Source: Hormiphora californensis (Eukaryota; Animalia; Ctenophora). Taken from it: DNA of 64,000 nucleotides. A program made the position numbers and the translations under genes. Within the stretch, counting starts at the first letter, position 1. The number at the start of each line of letters is the position of its first letter. The notes beneath the pieces are model-generated. The model was not told where the DNA came from and did not search any database. It saw only the letters and a list, made by a program, of their open reading frames with translations. The stretch lies in the NCBI GenBank assembly GCA_020137815.1, contig CM035356.1:6758001-6822000 (forward strand), written 5' to 3'. Positions 1-64,000 of this stretch are shown one piece after another.

Positions 1-30
1 TCTGCACGCAAGGGAGGGAGTTATGTTCTA

Positions 31-475
31 TAGACCCCGCTGGCGGGCACCTAGAAGCAAAACAAGCACAAATTAGGTGGTTTTCAAACAGAGAGCTCAC
101 ACAAAACGGGTCAAATAGTTGGAAATGAAGCTACAGAGTGCCTCTCTACATTCCTACACACTCGTAACAATCGTCGTAACAGTTTCAAAGGGTGGAATGC
201 AGAGAGAGATTACAGTTAATTGTGGGTCATGAGCAACAGTTGCAACAGACTGGCGGGCGCCAAATCTAGACAGAGAGCGTTGTAGGTTGTACACACACTC
301 CCTCTGGTGTTACCAAGTCATTTTATCGTGTTTCCAGTGATTCTTTGTGATCTTTACACAAATCTGTCAGAGGGCGTGCGTCTATCGAGACACAAACTCA
401 CGGCAGTGCACGGCCCAATAGACCAGTGCAAATTGTTTGAGCGCGCCGTGCGTCTATCTGAGCCAGCGGGGTCTA
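31..475. mobile_element. MITE with 14-bp TIRs and TA flanks, probably in an intron of the golgin gene
   Basis: TAGACCCCGCTGGC (31-44) is the exact reverse complement of GCCAGCGGGGTCTA (462-475). TA lies on both sides (29-30, 476-477). No coding capacity. Confidence 0.75.
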
Positions 476-581
476 TATAACCAAATACACGGGTTCCACC
501 CGTCTATACAGATACCCGTCTGTTCAGCTGGAAGGAGAAAACAAAACTTTCTCGCTAAACTAAACACACAAAGCTACTTAC

Positions 582-1234
582 ATCTTTCTCGCTCAGTACA
601 GCCTTCCAGCGTCCTGCAACCTCTTGCAACTGGATCTCCAAGACTTCTTGTGTTTCAGCACCATCTCTTAACTGCTCTTTTAGAAGCTGAATCTACAAGA
701 GTAGTGAAACATGATATACACTTGTTGGTCAAGAGAGAGGAGGGAGGTGCAATTTTAATATTGATTGTTTTTGAGTCCAAAGAATAGACAAAGATTATAA
801 ACAGCTGTGGGCGGCTTACCTCTCCCTCCAGAGATTTTATCTTACTATCCTTCTTCTCCAGCTTACTCGACACTGCCAGCAGCTCTGCGTGGGTATCTGA
901 AAAGACCAGTTTTACTGTCAGAGCATTGACCTGACAGGGTTTTTAGCTAGCATGTAGCAAGTATAGAAATAAAAACCCATATACCTATACACATTGTGTT
1001 TGGTACTGCAAATAATACAACATACACACTACACAGTGCAATTCGAGCGACATGTATTTCAAAGTAAGGCCATGATAGAACTCCCTCTCCCATATAATTA
1101 CCGGTAGAATCAGCCCGAGTCTCTTCCAGAATATCGGCAGTGAAGGCGGACACTGAACCGGCCATACTCTTAGCATAGCCTCCTAACCAACCCCGGTAAC
1201 TACCACCACCACTGCCACCACTGTCTGATGCCAT
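582..1234 (-). CDS. TRIP11: 5' exons of a TRIP11/GMAP-210-like Golgi coiled-coil protein; the gene presumably continues toward and beyond the left edge
   Basis: Exons 1234-1102, 896-820 and 692-582 join in frame with GT/AG ends: MASDSGGSGGGSYRGWLGGYAKSMAGSVSAFTADILEETRADST-DTHAELLAVSSKLEKKDSKIKSLEGE-IQLLKEQLRDGAETQEVLEIQLQEVAGRWKAVLSEKD. This resembles the GMAP-210 N-terminus (WLGG...ISNFTKDML amphipathic ALPS segment, then the EIQIKQ...LQQKE coiled coil), recognised from memory. Confidence 0.7.
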
Positions 1235-1490
1235 ACTAGCAAGGTTGTTATTGTTAGAGGGATGGAGTTTAGAGGGGTGGTGGGCATTAACAATTCAGGC
1301 TTCGATGTAATTTAGCAATTGATATCAAATATTAATACAAACACAGAACAACACAAATAAACATCAAAAAGTCTCAATAGTAAATACATAAAGTAGCAAT
1401 AATAAACTCTGATAATTTTGTTCAGGATCAATTATACACTGCAGCCTATACTAAATAGGCTGTATATCCTGGTGGGTTATAATTATAATA

Positions 1491-2180
1491 CTAGATCTGG
1501 TTTTCCTGAATCTGACCAACACTACTCCCCTGGTCTTGTACCGGGTACCCCACTATTTGCCGCATACTCCTGCTAAATTCAATCAGTGGTTGCTTGCAAG
1601 ACTTGGCGCAGTACCAAATTAATGGAAGGGTAAATGCAAGAAAGACAGCTCCGGGGACCACCACTGAGACAACACCTTTCCAGATGGCATAATCCTCTGC
1701 GGTGGATAACATTATTTTGCTATCTGTACCCCAACATATAAAACTGTGATTTCCATAGTCATCGTAAAATCTATCCCATTTGCGTTTTACCTCTCCCGTA
1801 CTGATTTGCGTGGTTTTCATTTCACAATAATTGGGAGTGTAAAAACAGCCATCTTTCACGGCGTCCAAATTCCAGGAAAGAAGTGCCTTAATTTCAACAT
1901 AATTCTCCGAATCATCGTCCCTCAAAAAAGTAGATAGAGCCCTCACACAAGGATAGAGATTGTTACAAGACGTCCCATCACAGTCACATCCAACCATAGC
2001 AATATTATCCCAATGGACGGTGTGTGTGACAAGGTTACATACTCCGTAGTTAAATGGTGCACCCAGGAAGTTGGGAAGTGCAACGTACTGCCAGCAATAG
2101 ACCAGAGAGATTAGGGAGGCCGTGTAGATTAATAGAATTGTACCGAGAATACACCTTGCGTCACTGGGATATCCTGGCAT
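1491..2180 (-). CDS. Intronless two-TM protein of the BK-channel beta subunit (KCNMB)/TipE-like family
   Basis: 229-aa ORF. TM1 is near the N-terminus and TM2 is ~aa 167-190. The Cys-rich loop has CDCDGTSCNNLYPCVR, GCFYTPNYC and FICW, matching the KCNMB pattern C..C...C...YPC.Q / KCSYIP.C / F.C. Confidence 0.65.
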   Translation of the reverse strand: MPGYPSDARCILGTILLIYTASLISLVYCWQYVALPNFLGAPFNYGVCNLVTHTVHWDNIAMVGCDCDGTSCNNLYPCVRALSTFLRDDDSENYVEIKALLSWNLDAVKDGCFYTPNYCEMKTTQISTGEVKRKWDRFYDDYGNHSFICWGTDSKIMLSTAEDYAIWKGVVSVVVPGAVFLAFTLPLIWYCAKSCKQPLIEFSRSMRQIVGYPVQDQGSSVGQIQENQI

Positions 2181-2879
2181 GTCATTTACTAGCTTGGGTG
2201 GAATTTTAGGTCAGATAAAAGGGACTTATAAAAGAGCATGTGCCCTCTCGCTAGCGATTTGAGGTGTCTGATGAAAAGTAAATGTAATATAATCATTTAT
2301 ATATACCACTTTATAGTGTAAAATAGTGGAGCATGCATCAACAGCCTACGCTTGACATACTCGCTTACTTGGGTGTCCGGGTGTCTTGCAGAAGACCCTT
2401 ATTTCCGGGTGGGCACGGCACCAGTATTTTTAGCCTGATTACAACAACTTAGGGAAGGAGTAAAGGCAAATCTCCTGGACCCTGCCTACGGGGCTCCGCC
2501 CCTGGAGCATGCTTGTGAGGGTTTAACCCCCAAATCCCCTGACCGAGGTTGCCGTCCCTGGCCTCGGACACCCAGGGACTTGCTGGGCCGCAGGCCAGCG
2601 CCGTCCCTGCTTGACCCTGAGACTTTGTCATCAGGAAAATGAAATTCACAAGAAAAATAAATTTCAGAACTTGACAAACTCAAATTTTCGTGTGTTTGAT
2701 ATCGCGCGCGGCCCGGGTACCCTTTTGAGCGCGCGTTTTATTTGCGCGATCACATTTTGTGCGGCGTCGCGCGAATCGGTCCATATGTCTGTTTTCGCGC
2801 GTTCCGCGATGTTGCTCCTGTTCCACACCGGGCCCCGGGGAGTCGAACCATCGAGAGGAAGAGAGAGGGGAGGAAGAGA

Positions 2880-4080
2880 GGGCCCCCCCCCCCCCCAAAT
2901 TGGGGGGCCCCCCCCCCCCCCCCCCACCCCCCCCCAAAAAAAAAAACCAAAAAAAACAAATTTTCCCCAACCCCCCCCCCCCCCCCCCTTTTTTCCCCCC
3001 CCCCCCCCCATTTTCCTCCCAACCCAAACCCCCCCCCCCTTCCCAAAAAACCCCCAACCCAATTGGGTTGCCCCAAAAAAAAAAATAAAAAAGGGGCTCT
3101 CCACCCCCGCCCTTGCTCTGTGGGGGCGGACATCACATAAAAAATGAAAAAAAGGAGCATGAAGTTTAGATAGCAAAGTAGTTAAGGGGTTTTTTTAAAA
3201 AACCCCCGGGGTTTTTTCAACAAACCTCGGTCATTGGTTCATGAAGGAATTTTTAAAGCGGTGCGTGGCTTTTTTGACGGCCAAATGCTCATTTGGGATT
3301 GTCATTACTCATTAAATTAGCTCAGAGAGGTAGAAAGGAAGAACTTGAACATATTTTCATTTTCCCCGTGTTTGAAGCAGGTTTATAAAAACTAAATTTT
3401 GGGTCTGCCGCCCCAATTTCCCCCCCTAATTTCCACCCCAGGGGAAAGAGGGGAGGGGAAAAGAGATAGAGGGAGAAAAAGGAGGGAGAAAGAGAAGAGA
3501 AGAGAGGGGAGAGAGAGAGAGGAGAGAGGGGAAAAAGAGAGGAAGAGAGAGAGAAGAAGAAGAGAGAGAGAGAGAGAAAAGAGAGAAGAGAGAGAGAGAA
3601 AAGAGAGAGAGAGAGAGAGAGAGGAGAGAAAAGGGGGAAAAAAAGGGGGGGGTAAAAAAAAGGGGGGGGGGGGGGGAAAAAAAAAAAAAAAAAGGGGGGG
3701 GGGGGTTTTTAAAAAAAAAAAAGGGGGGGAAGGGGAAGGGGAAAAAGGGGGAAAAAAAGGGGAAAAGAGGAAGGAAATGTAATGGGGGTTTTTTTGGGGT
3801 CCAAAATTTAATTTCCCTTTATTTTGGGGTTTTTAATTGGGCGCCCCTATTCCCAAAAAACCGGGGGTTTTTTTAAAAAAGTAAGCCCAAAAACAAACCC
3901 CTCACAACCACTAAATTTTTGAAAACCGGTCGTTTAAATCCCCCTTTCCCCCAAAAACCCCTTAAATTCAAATTTTTTTTCTGCCACCTCTACCATTTTG
4001 CCAATTTAAAACCAAATTTTTAAATTTTCCCAAAATATTTAATTTTGAAATAACAGTTTTTTTTCCTTTTTTCATCCTGA
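2880..4080. other. Homopolymer-inflated low-complexity block, probable low-quality consensus
   Basis: Nearly continuous runs of C, G, A and T around a (GA)n tract. The ORFs here are poly-P/G/K with no domain signal. Confidence 0.75.
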
Positions 4081-5321
4081 TTATATAGAGCAAGTAATGT
4101 AGTAATAGCCTCTCCTCATAATCCAAATTATAAAAAATAGCTCTCTGGAATTTATCTATAGATCTATCTTTTATGCCGCTCTCTATCTCTCTCTATCTCT
4201 ATATCTCTCTATCTCTCTTCTTCTCTCTCTTCCTCTCTATCTATCTCTCTTATATCCTCTATATCTCTATCTCTGTATCTGTTGATCTCCTCTCTCTCTC
4301 TCTCTCTCCTTCTCTCTCTCTCACTTCTCTCTATCTCTCTCTGTGATCTGATCTCTCCCACTCATTTCCTGTATACTTCTTTTGTCTTTTTGCACACATT
4401 ATTCTCCTTCTGTTCCCACCTTCTGTACGCTATAATTGTGTTGACCAACATTAAACAACACTTCTCACTAGGCCCCTTTTGTTATTTGGGCCTTGAGAGG
4501 TGCCTAAAATTAACCTTTTGTTGTTTGCTGTGCCTTACTCAACAAACCTTTTGTTTGTGACTTGTGTTGTCAACGTGTAACAAGGAACATTTTCTAAAAC
4601 CCCTTTGACCTTTGTAACCTTGATCGTTTGAATAGCTTGGGCAATCGTTTGAATAGCGAAATTGAATTTCGAGTATTATAGTCTGTACCTTCTGTGTTCC
4701 TTTAGTAGAAAGCAAAACACAATTTAAATTGGTCTAAATCGTTTATGAGAAGGTCAATAAAATGAGTGCTATTAATATAATTCGATGGTCATAAACACAG
4801 TGTCCTAAAATTATACACATGGCTCTACCGCTGTTCGATTTTAGCACGTCCTCTATAATATGGCACAAAACGTTCCCTTTATTCAACGGGTAGGTCTCTG
4901 TATTGTGTAAAACCTTGTTCTTAAGAAAGGGGGTCGAGTAAGATAGGTCTCTATTGTGTTGAGTTTTTCTAACCCGCAATTAGTGTATGATGATGCAGGC
5001 AGCAGGGAGATGCAGTTGAAACGTCAAATTAATTTAGTGAGACCTCGGGTGGTCTTCCTTCAAGTTGCTTGATTATCACTGTATCCAGATTTCCCAATAA
5101 TTGCTTTTGATATTGTGGTAGTGGGGTGGTACCCTTCGTGGGTGAGTCTTTGATATACAAAACAGCAAAGCGACTGCAGAACGAACGGTTCAAGTATACC
5201 ATATACATAATGCTCTTAAACAATTTAAGAATTGGCATAATCGTTTGGTTGGTTTCCGCATATTTTTTTGTTCAGAATTATACTTCTCTTAATTATATAA
5301 TTTACTTCTTTGGAGCTAGAA

Positions 5322-7448
5322 ATGACCCTTGGTATTCTGTTTGCTGGTATCATCTACACTATCTCTGTAACTGCCCTACGTAAGTTTATATCTCTAATTC
5401 TCTCTCTATCTCTCTCCCAGTTTGTACCTCCTCAAACTTTCAAGTACAAATTATGTATCCCCAAATCAGATATTTGTTTCCAGCTTTGTTGGCTGCATCT
5501 CTTTCTTTTCAGGTTAAACTTAACACGTCTCAACGTGTTCTTCAATAACCTCTTCACTTTCATTTCAGTTGCCAATACCCTGGTGTTTTATCTTGTTTTT
5601 AAAGATAAGAAACTCCGAACTACACAGCTACATTGCAGTACTGGCAACAATTGACTGTACAACAGCCATCAGTTTTTCTGCCCTCTATACTCTGAGGTCC
5701 TGTACTGCCGCCCTATACGTGCTTGGTATGTAGAGATAAGGTCTGTTATGGCTAAGATCCTTGACCTTGACCTTAACCCACAATAAATGAACAACCAATG
5801 AAGCAACTCTTTATTTGAATTGTTCATACTTTCACGGACACAGTGTCAAGCACTCAACTCTTTATCGAGCTGCACATGAAGAATATGAGCTCATATCTTC
5901 TGAGAAAGTCCTAAGTTCAAGGACACATATTACAACCAGGTTCTCCAGGTTTCATGCCACTAACTCTCTTGATTTCTTGAGTAGCATCTCCTCTAATCAG
6001 GTCTGTTATCAAGGCTGAGTTTTGTATTGTTGGCGGTTATTAGTTGGGAACGTTATGCAGCAGTTAAGAATCCACTACGATACAGACTCTCAACCAGCAG
6101 GTATGTAGCTACTTCGCTAGTTCCTATATTTGCCTCGACCCTCTCTCAACGCGTTAGTTCCACCAACCAGAAATCATCTAAAGAAAACCCCAGACTAACT
6201 CAGGCCCTCACTTGGGTTCTGTGAAATTTCCCACTGTCATAGCTCCATCCCACGATGAGATAGTTATGTATCGATAGAGACTTGAAATTTTGAGGTTCTT
6301 AACCCCTGGCCCTAAATATCTAAGACAACAACCACACCACTGCAGGTTTTGGAATATGATGGCATGGCTGCTCTTGCCCCTGATAATATTTGTAGCTCTC
6401 TACACTTGGGGCGTGTCAAAGAAACTGGGCCAAACGGAGTGGGACGGAAAAGTGGGAATGTGCCTTATAGCTGACTTGAAAAAGGGTAAAACTAACCACT
6501 AACCACCCGCACATCATCTGGCTTCTTTTTTCAATCCCTCTCTAACCCGAGATGTCTCATCTTTATTATTACAGGTGCCGAAACGAACCTACTAGAAGTA
6601 GTCTCCCTTCTCTTCCCCATCCCTCCTCTCGCCGTCATATCCTACTGCTACGCCTACATCTACAAGGTGTACCGCTACCACATCAAACACCCTGTACAAC
6701 AACGCGAGTTTCTAGAGGAAGCAAAAGCGGTGATCTCCAAGCGAGTTCCTCCCACTCTCTCCAATCTCTCCCTGCCGTGGCACTCCGGTCAGCTAGTTAC
6801 TCCATGCTGCTCCGTGATGGTACAAAGTGCAGGTCACTATCTCCCTCAACCCTGCGGCATCAACAGCAACGAGACTCAAGTAACTCGAGTAACTCAAGCA
6901 ACAAACGATCCCTCTCTCCATACACTGCATCAGAAATTAAGGCTCACCTACACAGGGAGTTACTTAGTAAACTAAGGTCATCACCCCAAAAAACACGCTC
7001 CTGCGATCAGCTTGTGGTGGATCTGGAGCGAAGAAAACAGTTTGGAGTTGCTATATCCCTCCTAGCAGTTATTGCATTTAATGTTCTCACTTGGCTCCCC
7101 TATTGTCTAAACTACATGGCCCTTGCAATGGATATGATAGAATCCGTTAAGCCCCTCAGTGCTGCCGTTATGTACTCATTCCTCTATTTATCTGTGGGTC
7201 TCAACACACTCATATACTCATCAAGGTGCAGGGATATAAAACAAGAGTTTGCCGCTCTGGTCAGGTCAATAAGAGGTGGTAATGGTAATGGGGGTCCTGA
7301 TCTGCAGCTACAACTAGCTACAGAGGATAGGAATGGGGAGGATGGGAGGGTGGAATTAGTGCCACTCACACCTGATCACCAGACTCATGCTGCTGCTGTT
7401 CAGAGTAATAACTTCTCAGTGTTCATTCCTGAAAACGAAACCACGTGA
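5322..7448 (+). CDS. Rhodopsin-like (class A) GPCR with long ICL3; two apparent frameshifts (sequencing error or pseudogene)
   Basis: Exons 5322-5379, 5569-5725, 6001-6100, 6346-6485, 6575-7448. Motifs: TM1 ANTLV...KLRT; TM2 LATID; C3.25 exactly 25 residues before R of WERY; TM4 W; ECL2 Cys; TM5 P...CY; TM6 TWLPY; TM7 NTLIY. Frame breaks at ~5625 and ~6735. Confidence 0.8.
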
Positions 7449-8347
7449 TCATTTTACTCAACGAGTGATCACGTGACATATCATTGTTAGAGTTTTGTCA
7501 GCAGTTTGAAACCACGTGGCGCATGATCATTTTAATTGTCAGCAGTTGACTAAGTATTATATCTTGCTTTAGCTGGTAGCTGATGTTGAACCCAAATATC
7601 ACTGTTGAGTGTTTTTTTAGAAGTAACCATGGTTACCATATTGTAGTGTATCATGACCGAAACCAATTAAAATTAAACCAAGTAACAATTGTCTGTATTT
7701 TATTTTGGGAAAATAAGAGTCATGCTTTTTACAAACACACATTTTAATACACGATAGTCATTCTCTTCTCACGTGCTCAAATACTTGAAATTCATTCTGA
7801 CTCTCTCGGTCTCTCTCTGATCTCTCTATCCCTCTCTCTCTCGGTGCCTCTCTCTCTCTCTCTCTTTTTCTTTCCTTCTCTCTCTCTCCCCCTCTCTCTC
7901 TGTCCCTCTCTCACTCTCACTCCATGTACTTTGCACGTTCTCAAATCCCTCTGATCTCGGCGCGATGCACGAGAAAAAGTCAAGTATGAAATGTTTAATC
8001 TGAAAACAAGGTATAAAAACGTTTAGCGGGGGAATGAAGCATGTCAAATGACAAGTTCACTCACATTCCCCCCAAAAAACACCAAAAAATAGGGGATAAA
8101 ACAGTCTGGAAACTCGTGGTTGGTTGGTTGATCACGTAACCATGGTAACTCATTGGGTTGGATAAAATTAAAAAACTCAGTCTGGTGGTTTTGTGGCCTG
8201 CTATATATTGATTCTAACTGCAAGCCCACAAAACCACACGCCATTCTTCATGAAAACCACGAATATATATTACATCATACATTTCACTGGTGTATGGTAT
8301 TGTCATTATGACGTCATAATACCATATATGGTATTGTCATTATGACG

Positions 8348-11300
8348 TCACAAGTTGGTACTCCGCAAACTGTTCACACTGATAGGAGTAGCACTCCTAC
8401 TGATCACACTACCCGTCCCACTTGTACCACCCCCTGGTACTGGAACTGTCCCTGACACTGAGTGATGTGATTCTGGAACTCCTGATCCCACAGAAGATGA
8501 TCCCTGTCGGGGGTGATGTGGTACTGAGCTGGTTGGAGGGGGCGAGGGTTGGGGACGAGGCTGGTTCCGAAGGAGATCCTCGCATACCACACCCACACTT
8601 TGAAAGGCAGGCTTCCAACCTTCGAGGTAGTCGGTGGTGTGGTAGGGGTGGTCACCGTTCGAGCCGAGGGAGCTGAATGCGCTGTCTTGGTCACCCGTAC
8701 CTGGGTGGAGGCAGCTGTTAGAACCCATGGGTGTATTGTTCTAGTACCCTATTATGGTGAGCGTTATATCTCACAATATAGAGTTGGTATTAATACGAGA
8801 ATACTCAACAAGAAGATACCACTCAAAATGTTATTAAATAAACTGAAATTAACACAACGCTTACTTAGAAATCTAGCTGTTTTCTGGCTCCGTTCGTCGT
8901 CGTGAATTGCGGAGATTTGCCGAAAAAACGTCTTTGCTTCCTCCATTGCACCAACTGAAAACATATTTGTGTAATGCATGGATAGGAACTGTGAGACATG
9001 AACTGTGAGACATGAACTATGAGACATGACCTGTGAGACATAAAACTGTGGGGACATGAATTGGGACCTGAATTGTGAGACAAACCCCGGAGAAATGACC
9101 GTGGACATGACCGTAGACATGACTTGGGGGAAAATGAACATGACGATTAAATATTATTTACTACCACCATTGGTGCGCCTCAGTAAGGGGTTTTTTGAAA
9201 ATTTCTTTCCCCCCTTTGCAAAAAAGGGGGCCTGGAAAAGAATTTAAATATGGGGCTGGGTGTTAAAGGCATCGAAAATTCAAACTTATGGTTCAAAATG
9301 TGAACACTTTCCCTTGGCACAAAAATTTTATGAAGGGGCGTGCGTAATCCCGAACAAAAGGGGTTTAAAATTTTGGATAATTAGGTTTTTTAAACCCCAC
9401 CGGCAAAGTCCCCTTTTTATATAAGTTTCTTTGGCAAACCTTACACAAATTCATTATTGGTTCTTAAAGTTAAAGGGGGGTTTTTTGGAAAAATTTAAAG
9501 GGAAGGGAATGGAGGGTGGGAAGAAAAAGGGAGCCCGGAAAGGAGGGGGAAAAAAAAAAAGGAGGGTAAAAACCGGTGGGGGAATTAAATTCTTTTTTTT
9601 CTCTTTTTCCTCTTCCTTCTTCTTTTCTTCATTTTGCCCTTGCATAAAAGCCTTACTGAAAAAAACCCTTTTAAAAAAATTTACGGGATTTAACGGGTTT
9701 GGGCACGGTTGCGGGCCGAACTTTACTTAGGGTTAACTTGAAATTTTTTAACCCCCTTTTTTTTAGTTGTAAATATTTTTTGGCAAAAAATTTTAATTTT
9801 TTTTTTTTTGTAAATAAACTTTGGGGGGAAAAATTCTTTTTGGGTTCAGCTTTGTAAATGACGTTGTTTGGGAAAATTCATTACTGAATGTCGTGACGGT
9901 AATCAGCCGGGGGGGGGGGGGGGCAGGGGGAGGATATGTTGATTACCGGCAATTAGTTTTTTGTTTTATTTTTTTAAGTTTCTCGCCCAACCCCATCATC
10001 TTCCTGTAAGCTTCCTTGGGCCGTTTTCAGGAAAAAGAAACTGAAAAAACGAAAGAAGGGGGAATAAAAGAAAGTAAAAGAGGAAGAGAGAGAGGAGAGG
10101 GCGAGAAAGGAGAGAAGAAAAAGGGGAAAAAAGGGAGGAGGTGGGGGGGAGAGGAAAAGTTTTTTTTTTTTTTTTCCCCCCCCCCCCCCCCGGGGGTTTT
10201 TGGGGGCCCCCCCCCCCCGGGGGGGGGTTTCCCCTTTTTCCCCCCTTTTCCCGGGGGGGCGGGGGATACCGTGGGGAAAAATCCCGTTTATTTTCCCCCC
10301 CCGGCAGGTACCAATCTGTACTGGCCCCCCCACTGAGACCACTGAGTTTTGTTACCCAAAGCATATACCCCCGCCCCAGGAATTCTCATTTTTTTTTTCC
10401 ATGGCACAACAACATCAAGTAAATTTCTCTAATATGATTTTCCCCCTCAAATTCCATCGCAAAATCACTGCTTTTTACTCCTTTTTTTCCTCTCCCCCCC
10501 CCTATTTCCCCCCCTTTTTTTCCCCCCTTTTTCTTCCCCCTTTATTTTTTTTTTTTTCCCTCCCCCTCTCTCCGCACAATACAGGTTTTACTGATCGTGA
10601 AAAGAGGCAAGAAGGGGGTTTTAAATTTTTTTTACCGTTTTAGTACTGAATTTTTATCCAATACCCCCCTCTCTATCTCTCTGTCTATTTCTATCTGTCT
10701 CTCGGCTCTTCCCTCTCCATCCATCTATCTTTTTTTCTCTCTCTTTATCAGCTATCTATCTGTCTATTTATCGGGAAAACTTTTAGAATCGGTATATGAT
10801 AAAATCAATGGATCGTTAAATACTACAGTCTTCTAGAACACCTTCTCTAGAAGAAGAAAAAACAAGTAAAAATAGTAATTACACCCCTCTATAATTTCCG
10901 TCTGCTGTGAACAATAGCTCTTTATTCTGAAATATATTTCAGGTGCCGTTGAAAATTGAACGCGGTGGCTCGAAAATTTTACAGATCATCTGCTGGCCTA
11001 TTATATATTTGAGAAAAGTGATGATGATCTATTGATAGTGAGACATGAGCGACATGCACTAAAGTACGATACAATGTACTAAAGTACGATACAATAGTAC
11101 ATGGGGGAAGGGGTCAGTACAGAAACACTACCATGCCATTAACAAACAAACAAAGACACGACCAAACAAACAAAAGGGGAGGGGCGAGTAAGGCCAATGC
11201 TGGCATTGCAGAAACACTAAATTCCAACTTACTGTGGGCACTTCCATGAATGCTGCCAGTCCTACTGTCACCATAAGAGCTAGGAGGTCGCTTTGTCACA

Positions 11301-14300
11301 TCTTGCCTCATGTCTGAAATGAGGGTTTGGGTAAAAACATGTAGGCAACATGTATGAAGTTAATGTTGTCATTATCATGTTAACTAAAGTTCTGTTGTTC
11401 CATTTCTTTAGCCCTTCTTCCCTATCCCATACTAATCACACACGTTCGAGACCTAAGATTTGTGTGTGTCGCCTTGGAACCTATAATTACGATCGAGACC
11501 CACGCGGGAACCTACGAGTTGTGTGTGTGTGTTTTATGGGAATTGAATTTATATACGGCACAGAGTGACAAATAAAAGTGATATCCCCCGTATAATAGCC
11601 TGCAATTCCTATTATCCTAACTGTGCACACAATGCAGGGCTTGCTTTCTTGCAATACTCCCGACTCAAATATCCGACTAATACCTAACAGTAATCCTCAA
11701 CTGATCGTTTGAAATGTCTAAAAAAACTTGAGAAAGAATTTAAGACGATCTGATTTGTCATACTTTGGTGCACCCACGGCGTGTTTAATGAGATTTAGAA
11801 CTAGGTTTAGGATTTAGGATTAGGTTTAGTATTAGGTTTATTATTTAGGTCTAGAATTAGGTTTATCACGCATGACCAAAGGTGACCTAAGTTTTGTGAT
11901 CTGGACCCAAAACGATATCCTAAACTCAAAACGGATATATTACAGGAGGTCTTTAGTAAGGTATTGCCTGCATTCTATAACATCAAATAGAAACAGAATC
12001 AGATAAGAGCTGAGCAGCTCTATTGGAGCACTAAAATAGTCATTGTAAAACTTTGGGCAACACAATACGTACCTGATAAAACAGTAGAAACACTCATTTT
12101 GTGAGGCATTAGCTTGTCCCGTCTTGATAGTTGGTAATGATTAGCAGGGTCATCGTAAATGTGGCCCACAGAGCTATCACGGGAGTGGGGTACCCCATGC
12201 GTGCTGCTAGGTGCTCTTGGCATCAACTGAGGGGGAGGAGGGCTGGGGTTACAACTTACAAGTCATAAAGGGGGAAGACCTTCTTGATAAACAGAAAATT
12301 ATTTCACAAACCAAGTAGCCTGCTAGCAAGGTACTCTTCCTAGGAGGAAGGTTCAATTTAACCAAATGTGCCATACCTCAGGTTCGGTGAAGGGACGTTG
12401 TCTCCTACTCAGATCTCTCATTACAATATTATCCTCAGTCTCTCCAGTATAGTATCCTCCGTCAGGTGTCACGGTCTGTGTGGAAATGGGTGTCACTGTC
12501 TGTGCAATGGAAATTATGGGTGTCACTGTCTGTGCAATGGAAATTATGGGTGTCACTGTCTGTGCAATGGAAATTATGGGTGTCACTGTCTGTGCAATGG
12601 AAATTATGGGTGTCACTGTCTGTGCAATGGAAATTATGGGTGTCACTGTCTGTGCAATGGAAATTATGGGTGTCACTGTCTGTGTCTGCGTGTGGAAATG
12701 GGTTTTAAGTGAGTTGTGAAAAATTTTGTTATGCGTGTGTGAAATGAATTGAGCCAAATACTCACCCGTCCATCCTTATTGGTAACAGTAGTCGGGTTAA
12801 CGAAAGTTAGATCCTTTGACCCGGACCGGTGCTTCCTCCTCCGGATGATAAAGATGATGATAACAATTAAGAGGACTATTAAAATGATGATTCCTCCCGC
12901 TGCTGCACCTCCAACTAGGAACACCTGAGTGAGAGAGGGGGTTGGAAGAGAGGGAGGGAGAGAGGGTAGGAATCAATGCCAAGGGGGGGGGGCGTACGAG
13001 ATAAAGGGACAGCAATAATAATAATAATAATAAAGATTTTGGCCACACGGCCAACTCGAAATTCACTCTAAGTACGTCTAAACTCACTTCCATTTCCCAC
13101 AATAGTAATTAAAAAAATATACATTAAAATGTGCATCAGGCACATACATTGACCATTAAAACAGTTCGGTTCTCTAAAACATGTTGGTGTTAATTCCCTT
13201 TAATTTAGCTAGCGACGGATTAGCAGACATGTACTTAGCATACGAATCATGATTACAAATAAGCAAATAGAGCTCTGCAAAATTTGTTCTATCGAACCCT
13301 AACAGAATGAAATAAAATGCGGTGTGAGCCACACAATGTAAAGTACCTGTGAGGTAGCGGCTGATTCCTCCCGGGGATATACATTGATCAGGATCTTAGA
13401 TGTGGAGGTAAGGGTGGTGGAGGGATCTGCTGGACTGTCCTTAACTCCAACAGTCAACTCTACCAGATGGAATGTACCTGAAATAGTGGTAATAATTTGT
13501 TATGTTCTAACCCTCCTTTACATTTGTAACACAGTCTAGCTAGGCAAGGTAATAATATTGTCTGCCAGTAGTCAAGTGTATATAGGTACTCTGCCAGACC
13601 ACTGTTTCAGGACCAGGCCAATGCTCTGACTGCTGAAAGAGTTTATAGACCTATCATTGTAAAGTTCATCGTTCTAAATCTCTGTGATTTGATTTGTTTT
13701 ACGAGATACGGCTTTTGTGTATGCCTTTTTTTAAATCGCTAAATGCCCTAAATTGTGGAATCTGTTGTTGAAATTTGGTAGTGAGTAGGGCGGATTATTC
13801 GGGAGAGGTATTGAGTAGCAGATCTCTATATTCCATTTCCTATTTTCCATGGTTAGTTCAACAAATATCATCTCTATTCTCGGTTATATCTTGATACATT
13901 GCAGTATTCCTCAACATGGACAATAACTTTGCGACGATGTCCGACCCGGATCAGACACCCACAGGAAGCACCTTCGCTCGGGAAGCTCTCAAACCCCTAA
14001 CCATAACGATGTGCGTCCTGGGTCTGATAAGCAGTATCCTTCTGGTGGTAACAATCTTTGCCCGATGTCGCCGGTGGACTAACCTCCCCTTCACCTCGAC
14101 TCTCTATCTGCACATCTGTACTTTAAACATCATTCAATGTCTCAACATCCTCTTCCTCATTCCCATTTGGAATACATTTGGAACAGCTAAAAACAGTCCT
14201 GTCTACATTGTGATCGGGAATGTTACTGCCATTGCACGGCCAGCATTACTCCTATCCATTTACTTCTTCAGATTTCAGTGCATCGTCCGTCCCTCGTCTA

Positions 14301-16626
14301 TTTTTACCAGGGGTGAAGCCGAACGTCACCGACTAAAAACACTAATTTGGTGCATTTGGGCTGGAGCCGTGGTGGTATCTGTCGTAAATAGATTGTGCTA
14401 CGTTACGTTACGTGGTCGTAAGATCGACTATGCCAAGTTGTTTACGGTGACACTAACTCTTACTTTGCAAACGTCAATCATCGTGGTCTCTGTTGCCATG
14501 GTGACATATCTGAGTGTTTTGTACCGGAAATTTAGCCGCAACCAGTCTGAAGTCACTCCCCTTCTTGATGGTAGTGGTAGCGCTGCTCTACTTGAAAACA
14601 TCACCCTAACCCTTCGAATAGTCTGCTCCACGCTTCTAGTCGATCTTATCTGCTTCTCCTACGCAACATTGTTGAACATTCAGATAGCCATCTACTCGGT
14701 AAACGGTGATGTGTTCCCTGTCCTTTTTAGACAGCTCTTCCGATGGCTGGGATCTCAACTTGTGATGTACAACCTGATGTTTGAATTGCATGGTGCAGTC
14801 TATGCTGTTCTGATCAGTTGGGTACTGATCCTGGTACAAGCCAGTATGAGGCAGGCTCTGTGGGGTGTGGTGAAACGTGTGGCGGGGAGGTTCTGTGGTA
14901 CAGATGATGAGGAGTAAAGGCAGGCTCTGTGGGGCGTAGTGAAACGTGTGGCGGGGAGGTTCTGTGGTAGAGACGATGAGGAGTAGAGGCAGGCTCTGTG
15001 GGGTGTAGTGAAACGTGTGGCGGGGAGGTTCTGTGGTACAGATGATGAGGAGTAAAGGCAGGCTCTGTGGGGCGTAGTGACTAGTGAAAGGTGTGGCGGG
15101 GAGATTCTGTGGTACAAATTAGCAAGACTAGTGGTATACGAAAACAATATGTTAATCAATTAGTGAACTGAATATTACGATGTGATAATTGATTTGTTTT
15201 GTAACCATTGAACAATGTTATCATGAATGAGATCTGATCAGGATTTAATAATTTGTTTGTGTGTCTCGCATGATCGGCCTATAACTAATTTAACCCTTTG
15301 AGGCCCATAGTGATTGGCTGAACGAAATTTTCTAATTTTTCCCAGATATACCCAGCATGATACTCTAAGATTAGGGGAAAAATAGTTTTTCAAATCGGTT
15401 CGTTACTTTTTCAGATACAGCATGGGTCATATATGACCCTCTGGGTCGTTTGGGAAGTTAAGAATTTCAAGCGGCCTAGGGGTCCTCCATATGCCTTCCA
15501 AGCCATAAAATCTGGTTAGTCAGTGCCCTAGAGATGAAACGAGTTGACAGGAACCGTTAAATGATCCTTTAGGTCAGGAACCTCTGGTTTCACTCCTGCA
15601 ATATTTTATGTTTACAAGTAAAGTGTTGGTGTAATGATTTGCAAATTTGTTCTACAAAATTGGAATTTCCAGTGTTTTCTTTTTCTCAGCCACCAAAGAA
15701 CACAATTTGAAACGCCACAAACAAAGGTTCAATTCTTCTGGAATTCCGTCTAGACCACAAAGAGTGAGAGAGCGGGGATCCCTTTGACTCTCTGTCACAA
15801 CTGTCTGTTACAGCTCTCCTTTTATTTAGTGTTTAGGCTTTTCTGTCACACTCAACTGATGCAGGTCGCTAGACATATATAATTTGTTACAAGGCAATAT
15901 AGGGTACTGAATGACAGAGATAAGACTCGACTTCTTATTAGAGCTCCCCGACCAATTCATTTTAAACCTAGGTACACATATTAAATGACAATTTATACGC
16001 TTAGTAGAATCACGGAGTCCCTAAATAAATGTTATTAGAATGGTGGAAACTGCACCTACCATATTCATCAGCCCGTTCCAGATCCCTCCTCCTCCTTCTC
16101 TGGTCTCCATTCTGTTCTACAAGCTGGATGAGGGCACCTGAACCGCTATCAATATTCCAACCTGTCGGCAGAGATGGACGTTTTAATCGAAAAATATTCT
16201 GAATGTCTGAAAATTTTATTGATAAGACTAGGATTTTAATCGAGTGTCGTGACAACGAAGAATTTTGGAAGTTTTAGAAAAAAAGGGAGGGAATTGTTAG
16301 GTTTCAACTACTGAGCCCAGACCACCCAATATATATGTTGGGTCATCAGATACTGCAGTAATAATTCACTCCTATCCAAAATGCAATGGTGGTGTCATGC
16401 AGTATCACCCTTTTTCTCCTAACGGTCCCATCTTTATGATATAGGCTCTCGATCTCAAAGCTCTGTTGCGGTCATTTTAGATATCCCATACCCCCTCCCT
16501 CTCTCTCCCATACCCCTCCCTCTCTCTCACGATTCACACGGCGGAAAGAGCTCAAAAGGGTGCTAACCAGGATTCGCACGTCCAAAAACACGTCTGAGAG
16601 TTAGAGGTATCACCAGATCTCTTTCC

Positions 16627-16679
<53 letters not shown>

Positions 16680-19600
16680 CCCTCTCTCTCTCTCGCTCTC
16701 TCCCCTCTCTCTTTTTCTTTCTCTCCCTCTCATCTCACCCTCACAGTTCATTTGGGGTATTGTTACAAAATAAGTCACCATCATGGGGCTCGATTTGGGG
16801 GAAGGGCGTGCATTGCACTTTGCTTAGAATAATTTCTTTCTCATTTTTTAGTCGCTCAGTACTACCCAGATATCAAAATGTTGGGAATAAATTTGGCGAG
16901 CTGGATCACTTTTGGCTTTTGAGTTTTGACCTATTCCAAAGAGTAGAGGCTGCTTAGAAGACCTATGATAAGGAGAGGTATTTTAAACTCGGACTCCCAC
17001 GCCCCCAGTTTCCAAAATTCAGAAACCCCAAATATGAACTAACCAGGAACCGACCGAATCAGGAAATACTGGCCACTGATTGGCTGATAACCAGTCACGT
17101 GACCTAAATAACAAGTTCTGATTGGTTGTTGACTTGTGTAACTAACCAGAATTGGGTGTGACAAGGTAGTACTGGAGTAGGCCATCATTCCCCGCATCCT
17201 TGTCAGTTGCAATCACAGTTCCCACTTCCCTGGGGAGAGGGAGAGAGAGTGGGAGAGAGAGAGAGAGAGAGAGAGAGAGGGGAGAGAGAGAGAGGTAGGA
17301 GGAGAGGAGGAGGGAGAGAGAGGAGAAAATAGAAAAAAGATAGACTAGCGGATCCTCCAAAGGTTGGGCCCAAAACCCAAAAGGGAGCCTCCTAATATCC
17401 AAAGCTCATCGATTCATTTTTTCCTCCTCTTTAAATCCTAAATAGTTTTTTTGCCTCTTTAAAAAATTTTTTCAGTGAACTGTTTTTTTTTTAAAACATA
17501 GGAATAAAAATTTTTTTAATCAACCTGCCCGGTTTGGGAAGGATCTTTTTTTTTAAATATTTTTCTATTTTTAAAACGCCCTTTTGGCAAATTTCCCAAA
17601 ATTTGGGGGAAATAAATTGGGAAAGTTGGTCAACGTTTTGAGTGGCCAAAAAATTTTTGGGGCTTCCTTTTTAAAAATAAGAGTAGTTTTTTTGGAACCT
17701 CTTTTCCCAAAATAAAACCCCTTGAACTAAAGGCCGACCGAAGGAAAACTGGCCATGTTAAAAAACCGACCCAAAAAAGCCCGATTTGGGTTTTGAACTT
17801 GCTCCAATTTAAGGGTTTTTGTGAATTTGGGAAAAAAAACCTCTTCCCACGGATTTTTGTGATTTTTTTTGAATTTGGGGAATAGGGAAAAAGGGAAAGG
17901 AAAAAGAAAAATTTAAGGGGAGAAAAAGGAAAATTTTAGAAGAAATTTGGAGTTTGGGGGGGGGGCCCGATAGAATTGTTTTTCGAATTACAGCAACCGT
18001 AAAAAGGGAGAATGTCTTTTAGACCCCCCTTGGCCTCTAAATTTTAAGCCCATATGAGGTTCAAACCGAATTAAGATAAAAAGGAAATTAAAAGGGGGTA
18101 AAGAGGTTTAAAACAAAAAAACATTGCTGAAATCTTACCCCTTGGGAAAGCCCCAAATTTTTGGCAATTAGGAAAAGGAAAAAAACCCTTGAAATTTAAG
18201 CTTTTATTTTTGGAAAAAATTTTTTAAGGGGTTTAAAGGAAGGGAAAAAAAAAATAACAGGAGGGAAACAGGGACAAAAAAAATTTGGGGCATCCCCATT
18301 TTTGGGGGGGAAAAAAAAAAAATTTTTGACCAAAAAGGAAAAGGAGCAAAACAAAAAGGGAAAAAGGAGGAGAAAAAATGAAGATGAGAAATGAGTTTAT
18401 TCTTGGATGGCAAAATACGTGGAAAAATCCCTCACTGAAAAAAAATTTTTAACTACAAAAATAATAATAAGTAACCTTTAAGGTTGTAATTTTCCAAAAA
18501 ATTTTAACTTTTAATTTATTTCTTTTTAATTACTTTTTTGGTTCAGGGGGGGGGTTTTCCAAAAGGAAGGTTTGAAAAATTTAAAAAACAATTTTCTGTT
18601 AGGTGGATCATATGCCTTGAAGTTGTAAACACTCCGTTCAAATTCGGGCGGGAACTCGTTAACCCCACTAACCCTCACCACCACCTCCCCCTTCACCAAA
18701 TGACCATGGATATCCTCAATTCCACACTCCACAGAATACTCAGTCTGCATCTCAAAATCCAAATCTCCTACCGTCGTGATCACCCCATCCACATGATCAA
18801 TGACAAACAACCCCTGAGTACTAGATAGCGTGTAGAAGATGGGCCCAACAGCAGACCCCAAACACACTCCAGCAGTTGATCCAGGGGGTGAGTCCTCCGG
18901 GATAGTATTTCCCCGCAGGGTGGTAATGGAGGGTGGGGTGTTGGTGTCACGGTAAACAGTTACAGTTACCGTGGTTGTGACTGTGAAGACTGGATCAGTG
19001 ACGGAGAGGGGGAGGGAGATTGTGGTGATGGGATCTGGTAGGGTGGAGAGAGCAGCAGTTGGGGATATTTCACCTAGCAGGGAAGAGAGTGGTTGTGGTT
19101 TAGACCTTGCTCGAACTGCGTGTCTCTAGCAGAGACACATACATGGTGAATTTTCCAATTTTACCTGTCAGAGAATTGATCGTAAATTGGGTGCTAGTTG
19201 TTGAAAAGGAGAGAGGGTCATTTTCATCTTCATCAGTTACACGGGGCTTGAACACAACCTGAAATTACAGAGACATGTTTTAGAAACACATGATAGATAT
19301 AAATGTTAGAAATACATGATTGAAAGATGTTATTTAGACATGACTGTTGACTGAGGAGTAATGACATTACTGTTGGCTAATGACAAGATATTATTCAGTG
19401 TAATAACTAATATCTCATCGGGTGATAGAGAAGTTTCTCACAGCTCAGCTATCTAGCTGCTGGGGCCGGATTCCCCCAAAGTGTCGTGTACTTTTCCTAA
19501 GAAATCCCACTGTAATTCTTGTTTTCACAAGCAATTACTTGGGATCATTTAACATAATAGAAACGATTAAAAACACCATTTTAAACAAACAAATACACAC

Positions 19601-21702
19601 ACGACAGACGACCCCTGTCCCATGATGGAACATACTAACATACAAACAAAGTTATTCGATTTTTAAGCTGTAGACATGTCTTGCAAGTGGTGCTTGCTAC
19701 CAAATTCAGCTATGCTAATGACTGATGAGTGAAAACAGTCGAACCCCGATTTACTGGGATGCTCGAGGGAAAGTATTTCGGACCCCGATTTTCCGGGCCG
19801 ATTGTAGAAATAACTTCTCCTCGCATGTTTTACCTTGTCTGTTTCCAAGTTTGATGATATTGCCACTTGGTACGGGGTGTCCTCAAACACCGGCTTAGTG
19901 TCACTGATATCGGTCACAGTGATAGATACAGTAATAGTGTCATTATGAGTGTCATCCGTGTCAAATACTGCACAGACCAACTCATAACTTGACTTGGTCT
20001 CCCTGAAAAAGATTGTGTGATAGTAATATTGTGTATTGGTAATATAATTGTGTGATAGTAATATCATGTGTGTCCTACCCAGCCTGGAGGTGGAGTAAAC
20101 CCCTCAATTTCTTCTTGCTGAGATGAGATGATGAGAGGATAACAGTGCCTGCCCAGGATTCGAAGCGTGAATAAGAACATAGTGGTAATTAAATTGGAAT
20201 GGGCAGAACATCTGATGATGTATAGTAAAGTGATTGAGGTAGAGCGAGACTGCCCAGGATTGGAAGAGCGAAAGTGATTGAGGTAGAAACTCTCTACTAG
20301 AGAGTGCTTCATTGTTTATTGGATTGAAGAATACAAAGATAACAGCAGTTTATTGGATAGCGAGGTTTTATTGCTCAAACATAGTTAGGGGTGTTGGGCT
20401 TCAGAATGGGAAGGGTCCCCTGCCGTCCCAGGTTTCATTGAATAGTTATATATGTTTTATTGCTTTAGTATGCGTGAAAAGAAGGGGGTAAAGAAGGGGT
20501 TCTAGGTATTATTACAGTGAGAAAAATAGTGAAAGATTCCGGAAGTCGGTGGAGAAGTCTTTCATGAAGCTAGTTCGAGAAGGGAGAATTATATAGAGAA
20601 TGGAGGATATTGAGAATGGAATATATGGGTTTGGATAAATTATTAGATCACTTGAGATGAGAATATCGGGCGTGAAATATGAAGATCTGAATGAGATTAT
20701 CTGATAACACCTTATTCTAGCTGGATGAGAGAAAGAAAGGATAGCATTGTTATCTGTTTCAGGGCGTGTAATTCATATAAGTGTAATGGAAGTCGCCAGT
20801 TATGGAAGTAAATGACAGCACCCCCTGTTCCCGAACCTTCAAAAATTCGAGAAATGACATCTGTGTGTTATTGTGTGAATCGGATTAACCTAGAAAAAGT
20901 TACACCCAAAAACAGTAGATCATGTTTCACATCGATAAAAATAGGACATGTTCTGTTGTGGATTAAATACCCTCAAGTACCCGCGTCTGTAGCGTCACCA
21001 AACTCTTATGACCCATTACTCAGTTTGAGGAGGTACAGTTGGACCCCGATTTACCGGGATGCTTATTGCTTGCGGGTAAGGGTTTTGCCCGGTAAATCGG
21101 GGTCCGGCTGTATGGGAAATGGTCATATCTTTTGGGGAAACATGGAGCGGTTGCCACATCTTTAGGATGATGGTCACGGACTACAGCTTGTGTGTACGTG
21201 CGAGTGTTCAATCCTCTTTCTCCAATTCCTCCTCTCTCTCTCTCTCTCTCTCTCTCAACCCCTTACTCTCTCTCCAGTCTCCTGGCCAAATGATCTCAAG
21301 AACCCCCACTTAGAAAATTACATTGCACAGAGCTCTCTCTCTCTCCCCTTCAGTGAATGGTCACTATGACTACGATGCTTCTTGCTCCGGGCTCAACCTT
21401 CTTTCTTTTTCTTTTTACTTTCTCTCTCTCTCTCTCTCTCACTCTCTCTCTGATCTCTCTCTCTCTTTCTTCTGTTTCCCTCCCTATTTAAATGGGATGC
21501 TTACTATCCTTGCCCAAACGGGCTGAATGATTCTTTTCACGCTTCACACAATTCTGAAATCGTAAAGGACATGACAGCAAACTCATTTTTCCATTTGGTG
21601 GTAACTTTGCGATGCAACTACCCAAAGTTACAACGATTTGCATATGACGTCACGTCCATGTCACCATGTTAATCGGGGCGTGTGTGTCGGTCTGTCTGAC
21701 TT

Positions 21703-21758
<56 letters not shown>

Positions 21759-24700
21759 TGTGAGAGAAAGAGAGAAGAATAAGACGAAAGAACTAAGAGA
21801 GACTCTAGAGAAAGCCACCCGACGAGATGCTATATGGAGCAGCAGATGGTTCGACCAGACGATCTGGAACTCCGATCAAGTTACCATAGAGACATACAAA
21901 ATGTGTGTGACTCCGTCACAGCACACCATTCACATGGGACACATTATATGTGGGGGAGTGGGGGATGAAGGGGGTAGTCTGGCTTTTCAAATTATGAAAA
22001 TCCAACAAAGGAAATCGTTCTAAATTTTAGTAATAACTCTAGGAGTAAATCTTTGAAGAATCTTTACTTCAAGGAGTATGTAACTCTGAGGACGGAGTGT
22101 CCCAAAATCATGAAAACATCACACTGATATTTTGGGGTCGAAGCTGAGTTTGTTTGTTTGTCACCTCGGCTCTCTGTGTAGACCTAATTGGTGTGAGGGT
22201 GTAGGGTTTAATTCCTGTAAGCCTGGGTTCAAATCTCAAAACGATTGCATATTATTTCATTTCTTATCCCCCTCTCGTGGCCGTGAATCTCTCTCTCTGG
22301 ATTCTCCCTTTCCTGCCCTCTGTTCTACAACCTTCGTTCTCGCCCCTTCCTCCCTGATGATTTTACACCCTTTCCTGTCTCCCTTCTCTTTTTTCGCTCC
22401 CTGTCTCTGCCCTTTCTTTCTTCTCTCCCTGTCTCCGCCCTCTCTTTTTCGTTCTCCCCGCCCTCTCTTCTCTCCCTGTCTCCACCGTCTCTTTTTCGCT
22501 CTGACTCTTCACCCTCTCTTTTTCGCTCTCTCCGCCCTCTCTTTTTCGCTCTCTTCACCCTCTCTTTTTCGCTCCTGTCGCTCTGACAGCCGCTCAATGT
22601 GTTCGTGGTAACTGCACGGGTGTTCTAGATAAGGGAGATAACAGAAAGAGAGAGGGTGTATGTGAGGTTGTAATAAATGCATGAAAATATGTCTCAGTTA
22701 TAACAGAAAATCCTAATATAACAGAGAATAACAGAATATCCTAATATTTACCTATCGAGAGATTTTATAGTTTTCACCACTCCACTATCTGAATTGACAC
22801 CGAAAACTGATGTGAAAGAGAGGAGTCTGTAGGTGAGGGTGTCTGATGTATCCAGGTCTGACGCGTCCAAGGTAAACAAGGGCGTTCCTAGAGGAAGGAA
22901 GAGATTTAGAATCTAAATTAAATTACCATGTTCATTCCGATTTTCACAGCTAATTCATTATAAATTCCCCTTTCAAATATCTGTCTGGTGTTGCTGTCTA
23001 TTTTCAAAATCACTCAGAGGGAACCCATTTAGTGGGATATAAAGATTTTAAAGTGAGAATTGCTCGTTATGCCGTTATTTTCACTTCTATTTCCCATTTC
23101 TCTCTCACAGCAGCTCTTTATATTCTCTCTCCCTCACACCAGCCCTTTCTCTCACACCCTCCTTCCTAAATGACCATCAAGAGAGATAAGAGCTCTTGGA
23201 GCTGCTGCTCTAGAGGTTTATAAAATGGTTAGGATCGCAAAATGCGTGGGAAAGAGCATCAGAAATCAGAAATCATGACAATTTAGAAATCCTTTAAAAT
23301 TGAGGTATAGATGGGGGGCGTATAGATTCGAGAGGGGCCACTAGGAAAGAAGAGGAGAACTAGAACGAAGAGGGAGGAAAGAGATTGAGGAACCTTCTAG
23401 GATTCTCGAATCTTTTTTCTCCCTCCCTTCGTCTGAGTGTTACATGAGCCTCTTGAAAGTCCGAGTGTGCCGACACAAAGGGGAGGTCACGGCCCATTTA
23501 ACCCAGACTACACGTACGCTCGAGCCTATTTCGTTCTTTCACTCGACTCTTTCAGCGACATGATATACCTACCAAATACCTACCAAATACCTACCAAATA
23601 CCTACCAAATAATATCTAGACGAAGCTCTAGAGAGACTTACCGATGGTGACATTCTCAGGTACTGAGACAGGTTGTTTGACAGGATTGAGCACAGGAGGG
23701 TTATCATTCACATCCATTACATTGACTGTAAAGGTACAGTCTGTACTGAGAGAGGGATCCGTGGGGTGGGTGTCCGTAACTGTGACTGTCAGGGTGTCCG
23801 ATTGAGTCACCTCGTAATCATATGGTGTCTGGGGAAGAGGGAGAGTTATAATAGTTATCTGGGATCAGAGAACGAAAGAGTAAGTGATTGCTGACTGACT
23901 GTCCAAACCCAGGGCGCGGTGAGACAGGGTTGAAAAAGTCTAAAACCTTTTAAGTTAGGTGCTTAGGAAGAATCTCTAGTGGGATGGAATTTGATAGAGA
24001 TCTGCACAGACTGCAGGGCTATGTTTAGTAAGCATGTGAGTTCACGTTCTCATGAGTGGTCGCTTAGTGTCTGTCCAGAGATTATAGAAGTGGTCGCTTA
24101 GTGTTTGTATTCTCTGATCTCTGGGAAATTACAGAACATTCAGAGGGAAATTATGATGTTGAGGTGTTATGAGGGAATAGGGATGGCCCTGAGCTGAGTG
24201 CGGCTACTAAGCAGAGAGAGAGAGAGAGAGAGAGAAAGAGATAGAGAGAGGGAGATAGGAGAGCTACTAAGAATGTGGTCAAAATTCAATTTTAGACCCT
24301 CTCTCTGGGCAGAGATTGAATGAATGTCAACTTGGTCAAGATTATGAAGATCATTTGGGTTTCAAAGATTCTAGAAAACATGCTCCTACTGAGAGGGTCA
24401 ACAATGCTGCTCAGAGAAGTATGTCAACTACTCTATCTCTATCTTTCTCTATCTTTTTCTTATCTTTCTCTATATCTATCTCTCTTTTTCTCTCCTTCTT
24501 ACCAGTAAAGAGAGTTCACCACTATCCCGTCCCACACTCCACTGTGACCTGCTGCCAGATAGTTCCCAGGTAAAGGCATCACCCTCATCAGGATCACTAG
24601 CTGTCAGGGTTATAACTGGCCCTGAAGAGGGAAGATGTTATGTTGAGTCTCCTAACACTGTGTTCAAAAATATAATATTTTACACCGGGGTTTGACACCG

Positions 24701-26766
24701 GGAGAGTTACTTACCAATTTGGTTCTCCTTGATGGTAATGGGTGTCCCACAGTTATCAATAATGGGGTGATTGTCATTTGCATCCAACAGCTCTAGTGTT
24801 ATCTGAACATCGTCAGAGAGGGATGGGTCACCTCCATCCGCAACACTGTCGGAGGAAGGGGTGTTAGGGCCGGGGAAGGGAATATGGCGGGGGGGGGGGT
24901 TGAATCTGAATAGGAAAGGAGCATTTAGAGCAAGACATGTAATTGGGACTAACAGCTCACCATTCGGTCTAGACTCTGTCCCGATTATCTTTCATACACA
25001 TCGTCTCATGATGATAACCTTGTTCTCCAACCCCCTGACAACTCACCGGACTATGAGGGTAAATGAGGGATTACTCTCCCTATCCAACACGACTTCATTC
25101 GTCAGCTTCCCTATCTCCCCCGACACGTGACTGTACTCGAACCACTCCGCGTGGTTTCCCAGAACAGAAACAGTTAACTCTGCATTCACTCCCTCATCAG
25201 CATCTGAGGCCTGGACATCACAGACAATACTCCCTACTGGCAGGCCCTCTCTCATTGAGATAGTACTCCCGTGGACTGGGGAGCTTATAACAGGCCTGGA
25301 GAGGGGGAGGGGGTGTAAAATTGAATAATGTAACAAGTGTAACATCCGCTTTATACATGGCCTATAAATCAATTGAATATATTCTGTTCTACCCTGTCCA
25401 CTGAGAGTCATAACTGAAGAAAAAAACCAATGTTTGAGCTCTCACTAAAAACCAAAACTTACTTATTCAGTTATGAGATCTGAGCAAGAATTTGATAGGG
25501 AGTAAAATCGAAAAATGTACTTACTGGTTATCATTGATATCAGTCACGTGCACTATAACAGAAACGCTCTTGCTGCGGGATGGAGTTCCCCTGTCACTGG
25601 CTGTCACAGTAAAACTATAGGTTGCCACTGTCTCCCGGTCTAGGGTCTGTGTCACTACTAGATCACCATTCGCCTGATAGAGGATAAAGATTGGAGAATT
25701 AGAGAATTAGAGAATTTGAGAATTAGAGAAATTGTGTATCTCATTTCTTTACCCAAATAGGGTAGGGCAGCCCTATGATTTATGAATGGGATGAACAATA
25801 TAGCTTTTCCATTTTCTTCGTTAGAAAAGTCACGAAAAAATCACAATATATTTACCTTGATAACAAATGGTAGAGAGGTGTCGGAGAGACTGTAGGAGAC
25901 CTCTCCGTTACTTCCTGAATCTTTATCTGTTGCTCTGATCTCTAGTATTATTGTCTGAGTCCTTGCATCTTCTCTCACATACCCTTCATATGATGTCTTG
26001 TCGAACTCCGGCCTGAATAGTGGAGAGGGTAGCTGTTTTTATAAGACCGACTATCAGAAGGGTATGCCTGTGCGTGAAAGGGTCTATACAAAACGGAGGA
26101 GGTTGTTTTATTTGATAAAATATAATAAGACGCGTTTCCACCTCCCTCTCCTGTTGCCACCTCTTGACATGCCATGATCTAGTATACCTCCACCACCCTC
26201 TCCCGTAAGTTAATGACATGTGTAATTAGTGTGCCCTTCATGATAGTCGGCATGGTTAAACCCTATTGTGTATTTAAAGAAAGGATGTCTAACACCCTCG
26301 GACGAGACATAAATGGCCCCATTGTGATACGTGTTACACAAGACAGCAGTTGGGTGTTTTGGGTGTTACCATAGTAACCATGGCAGCTAGGGAGGGAGCT
26401 TCTCCAGTGTCGCAGTACCATGTGTAGACCATACAACACAGATTGACTTGTAAAATCAGTGAACCATGGTGTCCAAGCTCTCCCCTTTCCCTCTCTCACT
26501 GCCTGTCTCTCTATAAATCTCTCCCCCTCTCTCTCTCTCTCTCCCCCTCCCTCCCCCTCCCTCCCTCTCTCTCCCCCCACTCTCTCCCTCTCTCCCCCAC
26601 TCTATCCCTCCAAAAGAAGGAAGAGGATGAAAGAAGGGGGAATGTAAACAGTGCGTAATAACAGTTTGCATGTTACCCAACAAGCAAAGACTCACAAAGC
26701 CCTCTCTCTCTCCGCCAATATACCTTTACACGTTCAATGTGTAGTATAGTGAAGGTGGACGGTGGG

Positions 26767-26814
<48 letters not shown>

Positions 26815-29482
26815 TGGGAGACAAAGGAATGGGAATGGAGAGCGGTGTTTTAGAAATAAACAGAGGGCGGGAAAAAGTATTTTCAATAGTCAGATTTAAA
26901 AAAACCGTCTTGAAAGGAATGTTGATTGTTGAATGAAGAGGGAATAGCGCCATCGGGTACCCACTGGCCACTACCCTCCCATAATGTACTGAGTAGTGCT
27001 CAGGCCCCACAAACGAGACAGAGAAATAAAAAGTGAAACTAACAAAACTAACACTTACTGGTTGTCATTTTTGTCATTAACAGTTAGAGTTAGGGTCATC
27101 TGAGCGGTGTTATTTGCAATGTCGAATGCAGCTATCACCAGTTCGAACTGCTGATCGCCGGTATCGTAGTCTAGCTTCTGCGGGGAGGGAGGGAGTGGAT
27201 AGGGGAGTCAATCATATGTAGGGAGAGAGTGGAGAGAGTGGGTGAATGAGGGAAGGATTGAGAATCAGGGAGGTAGTGAAATGGGGCCGAGAAGTGAGAA
27301 ACATGGAGAGAGTAAAACATGGAGGGGAGAGATGGGATATCGGAAGCCTGAAGCCTAGGCCCTAGGGGCTCATCTTGAGGGAAGTCGTGAAACCCGGAAA
27401 CAGGCCTAATTGAGCTGTTACTAACTGGATCACCACAATCCACATTCGACCTAATTACAGTTTCCTGCTTCGTGTCATATGAAGTATGAACGTTTGTAGA
27501 CTGGCGCGTTATGAAGTTGGCTGTTCCCAGCGCGAGCTGGGGACAGCCAACTGGAGTTTAATCGCCCGGCAGGGCGATTAAACTGGTTTAAATCCCGACT
27601 CCGATCCCGAGGCGCCAGCCGAGGGTGAGGGGGAGGTGATTTAAACCTATAACGCGATAGGCTAACAAACGTTCATATTTTATGAAACCCGATAGTAATT
27701 ACACACAAATAAGAGACACAACACAAGGTGAAACACACTAGAACTGCTGGTAAATAGTCAACAGATACCCTGAAAATGTGTGTAGACTTAGTGTCTACTG
27801 TTCCTAACATGTTTGAGAAAGAGAGAGAAAGATTAGGGGCAATACACACTGTCAGAGGTAATGAACAGTAAAAGAGACAATGAGAGAGAGAAATGAATGG
27901 AATGTGATTCTTTTCACTCCTTATGAGAGAGATAACATTGAAACGTGTTGCAGACATGTTTCCCCTTTCTTTTGTTGACAGAACTGTGTGTTTACACACA
28001 TTTTCAATACTTAGAATTTTACACCCATGTTATTCAAATGAAGAGAAACGCGTGAAAAAGGACACTGGCCTGATAAATCGCGAGCAGGGTGTTAAATCCC
28101 CCAGCTAGCAGTTATCATGAGCGCGCAAAATCTTCAAACGACTGATAAATCAACTATCGGGTTTCATAAGCATGTACCCCATTTTACCAGGAACCCTGAG
28201 GATCCCGGTAAATTAGGGTCTGAATGTAATCAGCTTATCTTAAACATTCTATTTTCTAAGAGTGTAATTTGTAAATCTCAACTAACTATGATCATTATGG
28301 GCTTGGCTAGCTACTCAACATACTAACTAGTTCTAGTTTCGTACTATGTACCATCTTCATCTGATTGAGGCTGAAACCTGATACCAATTAAACACACCTC
28401 ACCCTCTAAATAGTTCTCTGATGTAGAGCCACTCAAACAGGCTTATGAGTAGGTGTGCAAGCAGTTCGATGGGGGGGGGGGGGTAATTAGTGGAAGAGTG
28501 AAATAGTGAGCAGGGAAAATAACAGGTGAGTACTGGGATCTGAAACTAATGAGTTATTGAAACACGGTACCACCACTAACAATGTGTATCATGCGGTAAG
28601 AGCCCATCCCAAAATAGTTTGTGAAGGGGAGGGGTGAGAAAGCAAATATTACGGAAAAGAGATCGGCTACAAAGGAATAATTTAGAGGTGAAGTTACCCC
28701 TCAAAAACCGTCCCCACCAATTTCAAAACCTCCCCTATACATGCATGTTTAGAGATATACATACCCTGTTAATTATTAGGCTGAGTGGCAGAGAGCCTGC
28801 AGACCAAGTCCCCGCTTCCAAGGAAAATGTATCTGATGTCTGATCCAGGAGTTGATACCGATTCACACTGTACTGCTCACTATCATCATCCCGTGCAGGC
28901 GATAAAAACAGGGTCGTCGGAACTGAATTCTCCTCATCGATTGATTGAGACTGATTCGGTTGGTCAAATACGGGAGAATTATCATTGATGTCAGTGACCG
29001 TTATTTCAATGTCGACCACTCGTTGGTAGGGGGCAGTAGATAGGGTGCATTTTAGTTGACCGCTATAATAATCCACTGTTTCTCTGTCTAACAGACTTGA
29101 TACGATCAGGCTGGACCCGTCAAGGGAACAGCAACCATCCAAATCCTGGGGGGTTAAAGATGTTAGTCGCACTGCCCGAGCCTGTTTTCAAACAGGTTCA
29201 AAAACAAAACAAGATATCAGATATTAGAGCACTGTAAACCAAGTTAAATAAGTTTTCAACTAATATGTTGTCAGTGACAATGTACAATAATCACTGCACA
29301 AGATTTAAAAACAACACAGTGACGTCACTAACCGTGAGATTGTACTTGGTACATGAAAATTCATCTCCAAGATCTGCTATTACGGTGTTTACTTGGGATC
29401 CCTCGGGAACATTGTAGGATCTCGATTCACAGTGTGTTAAAAGGATTAGTAACTGGAACAAGAATACATGGTACAGGTCCAT
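8348..29482 (-). CDS. DCHS: Dachsous-like atypical cadherin: signal peptide, ~9 EC repeats, TM, cytoplasmic tail
   Basis: Exons 29482-29333, 29145-28765, 27177-27059, 26012-25856, 25673-25525, 25295-25047, 24845-24715, 24621-24503, 23828-23642, 22887-22752, 20002-19834, 19258-19165, 19073-~18616, [one short exon probably lost in the garbled block], 17229-17147, 16161-16059, 13477-13347, 12924-12766 (TM), 12475-12377, 12226-12073, 11313-11233, 8954-8865, ~8737-8348. LDRE/DxNDN/ATDxD cadherin motifs recur. The last EC (VSGVNEFPPEF..YNF..ATDKDAGNDGLLQY..RRRRR) and the tail motif DYLEGWKPAFQSVGVVCEDL resemble Dachsous. The phase of the last junction is unresolved. Confidence 0.8.
8989..9125. repeat. 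Degenerate ~13-14-bp tandem repeat (tgtgagacatgaac) in an intron near an acceptor
   Basis: Repeated ctgtgagacatgaa / ccgtggacatga units upstream of the 8954 acceptor on the minus strand. Confidence 0.6.
9130..10640. other. Homopolymer-inflated block, probable low-quality consensus (cadherin intron)
   Basis: Dense long runs of G/C/A/T, unlike the flanking sequence. Confidence 0.7.
11631..11974. mobile_element. Possible degenerate MITE with internal TTAGG-like repeats
   Basis: aatgcagg.c (11631) pairs with gcctgcatt (11966-11974). An internal ttaggtttag-like array lies at 11800-11865. Confidence 0.3.
12466..12690 (-). repeat. 30-bp minisatellite spanning a cadherin splice acceptor
   Basis: Minus-strand unit ACAGTGACACCCATAATTTCCATTGCACAG x6 plus one 24-bp variant. 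Each unit ends in CAG followed by the exon-start codons for TVTP. Confidence 0.9.
13916..14917 (+). CDS. Intronless divergent 7TM/GPCR-like protein nested antisense in a cadherin intron
   Basis: 333-aa ORF with about seven hydrophobic segments. The TM3 end LLSIYFFRFQCIVRP resembles the DRY..I..P region. It lies between cadherin exons 16161-16059 and 13477-13347. An acceptor-like ttgcag sits ~11 nt before the ATG. Confidence 0.75.
   Translation: MDNNFATMSDPDQTPTGSTFAREALKPLTITMCVLGLISSILLVVTIFARCRRWTNLPFTSTLYLHICTLNIIQCLNILFLIPIWNTFGTAKNSPVYIVIGNVTAIARPALLLSIYFFRFQCIVRPSSIFTRGEAERHRLKTLIWCIWAGAVVVSVVNRLCYVTLRGRKIDYAKLFTVTLTLTLQTSIIVVSVAMVTYLSVLYRKFSRNQSEVTPLLDGSGSAALLENITLTLRIVCSTLLVDLICFSYATLLNIQIAIYSVNGDVFPVLFRQLFRWLGSQLVMYNLMFELHGAVYAVLISWVLILVQASMRQALWGVVKRVAGRFCGTDDEE
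14849..15115 (+). repeat. 69-bp tandem repeat covering the last 22 codons and stop of the nested 7TM gene
   Basis: Units start at 14849, 14918, 14987 and 15056 (last one partial). The three full units encode RQALWGVVKRVAGRFCGxDDEE-stop. Confidence 0.9.
15290..15460. mobile_element. Short, degenerate piggyBac-like non-autonomous element related to the 33.7-36.2 kb element
   Basis: Left end TTAACCCTTTGAGG..GATTGGCT..ATTTT(T)CTAATTTTT resembles the start at 33735. Right end GTCATATATGACC..TTAA resembles 36190-36221. Confidence 0.5.
17044..17135. repeat. Fragment of a short interspersed repeat (aggaaccgaccgaatcagg...ctgattggctgataaccagtcacgtgacc)
   Basis: Recalled as an abundant Pleurobrachia-type repeat (not verified). 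A garbled partial second copy lies near 17730. Confidence 0.45.
17400..18600. other. Homopolymer-inflated block, probable low-quality consensus; likely hides a small cadherin exon
   Basis: The flanking exon phases (0 vs 2) do not match and the V.E motif of the last EC is missing. Confidence 0.7.
19736..19804. mobile_element. Degenerate copy of CAGTCGGACCCCGATTTACCGGG MITE family
   Basis: cagtcgaaccccgatttactggg ... gccgattg, followed by TA. Confidence 0.55.
20120..20810 (-). mobile_element. Possible decayed retroelement remnant (Penelope-like GIY-YIG C-terminus)
   Basis: Broken minus-strand peptide YPIN....CILQ...LVESFYLNHFRSSNPGQSRSTSITLL resembles the IL....ES..I....LN.Q..S..L end of Penelope endonucleases. 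Stops and frameshifts are present. Confidence 0.25.
21036..21110. mobile_element. Tc1/mariner-type mini-MITE (CAGT...CTG ends, TA TSD)
   Basis: TA|cagttggaccccgatttaccggg ... cccggtaaatcggggtccggctg|TA. Confidence 0.8.
27485..27677. other. Four-way-junction (cloverleaf) palindromic element
   Basis: An outer stem (27485-27512/27649-27677) encloses three hairpins: 27515-27552 (GCGA loop), 27555-27584 (perfect 13 bp, GGCA loop) and 27585-27647. Confidence 0.7.
27680..28169. mobile_element. MITE-like segment with 17-bp TIR
   Basis: TTATGAAACCCGATAGT (27680-27696) pairs with ACTATCGGGTTTCATAA (28153-28169). Confidence 0.6.
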
Positions 29483-29554
29483 GAACTATTGAATGATGGT
29501 TAGTTTAGTTGAAATCAAAATAATATTTTGTTATAGTACAACAAATACAACCGG

Positions 29555-29779
29555 ACTTTTCAACACTAAACAAATTAATTTGAGGTGATCCTGATGATGC
29601 TCCATGGTTAAATTCATCCCTACAATAATTGTCCCAAAGACTTCTGTCAACGGAAAAATTTTTCAGTTGACAGAAGTCTTTGGGACAATATATTATTGTA
29701 CTTAGTAGGGATGAATTTGATCAACAGTTTCATCGAGCATAATCAGGATCAGCTCAAATTAATTTGTTTAGTCTTTGAA
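29555..29779. other. Spacerless fold-back element with spliced-leader-like termini
   Basis: Arms pair around the centre GAAAAA|TTTTTC (29658/29659). Both outer ends read ...ACTAAACAAATTAATTTGAG inward, matching the ctenophore SL 3' end as recalled. Confidence 0.6.
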
Positions 29780-30350
29780 CAATGAACAGCCGAGGAGAAG
29801 TCGCCGAAGAGAGAAACCATATTTAGAGTTGATCGTACAATGAGTCCCATACCAACACAGCAGGCTATCTTAACGGCTAACGACTCTCTGGCTGAGAGTT
29901 TCTGCGCTCAAAAGCGGTGGTCGGTGGAGTGTTTGTGCAAAGCTCAAATTAAAAAGCAGTGAAATCAAAGCAACTGAGAAGTGAGACACCACTATTTCAA
30001 TCTTCAGAATAGTCAACCTGAGCATTAACAAATAACAACAACAAGAAAAAAAAATCAGAATTCAGATCTTGTTTTCCCTTCTTTTTTAATTTAAACCAAC
30101 AAAGGGGTCTCAGATATCAAAACGCACATCTGCACGATTGGTCACAGAGTGAGTTTGAGCCTACAAAATGGTGCATCAAGTGTCACGAGCTCCGACGTAG
30201 TCATAAGACAACGTGGAACTCTCGGACCTCGGTCGGATCTTGTTTGGATCTCGTCGGGCGCGATTATAATCTGGGTGCCTTGCAGCGTGTTTACAGGTGC
30301 GCGCTGCCAAAAAAGTACACCTAAAACCACTTAGACCGACTTTTTTCAAA

Positions 30351-30584
30351 CGGCTATAAAGTCGGATTTTTTGAAACTGTCACCCCCCTGAGTTTTCAAA
30401 TTTCTTTAAATGACCATAAGTCCGGTTCCTGATGAGATAGAGACTTGAAATTTGGAGGTTATAAAGATCTTGCTAAGTTCTTCCGAACCTCCAAATTTCA
30501 AATCTCTATCTTATCAGGAACCGGAGATATGACCAATTTGTTATTTCAGGGGGGTGACAGTTTCAAAAAATCAGACTTTAGCCG
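30351..30584. mobile_element. Palindromic MITE (~235 bp)
   Basis: cggcta(t)aaagtcggattttttgaaactgtcacccccctga pairs with tcaggggggtgacagtttcaaaaaatcagactttagccg. An inner IR runs ccggttcctgat..gagacttgaaatttggaggtt. A related fragment lies near 6272-6296. Confidence 0.75.
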
Positions 30585-30930
30585 CGGAACCACATGGCCG
30601 ATTTGAGTAAACTAAACGGTATCTGATAGAGAATCGATAGCCCTAACCGATAACCCCAAACGAAACCCTAACCCGACCCTAACAACAGCCCTAACCCGTC
30701 TCGACCGCCAAATTCGATGAATTGTTAGCAATGGAAGGCACCCAGATTTTAACGTTTTCCGATCTCGTCGCGTTGGCGGATCGAAATGAAAATCTGAAAA
30801 ACGCGCGCGTGTGATAAAGAGAATAAAAACGCGCGGCTCCTTATGGCAGAGGTAAAAACTTTTTACTGCGGTAGCGCGTATCAACATTCTAGTTTGTCTG
30901 TCGCGCGCTACGTACAGGGAATTGTACGGA

Positions 30931-31855
<925 letters not shown>

Positions 31856-33098
31856 GAGAACAGTGCCTGTGTGTAAGACCCCCCTGCTGGGATCCCCCTT
31901 TCACCGTTGGACTGAGCACCGGGTTGGCTAGATCGGACATTGCGTTGTACTGCTCACACGGGTATATTGAGGTGACTGTGAGCGAATAATGAAATATGCA
32001 AGTGTGGTTTTTAGTATATTTTAATTAACTAATACGACAAGAAATATAATGTGGGGTAAATAAATAAGTACCGAAGCAGTACACAAAACAGCTCACTAGA
32101 GATCTAAAAGTCCAAATAGGAGAAGTGAATCCACAAAGCGAGATCCGAAAGAAGTGAGTTCACAAAGCAAGCTCCAAAGAAGTGAGGGCGATCCTCCTCG
32201 TGCAGTCCAGTATTAGTACTCAGATAATTGGTACCACTAAGTCCCCTGACATGATACACCGCCAGCCACCAACCTCTTCTTGTAATTTGGTTTTAATCAT
32301 ACGGCAGTGATCTCTGACGCAGGAACAGGGAACTGGCAAATCTCTCCAACTATCCTCTAAGGTTGTAGAGTCAATTTGTACAGACAACCATCTCAGTAAC
32401 TTCAGCACGAGCATCCCCATAATTCTGGTAATTCAGGAACTCCTCTTGAAAGATATGAACTCCTCTAGAAAGCTAGGGCCGGTACTTAAAACACGATTAC
32501 CTAGTCACATCATACAACAATACTACTGTGGGACATATCCCCACATATGATGATGAAGTCCTATATCCGTGCACCAGTGCATGGAACCAATTAATATCCA
32601 TTACGACTAATGGATGAAGTGTGTGGCCATGAATGTAAATTATGATATATATATATATATTCCCGAAAACATATTTATGCCCATAATTAATCAGGGGGCA
32701 CATATAAGTGACCCCGCATGTGTCATGATCAGTATATTTTAATTCAATGGATATTCAAAGACTGATAAGTTGATGAGATTATCGTGTGGTGTTTCTCAGA
32801 CACATGTTATTATTGGTTTATTATAGTGTATCAGGTTCACCACTAGCTGATGACGCTTTCTCAAGATCACAAGTTGTGATTCACAGCAGATGGATGGTAA
32901 AAGGCAGAGAGTTGTATAACAGTCGGCAGCTAGTTCTCATGTTTCTGCTTTGATCGTCACAGTAACTATATCATTGTTTTTCTCTTTCATTTCATTTCAC
33001 AGCCAATAGACCAGATTTTGAAAGGGTAAGTCACAGTAACTTGTATCTGGTCCAGAGTGAGAGAGGACCGAATTAGATCTAGAGAACCAGAGAGGAAG

Positions 33099-33137
33099 AC
33101 AGTCTGCCACTCTTTCCTGGAAAGAGTGGCAGACTGT
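33099..33137. repeat. Perfect 39-bp palindrome with CAGT...ACTG ends
   Basis: acagtctgccactctttcc-t-ggaaagagtggcagactgt. Confidence 0.85.
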
Positions 33138-33524
33138 ATTCCATGCTCTGCCACTTTTTTCGTGCTCTTGTTAAGTATGCGATTGCGACATTTGATCCCT
33201 TAAGTAAGTAAAACATGTGTACTGTGAATTCGGATACTGATACATGCAGTAGCTGTGCATTGTACCGCAATATAAATATATTTTAGTAATAATAGTAACT
33301 GTAAGACCTGTCAAATTTCTGTCTTTCGATGCTCACGAAATTTGTGCTACACTATTTCCATATTGGTCATTGAATTGTTTCACCGCTTTTTCGATTTGCA
33401 ATGTTATTGTTTATAAAATTAAAATCCAAGTTAAATCGCTTCAAAACAGCTGTGAAAAAGTTTAATATTGTGGTATGTGTAGTACTATTCAAAATGATAT
33501 TTAATAGTCATTAGTCAGACTATG

Positions 33525-33607
33525 CAGTCGAACCCCGATTTACCGGGGTGCCAGAGGAAGGCTTTTGCCCGGTAAATCGTGGTGGCCAGTAAACCTGGGT
33601 CCGACTA
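33525..33607. mobile_element. Copy of CAGTCGGACCCCGATTTACCGGG mini-MITE
   Basis: cagtcgaaccccgatttaccggg ... cccggtaaatcg ... gggtccgact. Confidence 0.7.
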
Positions 33608-33629
33608 TATATTTAAGTTCTTTCAGGTA

Positions 33630-36600
33630 ATGCCAGAGGAAGGGGAATCCTGTAAAGATACTGGTTTGATCATCCAAAACAAATCCGCTGCAGATAATCA
33701 TGAGGCACCATCGGTCAGGTAAAACGTTAAAATTTTAACCCTTTAAGGACGAGAAGGATTGGCTCGATAGATTTTTCTAATTTTTCGTTTATAAGTAGAT
33801 ATTATTACCACAAACTACCTCGAAAAAGAAATTTGAAGTTTCGACATGTAGTTTTTGCTGGGCCCACTGTGTCATATATGACTCTATCGTCCGTAAGGGA
33901 ATTCTAGTAACAAATGTCATTTGTGCAAAAGTATGGGTCCAATAGTCAAATTTTATGCTTTGAGGCAGTCTATAGCTATAATTTGTACAATCTTGAACGG
34001 TTTTTACTAGAAAAATACCCCAAATTCTACATTTTGTATCATATATGACTCTATCGTCCCAATTGGTAAATTCTCCAAAAACATCCATAACTCGGGCTAG
34101 AAAAGGAGCTAAGAGTCAAATCAGGGCACTAAACTGTGTAGAATCATCGCATTAGTGGGGGTAGAGCACATAATTAGCTCGCTATCTTGCCCCCTAATTG
34201 AGATAATTGGATAATTAGCCAATTATCTGTCCAGCGCATGCTAATAAATAAAACTTTGCTTTGGGAAGGAGTTATGAGGCAAATGGGGGCACTAAAATGT
34301 GTAGAATCATCACATTAGTGGGGTTAGAGCACATATTTAGGTCTCTATCTGGACCCCTAATTGAGATAATTGGATAATTAGCTAATTAGTTGCCCTCCAG
34401 CGCTAAAAAATTAAATTTGGCGGAGTATACAAGACAAATGGGGGCACTAAAATGTGTAAAATCGTCGCCTTAGTGGGGGCAGAGCACATAGCTGAGTTTC
34501 TATTCCCGCTCCTAATTGAGATAATTGGATAATTAGCTAATTGACGGTTGCATAAAGCCCCCTTTTCACCATATACCGTGGTTTCTGGCTAATCCTGAGC
34601 TCTTTTGTTCAATCTAAGGATCTTTTGGCATCCCTTTACCCCATTTGTATCACCTTTGACTCGTTTTACTCAATAATATAGCACTCTAGATACAACCCTA
34701 GACGACGACTTCAGCTCTGTACAACCCCCTTGCTTCATCCTACTCCTAGCTAGACCTCTCATACACCATAAACGCCTTCTACAGATCATCTTTATTTCCG
34801 ATGGAGTTCACGAGAAGTTTCCTTAGTGGCAAATGAGATTGTGAGAGTGATGAGGAGAAATAATGTAGGGGGAATCTAAACTGTGTGTCCAATAATAAAA
34901 TGGGAAACTGTAGTACATTAGGGGTTGAACGTCTTGTAGGAGCAATAGGATATCCCAAAAAAAATCGGCCAGGAAGGTGTATGGATCTCGAAATTATGAG
35001 AGGTCTAGGATTAAGCAAGAGGGTTCTAAAGAGCTGAAGGCGGTGTCTAGGGTTGTATAGAGTGCTATATTAGTGTGTAAAACGAGTCAAAGGTGATACA
35101 AATGGGTAAAGGGATGCTAGAAGGGCCTTAGATTGAACAAAAGAGCTCAGGATTAGCCAGAAACCACGGTTTATGGTGAAAAGGGGCATTATGCAACCGC
35201 CAATTAGCTAATTATCCAATTATTTCAATTAGGAGCGGGAATAGAAACTCAGCTATGTGCTCTGCCTCTACTAAGGCGACGATTTTACACATTTTAGTAC
35301 CCCCATTTGTCTTGTATACTCCGCCAAATTTAATTTTTTAGCGCTGGAGGGCAACTAATTAGCTAATTATCCAATTATCTCAATTAGGGGTCCAGATAGA
35401 GACCTAAATATGTGCTCTAACCCCACTAATGTGATGATTCTACACATTTTAGTGCCCCCATTTGCCTCATAACTCCTTCCCAAAGCAAAGTTTCATTTAT
35501 TAGCATGCGCGGGACAGATAATTGGCTAATTATCCAATTATCTCAATTAGGGGGCAAGATAGCGAGCTAATTATGTGCTCTACCCCCACTAATGCGATGA
35601 TTCTACACAGTTTAGTGCCCTGATTTGACTCTTAGCTCCTTTTCTAGCCCGAGTTATGGATGTTTTTGGAGAATTTACCAATTGGGACGATAGAGTCATA
35701 TATGATACAAAATGTAGAATTTGGGGTATTTTTCTAGTAAAAACCGTTCAAGATTGTACAAATTATAGCTATAGACTGCCTCAAAGCATAAAATTTGACT
35801 ATTGGACCCATACTTTTGCACAAATGACATTTGTTACTAGAATTCCCTTACGGACGATAGAGTCATATATGATACAACGACTAAAACATTAATAACTCAT
35901 TCAATTTTCAATATTTTTTGATGCGGTTTTTTTGCATTCGATTTGTTATGTCAAGTAGTTTTATTCCTTCAAAGGATTATTTGTGCCCCTCAAAAACAAA
36001 AATTTGAGAGGGGTTTTTAAAAAAAGGCCTAAACTAGCCTCCCGAGAAGGGCCATAAAAAAATTTCTTCGATTTTCCGAGCAGATTTGGACGTGGTTTTG
36101 GGTTCAAAATCCCTAAAACTAGCTTGTGACAAAAAATTAGCCACCTAGACATCATGTAGCGCCTTCCAGACGGTCTAGAATGGACCGTGTCATATATGAC
36201 CTATCGCCCTCAAAGGTTTAATTACAGTCGGACCCCGATTTAGGGCCCCCCGATTTAGTGGCACCCCGATTTAGGGACAGGATTTTTTCCCCCGATATAG
36301 GAAATTAACCTTATTTGACCCCGATTTAGTGGACACCCCGATTTAGTGGACACGAGCCTTTCCCCCGAGGGTGTCCCTAAATCGGGGTCCGACTGTATTA
36401 AAATATTAAAATTAAATTAAAATTATAAAGCATGAAGCTTGGTCCGCGTTAGACGTCATGTTCTAACCCTCCTTTATATTTGTCGAGCAAGCTACCTGCT
36501 ACAAGTCCGCGTAGAATGTTCCTAATTCCACCTTCCTCATTCTATAATGTATGTCTGGCTGCAACTCGATCTGAGCGCATTGTTTTTCAAAATCAAAACG

Positions 36601-39600
36601 GGGTCCGGCACCGCCAGAAAATTCGTGGAATTCATACCACGTACCATGAATCACCAAGTGACACTGCATGTTCCCCCCACTGCAGAGTATAAGTTAGACG
36701 CGCTTAGAATTCATGTATCATATTCTCCTAGCGGCCTGTTATCTTTCACATGTTTTAGGTGGTCCATCACAGTTTTAAATTTATAAACACACGTCAAACA
36801 TGAACGGATTCATATTTCAGTTTCAATTTTAGTTTTAAATTAAATGTTATCGATCATTAAAGCTAGATCCCAGCAACCATAAGGTACCTGGTACTATATT
36901 CTTCCCCAAAGCAGCTTTATCCCAGCCTCTACGTGATCTCTAAGCTGCATAATATGACGTGCTAAAGTAAAGATCCTAGCCATGAACATATTTTCTCGAC
37001 GATGATCAGAGTTTAATGCGATGATCTCTCCCTTTCATTCTGCATCCCTGATATCCAGCTTGTGTGTGTATAAAGGGAGGGCGGTACTGCACAATTGATC
37101 GTTGTTTGTTTTGCACTTCGACGATGGAGCTAGATAAAATCGGATCATAATAAACCTCCTAGCTTAGAAACTGTAGGCTGAGCTCTTTCGTTCCACAAAT
37201 TTTTTTCATAATTTTCACTAATAATCCATGTAAGATGATATGAGCTATGCTTTTCAAATTGGCCGAGTTCAATTCACACTAAATTATGAGAATTATGCGA
37301 ATTTATGGTTGTGTGTGGCCTTTTTTGTAGATTACAGATTTTCGCAGATTACAGATTACTTTCTAACTTTATAATTCTACGTACGTGAGGCAGTGAGGGT
37401 GTGCTTGCATGAAATATGAATTACATTTTACAACCTAGATTATATATTGGATATTACATATAATACCGCTGTTGCGTCGGCTTGTTTACCTTAAGCTATC
37501 ACAATAGCACACACACAAATACCGAGAAGAGTTGAGAGAGAGTGTATGCTATTGCGTGTTTGCTTAGTCTTCATTGATTCTCCAGCAACAGCACCAGCGG
37601 AATATAAGGTAGGTTTTGATGGATAAATAGCTGTCTGCACTGCATCAGAGTGATGCACTACAGACAGTACAGATGTCATTACACAGTCACACTGTCATAG
37701 CCTCTGAGTTTCGTTGGCGATCGGAATTATTGCAGTTGGGCCAGTCTCTTACGGACATGGCCCAACTGCAACTACAGTTTTCTGAAGCGTCTGTCCGTAG
37801 AGATGTAAGAGTACGTCCCAGTGTTTCAAGATATATATTTTATGAACGAAAATGCTATTATTAATAGTATTTTCGTATTAAATATGCCACATTTTGTGTC
37901 ACAACCTTGTGTCATGTGAGTGCAATGGACCCTGCAGCCTGCCATATTTTCATTGATCTGTGTTTTGTTATATTTTCATTTTTTATTCGGATCTACTCAT
38001 CATGTCTAGTGTAGGGAAAACTGCACTTAACCGTCTCATCTATTATAACATGTAACTATAATAATGTTGCCATGCTACGCAGTCTGTCCTTTCCGCCTCC
38101 CTCTTCGGACTCGCCCGGTGTGAAAGCCGACAGACTGGGAACATGTCAAATATAATGTCACTCTAAAATAATAATATATTTGTGTGTTGCATCATTCTTT
38201 ACTAAACCTCCCCCAAATTGCAGCAGCAGATCAGAGACGATGCCTGCGGAAAAGAAATACGAGGCTCTCCAGAGTTGGGATGAGTCGGACAGGACGGTCA
38301 CACAGATGGGGTACTTCAACTGGAGACCACGGTTCCTTGAGGTATGTTTTATAGAGTCTATATATCTAATAGAGTCGTGATTCTTGTCATGTAATGCATA
38401 TCTAGCTGCTATACATAATACATCCGTGTTTGTATTTAGCTGCTATACATCCGTGTTTTTAGTATCTTCAGGGACTCTTTTGCGGGAGACGCCCATTCAA
38501 ATAATTTACCTTAATTATAATAACAACAAACAATTCTACAGGTATTTAATAAACCGGCGATATTTACAATTGTGTTTGCTGTTAGTAATCTGGCGATGAT
38601 AATGTCTTACAGTATTCTCAGTCTTATTATTCCAACCCTGGAGTCGGTCTTTAATCTTAACTCTAAACAAACAGGTATATTGATTAGATAATTGGTTAAT
38701 TAATTAGTCAATTGTTTGGCTAATAAATATTTAATTAAAAGTACATTTACTAAATAATCTGCATCACTTCATGGAATGGAGTTTGAAAGGTGAAATACTA
38801 TCATGTTACATAAATATTATTATCTTAAATTGACGTAAGAGATTGACGCAAACTAGCTGTTGTTATACAACAGCTTGAATTGTTCACACAACTGACTCAA
38901 ACAGCAGCAGATACAACATTACCACACGGTATATTAATAATACACGGTATCTCTTTATTTCAGGGTTCATTCTGATGGCTAATAATATCTCTTTGTTTCA
39001 GGGTTCATTCTGATGGCTAATGATATCAGTGGTATGGTAGCGGCTATATTCATGGCTAACTACTGTAGCGCCAGGAAAACTAAATGGATCGCTATCGGCA
39101 TGTTAATTGTAGCGGCATCAGCCGTTATTCCTGCCTCTACAACTCTGTTTGCTGAGGTATATCCAATTACTGATACTGTACAATGTAAATTGTACAAATA
39201 CATTATACAGTTACAGAAATAGGAAATATCCTACTTAAATAGACTAATCAAACGACCAAATTTTACAAATGTACACATTACTAATAAAAACCCTCTTTAT
39301 TGCAGTATCCCCAGCCACAAACAGGAAACACATCATCATCAACATACCAAATAGAACAGGACAAACAATATGGCATCTGTAACGAAACAATAACAAACTC
39401 AGAGGAGAAGCGTGAGGCGGGGGAGTACGCTGTAAGGAACCACAACTATTACTGGATGTTCATCCTGGGATCCCTCCTCCAGGGTATAGGAGCTACACCA
39501 CCCGGTATTGCTGGATCTACCTACATGGATGAGATCTTCCCACAGAAAATGTTCGGTATTGCTATCTCATTCCTGTATGTGGTGGCCTTCCTGGGGTTCC

Positions 39601-42600
39601 CTATCTCTATGATGCTGGGTGCTGTGTACCTTCAGTATTACGTCACTCTGGATCCCCCTCCTGGTCTGACGGTACAAGATAAGGAATGGGTGGGTGCTTG
39701 GTGGATGGGCATGTTTTATCCCAGCATCGCTGTACTCGTTCTATCTTTCTTCGTGGGGCTTTATCCAAGGCAAATGCCTGCTGCCAAGGTATTTAGTTTT
39801 AAATTGGGTTATATTTTAGATGGCTTTGGCTTTCACAGCTGTTTCCTTTATCCCTCTGCGGAATCCCTAGTCCTAGCTCAAATCCCCTTATCTCTCAGAA
39901 AGTCCTAGCTTAAATCCCCTTATCTCTTAGGAAGTCCTAGCTTAAATCCCCTTATCTCTTAGAAAGTCCTAGCTCAAATCCCCTTATCTCTTAGAAAGTC
40001 CTAGCTTAAATCACCTTATCTCTTAGAAAGTTCGAGCTTAAATCCCCTTATCTCTTAGAAAGTCCTAGCTTAAATCCCCTTATCTCTTAGAAAGTCCTAG
40101 CTTAAATCACCTTATCTCTTAGAAAGTTCGAGCTTAAATCCCCTTATCTCTTAGAAAGTCCTAGCTTAAATCCCCTTATCTCTTAGAAAGTCCTAGCTTA
40201 AATCTCCTTATCTCTTAGAAAGTCCTAACTTATATCCCCTTATCTCTAAGAAAATCCTAGCTTAAATCCCCCTATCTCTAAGAAAGTCCTAGCTTAAATC
40301 CCCTTATCTCTTAGAAAGTTCTAGCTTAAATCCCCTTATCTCTTAGAAAGTCCTAGCTTAAATCCCCTTATCTCTTAGAAAGTCCTAGCTTATATCCCCT
40401 TATCTCTTAGAAAGACCTAGTTTAAATCCCCTTATCTCTTAGAAAGTCCTCGCCTAAATCCCCTTATCTCTTAGAAAGTCCTAGCTTAAATCCCCTTATC
40501 TCTTAGAAAGTCGTAGCTTAAATCTCCTTATCTCTTAGAAAGTCCTAGCTTATATCCCCTTATCTCTAAGAAAATCCTAGCTTAAATCCCCCTATCTCTA
40601 AGAAAGTCCTAGCTTAAATCCCCTTATCTCTTAGAAAGTTCTAGCTTAAATCCCCTTATCTCTTAGAAAGTCCTAGCTTAAATCCCCTTATCTCTAAGAA
40701 AATCCTAGCTTAAATCCCCTTATCTCTAAGAAAGTCCTAGCTTAAATCCCCTTATCTCTTAGAAAATCCTAGCTTAAATCCTCTTATCTCTTAGAAATTC
40801 CTAGCTGAAATTCCCTTATCTCTAAGAAAGTCTTAGCTTAAATCCCCTAATCTCTAAGAAAATCCTAGTTTAAATCCCCTTATCCCTTAGAAAGTCCGGG
40901 CTTAAATCCCCTTATCTCTCAGAAAGTCCTAGCTTAAATCCCCTTATCTCTTAGAAAGTCCTAGCTTAAATCCCCTTATCTCTTAGAAAGTCTTAGCTTA
41001 AAGTGAGAGTGGACCGAATCAGAATTGGACAAGTTTGTTGTAGGTAGTAGAGATTAGCTTTCTGAGCATTTTGCGTTTTTGCCGCTCAAAATCGACCAAC
41101 CCATCACTGAGATATTTTTGTTATGTTGGGAGAATTACTGCTGGATCAATATTTATCAAACAGGATAGAAACAATCCTTGTGTTTTACTAACACATTCTT
41201 TAAAATTTTAATATGCTGGCTTGCATTGCCCTGCTTCTGTGCATGGACATGTCAACCTCACTGTTTATATTCAGAATGTGTTAGGAAAACACCACGATTG
41301 TTTCTATTCAATTTTATACATACTGATTAAACAGGAGTTCTCCCAACATAACAAAAATATCTCAGTGATGAGTGGGTCGATTTTGAGCGGCAAAAACGCA
41401 AAATGCTCAGAAAGCTAATTTCTACTACCTACAACAAACTTTTCCAATTCTGATTCGGTCCACTCTCACTTTAAATCCCCTTATCTCTAAGAAAATCCTA
41501 GCTTAAATCCCCTTATCTCTTAGAAATTCCTACCTTAAATTCCCTTATCTCTAAGAAAGTCTTAGCTTAAATCCCCTTATCTCTAAGAAAATCCTAGCTT
41601 AAATCCCCTTATCTCTAAGAAAGTCCTAGCTTAAATCCCCTTATCTCTTAGAAAATCCTAGCTTAAATCCTCTTATCTCTTAGAAATTCCTAGCTGAAAT
41701 TCCCTTATCTCTAAGAAAGTCTTAGCTTAAATCCCCTAATCTCTAAGAAAATCCTAGTTTAAATCCCCTTATCCCTTAGAAAGTCCGGGCTTAAATCCCC
41801 TTATCTCTCAGAAAGTCCTAGCTTAAATCCCCTTATCTCTTAGAAAGTCCTAGCTTAAATCCCCTTATCTCTTAGAAAGTCTTAGCTTAAATCCCCTTAT
41901 CTCTAAGAAAATCCTAGCTTAAATCCCCCTATCTCTAAGAAAGTCCTAGCTTAAATCCCCTTATCTCTTAGAAAGTTCTAGCTTAAATCCCCTTATCTCT
42001 AAGAAAGTCCTAGCTTAAATCCCCTTATCTCTTAGAAAGTCCTAGCTTATATCCCCTTATCTCTAAGAAAATCCTAGCTTAAATCCCCCTATCTCTAAGA
42101 AAGTCCTAGCTTAAATCCCCTTATCTCTAAGAAAATATTAGCTTAAATCCCCTTATCTCTAAGAAAGTCCTAGCTTAAATCCCCTTATCTCTAAGAAAGT
42201 CCTAGCTTAAATTACCTTATCTCTAAGAAAGTCCTAGCTTAAATCCCCTTATCTCTAAGAAAATCCTAGTTTAAATCCCCTTATCTCTTAGAAAGTTCTA
42301 GCTTGAACCCCATTATCTCTTAGAAAGTCCTAGCTTAAATCCCCTTATCTCTTACAAGGTTCTAGTTAAATCCCCTTATCTCTTAGAAAGTCCTAGCCTA
42401 AATTCCCTTATCTCTTAGAAAGTCCTAGCTTCAATTCCTTTATCTCTTAGAAAGTCCTCGCCTAAATCCCCATATCTCTAAGAAAGTCCTAGCTTAAATT
42501 CTCTTATCTCTCCTAGCATAAATCCCCTTATCTCTTAAAAAGTCCTAGCTTAAATCCCCTTATCTCTAAGAAAATCCTAGCTTAAATCCCCTTATCTCTA

Positions 42601-45600
42601 AGAAAGTCCTAGCTTAAATCCCCTTATCTTTTAGAAAGTCCTAGCTTAAATCCCCTTATCTCTAAGAAAGTTCGAGCTTAAATTCCCTTATCTCTTAGAA
42701 AGTCCTAGCTTAAATTCCCTTATCTCTAAGAAAGTCCTAGCTTAAATCCCCTTATCTCTAAGAAAGTCCTAGCTTAAATCCCCTTATCTCTAAGAAAGTC
42801 CTAGGTTAAATCCCCTTATCTCTTAGAAAGTCCTAGCTTAAATTCCCTTATCTCTTAGAAAGTCCTAGGCTAAATCCTCTTATCTCTTAGAAAGTCCTAG
42901 CTTAAATCCCCTTATCTCTTAGAAAGTCCTAGCCTAAATCCCCTTATCTCTTAGAAAGTCCTAGCTTAAATTCCATTATCTCTAAGAAAGTCCTAGCTTA
43001 AATCCCCTTATCTCTTAGAAAATCCTAGCTTAAATCCTCTTATCTCTTAGAAATTCCTAGCTGAAATTCCCTTATCTCTAAGAAAGTCTTAGCTTAAATC
43101 CCCTAATCTATAAGAAAATCCTAGTTTAAATCCCCTTATTCCTTAGAAAGTCCGGGCTTAAATCCCCTTATCTCTCAGAAAGTCCTAGCTTAAATCCCCT
43201 TATCTCTTAGAAAGTCCTAGCTTAAATCCCCTTATCTCTTAGAAAGTCTTAGCTTAAATCCCCTTATCTCTAAGAAAATCCTAGCTTAAATCCCCTTATC
43301 TCTTAGAAATTCCTACCTTAAATTCCCTTATCTCTAAGAAAGTCATAGCTTAAATCCCCTTATCTCTAAGAAAGTCCTAGTTTAAATCCCCTTATCCCTT
43401 AGAAAGTCCTAGCTTAAATTCACTTATCTCTTAGAAAGTCCTAGCTTAAATCCCCTTATCTCTCAGAAAGTCCGAGCTTAAATTCCCTTATCTCTAAGAA
43501 AGTCCTAGCCTAAATCCCCTTTTCTCTTAGAAAGTCCTCGCCTAAATCCCCTTATCTCTAAGAAAGTCCTAGCTTAAATCCCCTTATCTCTAAGAAAGTC
43601 CTAGCCTAAATCCCCTTATCTCTAAGAAAGTCCTAGCTTAAATCCCCTTATCTCTTAGAAAGTCCTAGCTTATATCCTCTTATCTCTAAGAAAATCCTAG
43701 CTTAAATCCCCCTATCTCTAAGAAAGTCCTAGCTTAAATCCCCTTATCTCTAAGAAAATCCTTATCTCTTCGAAAGTCTTAGCTTAAATCCCCTTATCTC
43801 TTAGAAAATCCTAGTTTAAATCCCCCTGTCTCTAAGAAATTCCTAGCTTAAACCCCCTTATCTCTTAGAAAGTCCTAGCTTAAATCCGCTTATCTCTTAG
43901 AAAGTCCTAGATTAAATCCCCTTATCTCTTAGAAAGTCCTAGCCTAAATCCCCTTATCTCTTAGAAAGTTCTAGCTTGAATCCCCTTATCTCTTAGAAAG
44001 TCCTAGCTTAAATCTCCTTATCTCTAAGAAAATCCTAGCTTAAATCCCCTTATCTCTTAGAAAGTCCTAGCCTAAATCCCCTTATTTCTTAGAAAGTCCT
44101 AGCTTAAATCCCCTTATCTCTTAAAAAGTCCTAGCTTAAATCCTCTCATCTCTTAGAAAGTCCCATCCTAAATCCCCTTATCTCTTAGAAAGTTCCAGCT
44201 TAAATCCCCTTATCTCTTAGAAAGTCCTAGCTTAAATCCCCTTATCTCTAAGAAAATCCTAGCTTAAATCCCCTTATCTCTAAGAAAATATTAGCTTAAA
44301 TCCCCTTATCTCTAAGAAAGTCCTAGCTTAAATCCCCTTATCTCTAAGAAAGTCCTAGCTTAAATTCCCTTATCTCTAAGAAAGTCCTAGCTTAAATCCC
44401 CTTATCTCTAAGAAAATCCTAGTTTAAATCCCCTTATCTCTTAAAAAGTTCTAGCTTGAACCCCATTATCTCTTAGAAAGTCCTAGCTTAAATCCCCTTA
44501 TCTCTTACAAGGTTCTAGCTTAAATCCCCTTATCTCTTAGAAAGTCCTAGCCTAAATCCCCTTATCTCTTAGAAAGTCCTAGCTTCAATTCCTTTATCTC
44601 TTAGAAAGTCCTCGCCTAAATCCCCATATCTCTAAGAAAGTCCTAGCTTAAATTCTCTTATCTCTCCTAGCATAAATCCCCTTATCTCTTAAAAAGTCCT
44701 AGCTTAAATCCCCTTATCTCTAAGAAAATCCTAGCTTAAATCCCCTTATCTCTAAGAAAGTCCTAGCTTAAATCCCCTTATCTTTTAGAAAGTCCTAGCT
44801 TAAATCCCCTTATCTCTAAGAAAGTTCGAGCTTAAATTCCCTTATCTCTTAGAAAGTCCTAGCTTAAATTCCCTTATCTCTAAGAAAGTCCTAGCTTAAA
44901 TCCCCTTATCTCTAAGAAAGTCCTAGCTTAAATCCCCTTATCTCTAAGAAAGTCCTAGGTTAAATCCCCTTATCTCTTAGAAAGTCCTAGCTTAAATTCC
45001 CTTATCTCTTAGAAAGTCCTAGGCTAAATCCTCTTATCTCTTAGAAAGTCCTAGCTTAAATCCCCTTATCTCTTAGAAAGTCCTAGCCTAAATCCCCTTA
45101 TCTCTTAGAAAGTCCTAGCTTAAATTCCATTATCTCTAAGAAAGTCCTAGCTTAAATCCCCTTATCTCTTAGAAAATCCTAGCTTAAATCCCCTTATCTT
45201 TTAGAAAGTCCTAGCTTAAATCCCCTTATCTCTAAGAAAGTTCGAGCTTAAATCCCCTTATCTCTTAGAAAGTCCTAGCTTAAATTCCCTTATCTCTAAG
45301 AAAGTCCTAGCTTAAATCCCCTTATCTCTAAGAAAGTCCTAGCTTAAATCCCCTTATCTCTAAGAAAGTCCTAGCTTAAATCCCCTTATCTCTTAGAAAG
45401 TCCTAGCTTAAATTCCCTTATCTCTTAGAAAGTCCTAGGCTAAATCCTCTTATCTCTTAGAAAGTCCTAGCTTAAATCCCCTTATCTCTTATAAAGTCCT
45501 AGCCTTAATCCCCTTATCTCTTAGAAAGTCCTAGCTTAAATCTCCTTATCTCTAAGAAAATCCTAGCTTAAATCCCCTTATCTCTTAGAAAGTCCTAGCC

Positions 45601-48600
45601 TAAATCCCCTTATTTCTTAGAAAGTCCTAGCTTAAATCCCCTTATCTCTTAAAAAGTCCTAGCTTAAATCCTCTCATCTCTTAGAAAGTCCCATCCTAAA
45701 TCCCCTTATCTCTTAGAAAGTTCCAGCTTAAATCCCCTTATCTCTTAGAAAGTCCTAGCTTAAATCCCCTTATCTCTAAGAAAGTCCTAGGTTAAATCCC
45801 CTTATCTCTTAGAAAGTCCTAGCTTAAATTCCCTTATCTCTTAGAAAGTCCTAGGCTAAATCCTCTTATCTCTTAGAAAGTCCTAGCTTAAATCCCCTTA
45901 TCTCTTAGAAAGTCCTAGCCTAAATCCCCTTATCTCTTAGAAAGTCCTAGCTTAAATTCCATTATCTCTAAGAAAGTCCTAGCTTAAATCCCCTTATCTC
46001 TTAGAAAATCCTAGCTTAAATCCCCTTATCTTTTAGAAAGTCCTAGCTTAAATCCCCTTATCTCTAAGAAAGTTCGAGCTTAAATCCCCTTATCTCTTAG
46101 AAAGTCCTAGCTTAAATTCCCTTATCTCTAAGAAAGTCCTAGCTTAAATCCCCTTATCTCTAAGAAAGTCCTAGCTTAAATCCCTTTATCTCTAAGAAAG
46201 TCCTAGCTTAAATCCCCTTATCTCTTAGAAAGTCCTAGCTTAAATTCCCTTATCTCTTAGAAAGTCCTAGGCTAAATCCTCTTATCTCTTAGAAAGTCCT
46301 AGCTTAAATCCCCTTATCTCTTATAAAGTCCTAGCCTTAATCCCCTTATCTCTTAGAAAGTCCTAGCTTAAATCTCCTTATCTCTAAGAAAATCCTAGCT
46401 TAAATCCCCTTATCTCTTAGAAAGTCCTAGCCTAAATCCCCTTATTTCTTAGAAAGTCCTAGCTTAAATCCCCTTATCTCTTAAAAAGTCCTAGCTTAAA
46501 TCCTCTCATCTCTTAGAAAGTCCCATCCTAAATCCCCTTATCTCTTAGAAAGTTCCAGCTTAAATCCCCTTATCTCTTAGAAAGTCCTAGCTTAAATCCC
46601 CTTATCTCTAAGAAAATCCTAGCTTAAATCCCCTTATCTCTAAGAAAATATTAGCTTAAATCCCCTTATCTCTAAGAAAGTCCTAGCTTAAATCCCCTTA
46701 TCTCTAAGAAAGTCCTAGCTTAAATTCCCTTATCTCTAAGAAAGTCCTAGCTTAAATCCCCTTATCTCTAAGAAAATCCTAGTTTAAATCCCCTTATCTC
46801 TTAGAAAGTTCTAGCTTGAACCCCATTATCTCTTAGAAAGTTCTAGCTTAAATCCCCTTATCTCTTACAAGGTTATAGCTTAAATCCCCTTATCTCTTAG
46901 AAAGTCCTAGCCTAAATCCCCTTATCTCTTAGAAAGTCCTAGCTTCAATTCCTTTATCTCTTAGAAAGTCCTCGCCTAAATCCCCATATCTCTAAGAAAG
47001 TCCTAGCTTAAATTCTCTTATCTCTCCTAGCATAAATCCCCTTATCTCTTAAAAAGTCCTAGCTTAAATCCCCTTATCTCTAAGAAAATCCTAGCTTAAA
47101 TCCCCTTATCTCTAAGAAAGTCCTAGCTTAAATCCCCTTATCTCTTAGAAAGTCCTAGCTTAAATTCCCTTATCTCTAAGAAAGTCCTAGCTTAAGGGTA
47201 CACCTCGGCAAAATTTTTGTCGAGTGCCCGCTTAGCTCTCCATATGGGGTTGTAGGGCATACCAAGCCGACCTCAAATATGCAATTTTAGCCCTTAACTC
47301 GAATTCATATTTTTGCTACAGCCCCTCAAAGTTTGACCCTAAAAACCGGTTTTTAAGGTCCCTAAATTTTATTTTTAGGGCTAGAAAGCTGAAAATTTAG
47401 GGATTCATAGAGGATACCAAGGTGTATAGCTCAAACAGAAATTTTTTGAAATGGAGCTCAATTTTTTGTCTGAGACTATTTTACTTTTTTTGACTTTGAG
47501 GCCATATTTGGACATGTTCCTATGGACCGTTAAGGCTAAAAATTGGATATTTGGTGCTCCTAACAATTGTCAAAGTAGCCACAAATTTTCAGGAGGTCCG
47601 AATTTGAAATGTGGCCTACAGGTTTCTTTTTGTAAAGCACATATTTTAGGAAAACTTAAAATGGCTATATCTCAAAAACGGTAGGTCCTAGCGATCTAAT
47701 TTCGTGCTAAATCGATTCAGCGGGTCCGATTTTGGGGGGGTCGTCTCTTAGACATTTTGCTCTAAGTCTAACCGTTTTTTCAGAAATCGTATTTTAAGGT
47801 TTGTACATGTTTAGCAGAAATGCTTCTAGCTAGAGCTAATCTTACCTATTTCTGCTAAACATGTACAAACCTTAAAATACGATTTCTGAAAAAACGGTTA
47901 GACTTAGAGCAAAATGTCTAAGAGACGACCCCCCCAAAATCGGACCCGCTGAATCGATTTAGCACGAAATTAGATCGCTAGGACCTACCGTTTTTGAGAT
48001 ATAGCCATTTTAAGTTTTCCTAAAATATGTGCTTTACAAAAAGAAACCTGTAGGCCACATTTCAAATTCGGACCTCCTGAAAATTTGTGGCTACTTTGAC
48101 AATTGTTAGGAGCACCAAATATCCAATTTTTAGCCTTAACGGTCCATAGGAACATGTCCAAATATGGCCTCAAAGTCAAAAAAAGTAAAATAGTCTCAGA
48201 CAAAAAATTGAGCTCCATTTCAAAAAATTTCTGTTTGAGCTATACACCTTGGTATCCTCTATGAATCCCTAAATTTTCAGCTTTCTAGCCCTAAAAATAA
48301 AATTTAGGGACCTTAAAAACCGGTTTTTAGGGTCAAACTTTGAGGGGCTGTAGCAAAAATATGAATTCGAGTTAAGGGCTAAAATTGCATATTTGAGGTC
48401 GGCTTGGTATGCCCTACAACCCCATATGGAGAGCTAAGCGGGCACTCGACAAAAATTTTGCCGAGGTGTACCCTTAAATCCCCTTATCTCTAAGAAAGTC
48501 CTAGCTTAAATCCCCTTATCTCTAAGAAAGTCCTAGGTTAAATCCCCTTATCTCTTAGAAAGTCCTAGCTTAAATTCCCTTATCTCTTAGAAAGTCCTAG

Positions 48601-51600
48601 GCTAAATCCTCTTATCTCTTAGAAAGTCCTAGCTTAAATCCCCTTATCTCTTAGAAAGTCCTAGCCTAAATCCCCTTATCTCTTAGAAAGTCCTAGCTTA
48701 AATTCCATTATCTCTAAGAAAGTCCTAGCTTAAATCCCCTTATCTCTTAGAAAATCCTAGCTTAAATCCCCTTATCTTTTAGAAAGTCCTAGCTTAAATC
48801 CCCTTATCTCTAAGAAAGTTCGAGCTTAAATCCCCTTATCTCTTAGAAAGTCCTAGCTTAAATTCCCTTATCTCTAAGAAAGTCCTAGCTTAAATCCCCT
48901 TATCTCTAAGAAAGTCCTAGCTTAAATCCCCTTATCTCTAAGAAAGTCCTAGCTTAAGGGTACACCTGGCTTTTTTCATCATCGAGTGCCCAACCAAATG
49001 ACTTCACCAGGGTTTAGGCTATACAAAATAGACCTCAAATATGCAATTTTAGCCCTAAAGTCGAATTCATATTTTTGCTACAGCCTATTTTCAAAGTGGC
49101 GTTTTTTCAATTTTTGTTGAAATTTTTAACCTCAGGACCACTTTTTTTGAGATAGAAACATTAAATTCTTGGAATTTGAAGAGAATATAAAGGTGAATAA
49201 GCCCAAAGAAGGATTTTTGAAATGGAGCTTATTTCTGGCCATGAGAACGGTTTACTTTTTTGCTTCTTTGACACGCTGGCTGAGAATGTTCCCATGCTTC
49301 ATTAGAGATGAAAATCTGGAAATAGTTGCTCAAAACGATTATCTATGTGGCCCAAAAATTTTGGAACTTTCCCGCCAAAGATGTGGTGTACAGAGCTTTT
49401 TTTGTGAAACCTGTCTTTTTGAAAAAGAGGGAAATTCCCTGTATCTCAAAAACGGATGATCGTAGAGACCTGGGACCGAGCTTAATCGATTCAGAAGGTT
49501 CGATTTTGGGGGGGTCTTCTGAGAGACATTTTGCTCCTACTCCAACCGTTTTTGCTGTAATTGCGAAAAAGGTATCAGCAAGTAAGGGGGAAATCAGCCC
49601 GAAGCAGGCTACTGGAATAGAGTTGTTTCCCCTTTTCATAGAATTGGTTTTTTTGCAATTACAGCAAAATCGGTTGGAGTAGGAGCAAAATGTCTCTCAG
49701 AAGACCCCCCCAAAATCGAACCTTCTGAATCGATTAAGCTCGGTCCCAGGTCTCTACGATCATCCGTTTTTGAGATACAGGGAATTTCCCTCTTTTTCAA
49801 AAAGACAGGTTTCACAAAAAAAGCTCTGTACACCACATCTTTGGCGGGAAAGTTCCAAAATTTTTGGGCCACATAGATAATCGTTTTGAGCAACTATTTC
49901 CAGATTTTCATCTCTAATGAAGCATGGGAACATTCTCAGCCAGCGTGTCAAAGAAGCAAAAAAGTAAACCGTTCTCATGGCCAGAAATAAGCTCCATTTC
50001 AAAAATCCTTCTTTGGGCTTATTCACCTTTATATTCTCTTCAAATTCCAAGAATTTAATGTTTCTATCTCAAAAAAAGTGGTCCTGAGGTTAAAAATTTC
50101 AACAAAAATTGAAAAAACGCCACTTTGAAAATAGGCTGTAGCAAAAATATGAATTCGACTTTAGGGCTAAAATTGCATATTTGAGGTCCATTTTGTATGG
50201 CCTAAACCCTGGTGAAGTCATTTGGTTGGGCACTCGATGATGAAAAACGCCAGGTGTACCCTTAAATCCCCTTATCTCTTAGAAAGTCCTAGCTTAAATT
50301 CCCTTATCTCTTAGAAAGTCCTAGGCTAAATCCTCTTATCTCTTAGAAAGTCCTAGCTTAAATCCCCTTATCTCTTATAAAGTCCTAGCCTTAATCCCCT
50401 TATCTCTTAGAAAGTCCTAGCTTAAATTCCATTATCTCTAAGAAAGTCCTAGCTTAAATCCCCTTATCTCTAAGAAAATCCTTATCTCTTCGAAAGTCTT
50501 AGCTTAAATCCCCTTATCTTTTAGAAAGTCCTAGCTTAAATCTCCTTATCTCTAAGAAAATCCTAGTTTAAATCCCCTTATCTCTTAGAAAGTCCTAGCC
50601 TAAATCCCCTTATTTCTTAGAAAGTCCTAGCTTAAATCCCCTTATCTCTTAAAAAGTCCTAGCTTAAATCCTCTCATCTCTTAGAAAGTCCCAGCCTAAA
50701 TCCCCTTATCTCTTAGAAAGTTCCAGCTTAAATCTCCTTATCTCTTAGAAAGTCCTAGCTTAAATCCCCTTATCTCTAAGAAAATCCTAGCTTAAATCCC
50801 CTTATCTCTAAGAAAATATTAGCTTAAATCCCCTTATCTCTAAGAAAGTCCTAGCTTAAATCCCCTTATCTCTAAGAAAGTCCTAGCTTAAATTCCCTTA
50901 TCTCTAAGAAAGTCCTAGCTTAAATTCCCTTATCTCTAAGAAAGTCCTAGCTTAAATCTTCTTATCTCTAAGAAAATCCTAGTTTAAATCCCCTTATCTC
51001 TTAGAAAGTTCTAGCTTGAACCCCATTATCTCTTAGAAAGTCCTAGCTTAAATCCCCTTATCTCTTACAAGGTTCTAGCTTAAATCCCCTTATCTCTTAG
51101 AAAGTCCTAGCCTAAATCCCCTTATCTCTTAGAAAGTCCTAGCTTCAATTCCTTTATCTCTTAGAAAGTCCTCGCCTAAATCCCCTTATCTCTAAGAAAG
51201 TCCTAGCTTAAATTCTCTTATCTCTCCTAGCATAAATCCCCTTATCTCTTAAAAAGTCCTAGCTTAAATCCCCTTATCTCTAAGAAAGTCCTAGCTGAAA
51301 TTCCCTTATTTCTAAGAAAGTCCTAGCTTAAATTCCCTTATCTCTAAGAAAATCCTAGCTTAAATCCCCTTATCTCTAAGAAAGTCCTAGCTTAAATCCC
51401 CTTATCTCTAAGAAAGTCCTAGCTGAAATTCCCTTATTTCTAAGAAAGTCCTAGCTTAAATTCCCTTATCTCTAAGAAAGTCCTAGCCTAAATCCCCTTA
51501 TCTCTTAGAAAGTCCTAGCTTAAATCCCCTTATCTCTAAGAAAGTCCTAGCTTAAATCCCCTTATCTCTTAAAAAGTCCTAGCTTAAATCCTCTCATCTC

Positions 51601-54600
51601 TTAGAAAGTCCTAGCCTAAATCCCCTTATCTCTTAGAAAGTTCCAGCTTAAATCCCCTTATCTCTTAGAAAGTCCTAGCTTCAATTCCTTTATCTCTTAG
51701 AAAGTCCTCGCCTAAATCCGCTTATCTCTAAGAAAGTCCTAGCTTAAATTCTCTTATCTCTCCTAGCATAACTTCCCTTATCTCTAAGAAAGTCTTAGCT
51801 TAAATCCCCTTATCTCTAAGAAAGTCCTAGTTTAAATCCCCTTATCCCTTAGAAAGTCCTAGCTTAAATGCACTTATCTCTTAGAAAGTCCTAGCTTAAA
51901 TCCCCTTATCTCTCAGAAAGTCCGAGCTTAAATTCCCTTATCTCTAAGAAAGTCCTAGCCTAAATCCCCTTATCTCTTAGAAAGTCCTCGCCTAAATCCC
52001 CTTATCTCTAAGAAAGTCCTAGCTTAAATCCCCTTATCTCTAAGAAAGTCCTAGCCTAAATCCCCTTATCTCTAAGAAAGTCCTAGCTTAAATCCCCTAA
52101 TCTCTTAGAAAGTCCTAGCTCAAATCCCCTTATCTCTTAGAAAGTCCTCGCTTAAATCTCCTTATCTCTTAGAAAGTCCTAGCAGACAAGATCAAGAAAG
52201 GGATCACATCAGCGAACGAGAAGCGACAGGAACTGGGAAGATCACTGAAGGAAATTACACAGGATATGATCCCTGCTTATTTCAGAATGTTAAAAAATAA
52301 GGCCCTTACTGCCCTTGTTGTTGGAGATATGTTTCTCTTTCTTCAGATTGGAAGTTACAGCTTCTACCCTAAAATATATTCCATGGTTTTCAGGTAAGTA
52401 AGGGTACAATAGTGATATGATACAGTCGGACCCCGATTTACCGGGATGGTCGGGGGAATTTTACCCGCCCGGTAAATCGGGGCTCGTTATATCGGGGCCG
52501 ACTGTAGTTCTAAATCTATGATATGGCTATAGATTGATTCTTACAGTTCACACACATATTATGACGGTATGTTAATTTCAGATTGAATCCACGAGAAGTC
52601 GGCAGTATCCTAGGCTTGGCTAATTTGGTTGGATTTGGTGTTGGTTTAGTAGCGGGTGGCGTGTTAACGAAGGCTAAAAACTGGAAGCCCAGAACTCTCC
52701 AACTGATATACTGTATTCTCACAACGGTCGCTCTTCCCTTTACATTCGGCCTGTTTCTGTATTGCCCCACTGATACCTATGCTGGGGTGGATGTACACTA
52801 TTTTAATAGTGGTTCTAATTCAACTCAACTCGGGTAGGTGATATCTTTAGGGCGGCTGCAGTAGAGTATTGCTACCTCTATGCTCCTCCGGACACAGCAC
52901 TCACAACAAATGTCAAACAAACAGTCCTGGAATGCCCAATATTTTCTTGTTGAGTAACGGCCTTTACTCAACCACTATATTCTCAGGGTTCCCACACTAT
53001 TAGAGGAGTGCAACAGTGACTGTGCCTGTACTACAGCGTTCTACCAACCCGTCTGTGATGGTGGTATTACCTACTTTTCACCCTGCCACGCTGGCTGCTC
53101 AGACGTAGAGTTGGACGACCCCACCGCATTGAACAGCACGGTAAGAGAGAAATGATTAATGAATGTGTGATATGAATTGAATGTGTGATGATTGTTAGAA
53201 TATATTGCTTGTTTGACTCGGGTGCTATTCTTTTTCATCCAATTTTGATGTTGTGAGACATAGGGCTAACAGTAAAACTAGAAATTTAAGGGTACGCTAA
53301 CCAAAAATTTTTTTCGAGTGCAGGGAAATCTCTCACCGTAGGGTTGTAGGCCATGCCAAGGAGACCTCAAATATGCAATTTGAGCTCTCAAGTCGAATTC
53401 ATATTTTTGCTACAGCTGCTTGAAAAATGAACTGTAAATACGTTTTTGGCATCTCAAAAATTTTTTTTAAAGATAGGAGCATGAAAATTTGGGGATTTGA
53501 AGAGGACATGAAGGTGAATAACCACAAAATTTTTTTTTGCAATCCGAGCTGATTTCCGGTCCTGAGATGGATTTCTTTTTTTCCACTTTAACGCCCTATT
53601 TGGCAAAGTTCCGAAAACATGTGAAAGCTGTAAATTGGTGAAAAGTTGCGTCTAACGATTATCTAAGTGGCCATAAATTTTGGGCGTGTCCTTATTTGAG
53701 ATAAGCTGTACAGAGTTTTTTTTGTGAAAGCCGTCATTTCAGAAATAAATAAATTCCCTGTATCTCAAAAACGGCTGATCGTAGAGACCTGAGATTATGC
53801 TTAAACGATTCAGAAGGTCCGATTTTGGGGGGGTCTTCTGAGAGACATTTTGCTCCTACTTCAACCGTTTTTGCTGTAATTGCGAAAAACAAATTCTATG
53901 AAAAGGGCAAAAGCTAAACTCCAATATCCTGTAATTAGGGAATTTTAGCTAAGAAAGGACCGAAACTATGGAAAAATGTGTAACAAGCTAATTCTTCACT
54001 ATTTGGTCCATATGGGTCCCTATAATCGCCAAAAACAAAATCACAAAAAATCCACGATGGCGAAGATGGGTTTTTGTTTTTCGCAATTACAGCAAAAACG
54101 GTTGAAGTAGGAGCAAAATATCTCTCAGAAGACCCCCCCAAAATCGGACCTTCTGAATCGTTTAAGCATAATCTCAGGTCTCTACGATCAGCCGTTTTTG
54201 AGATACAGGGAATTTATTTATTTCTGAAATGACGGCTTTCACAAAAAAAACTCTGTACAGCTTATCTCAAATAAGGACACGCCCAAAATTTATGGCCACT
54301 TAGATAATCGTTAGACGCAACTTTTCACCAATTTACAGCTTTCACATGTTTTCGGAATTTTGCCAAATAGGGCGTTAAAGTGTAAAAAAAGAAATCCATC
54401 TCAGGACCGGAAATCAGCTCGGATTGCAAAAAAATTTTTGGTTAGCGTACCCTTAAGCGACCTCTGAAGCTCGGAACTGGGACGATAAGATAGATATAGA
54501 TTGTTATATTGTGTTTGCTATTATTATTGCGATATGTTCATCATACATATTATACAACTTGAACTATACAGTTTGCTGTATAACCAATGCTACAAACCGT

Positions 54601-55733
54601 GCTGCAGCTGCGGCTAATCGGCTATCATTTGCACTACATGCTACTAGCATTGCTAGCTGTATCAGTTAAGCAACCCTCACAGTGAGCACCGCTCAAGTAA
54701 AACCCCTGCGCTGTATTAAAATTGCGCTGGAACACTACACGATATAGATTGAAAACAATATACAACTCGGCTAGAGGGCAGTCTATTGTGAGCTACAAGT
54801 GCTGATGCGGATGACATATTGCTAAATGTGCTACGTGTGCTACAATTGTATCCCCTATATGCTACATGTGCTACAAGTACAATATTATGACATTATGTTT
54901 CCTAATTCTTGAAGCCCTTTCTCCCCTTTTGAAGCCCCCCTCCCTTCTTGAAGCCCAATTCCCCCTATTCTTGAAGCCCTTCTTTTTGCACACTCTGCAT
55001 GACCCAGGTTGCTCGTTATCTGGGGTGTTCCTGTACACAATCAACCACGGCTCGACCCGGAACCTGCGAGGGAAAATGCGACAACGTCCTGGTGCAGAAC
55101 CTGGTGGTGAATGTCATCAACACAGCAATCAACTTTGCTGGATTCCCTGCCAGCGCTATTGTCTATCAGCGGGTTGTGTCCGAAGTGGATAGAACATCAG
55201 CCCAGGGACTGAGACAATTTGCAACACGGCTGTTTGGAACGCTTCCCTCTCCTCTAATATTTGGGTTGATCTTGGATAGGATGTGTAGTGTGTGGAGGGA
55301 GAGTGATGATGGAACCGTGGGAAATTGTTGGACCTACGATATTGATAGGTATGTGTTGGCAATGTTAGTATTAAACTGCGTGGAAAATGGCGGTTCGGCC
55401 AACCGGATTTTCAGTCGCGCACTAATACGAAGAGTCCGTAAATCTCCGTAAAGCCTAAAAGAGTCCACCACCATTTTATCTTTTACTACATATTATACTT
55501 TCAGGCTGATGATGTATTTTATTCTGGCCCAAGTTGCCATGAAAGTTTGCTCGGCATTGTGTCTTTGGGTTGCTTGGTGGTTTTTCCCTACAATACCCGA
55601 GCGAATCGATACAAGTGAAGAATCTGAGGATGGAGGAGAGATGAAACCGATAGAAAACGGTGACAATGATGGGTCAGATGATAACAAATCTGTTCAAATA
55701 ACGACTGAAAAATCAGGAACAGAGGAAATCTAA
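33630..55733 (+). CDS. SLCO: Organic anion transporting polypeptide (OATP/SLCO), isoform using proximal C-terminal cassette A
   Basis: Exons 33630-33718 (putative first coding; otherwise ATG 38240), 38224-38341, 38542-38674, 39002-39156, 39306-39788, 52173-52393, 52582-52833, 52987-53140, 55008-55348, 55505-55733, all phase-compatible. Motifs: [14 protein letters not shown]; STYMDE; OATP signature [11 protein letters not shown]; Kazal-like [21 protein letters not shown]; [17 protein letters not shown]...GNCW.YD. Confidence 0.9.
33739..36217. mobile_element. Non-autonomous piggyBac-like element (TTAA flanks) with an ~850-bp internal inverted repeat
   Basis: TTAA|CCCTTTAAGGACGAGA ... TATCGCCCTCAAAGGT|TTAA. 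Arms ~33872-34720 and ~35030-35872 give the mirror ORFs 33789-34088 and 35656-35892. Each arm holds three ~170-bp subrepeats. Confidence 0.75.
36225..36395. mobile_element. Tc1/mariner-type MITE with internal ccccgatttag repeats
   Basis: TA|cagtcggaccccgatttaggg ... ccctaaatcggggtccgactg|TA. Confidence 0.85.
41002..41470. mobile_element. TTAA-specific palindromic MITE with AG...CT termini (Kolobok-like), inserted in the satellite
   Basis: TTAA|AGTGAGAGTGGACCGAATCAGAATTGG ... CCAATTCTGATTCGGTCCACTCTCACT|TTAA, with ~200-bp imperfect arms. Confidence 0.85.
47196..48473. mobile_element. TTAA-specific fold-back element with GG...CC termini (Kolobok-like), inserted in the satellite
   Basis: TTAA|GGGTACACCTCGG ... 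CCGAGGTGTACCC|TTAA. Arms ~625 bp, spacer ~26 bp. The mirror 77-aa ORFs are identical. Confidence 0.9.
48958..50261. mobile_element. TTAA-specific fold-back element (same family, different subfamily), inserted in the satellite
   Basis: TTAA|GGGTACACCTGGC ... GCCAGGTGTACCC|TTAA. Arms ~610 bp, spacer ~80 bp. Confidence 0.9.
52423..52504. mobile_element. Tc1/mariner-type mini-MITE
   Basis: TA|cagtcggaccccgatttaccggg ... atcggggccgactg|TA. Confidence 0.8.
53290..54452. mobile_element. TTAA-specific fold-back element, third subfamily, with a deletion in the right arm
   Basis: TTAA|GGGTACGCTAACC ... GGTTAGCGTACCC|TTAA. It shares internal blocks (gacctcaaatatgcaattt, cgaattcatatttttgctacagc, tatctcaaaaacgg) with the 47196 and 48958 elements. 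Confidence 0.85.
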
Positions 55734-56011
55734 AGACTTGATCAGCAGTGACCCTTTTATTAATGACCATATTGGGGCACAATTTTTACCAAACTCTGTT
55801 TTGTTGTCAGCTTTATGAGTAAATCTTTGTATAAGATTTTAAGGACACTTTTACGCATTTCAGAAATATTAAATCTTCTTCTTGTCTGTTATAGATACAC
55901 TTTTAGAAAAAAGAAACCATGATTTTAATTGCATCATCTTTACTAATTGATTTTTAATGGCACTCTTGGATTAGATATAATCCGAACATCCCCAATAATT
56001 TCTACTTCCAG

Positions 56012-57041
56012 GTTGCCAGGTATCTTGACTGTAAGTGTACCAAATCCGGCACAGCAAGTCCCGGGGAATGTGGTGGGAAATGTACTGCACGGCTTATCGG
56101 GGCAATGATCATCTCTCAGATCAATACGGGTATCCGGTTCGCTGGTTTCCCCGCCCATGCCATCATTTACCAGCGAGTGGTGGCTGAGTCAGACAGAACC
56201 ATTGCGCAAGGTGAAGTTTTATGTAGTCATGGTTATGCATGGTGTTTCCAATCTCTAAATTCACATTTACTCCGTGTGATATCCATACTTTGATATATTC
56301 CTAATACTTACACGACTTGAACTAACGTGTTTCTCTTCGTTATTATTATCTTTGCCACCTGTACAGGCTTGAGATCTTTTGCCACGAAAGCCCTGGGCAC
56401 GATGCCAAGCCCGTTGTTGTACGGGGCAGTGTTGGACAGTATGTGCACTGTGTGGAGGACGACAGAGGATGGAAAGGTGGGAAACTGCTGGCTTTACGAT
56501 ATACCCAAGTGAGTACTTTAACTTGTAGAATTCAACATTTTGTATTCTGTATTTATGCCCAACTTGAAATTTTCCAACCAACCAACTAAAGTATCTTTTT
56601 GGCCCCAATTCTTGTATTTAAAACAATTCACTGCACACTTTAGGTTGATAGCTGCATTCGTTTTTATCCGGTTTGGTTTGATGTCTGCCAGCGCAATTTG
56701 CTCCTGGCTAGCCTGGTTCTGGATGTCTGACGAGGGACCTCCGAAGAAGGTAATTGGTAAATATTAGGGCATTTTGCCTTGTTCGATCCTCTATCCCCTT
56801 GGGTTTGAACAAAACAAAGGGCGTTCTGATACATGAAAATCAACCGGCAACCCAACTGCAACCCTAACACAGCCCTAACATTGTGAGTTCTGTACACCCT
56901 GTCCCTAACATTTACCGCAAACCTCCCAAAAAGGCAGTAACTAATGAGGTTGAGGAGATTGAGGTTGAGGAAGAAAAGAAGGATGACATGGCATTCTCAG
57001 ATGAGGATGGAGATGAGGATAGGAAAATGCTTGGGAATTGA
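56012..57041 (+). CDS. SLCO: Second (distal) OATP C-terminal exon cassette B: end of Kazal loop, TM10-12 and acidic tail
   Basis: Exons 56012-56210, 56367-56508, 56644-56749 and 56934-57041 are open and in phase: VARYLDCKC..GFPAHAIIYQRVVAESDRTIAQG-LRSFATKALGTMPSPLLYGAVLD..GNCWLYD. It has the same phase-0 start as exon 55008 and no upstream exons of its own. Confidence 0.8.
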
Positions 57042-57914
57042 GAGCCTAGCTAGAGACTTATTCCTTCGAACCCAGGGTCGAGCAAGGCAACTAGAGACGT
57101 ATTATTATGTGTCCCTCTATTTAGAGGTGTTTCAGAGGAGATGTGTTTCAGATATGGCCTGGATAGTGCATGATCATATAATCGAACAGAGAATTTTTAA
57201 ATCGATTGATTTTTATAAAAATTTTAGAACTTTGATTTATCATTTTATACAATCAGTGCACTGCAATGCCAAGGGCCCGAACAGAACTTGAAATGTGATC
57301 TGCATGCAATTTACCCTTGACCCTCATTAACCTGTGAATGTTAACCTGAAATGTATTTCTCAAGGTACTTTTTATAAGTTGGTTTCACAAAACCAAAACA
57401 CAACTGCGTTCTTTTTCTGCTTCCTCTTAATTTGAATTGCGTGCCACAGTCAGAGAAATGCTGTGTGTTCTATCCCATTCCTAATTCGATATAATTAGGG
57501 CACCGACTGTAGTAGTTTGGAAACTGTTTGCTAACTAGTAGGTCTCGTGAGAAAAGTTCTCAGAAATTCAGTCGCAACACAGCTTTTTCCACATTTTACC
57601 CTAATTTTTAGTGTGTAAATCTGAATCATTCAGTGTTGATAATGATATAAGTATTGATATGGGCAAATTGAATTGGAATTATGAATACATTAATGATTTT
57701 TGAAGAAAAAGATAACCAGCTTTTGGATAATTGGATATCAATTAGATATCAATTAGTACCCGTACTTCAATGCAGTAATCAGTATACCTGAGTTAGACTG
57801 GGCATATGAAATATTTCTTCGCACAAGATACGCACCCCGGAAGCAGCCTTTTTTCACTTGCATTACGTCAATTGTGTCAAACACGCAAGTGTGCCGAGAA
57901 TTCTTGAATGGGGT

Positions 57915-57948
<34 letters not shown>

Positions 57949-57954
57949 GAGAGA

Positions 57955-58009
<55 letters not shown>

Positions 58010-58635
58010 AATCTGTGTGAGTGTGTGTTTGTATGTTTGTCGTCTTTTTGCAGCACTTGTATTCGGTAAATTTTTTAACTGGAGCACACGAATGGTCCTT
58101 GTGAGGTTTCAGCTTCTCAGCTGCTGCTCTGTTGCTAGTTTTCCCCTCTTTCTATATATCTCACCTTAGCTAACTAAGCTTAGTTTTCCCTCCTTCTCTG
58201 TCACCTTAGTTTTCCCTCTTCTCTCACCTGCATTTACTAACTCTCTCACCTTAGTTTGCATTTACTCGCCCTATTTAGTATTTGCCTTCAATTCAGTAGG
58301 GTACAGCTGCCTATTTTATGGATTAAATTTTGGTATTTTCTTGTTTCAATTTTGTCTCAGTCATCAATGCTGCCAGCGCCAGTGCCGTGGTTTCACTAGT
58401 TTTAATTTCCAAACCAGATTTACAATTACAAGTGTGTGCCAATTGATGATCATATCTCGAAATGTAGTCAATTAAAAACAGCGCTGTGATATCACTAATC
58501 ATGCTAACTCTTCCAATATGACGCAATTAACCATGGAGCTGCTCCAATTAACTGGAGCCATGCTGCTTTTTAATTTCTTTGTGCCCTTTTTATTTCTAAT
58601 TTCATTTTCCCATTCTTTTAATATCTTCTTCGTAT

Positions 58636-59040
58636 CTCTGTCTCTGTCTCTGTCTCTGTCTCTGTCTCTGTCTCTGTCTCTGTCTCTGTCTCTGTCTCTG
58701 TCTCTGTCTCTGTCTCTGTCTCTGTCTCTGTCTCTGTCTCTGTCTCTGTCTCTGTCTCTGTCTCTGTCTCTGTCTCTGTCTCTGTCTCTGTCTCTGTCTC
58801 TGTCTCTGTCTCTGTCTCTGTCTCTGTCTCTGTCTCTGTCTCTGTCTCTGTCTCTGTCTCTGTCTCTGTCTCTGTCTCTGTCTCTGTCTCTGTCTCTGTC
58901 TCTGTCTCTGTCTCTGTCTCTGTCTCTGTCTCTGTCTCTGTCTCTGTCTCTGTCTCTGTCTCTGTCTCTGTCTCTGTCTCTGTCTCTGTCTCTGTCTCTG
59001 TCTCTGTCTCTGTCTCTGTCTCTGTCTCTGTCTCTGTCTC
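58636..59040. repeat. (GTCTCT)n microsatellite
   Basis: ~400-bp hexanucleotide array. The RD/SL repeat ORFs are artefactual. Confidence 0.97.
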
Positions 59041-59984
59041 TTTTTTTTATGATATCATGGTGCGCCATAACATCACGTAGTGAGTGCCGGTTAAACCATT
59101 GTAGTTGTACTTGTACAGTTTTTGTTACAGTTAGCTTTCCGGATTTTTAATTTTCCAGTCTGATAGTTACATATGTTTGTCACATTTTGATTTGGGCCCG
59201 ACCCCGGAGATTTAATGAAATGAATTCCACACATCGCCATATGATACCACATGAATGACGTGTTGTCACCCGCCACTGGCCCAGTCATGCCAACACTTTC
59301 TCCTCATATCTCTAATCAAATTCTCCCTTCCGGCCCTGTCCTTGATCCCTATCTGTTGTTTTTTTTGCAGAATCTCAGTTCATGGAACTATAGGGGGTCC
59401 GGCCCTGTCCTTGTATCGTTTATATCTCTATCTAATCAGCATATCATGGCTATAATTCTGCTGACTGAAGGAATTACCTCATCGAGAATAATTACGTGAC
59501 CCTTGGCCTTTTAGATTTAGTTTTAATTTTAAATGTATCCACGTTGAATGTTGATTTATAATTATATTCTCGCTTCGTGAGCTACTACGTGACTTGAGAC
59601 TTTTCACTTCGATCTCACACATGTGTCTATGTCACCACACCGTTGATAAAGATGTATCTAAAACTCATGGTTATGCATATAATACTGGTGACCAGCATAT
59701 TTCTTTTAATTGAAGCGAAAACATGAATTTAAATGTGGTGAATGTTACGAACACAGCTGTTTATTAATTAGACAAACCGCATATTCGAAGTACTGTTAGG
59801 TACTTTTTGCATTGGTTCTCCATTCTAGTTTTTACCACATGAAAGTTTAGTCAGAACATACATATTATTCATGATATATTGTGTCATATGATTCGTGTGT
59901 GTGGGTGCCCGTGTGTACCATGAATCTCAATCAAACTAAGTAGCAAAATAGTATCTTGAATCGATCGCTGATCTCGGTCCAGTG

Positions 59985-60040
59985 AATAGTCAATACTTGG
60001 ACATGTGGACCATCCTGCACATGTCCAAGTATTGACTATT
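59985..60040. repeat. Perfect 23-bp hairpin with 10-nt loop
   Basis: aatagtcaatacttggacatgtg-gaccatcctg-cacatgtccaagtattgactatt. Confidence 0.85.
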
Positions 60041-61213
60041 GAGTCCTTTACTTTTATGATCTCTATCTAATCAATCATTCTGAATAGTGCCCCGTGTGGC
60101 CGTGTGCGAACTTTGGCAATAATATTTACTGTAAATAATTTACATGGAATCGCACTTATATAGTTAGTAGTTCCACTTTCACCAGGAATCGTAGTTCTCG
60201 CTTTACATTTTATCTATTTTTGCGAGGGTGGGGTTTATTGCTACACGTGCTGCTGCGACATATTGTGCGTTAGGTGTGAATGTGATGTTGGCCGGAAAGT
60301 TTAGTATGTAGCACAGCTCTTCAGTACTTCACACCTCAACTATACCGTATAGTGGAGGAAGAGTATACTCTACAAATAGTACGTTTTATTGGACATGGTT
60401 CTAGAAGTTCTGCATGGAAATAGACAAAAATGGAGTATAGAATTAGGCATTGTCTATACTCTGTTTCAGCTTGGCTTTTTCATTGTTATTTGTCCCTGTA
60501 TAGTTCTGTGATTCAGTGAATCCTAGTCTGAATTATTCAGAGTACTCAATGCTGCTGAGTGTGTCCTAGTGTGTCTACCAATGTCAATTGGCTCAACATG
60601 TGTTTTGTTTTTGTATATCCGGTGTTGTACTGTACCTTTGTTCTTCACATTAACTTAGTAACACACAATGAGATAGAACTAGAAGAACACACAAGTTATA
60701 GTAGTGAGCCTCTCTATTGGCGGCCGTCTCGCATGTAGAGGGAGCTAGATCTGAGTTGCAACTAGTTGGTCGTGTAATGTGTAGAGGGGCCAGGAGTTGA
60801 CGCCGTGTGATGTGTGGTTTTGCAACAAGTGTTCTGCTAAATTTGGCCTACTTACGAACAATTCTTTCTCTCTCCCTCGTCGTTTCCTTGCATCTTTGCA
60901 TTTTTAGAATACCGCGAACTGCAGCATTCTTTTCGCTAGTTTCTCCGAATGCCATGGCCATTTTATTTTGTGCAGTTTTCCTGATTTAGCTTGTGGGACT
61001 GAAGGAAGAGGGCGTATTTCGCTCAAAACGTTGGTTTATTTTTGAATTTGTTCTCAGACAAGCCCTAAGTTAAACTTCTGTTTACCTGATATATTCCAAA
61101 TTTTCCAGGGACGAAAACCTCAAGTTGCAATGTCATAAAACTTAATGATTTTGGCCAGTTAATCTTCAGAAATCAGTTCAACTACAGCTCTGTAAACACC
61201 GGGGATAAATATA

Positions 61214-61320
61214 CAGTGGTACCCCGATTGACCAGCCCCCGATTGACCGGCCCCCGATTTACCGGCCCCCGATTGACCGGACCCCGATTTACCGGCCCCC
61301 GATTGACCGGAACCCCGGAA
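61214..61320. mobile_element. One end of a MITE-like element with 15-bp tandem ccccgatt[g/t]accgg repeats
   Basis: TA|cagtggtaccccgattgacc... followed by ~6 repeats of the same core as the CAGTCGGACCCCGATTT family. No partner TIR found. Confidence 0.55.
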
Positions 61321-61333
61321 ACATATATCCCAT

Positions 61334-63739
61334 ATGCTGGCTATGATCACCAATGAAAACGATTCTGATTGTGTCACAGAATCCTCAGATGCACACATCT
61401 ATAACTCTGAACCTGCCTTGTCATCCGATCACTTGTTTACAGGGGTACCCTGGAGAAATCCAGGGACAACTCCACCACCACCTGCAGCGGTCGGGTCATA
61501 TTACCCCTCGTCACCAGACACCTCCTCGTCAACTAATGACAACCAATTAATGATGCCTGAACGACCCGTTAATCAGTTTAAAACACCACCAAGGAGTAGA
61601 CGGGACAAGAGCCTACAGCTTTCAGAGAGCATGCTGGTAAATGATGATCATGATGATCTGGGGTCAGATGTCAATACCAATAATAAGGAACCTGGCTCAC
61701 ATATCAACAATAACTGGGCAGAAATAGAGAGCACCCTGACTCGCGATCTCAGTGCTATTGTCCCCACTTTTGAGTTTAACGGAACCTGTTCTGGAATGTT
61801 TACCCATCGGAGATTCTACCACGACTCAACATCAGATGATACGAGCTCCTCCCATGCCCCGGATATCACTTCAACTATGAGCAATACTACAACGTCCAAT
61901 AACAACCATTGCAGTGTTACCATGGCAACCAATAACCCGCGGTATAGCTGGAGTGGAAACCTGGATATTATCAGTGACACGGAATCTCTGCAGTATCTCA
62001 GTTCGGCCGCTGTTGAAGGACGACAGAGGAGAGCAAAACGGAAGAAACGCGGGGAGGCAGCAGCATCGACAGGAGATCATGTGATAGGTGGAGGAGAGGA
62101 TGTGGTACGATTTGAAAGTCAGTGCAGGAGAGTGCCGAGGTTTTCTGGGATGGTGCTGGGGGTGAAATCAGAATCACTTTCGACAGAACTACTTCTCGAG
62201 TGAGTATTGGACACTGCACTTTGCTGTTTGCTTAGTATAGAGTATTTTGCATTGCATGTAGGAACCGGTGATACTTGGGACCGACCCGATCACCATCCTT
62301 TCCTGGCAGAGCATTGGCCTGACCCATTCTCGCGAGAACTGTGGTCAGAGCATTGGCCTGACAGATCCTTTCCCTGCTTTTTTGAATTGTAATTCCCACA
62401 ATCTGTATTAATTGTTAACTCTCTCTCTTCTACTTCCCAAGAAAGGAACGGTTACAAGTTCTGTTTATCGTGGAGAAGAGTTACCTTCTTTGCTCTAGTT
62501 CGACAGTGCGACGTCAGAAGAGGAAGGTGTCACTTCGTCTCCTGGATATTGTCAATGTTCTTGTTTTGTCTGGCACCAACACCCTCATTATACAGGTATA
62601 ACAGCTACCTATAACCTAACATCTAGCCTAATTATGTAATGGCACTTTTTGGTGCTACAATTTTCAATTTCATTATAGATATACTGGTAGTGCCACTACT
62701 AGTGGTACTCAATTCTTAATCTTATTAGTTTTATCATTGAACATGAAGCATCGTTTGAAGGATCCAAACGCAGCAGTATAGTGATGACATACTTCAATAC
62801 ATGAACCTATAATACAGCTATTGCGAGAGAGAGAAAGTCAGGATTGGGAGGGGTCGTGGTGACAGGTCGAATATAACATGGCTTCTTAATCCATTGAGAT
62901 TTGTCTACTTTGCATCAGACTATAATTGCTCTTTGAAAGACTCTTTCACAATGCTAACTGGGAAATTCATCAAGTTAATTTAACGTAGTAGACAATGTCT
63001 AGTTAGCACCAGAAATTTAACTGGTGCTTACTGGACAATGTCCAGTGGACATTGTCTACTAATTTGTCCAGATTGAGATGTATTCTAGACATTAGGACCT
63101 AAACTAATTAATTATTGAGAATAGAATCAGCTCCATTAGACTTAGCACATGACACACATCCCCCTTCAGTACCAGGACGTAAGGAGATCAGGACTACCTA
63201 ACTCTTCCTCCACCGGACTACTTAGCTCATCTAGGGACTCCACCCTGAAAAGTTCCTGCTCTACATCGCTCAATCTAAACACACTAGATCGACACGGTTA
63301 GTAGCTGGTCCGTAGTGAGTGGGAAGTGTGAAGTGTGAGTGGGAAGCTGGTCGGTAATGAGTGGGAAGTTGGTCGGTAGTGAGTAGGAAGCTGGGTTTAG
63401 AGTTTTAATTGTGACGTGTTGGTGTGTTCAATTGCTCATTACGGTAATTGAAGCTACTAGTTTTGATCCAAAAACTGAAAACTGTTCTCTATTTCAGATC
63501 ACGACCTGAATGAACTAGAAGTGGGCCGATTCAACAATTGTGAAACCGTTGCCATGGCAATACTTCGCCGCCGACAACACCTTCTACCCCGGAGCATCCT
63601 ACGAGGGAGCCTAAACCGGAGGGGTAGGATACAACCTGTTTTTGTCCATCCTGTCCAAATTGGGTTTGAGCTGGAGGAGGAGGAGGAGGAGGAGGACGAC
63701 GAGATGAGTTGTATTATGGAATGTGTAACTTATGTTTGA
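61334..63739 (+). CDS. Uncharacterised multi-exon protein (large Ser/Thr/Asn-rich exon, then probable further exons)
   Basis: 289-aa non-repetitive ORF ending at donor GA|gtgagt (~62199). A phase-compatible exon follows at 62441-62595 (EKERLQVLFIVEKSYLL...NTLIIQ). Candidate exons lie at ~63190-63296 and 63499-~63739. The full structure is not resolved. Confidence 0.5.
62986..63061. repeat. Small nested hairpin/MITE relic
   Basis: tagtagacaatgtc pairs with gacattgtctacta, enclosing agcaccag/ctggtgct. Confidence 0.6.
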
Positions 63740-64000
63740 GCATGTTTCAAGGACATCAGATATCTTTTGATTTTGAAATTAGCGGACATTGCAGAGAGAG
63801 CTTATGAACTATATGTGGCACCGATCCGATCCGAGAATCCTATCAGTATCAAAATGGGGTCAGCATTGCCAGACAGTATGTTATGATACACGGCTATAAA
63901 TTCAAGGAATTGGACAATGAAAATGTAGAAAATGAGAAGAAAACTATTCAGCTGTGTGAGCTGTTTTTTGCTATTTTTTCTGAGTGTGTAATTCATTTCA

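Follow-up and report, generated by a model that had tools for sequence, protein, structure and literature searches.

The window, by which we mean the entire 64-kb stretch of Hormiphora DNA analyzed here, contains a gene for an OATP/SLCO transporter, in which a PF03137 domain with a Kazal insert is encoded by an uninterrupted frame. Exon 4 matched the Pfam OATP family with E=6.8e-30 and the Bolinopsis protein XP_063684145.1 at 65%, and the gene is near-identical to the Pleurobrachia bachei model P0036, which is a gene prediction and not a transcript. When the exons were joined no stop codon appeared, and with the A-type 3' end they encode a protein of 690 amino acids; a duplicated 3' exon set, B, was also open and in phase. 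Intron 4, in phase 0, covers 39789-52172 (12,384 nt), while the other introns of the OATP region measure 149-327 nt and the exons of the gene 102-483 nt. Its donor reads GCCAAG|GTATTT at 39788 and its modelled acceptor TCTTAG|AAAGTC at 52173; a YAG stands at 29 of the 30 acceptors modelled in the window. The phase-0 donor and the otherwise intact, stop-free gene agree with the original prediction made for this DNA. The features of the locus are as follows.

38240..38341, + strand: OATP coding exon 1, beginning with ATG (MPAEKKY...); matches P. bachei P0036
38542..38674, + strand: OATP coding exon 2, from the gene model
38948..39027, + strand: 38-bp duplication, two copies, across the exon 3 acceptor
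39002..39156, + strand: OATP coding exon 3, from the gene model
39306..39788, + strand: OATP coding exon 4, ending ...PRQMPAAK at the phase-0 donor GTATTT; Pfam OATP
39789..39868, + strand: 5' part of intron 4 without the repeat, 80 nt
39869..52183, + strand: minisatellite with a 32-bp unit, 291 copies
41002..41470, no strand: palindromic element 1, 469 bp, Kolobok-like; TTAA duplication, AG...CT ends
47196..48473, no strand: palindromic element 2, 1,278 bp, Kolobok-like; TTAA duplication, GG...CC ends, 630-nt perfect arms
48958..50261, no strand: palindromic element 3, 1,304 bp, Kolobok-like; TTAA duplication, GG...CC ends, 617-nt arms, 99%
52152..52183, + strand: last unit, with TAG at 52170-52172 and the first 11 coding bases; the sole open-frame unit, at the homologue junction
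52173..52393, + strand: OATP coding exon 5, KVLADKIKK...; 100% identical to P0036 residues 365-438
52582..52833, + strand: OATP coding exon 6, from the gene model
52987..53140, + strand: OATP coding exon 7, Kazal domain
55008..55733, + strand: 3' exon set A (55008-55348, 55505-55733), which completes the 690-aa protein
56012..57041, + strand: duplicated 3' exon set B (56012-56210, 56367-56508, 56644-56749, probably 56934-57041)

The array unit joins 21 nt of intron end to 11 nt of exon start, with the consensus TTAAATCCCCTTATCTCTTAG|AAAGTCCTAGC. Between 39869 and 52183 we counted 291 units, bearing out the prediction of about 290 copies of the intron's own 3' splice site, and the description of the unit as the gene's acceptor plus the head of the next exon also held, the 11 exonic bases encoding K-V-L, which is conserved in homologues. 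Most units (280) are 32 bp long, five are 24 bp, two are 18 bp, one is 31 bp, and the remaining three run into an insertion. They differ from the consensus at a mean of 1.8 positions, and there are 82 distinct units among 283 of full length. A 22-nt unit pattern gave 283 matches, compared with 0 in all 100 shuffles, and a search of the 64-kb window allowing up to 5 mismatches gave 286 matches, all in the array, with no copy on the minus strand or elsewhere in the window; a scan of metagenome contigs with the unit pattern returned 0 matches. In the part of the intron outside the repeat, 39799-39820 weakly resembles the unit, with 16/22 positions identical (P=0.024 by shuffling). Within the array, block duplications are nested, with runs of 10-29 units recurring at several offsets and as many as 29 units copied 68 units further on, indicating the block-wise, concerted turnover expected of a mirage minisatellite. 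Boundary copies were found at 3 of 30 acceptors and 0 of 28 donors in the window, and enrichment at acceptors is not claimed, as the difference from random YAG sites (19 of 400) was not significant. Contig depth was set aside as a measure of array copy number, since two runs of one sample disagreed several-fold (397,128 over ~290 in X5 against 88,285 over ~360-630 in X6).

Three palindromic insertions with TTAA duplications fill 3,063 of the 12,315 bp spanned by the array, so that the earlier picture of a 12-kb intron built of repeats stands as regards the array itself but not for this quarter of its span. All three have TTAA duplications, RR...YY ends and terminal inverted repeats, and the first two of these features are described for non-autonomous Kolobok DNA transposons (5'-RR...YY-3' ends; PMC9587614), although the insertions are assigned by their ends alone and are passengers in an array. 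Element 1 starts with a donor-like GTGAGA at 41003.

Among the 290 internal units, 151 end in YAG, 115 in AAG, and 24 have no AG; hundreds of near-identical acceptors had been proposed, and the number of units fits that proposal, but only these 151 keep a YAG. A stop codon was reached from every one of the 266 internal units that carry an AG, after four codons in 247 (exactly KVLA-stop in 167) and after 10-63 codons in 19, and the last unit alone is open, which upholds the account of the internal copies as decoys ending in a KVLA-stop. YAG is present in 18 of the first 20 units, the very first being a CAG 110 nt from the donor, and in 10 of the 20 that precede the modelled true acceptor. The commonest variant in the array, found in 113 of 283 units, is T>A at -3, a change that weakens an acceptor; its abundance could reflect selection against decoys, but a single ancient change, multiplied as blocks were duplicated, also accounts for it. 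In the penultimate unit CTCG replaces CTAG, lengthening the AG-free zone of the true acceptor, but this is probably not what discriminates it, as position 52149 seems to be A in a second sample. Upstream, the duplication at exon 3 offers a decoy acceptor at 38964 that leads to a frameshift and a stop, the in-frame acceptor being 39002; a contig of the second sample spans this duplication, with no 38-bp gap among the gaps listed.

Alignment of homologues placed residues 328|329 at 39788|52173, which puts the junction exactly at the last copy. In 23 full-length homologue sequences, which are not independent and include P. bachei P0036, P[RT]QMP.AK is followed by six residues of the KVLxxK type, and in 8 of 8 homologues compared at the exonic bases of the unit V-L is invariant and the six-residue spacing is kept. 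Seven of eight short proteins continue from PAAK or PAAR into V, encoded by a GT codon, and from there into unrelated sequence, which marks them as translations of genomic DNA that run on into an intron at the same position. In the read-through ORFs P0051 and P0052, from other ctenophore contigs, Q (a CAR codon) directly precedes KVL or IVL, and the 22 and 63 residues before it form no repeat. As judged from these translations, through which alone the introns of the relatives are known, the intron and its acceptor position are shown to be old and common to other ctenophore OATP genes. Birth of the intron by this duplication, following the Rogers model of intron gain by tandem duplication (as summarized in PMC3087553), was rejected, as the read-through ORFs of the relatives are interrupted at the donor position of this gene and pick up again at its acceptor position. 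For orthologous intron DNA, the unit pattern scan gave 0 matches and none of 41 related loci had nucleotide similarity to the window, and searches of homologues and representative proteins found no transcript-derived Hormiphora protein spanning the junction.

In the second, divergent sample the unit adjoins the same exon, as one contig reads from 52140 across the last unit and on into that exon, and unit variants present in this array are found there as well. Coding differences between the samples were synonymous in 22 of 22 cases listed downstream of the array, including 10 of 10 listed in exon 5, and in 13 of 13 listed upstream, compared with 23% of sites that are synonymous; these counts cover listed differences, with 40 and 20 further rows outside them. 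Purifying selection thus acts on the downstream exons in the presence of the unit, so that the decoys must mostly be bypassed, and a full-length protein is very likely made, with 52173 as the presumptive acceptor. No RNA contig crossed the junction of exons 4 and 5 among the assembled contigs of runs X7, X8, X5 and X6 compared with 38150-39945 and of X7, X8, X1 and X6 compared with 52110-53280. One 249-nt piece from run X7 lies inside exon 4, short of the junction, and run X8 yielded only a diverged homologue, 84-90% alike and also short of the junction, with a loose end at 52393 that resembles the next exon. Contigs of run X7 left the repeat unit without cover while part of exon 4 was covered, and a hole of this kind proves nothing.

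These observations make it probable that the array grew to 291 copies from one small boundary duplication, that mainly the last copy is used, and that the whole is a tolerated "mirage" minisatellite and not a switch. It would have started when slippage duplicated 32 bp spanning an old intron-exon boundary and have been amplified by unequal exchange, as the nested blocks suggest; the TTAA present in most units would have let in three elements that target this sequence. The donor at 39788 would be joined mostly to 52173, giving enough full-length mRNA for the selection seen downstream, and the choice of acceptor would be made from the exon side. The last copy alone leads into the purine-rich exon body and lies closest to the downstream donor; after every other copy comes another pyrimidine tract. 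The purine share 12-41 nt past the acceptor is 0.70 for the true site, the highest of 11 exons, against 0.37 for decoys, a contrast that is weaker at the two-copy duplication of intron 2 (0.50 against 0.33); an enhancer after the last unit may be supposed from this composition only. Exon definition by itself leaves the nearest decoys eligible by size, since 52141 and 52109 are both TAG and would yield exons of 253 and 285 nt, inside the range of this gene. Among the means of bypass put forward in the original prediction, exon definition, or an enhancer, fits best, but as something we infer only. A first-come choice from the donor would kill the gene, since YAG is not purged near either end of the array and the first CAG lies so close to the donor. 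Stray use of an internal copy would lead to an early stop and nonsense-mediated decay (NMD), hiding the cost and letting the array drift.

Several other readings were weighed against this one. Some transcripts may be spliced to internal copies and lost by NMD, so that about 150 putative acceptors in a 12-kb ladder would drain a length-dependent share and copy number, together with the mix of TAG and AAG, would act as a heritable rheostat on transporter output. We regard both the leak and the dial as unlikely. In their favor, all 151 internal YAG copies lead to a stop, the commonest variant weakens the acceptor, and two insertions put a donor-like GT right behind a decoy, where poison micro-exons could form (e.g. 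40987-41002). The human ABCA7 VNTR, likewise a long intronic array beside a splice site, is the model for such length-tuning, its effect on splicing being reported (PMC5954066) where that of the ctenophore array is hypothetical. However, YAG shows neither gradient nor purge toward either end, the stops are inherent in the TAA and TAG words of the unit and need no selection, and the mirages of lancelets were silent by RT-PCR (PMC3087553). Bypass by stepwise (recursive) removal through the units, or by RNA structure looping out the array, had also been proposed, and we consider both very improbable. Each unit does have an AG with a GT 3 nt later, and the insertions hold a few donor-like sites, but GTs of the array have a pyrimidine at +3 in 257 of 258 cases, against a single one of the window's 28 real donors (the other 27 have a purine), and the AGGT sites that might regenerate a usable donor number eight, each continuing with T. 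Folding of the three long hairpins would take ~3 kb off the intron; they are self-contained, however, and cross-element pairing could hide only ~15 units. No pairing was found between the array flanks, the donor-to-acceptor duplex having -42.7 kcal/mol against -50.7 +/- 5.6 for shuffled sequences, 186 of 200 of which were at least as stable, and openness is no greater in the true tract (0.39) than in the decoys (0.47-0.56).

There is little to recommend a dispersed satellite with an incidental match to the acceptor, which the original prediction had named as a refuting case, or a real acceptor outside the unit at AAG|ATC (52191): an in-frame AAG does lie six codons downstream, but the exonic bases of the unit encode residues conserved in all eight homologues, other ctenophore genes have an acceptor at the same place, the unit is confined to the array within 64 kb, and YAG prevails at the modelled acceptors. 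It is similarly doubtful that the array is real but collapsed or expanded in the assembly, 291 then not being the true allele size. Near-identical blocks of 26-29 units are hard to assemble and the left half of the window has stretches that seem rich in errors, but 82 distinct units and three different insertions provide unique landmarks, and both samples contain many contigs of variant units. Spliced-leader trans-splicing is common in ctenophores, and the spare acceptors might serve as its landing sites, cutting part of the transcripts to half-transporter or non-coding pieces, which we consider the least probable reading of all. Many array acceptors are far from a donor, and in a related ctenophore 56% of Iso-Seq reads carried the leader (PMC8527503), but here an upstream donor is present and a leader spliced to an internal unit would be followed by nothing but repeats and stops.

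The preferred reading, a tolerated minisatellite, has published parallels. The array had been framed as unprecedented, but its kind is described in lancelets as "mirages," minisatellites that carry splice signals and leave splicing undisturbed by RT-PCR (PMC3087553; PMC3902484). As there, the tandem unit spans the intron-exon boundary of its host (21 nt of intron and 11 nt of exon, the BflGb6 unit likewise joining an intron 3' end to the beginning of the exon after it), a large share of the copies, though not every one, retains the splice signal (151 YAG, 115 AAG, 24 without AG), turnover is block-wise and concerted, and the host gene is functional. The differences are that the host is a ctenophore and not a cephalochordate, that three transposon-like palindromes lie inside, that normal splicing is inferred here and not demonstrated by RT-PCR, and that there are 291 copies, compared with 3 and 6 in BflGb6 and 2-7 in PGBD5, a comparison that leaves Adh3 aside and beyond which larger published numbers may exist. 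The 37-bp VNTR in IVS7 of human F7 (PMC1557585), with its silent 5' pseudo-sites, also spans a boundary, and its identical spare sites are functional yet unused while the exon-adjacent copy wins. It lies, however, on the donor side, and the mechanism given for it, 5'-to-3' scanning to the first site, would choose the wrong (first) copy on an acceptor array. In the library searched there was no paper on a ctenophore minisatellite at a splice site or on a Pleurobrachia minisatellite in an intron. Most likely, then, the array adds a ctenophore member, far larger than the published cases compared, to the mirage class known from lancelets; what is new is the size and the phylum, the kind itself being already known.

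If array length did tune output through decay, the locus would hold a repeat-encoded expression dial of unusual size, and the way AAG has spread through the units would be a trace of selection on the dial. On the preferred reading of a tolerated mirage, the array offers a clean natural test of acceptor choice, in which 151 YAG rivals appear to be ignored in favor of a copy at a distance of 12.4 kb. These rivals begin 110 nt from the donor, in a region whose other introns are so short, and their bypass speaks against a first-come choice starting at the donor and in favor of recognition from the exon side in an early-branching animal.

Exons on either side of the array matched Pfam OATP, with a Kazal insert present, and could be joined into a stop-free gene model of 690 residues (38240...39788|52173...55733). 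The best homologues of exon 4 were ctenophore proteins (Bolinopsis 65%, Mnemiopsis 54%), and exon 5 was 100% identical to P0036, a Pleurobrachia bachei gene prediction rather than a transcript, the sequence of which runs across the exon 4|5 junction. This identity assigns the animal to Pleurobrachia or to one of its closest relatives. The array intron spans 12,384 nt, compared with 149-327 nt for the five other introns among exons 1-7. The 3' end of the gene is doubled (55008-55733 and 56012-57041, + strand); both sets cover the end of the Kazal loop and the last helices, and each reads on from exon 7 in phase and without a stop, the second having an intron absent from the first, and they are possibly alternative last exons. 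The P0036 model merges both. Full-length OATP homologues P0002-P0004 and P0012-P0018 come from ENA contigs as long as 164 kb, a sign that other ctenophores may have intronless paralogues.

Segmentation of 39869-52183 gave 291 units with the consensus TTAAATCCCCTTATCTCTTAG|AAAGTCCTAGC (280 of 32 bp, five of 24, two of 18, one of 31, and three directly preceding an insertion), in agreement with the original observation of about 290 tandem copies of a 3' splice site. The 283 full-length units fall into 82 types at a mean distance of 1.8 bases from the consensus, and runs of up to 29 units recur further along as block repeats. A 22-nt unit pattern had 283 matches in the sequence and none in 100 shuffles; no unit copies were found beyond the array or on the opposite strand within the 64-kb window. 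The claim that the unit is the gene's own acceptor plus exon head was also confirmed: tblastn placed homologue residues 328|329 at 39788|52173, and the spacing from PAAK to the [VI]xxGIT motif is six residues in all eight of the first homologues, with V-L invariant, and in 23 full-length, non-independent sequences. AAG|ATC is very unlikely to be the real acceptor, as its use would remove these residues. The array is genuine and correctly read as an intron-exon boundary repeat.

Seven of eight short homologue proteins are genomic read-throughs with PAAK/R-V at the end, followed by unrelated sequence, and two further read-throughs carry a Q codon directly preceding KVL or IVL, behind 22 and 63 residues of sequence that does not repeat. 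Because the homologues break or carry the Q codon at this point, the intron position is old, and the array therefore grew on a pre-existing boundary. Creation of the intron by the array was rejected on the same grounds. Judged from translation alone over 66-190 nt, the relatives appear to lack the array.

The word at -3 to -1 is TAG in 146 units, AAG in 115 and CAG in six, with no AG in 24. Most copies had been predicted to be decoys ending in a stop, and all 266 internal AG-bearing units do lead to one (247 after four codons), but acceptors modelled within the window are nearly all YAG (CAG 25, TAG 4, AAG 1), so that 151 of the 290 internal copies, about half, qualify as good decoys. YAG sites are not purged at the array ends (18 of the first 20 units, 10 of the last 20), and the first unit, 110 nt from the donor, has CAG. 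T>A at -3, the most frequent variant (113 of 283), weakens the site; selection and a single old change copied by block duplication account for its spread equally well.

Both array flanks were matched by contigs from a second sample (sets X5 and X6), one X6 contig extending from 52140 across the last unit and on into exon 5. Some unit variants of the array were also found in this sample, so the tandem copies are older than the split of these alleles. Among the listed coding differences of this sample, excluding those unique to runs X7 or X8, all were synonymous (22 of 22 downstream, 13 of 13 upstream), although synonymous positions make up just 23% of sites. Exons 5-7 are thus under purifying selection, from which it follows that full-length transporter is very likely made. 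RNA contigs comprised 249 nt within exon 4 (X7) and a diverged homologue only (X8), neither crossing the junction.

It is difficult to reconcile a functioning gene with use of whichever acceptor comes first after the donor. Stepwise use of the units (AG|AAA|GT), or recursive splicing, is unlikely: of 258 array GTs, 257 carry a pyrimidine at +3, a feature found in 1 of 28 real donors. Looping-out found no support either: no inverted repeat of at least 20 nt linking the intron flanks was found, the donor-acceptor duplex was less stable than most shuffles, and the true tract was no more open than decoy tracts. Of the mechanisms originally proposed, exon-side recognition is favoured, and we infer it because the last copy is unique in its purine-rich exon body (purine share behind the acceptor 0.70, versus 0.37 for decoys) and in having the nearest downstream donor. 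The spliceosome would pick the last copy from the exon side through these two features, and decay would remove stray decoy-spliced products; both NMD and splicing enhancers rich in purines are established. Counting against exon-side recognition, splicing to either of the two closest TAG decoys would still yield an exon of permissible length (253 or 285 nt), so a putative position-sensitive signal would be required. It is improbable that array length tunes transporter output through decoy use and decay.

Three palindromic insertions occupy 3,063 of the array's 12,315 bp. All three are flanked by duplicated TTAA and have RR...YY ends, matching the signature of Kolobok elements in the excerpted text of PMC9587614. 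As TTAA lies within the consensus unit, the array is a ready target. At 40987-41002 (+), a TAG decoy directly before a donor-like GTGAGA at the start of insertion 1 could define a 16-nt stop-bearing micro-exon. Other long palindromic elements lie at ~33730-36220 and at 53288-54457, the latter resembling insertions 2 and 3 in its TTAA duplication and its GGGTAC ends. A short inverted element family, CAGTCGGACCCCGAT..., is also present:

52420-52500, copy with a heavy contig pile-up from both samples and RNA run X7; the second sample's contig differs in letters across the intron holding it
33530-33610, copy
36228-36395, copy
61215-61315, copy

A second acceptor duplication occurs in the same gene at 38948-39027 (+), with two copies of a 38-bp unit, of which 16 nt are intronic and 22 nt exonic; splicing to the upstream copy's acceptor, 38964, would shift the frame and run into a stop. 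In a cadherin-domain gene (12475-12685, -), a 30-bp unit of pyrimidine tract, CAG and 9 nt resembling the exon head occurs ~7 times, open and in frame (TVTPIISIAQ), so that each acceptor would add 10 residues; it is either a third boundary repeat or a coding repeat. An excess of boundary copies at acceptors was not significant (3 of 30 acceptors, 19 of 400 random YAG sites). A 69-bp repeat (14849-15080, +; 3.4 copies) crosses the stop codon of an intronless ORF (13895-14917) for a 340-aa membrane protein; this ORF is nested antisense in a cadherin-gene intron and had no Pfam match. Perfect long microsatellites were (TGTC)231 at 30932-31855 and (TCTCTG)68 at 58635-59041. Homopolymer-rich stretches (~2700-3800, 9200-10700, 17300-18600) resemble low-quality single-pass sequence, and one near 18600 apparently interrupts a cadherin exon.

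Tandem repeats across intron-exon boundaries are described from lancelets as "mirages" in the excerpted texts of PMC3087553 and PMC3902484, the latter including PGBD5, Adh and troponin C. The BflGb6 mirage shares the acceptor and exon-head design but has 3 and 6 units compared with 291 here; splice signals are kept in many units, not all, and splicing is undisturbed (PMC3087553). The VNTR of human F7 is related in mechanism, its repeat being donor-side (PMC1557585, in the part consulted). No ctenophore mirage was found among the freely available main texts searched. The OATP array belongs to a described class, and its size and phylum make it well suited to testing how acceptors are chosen.
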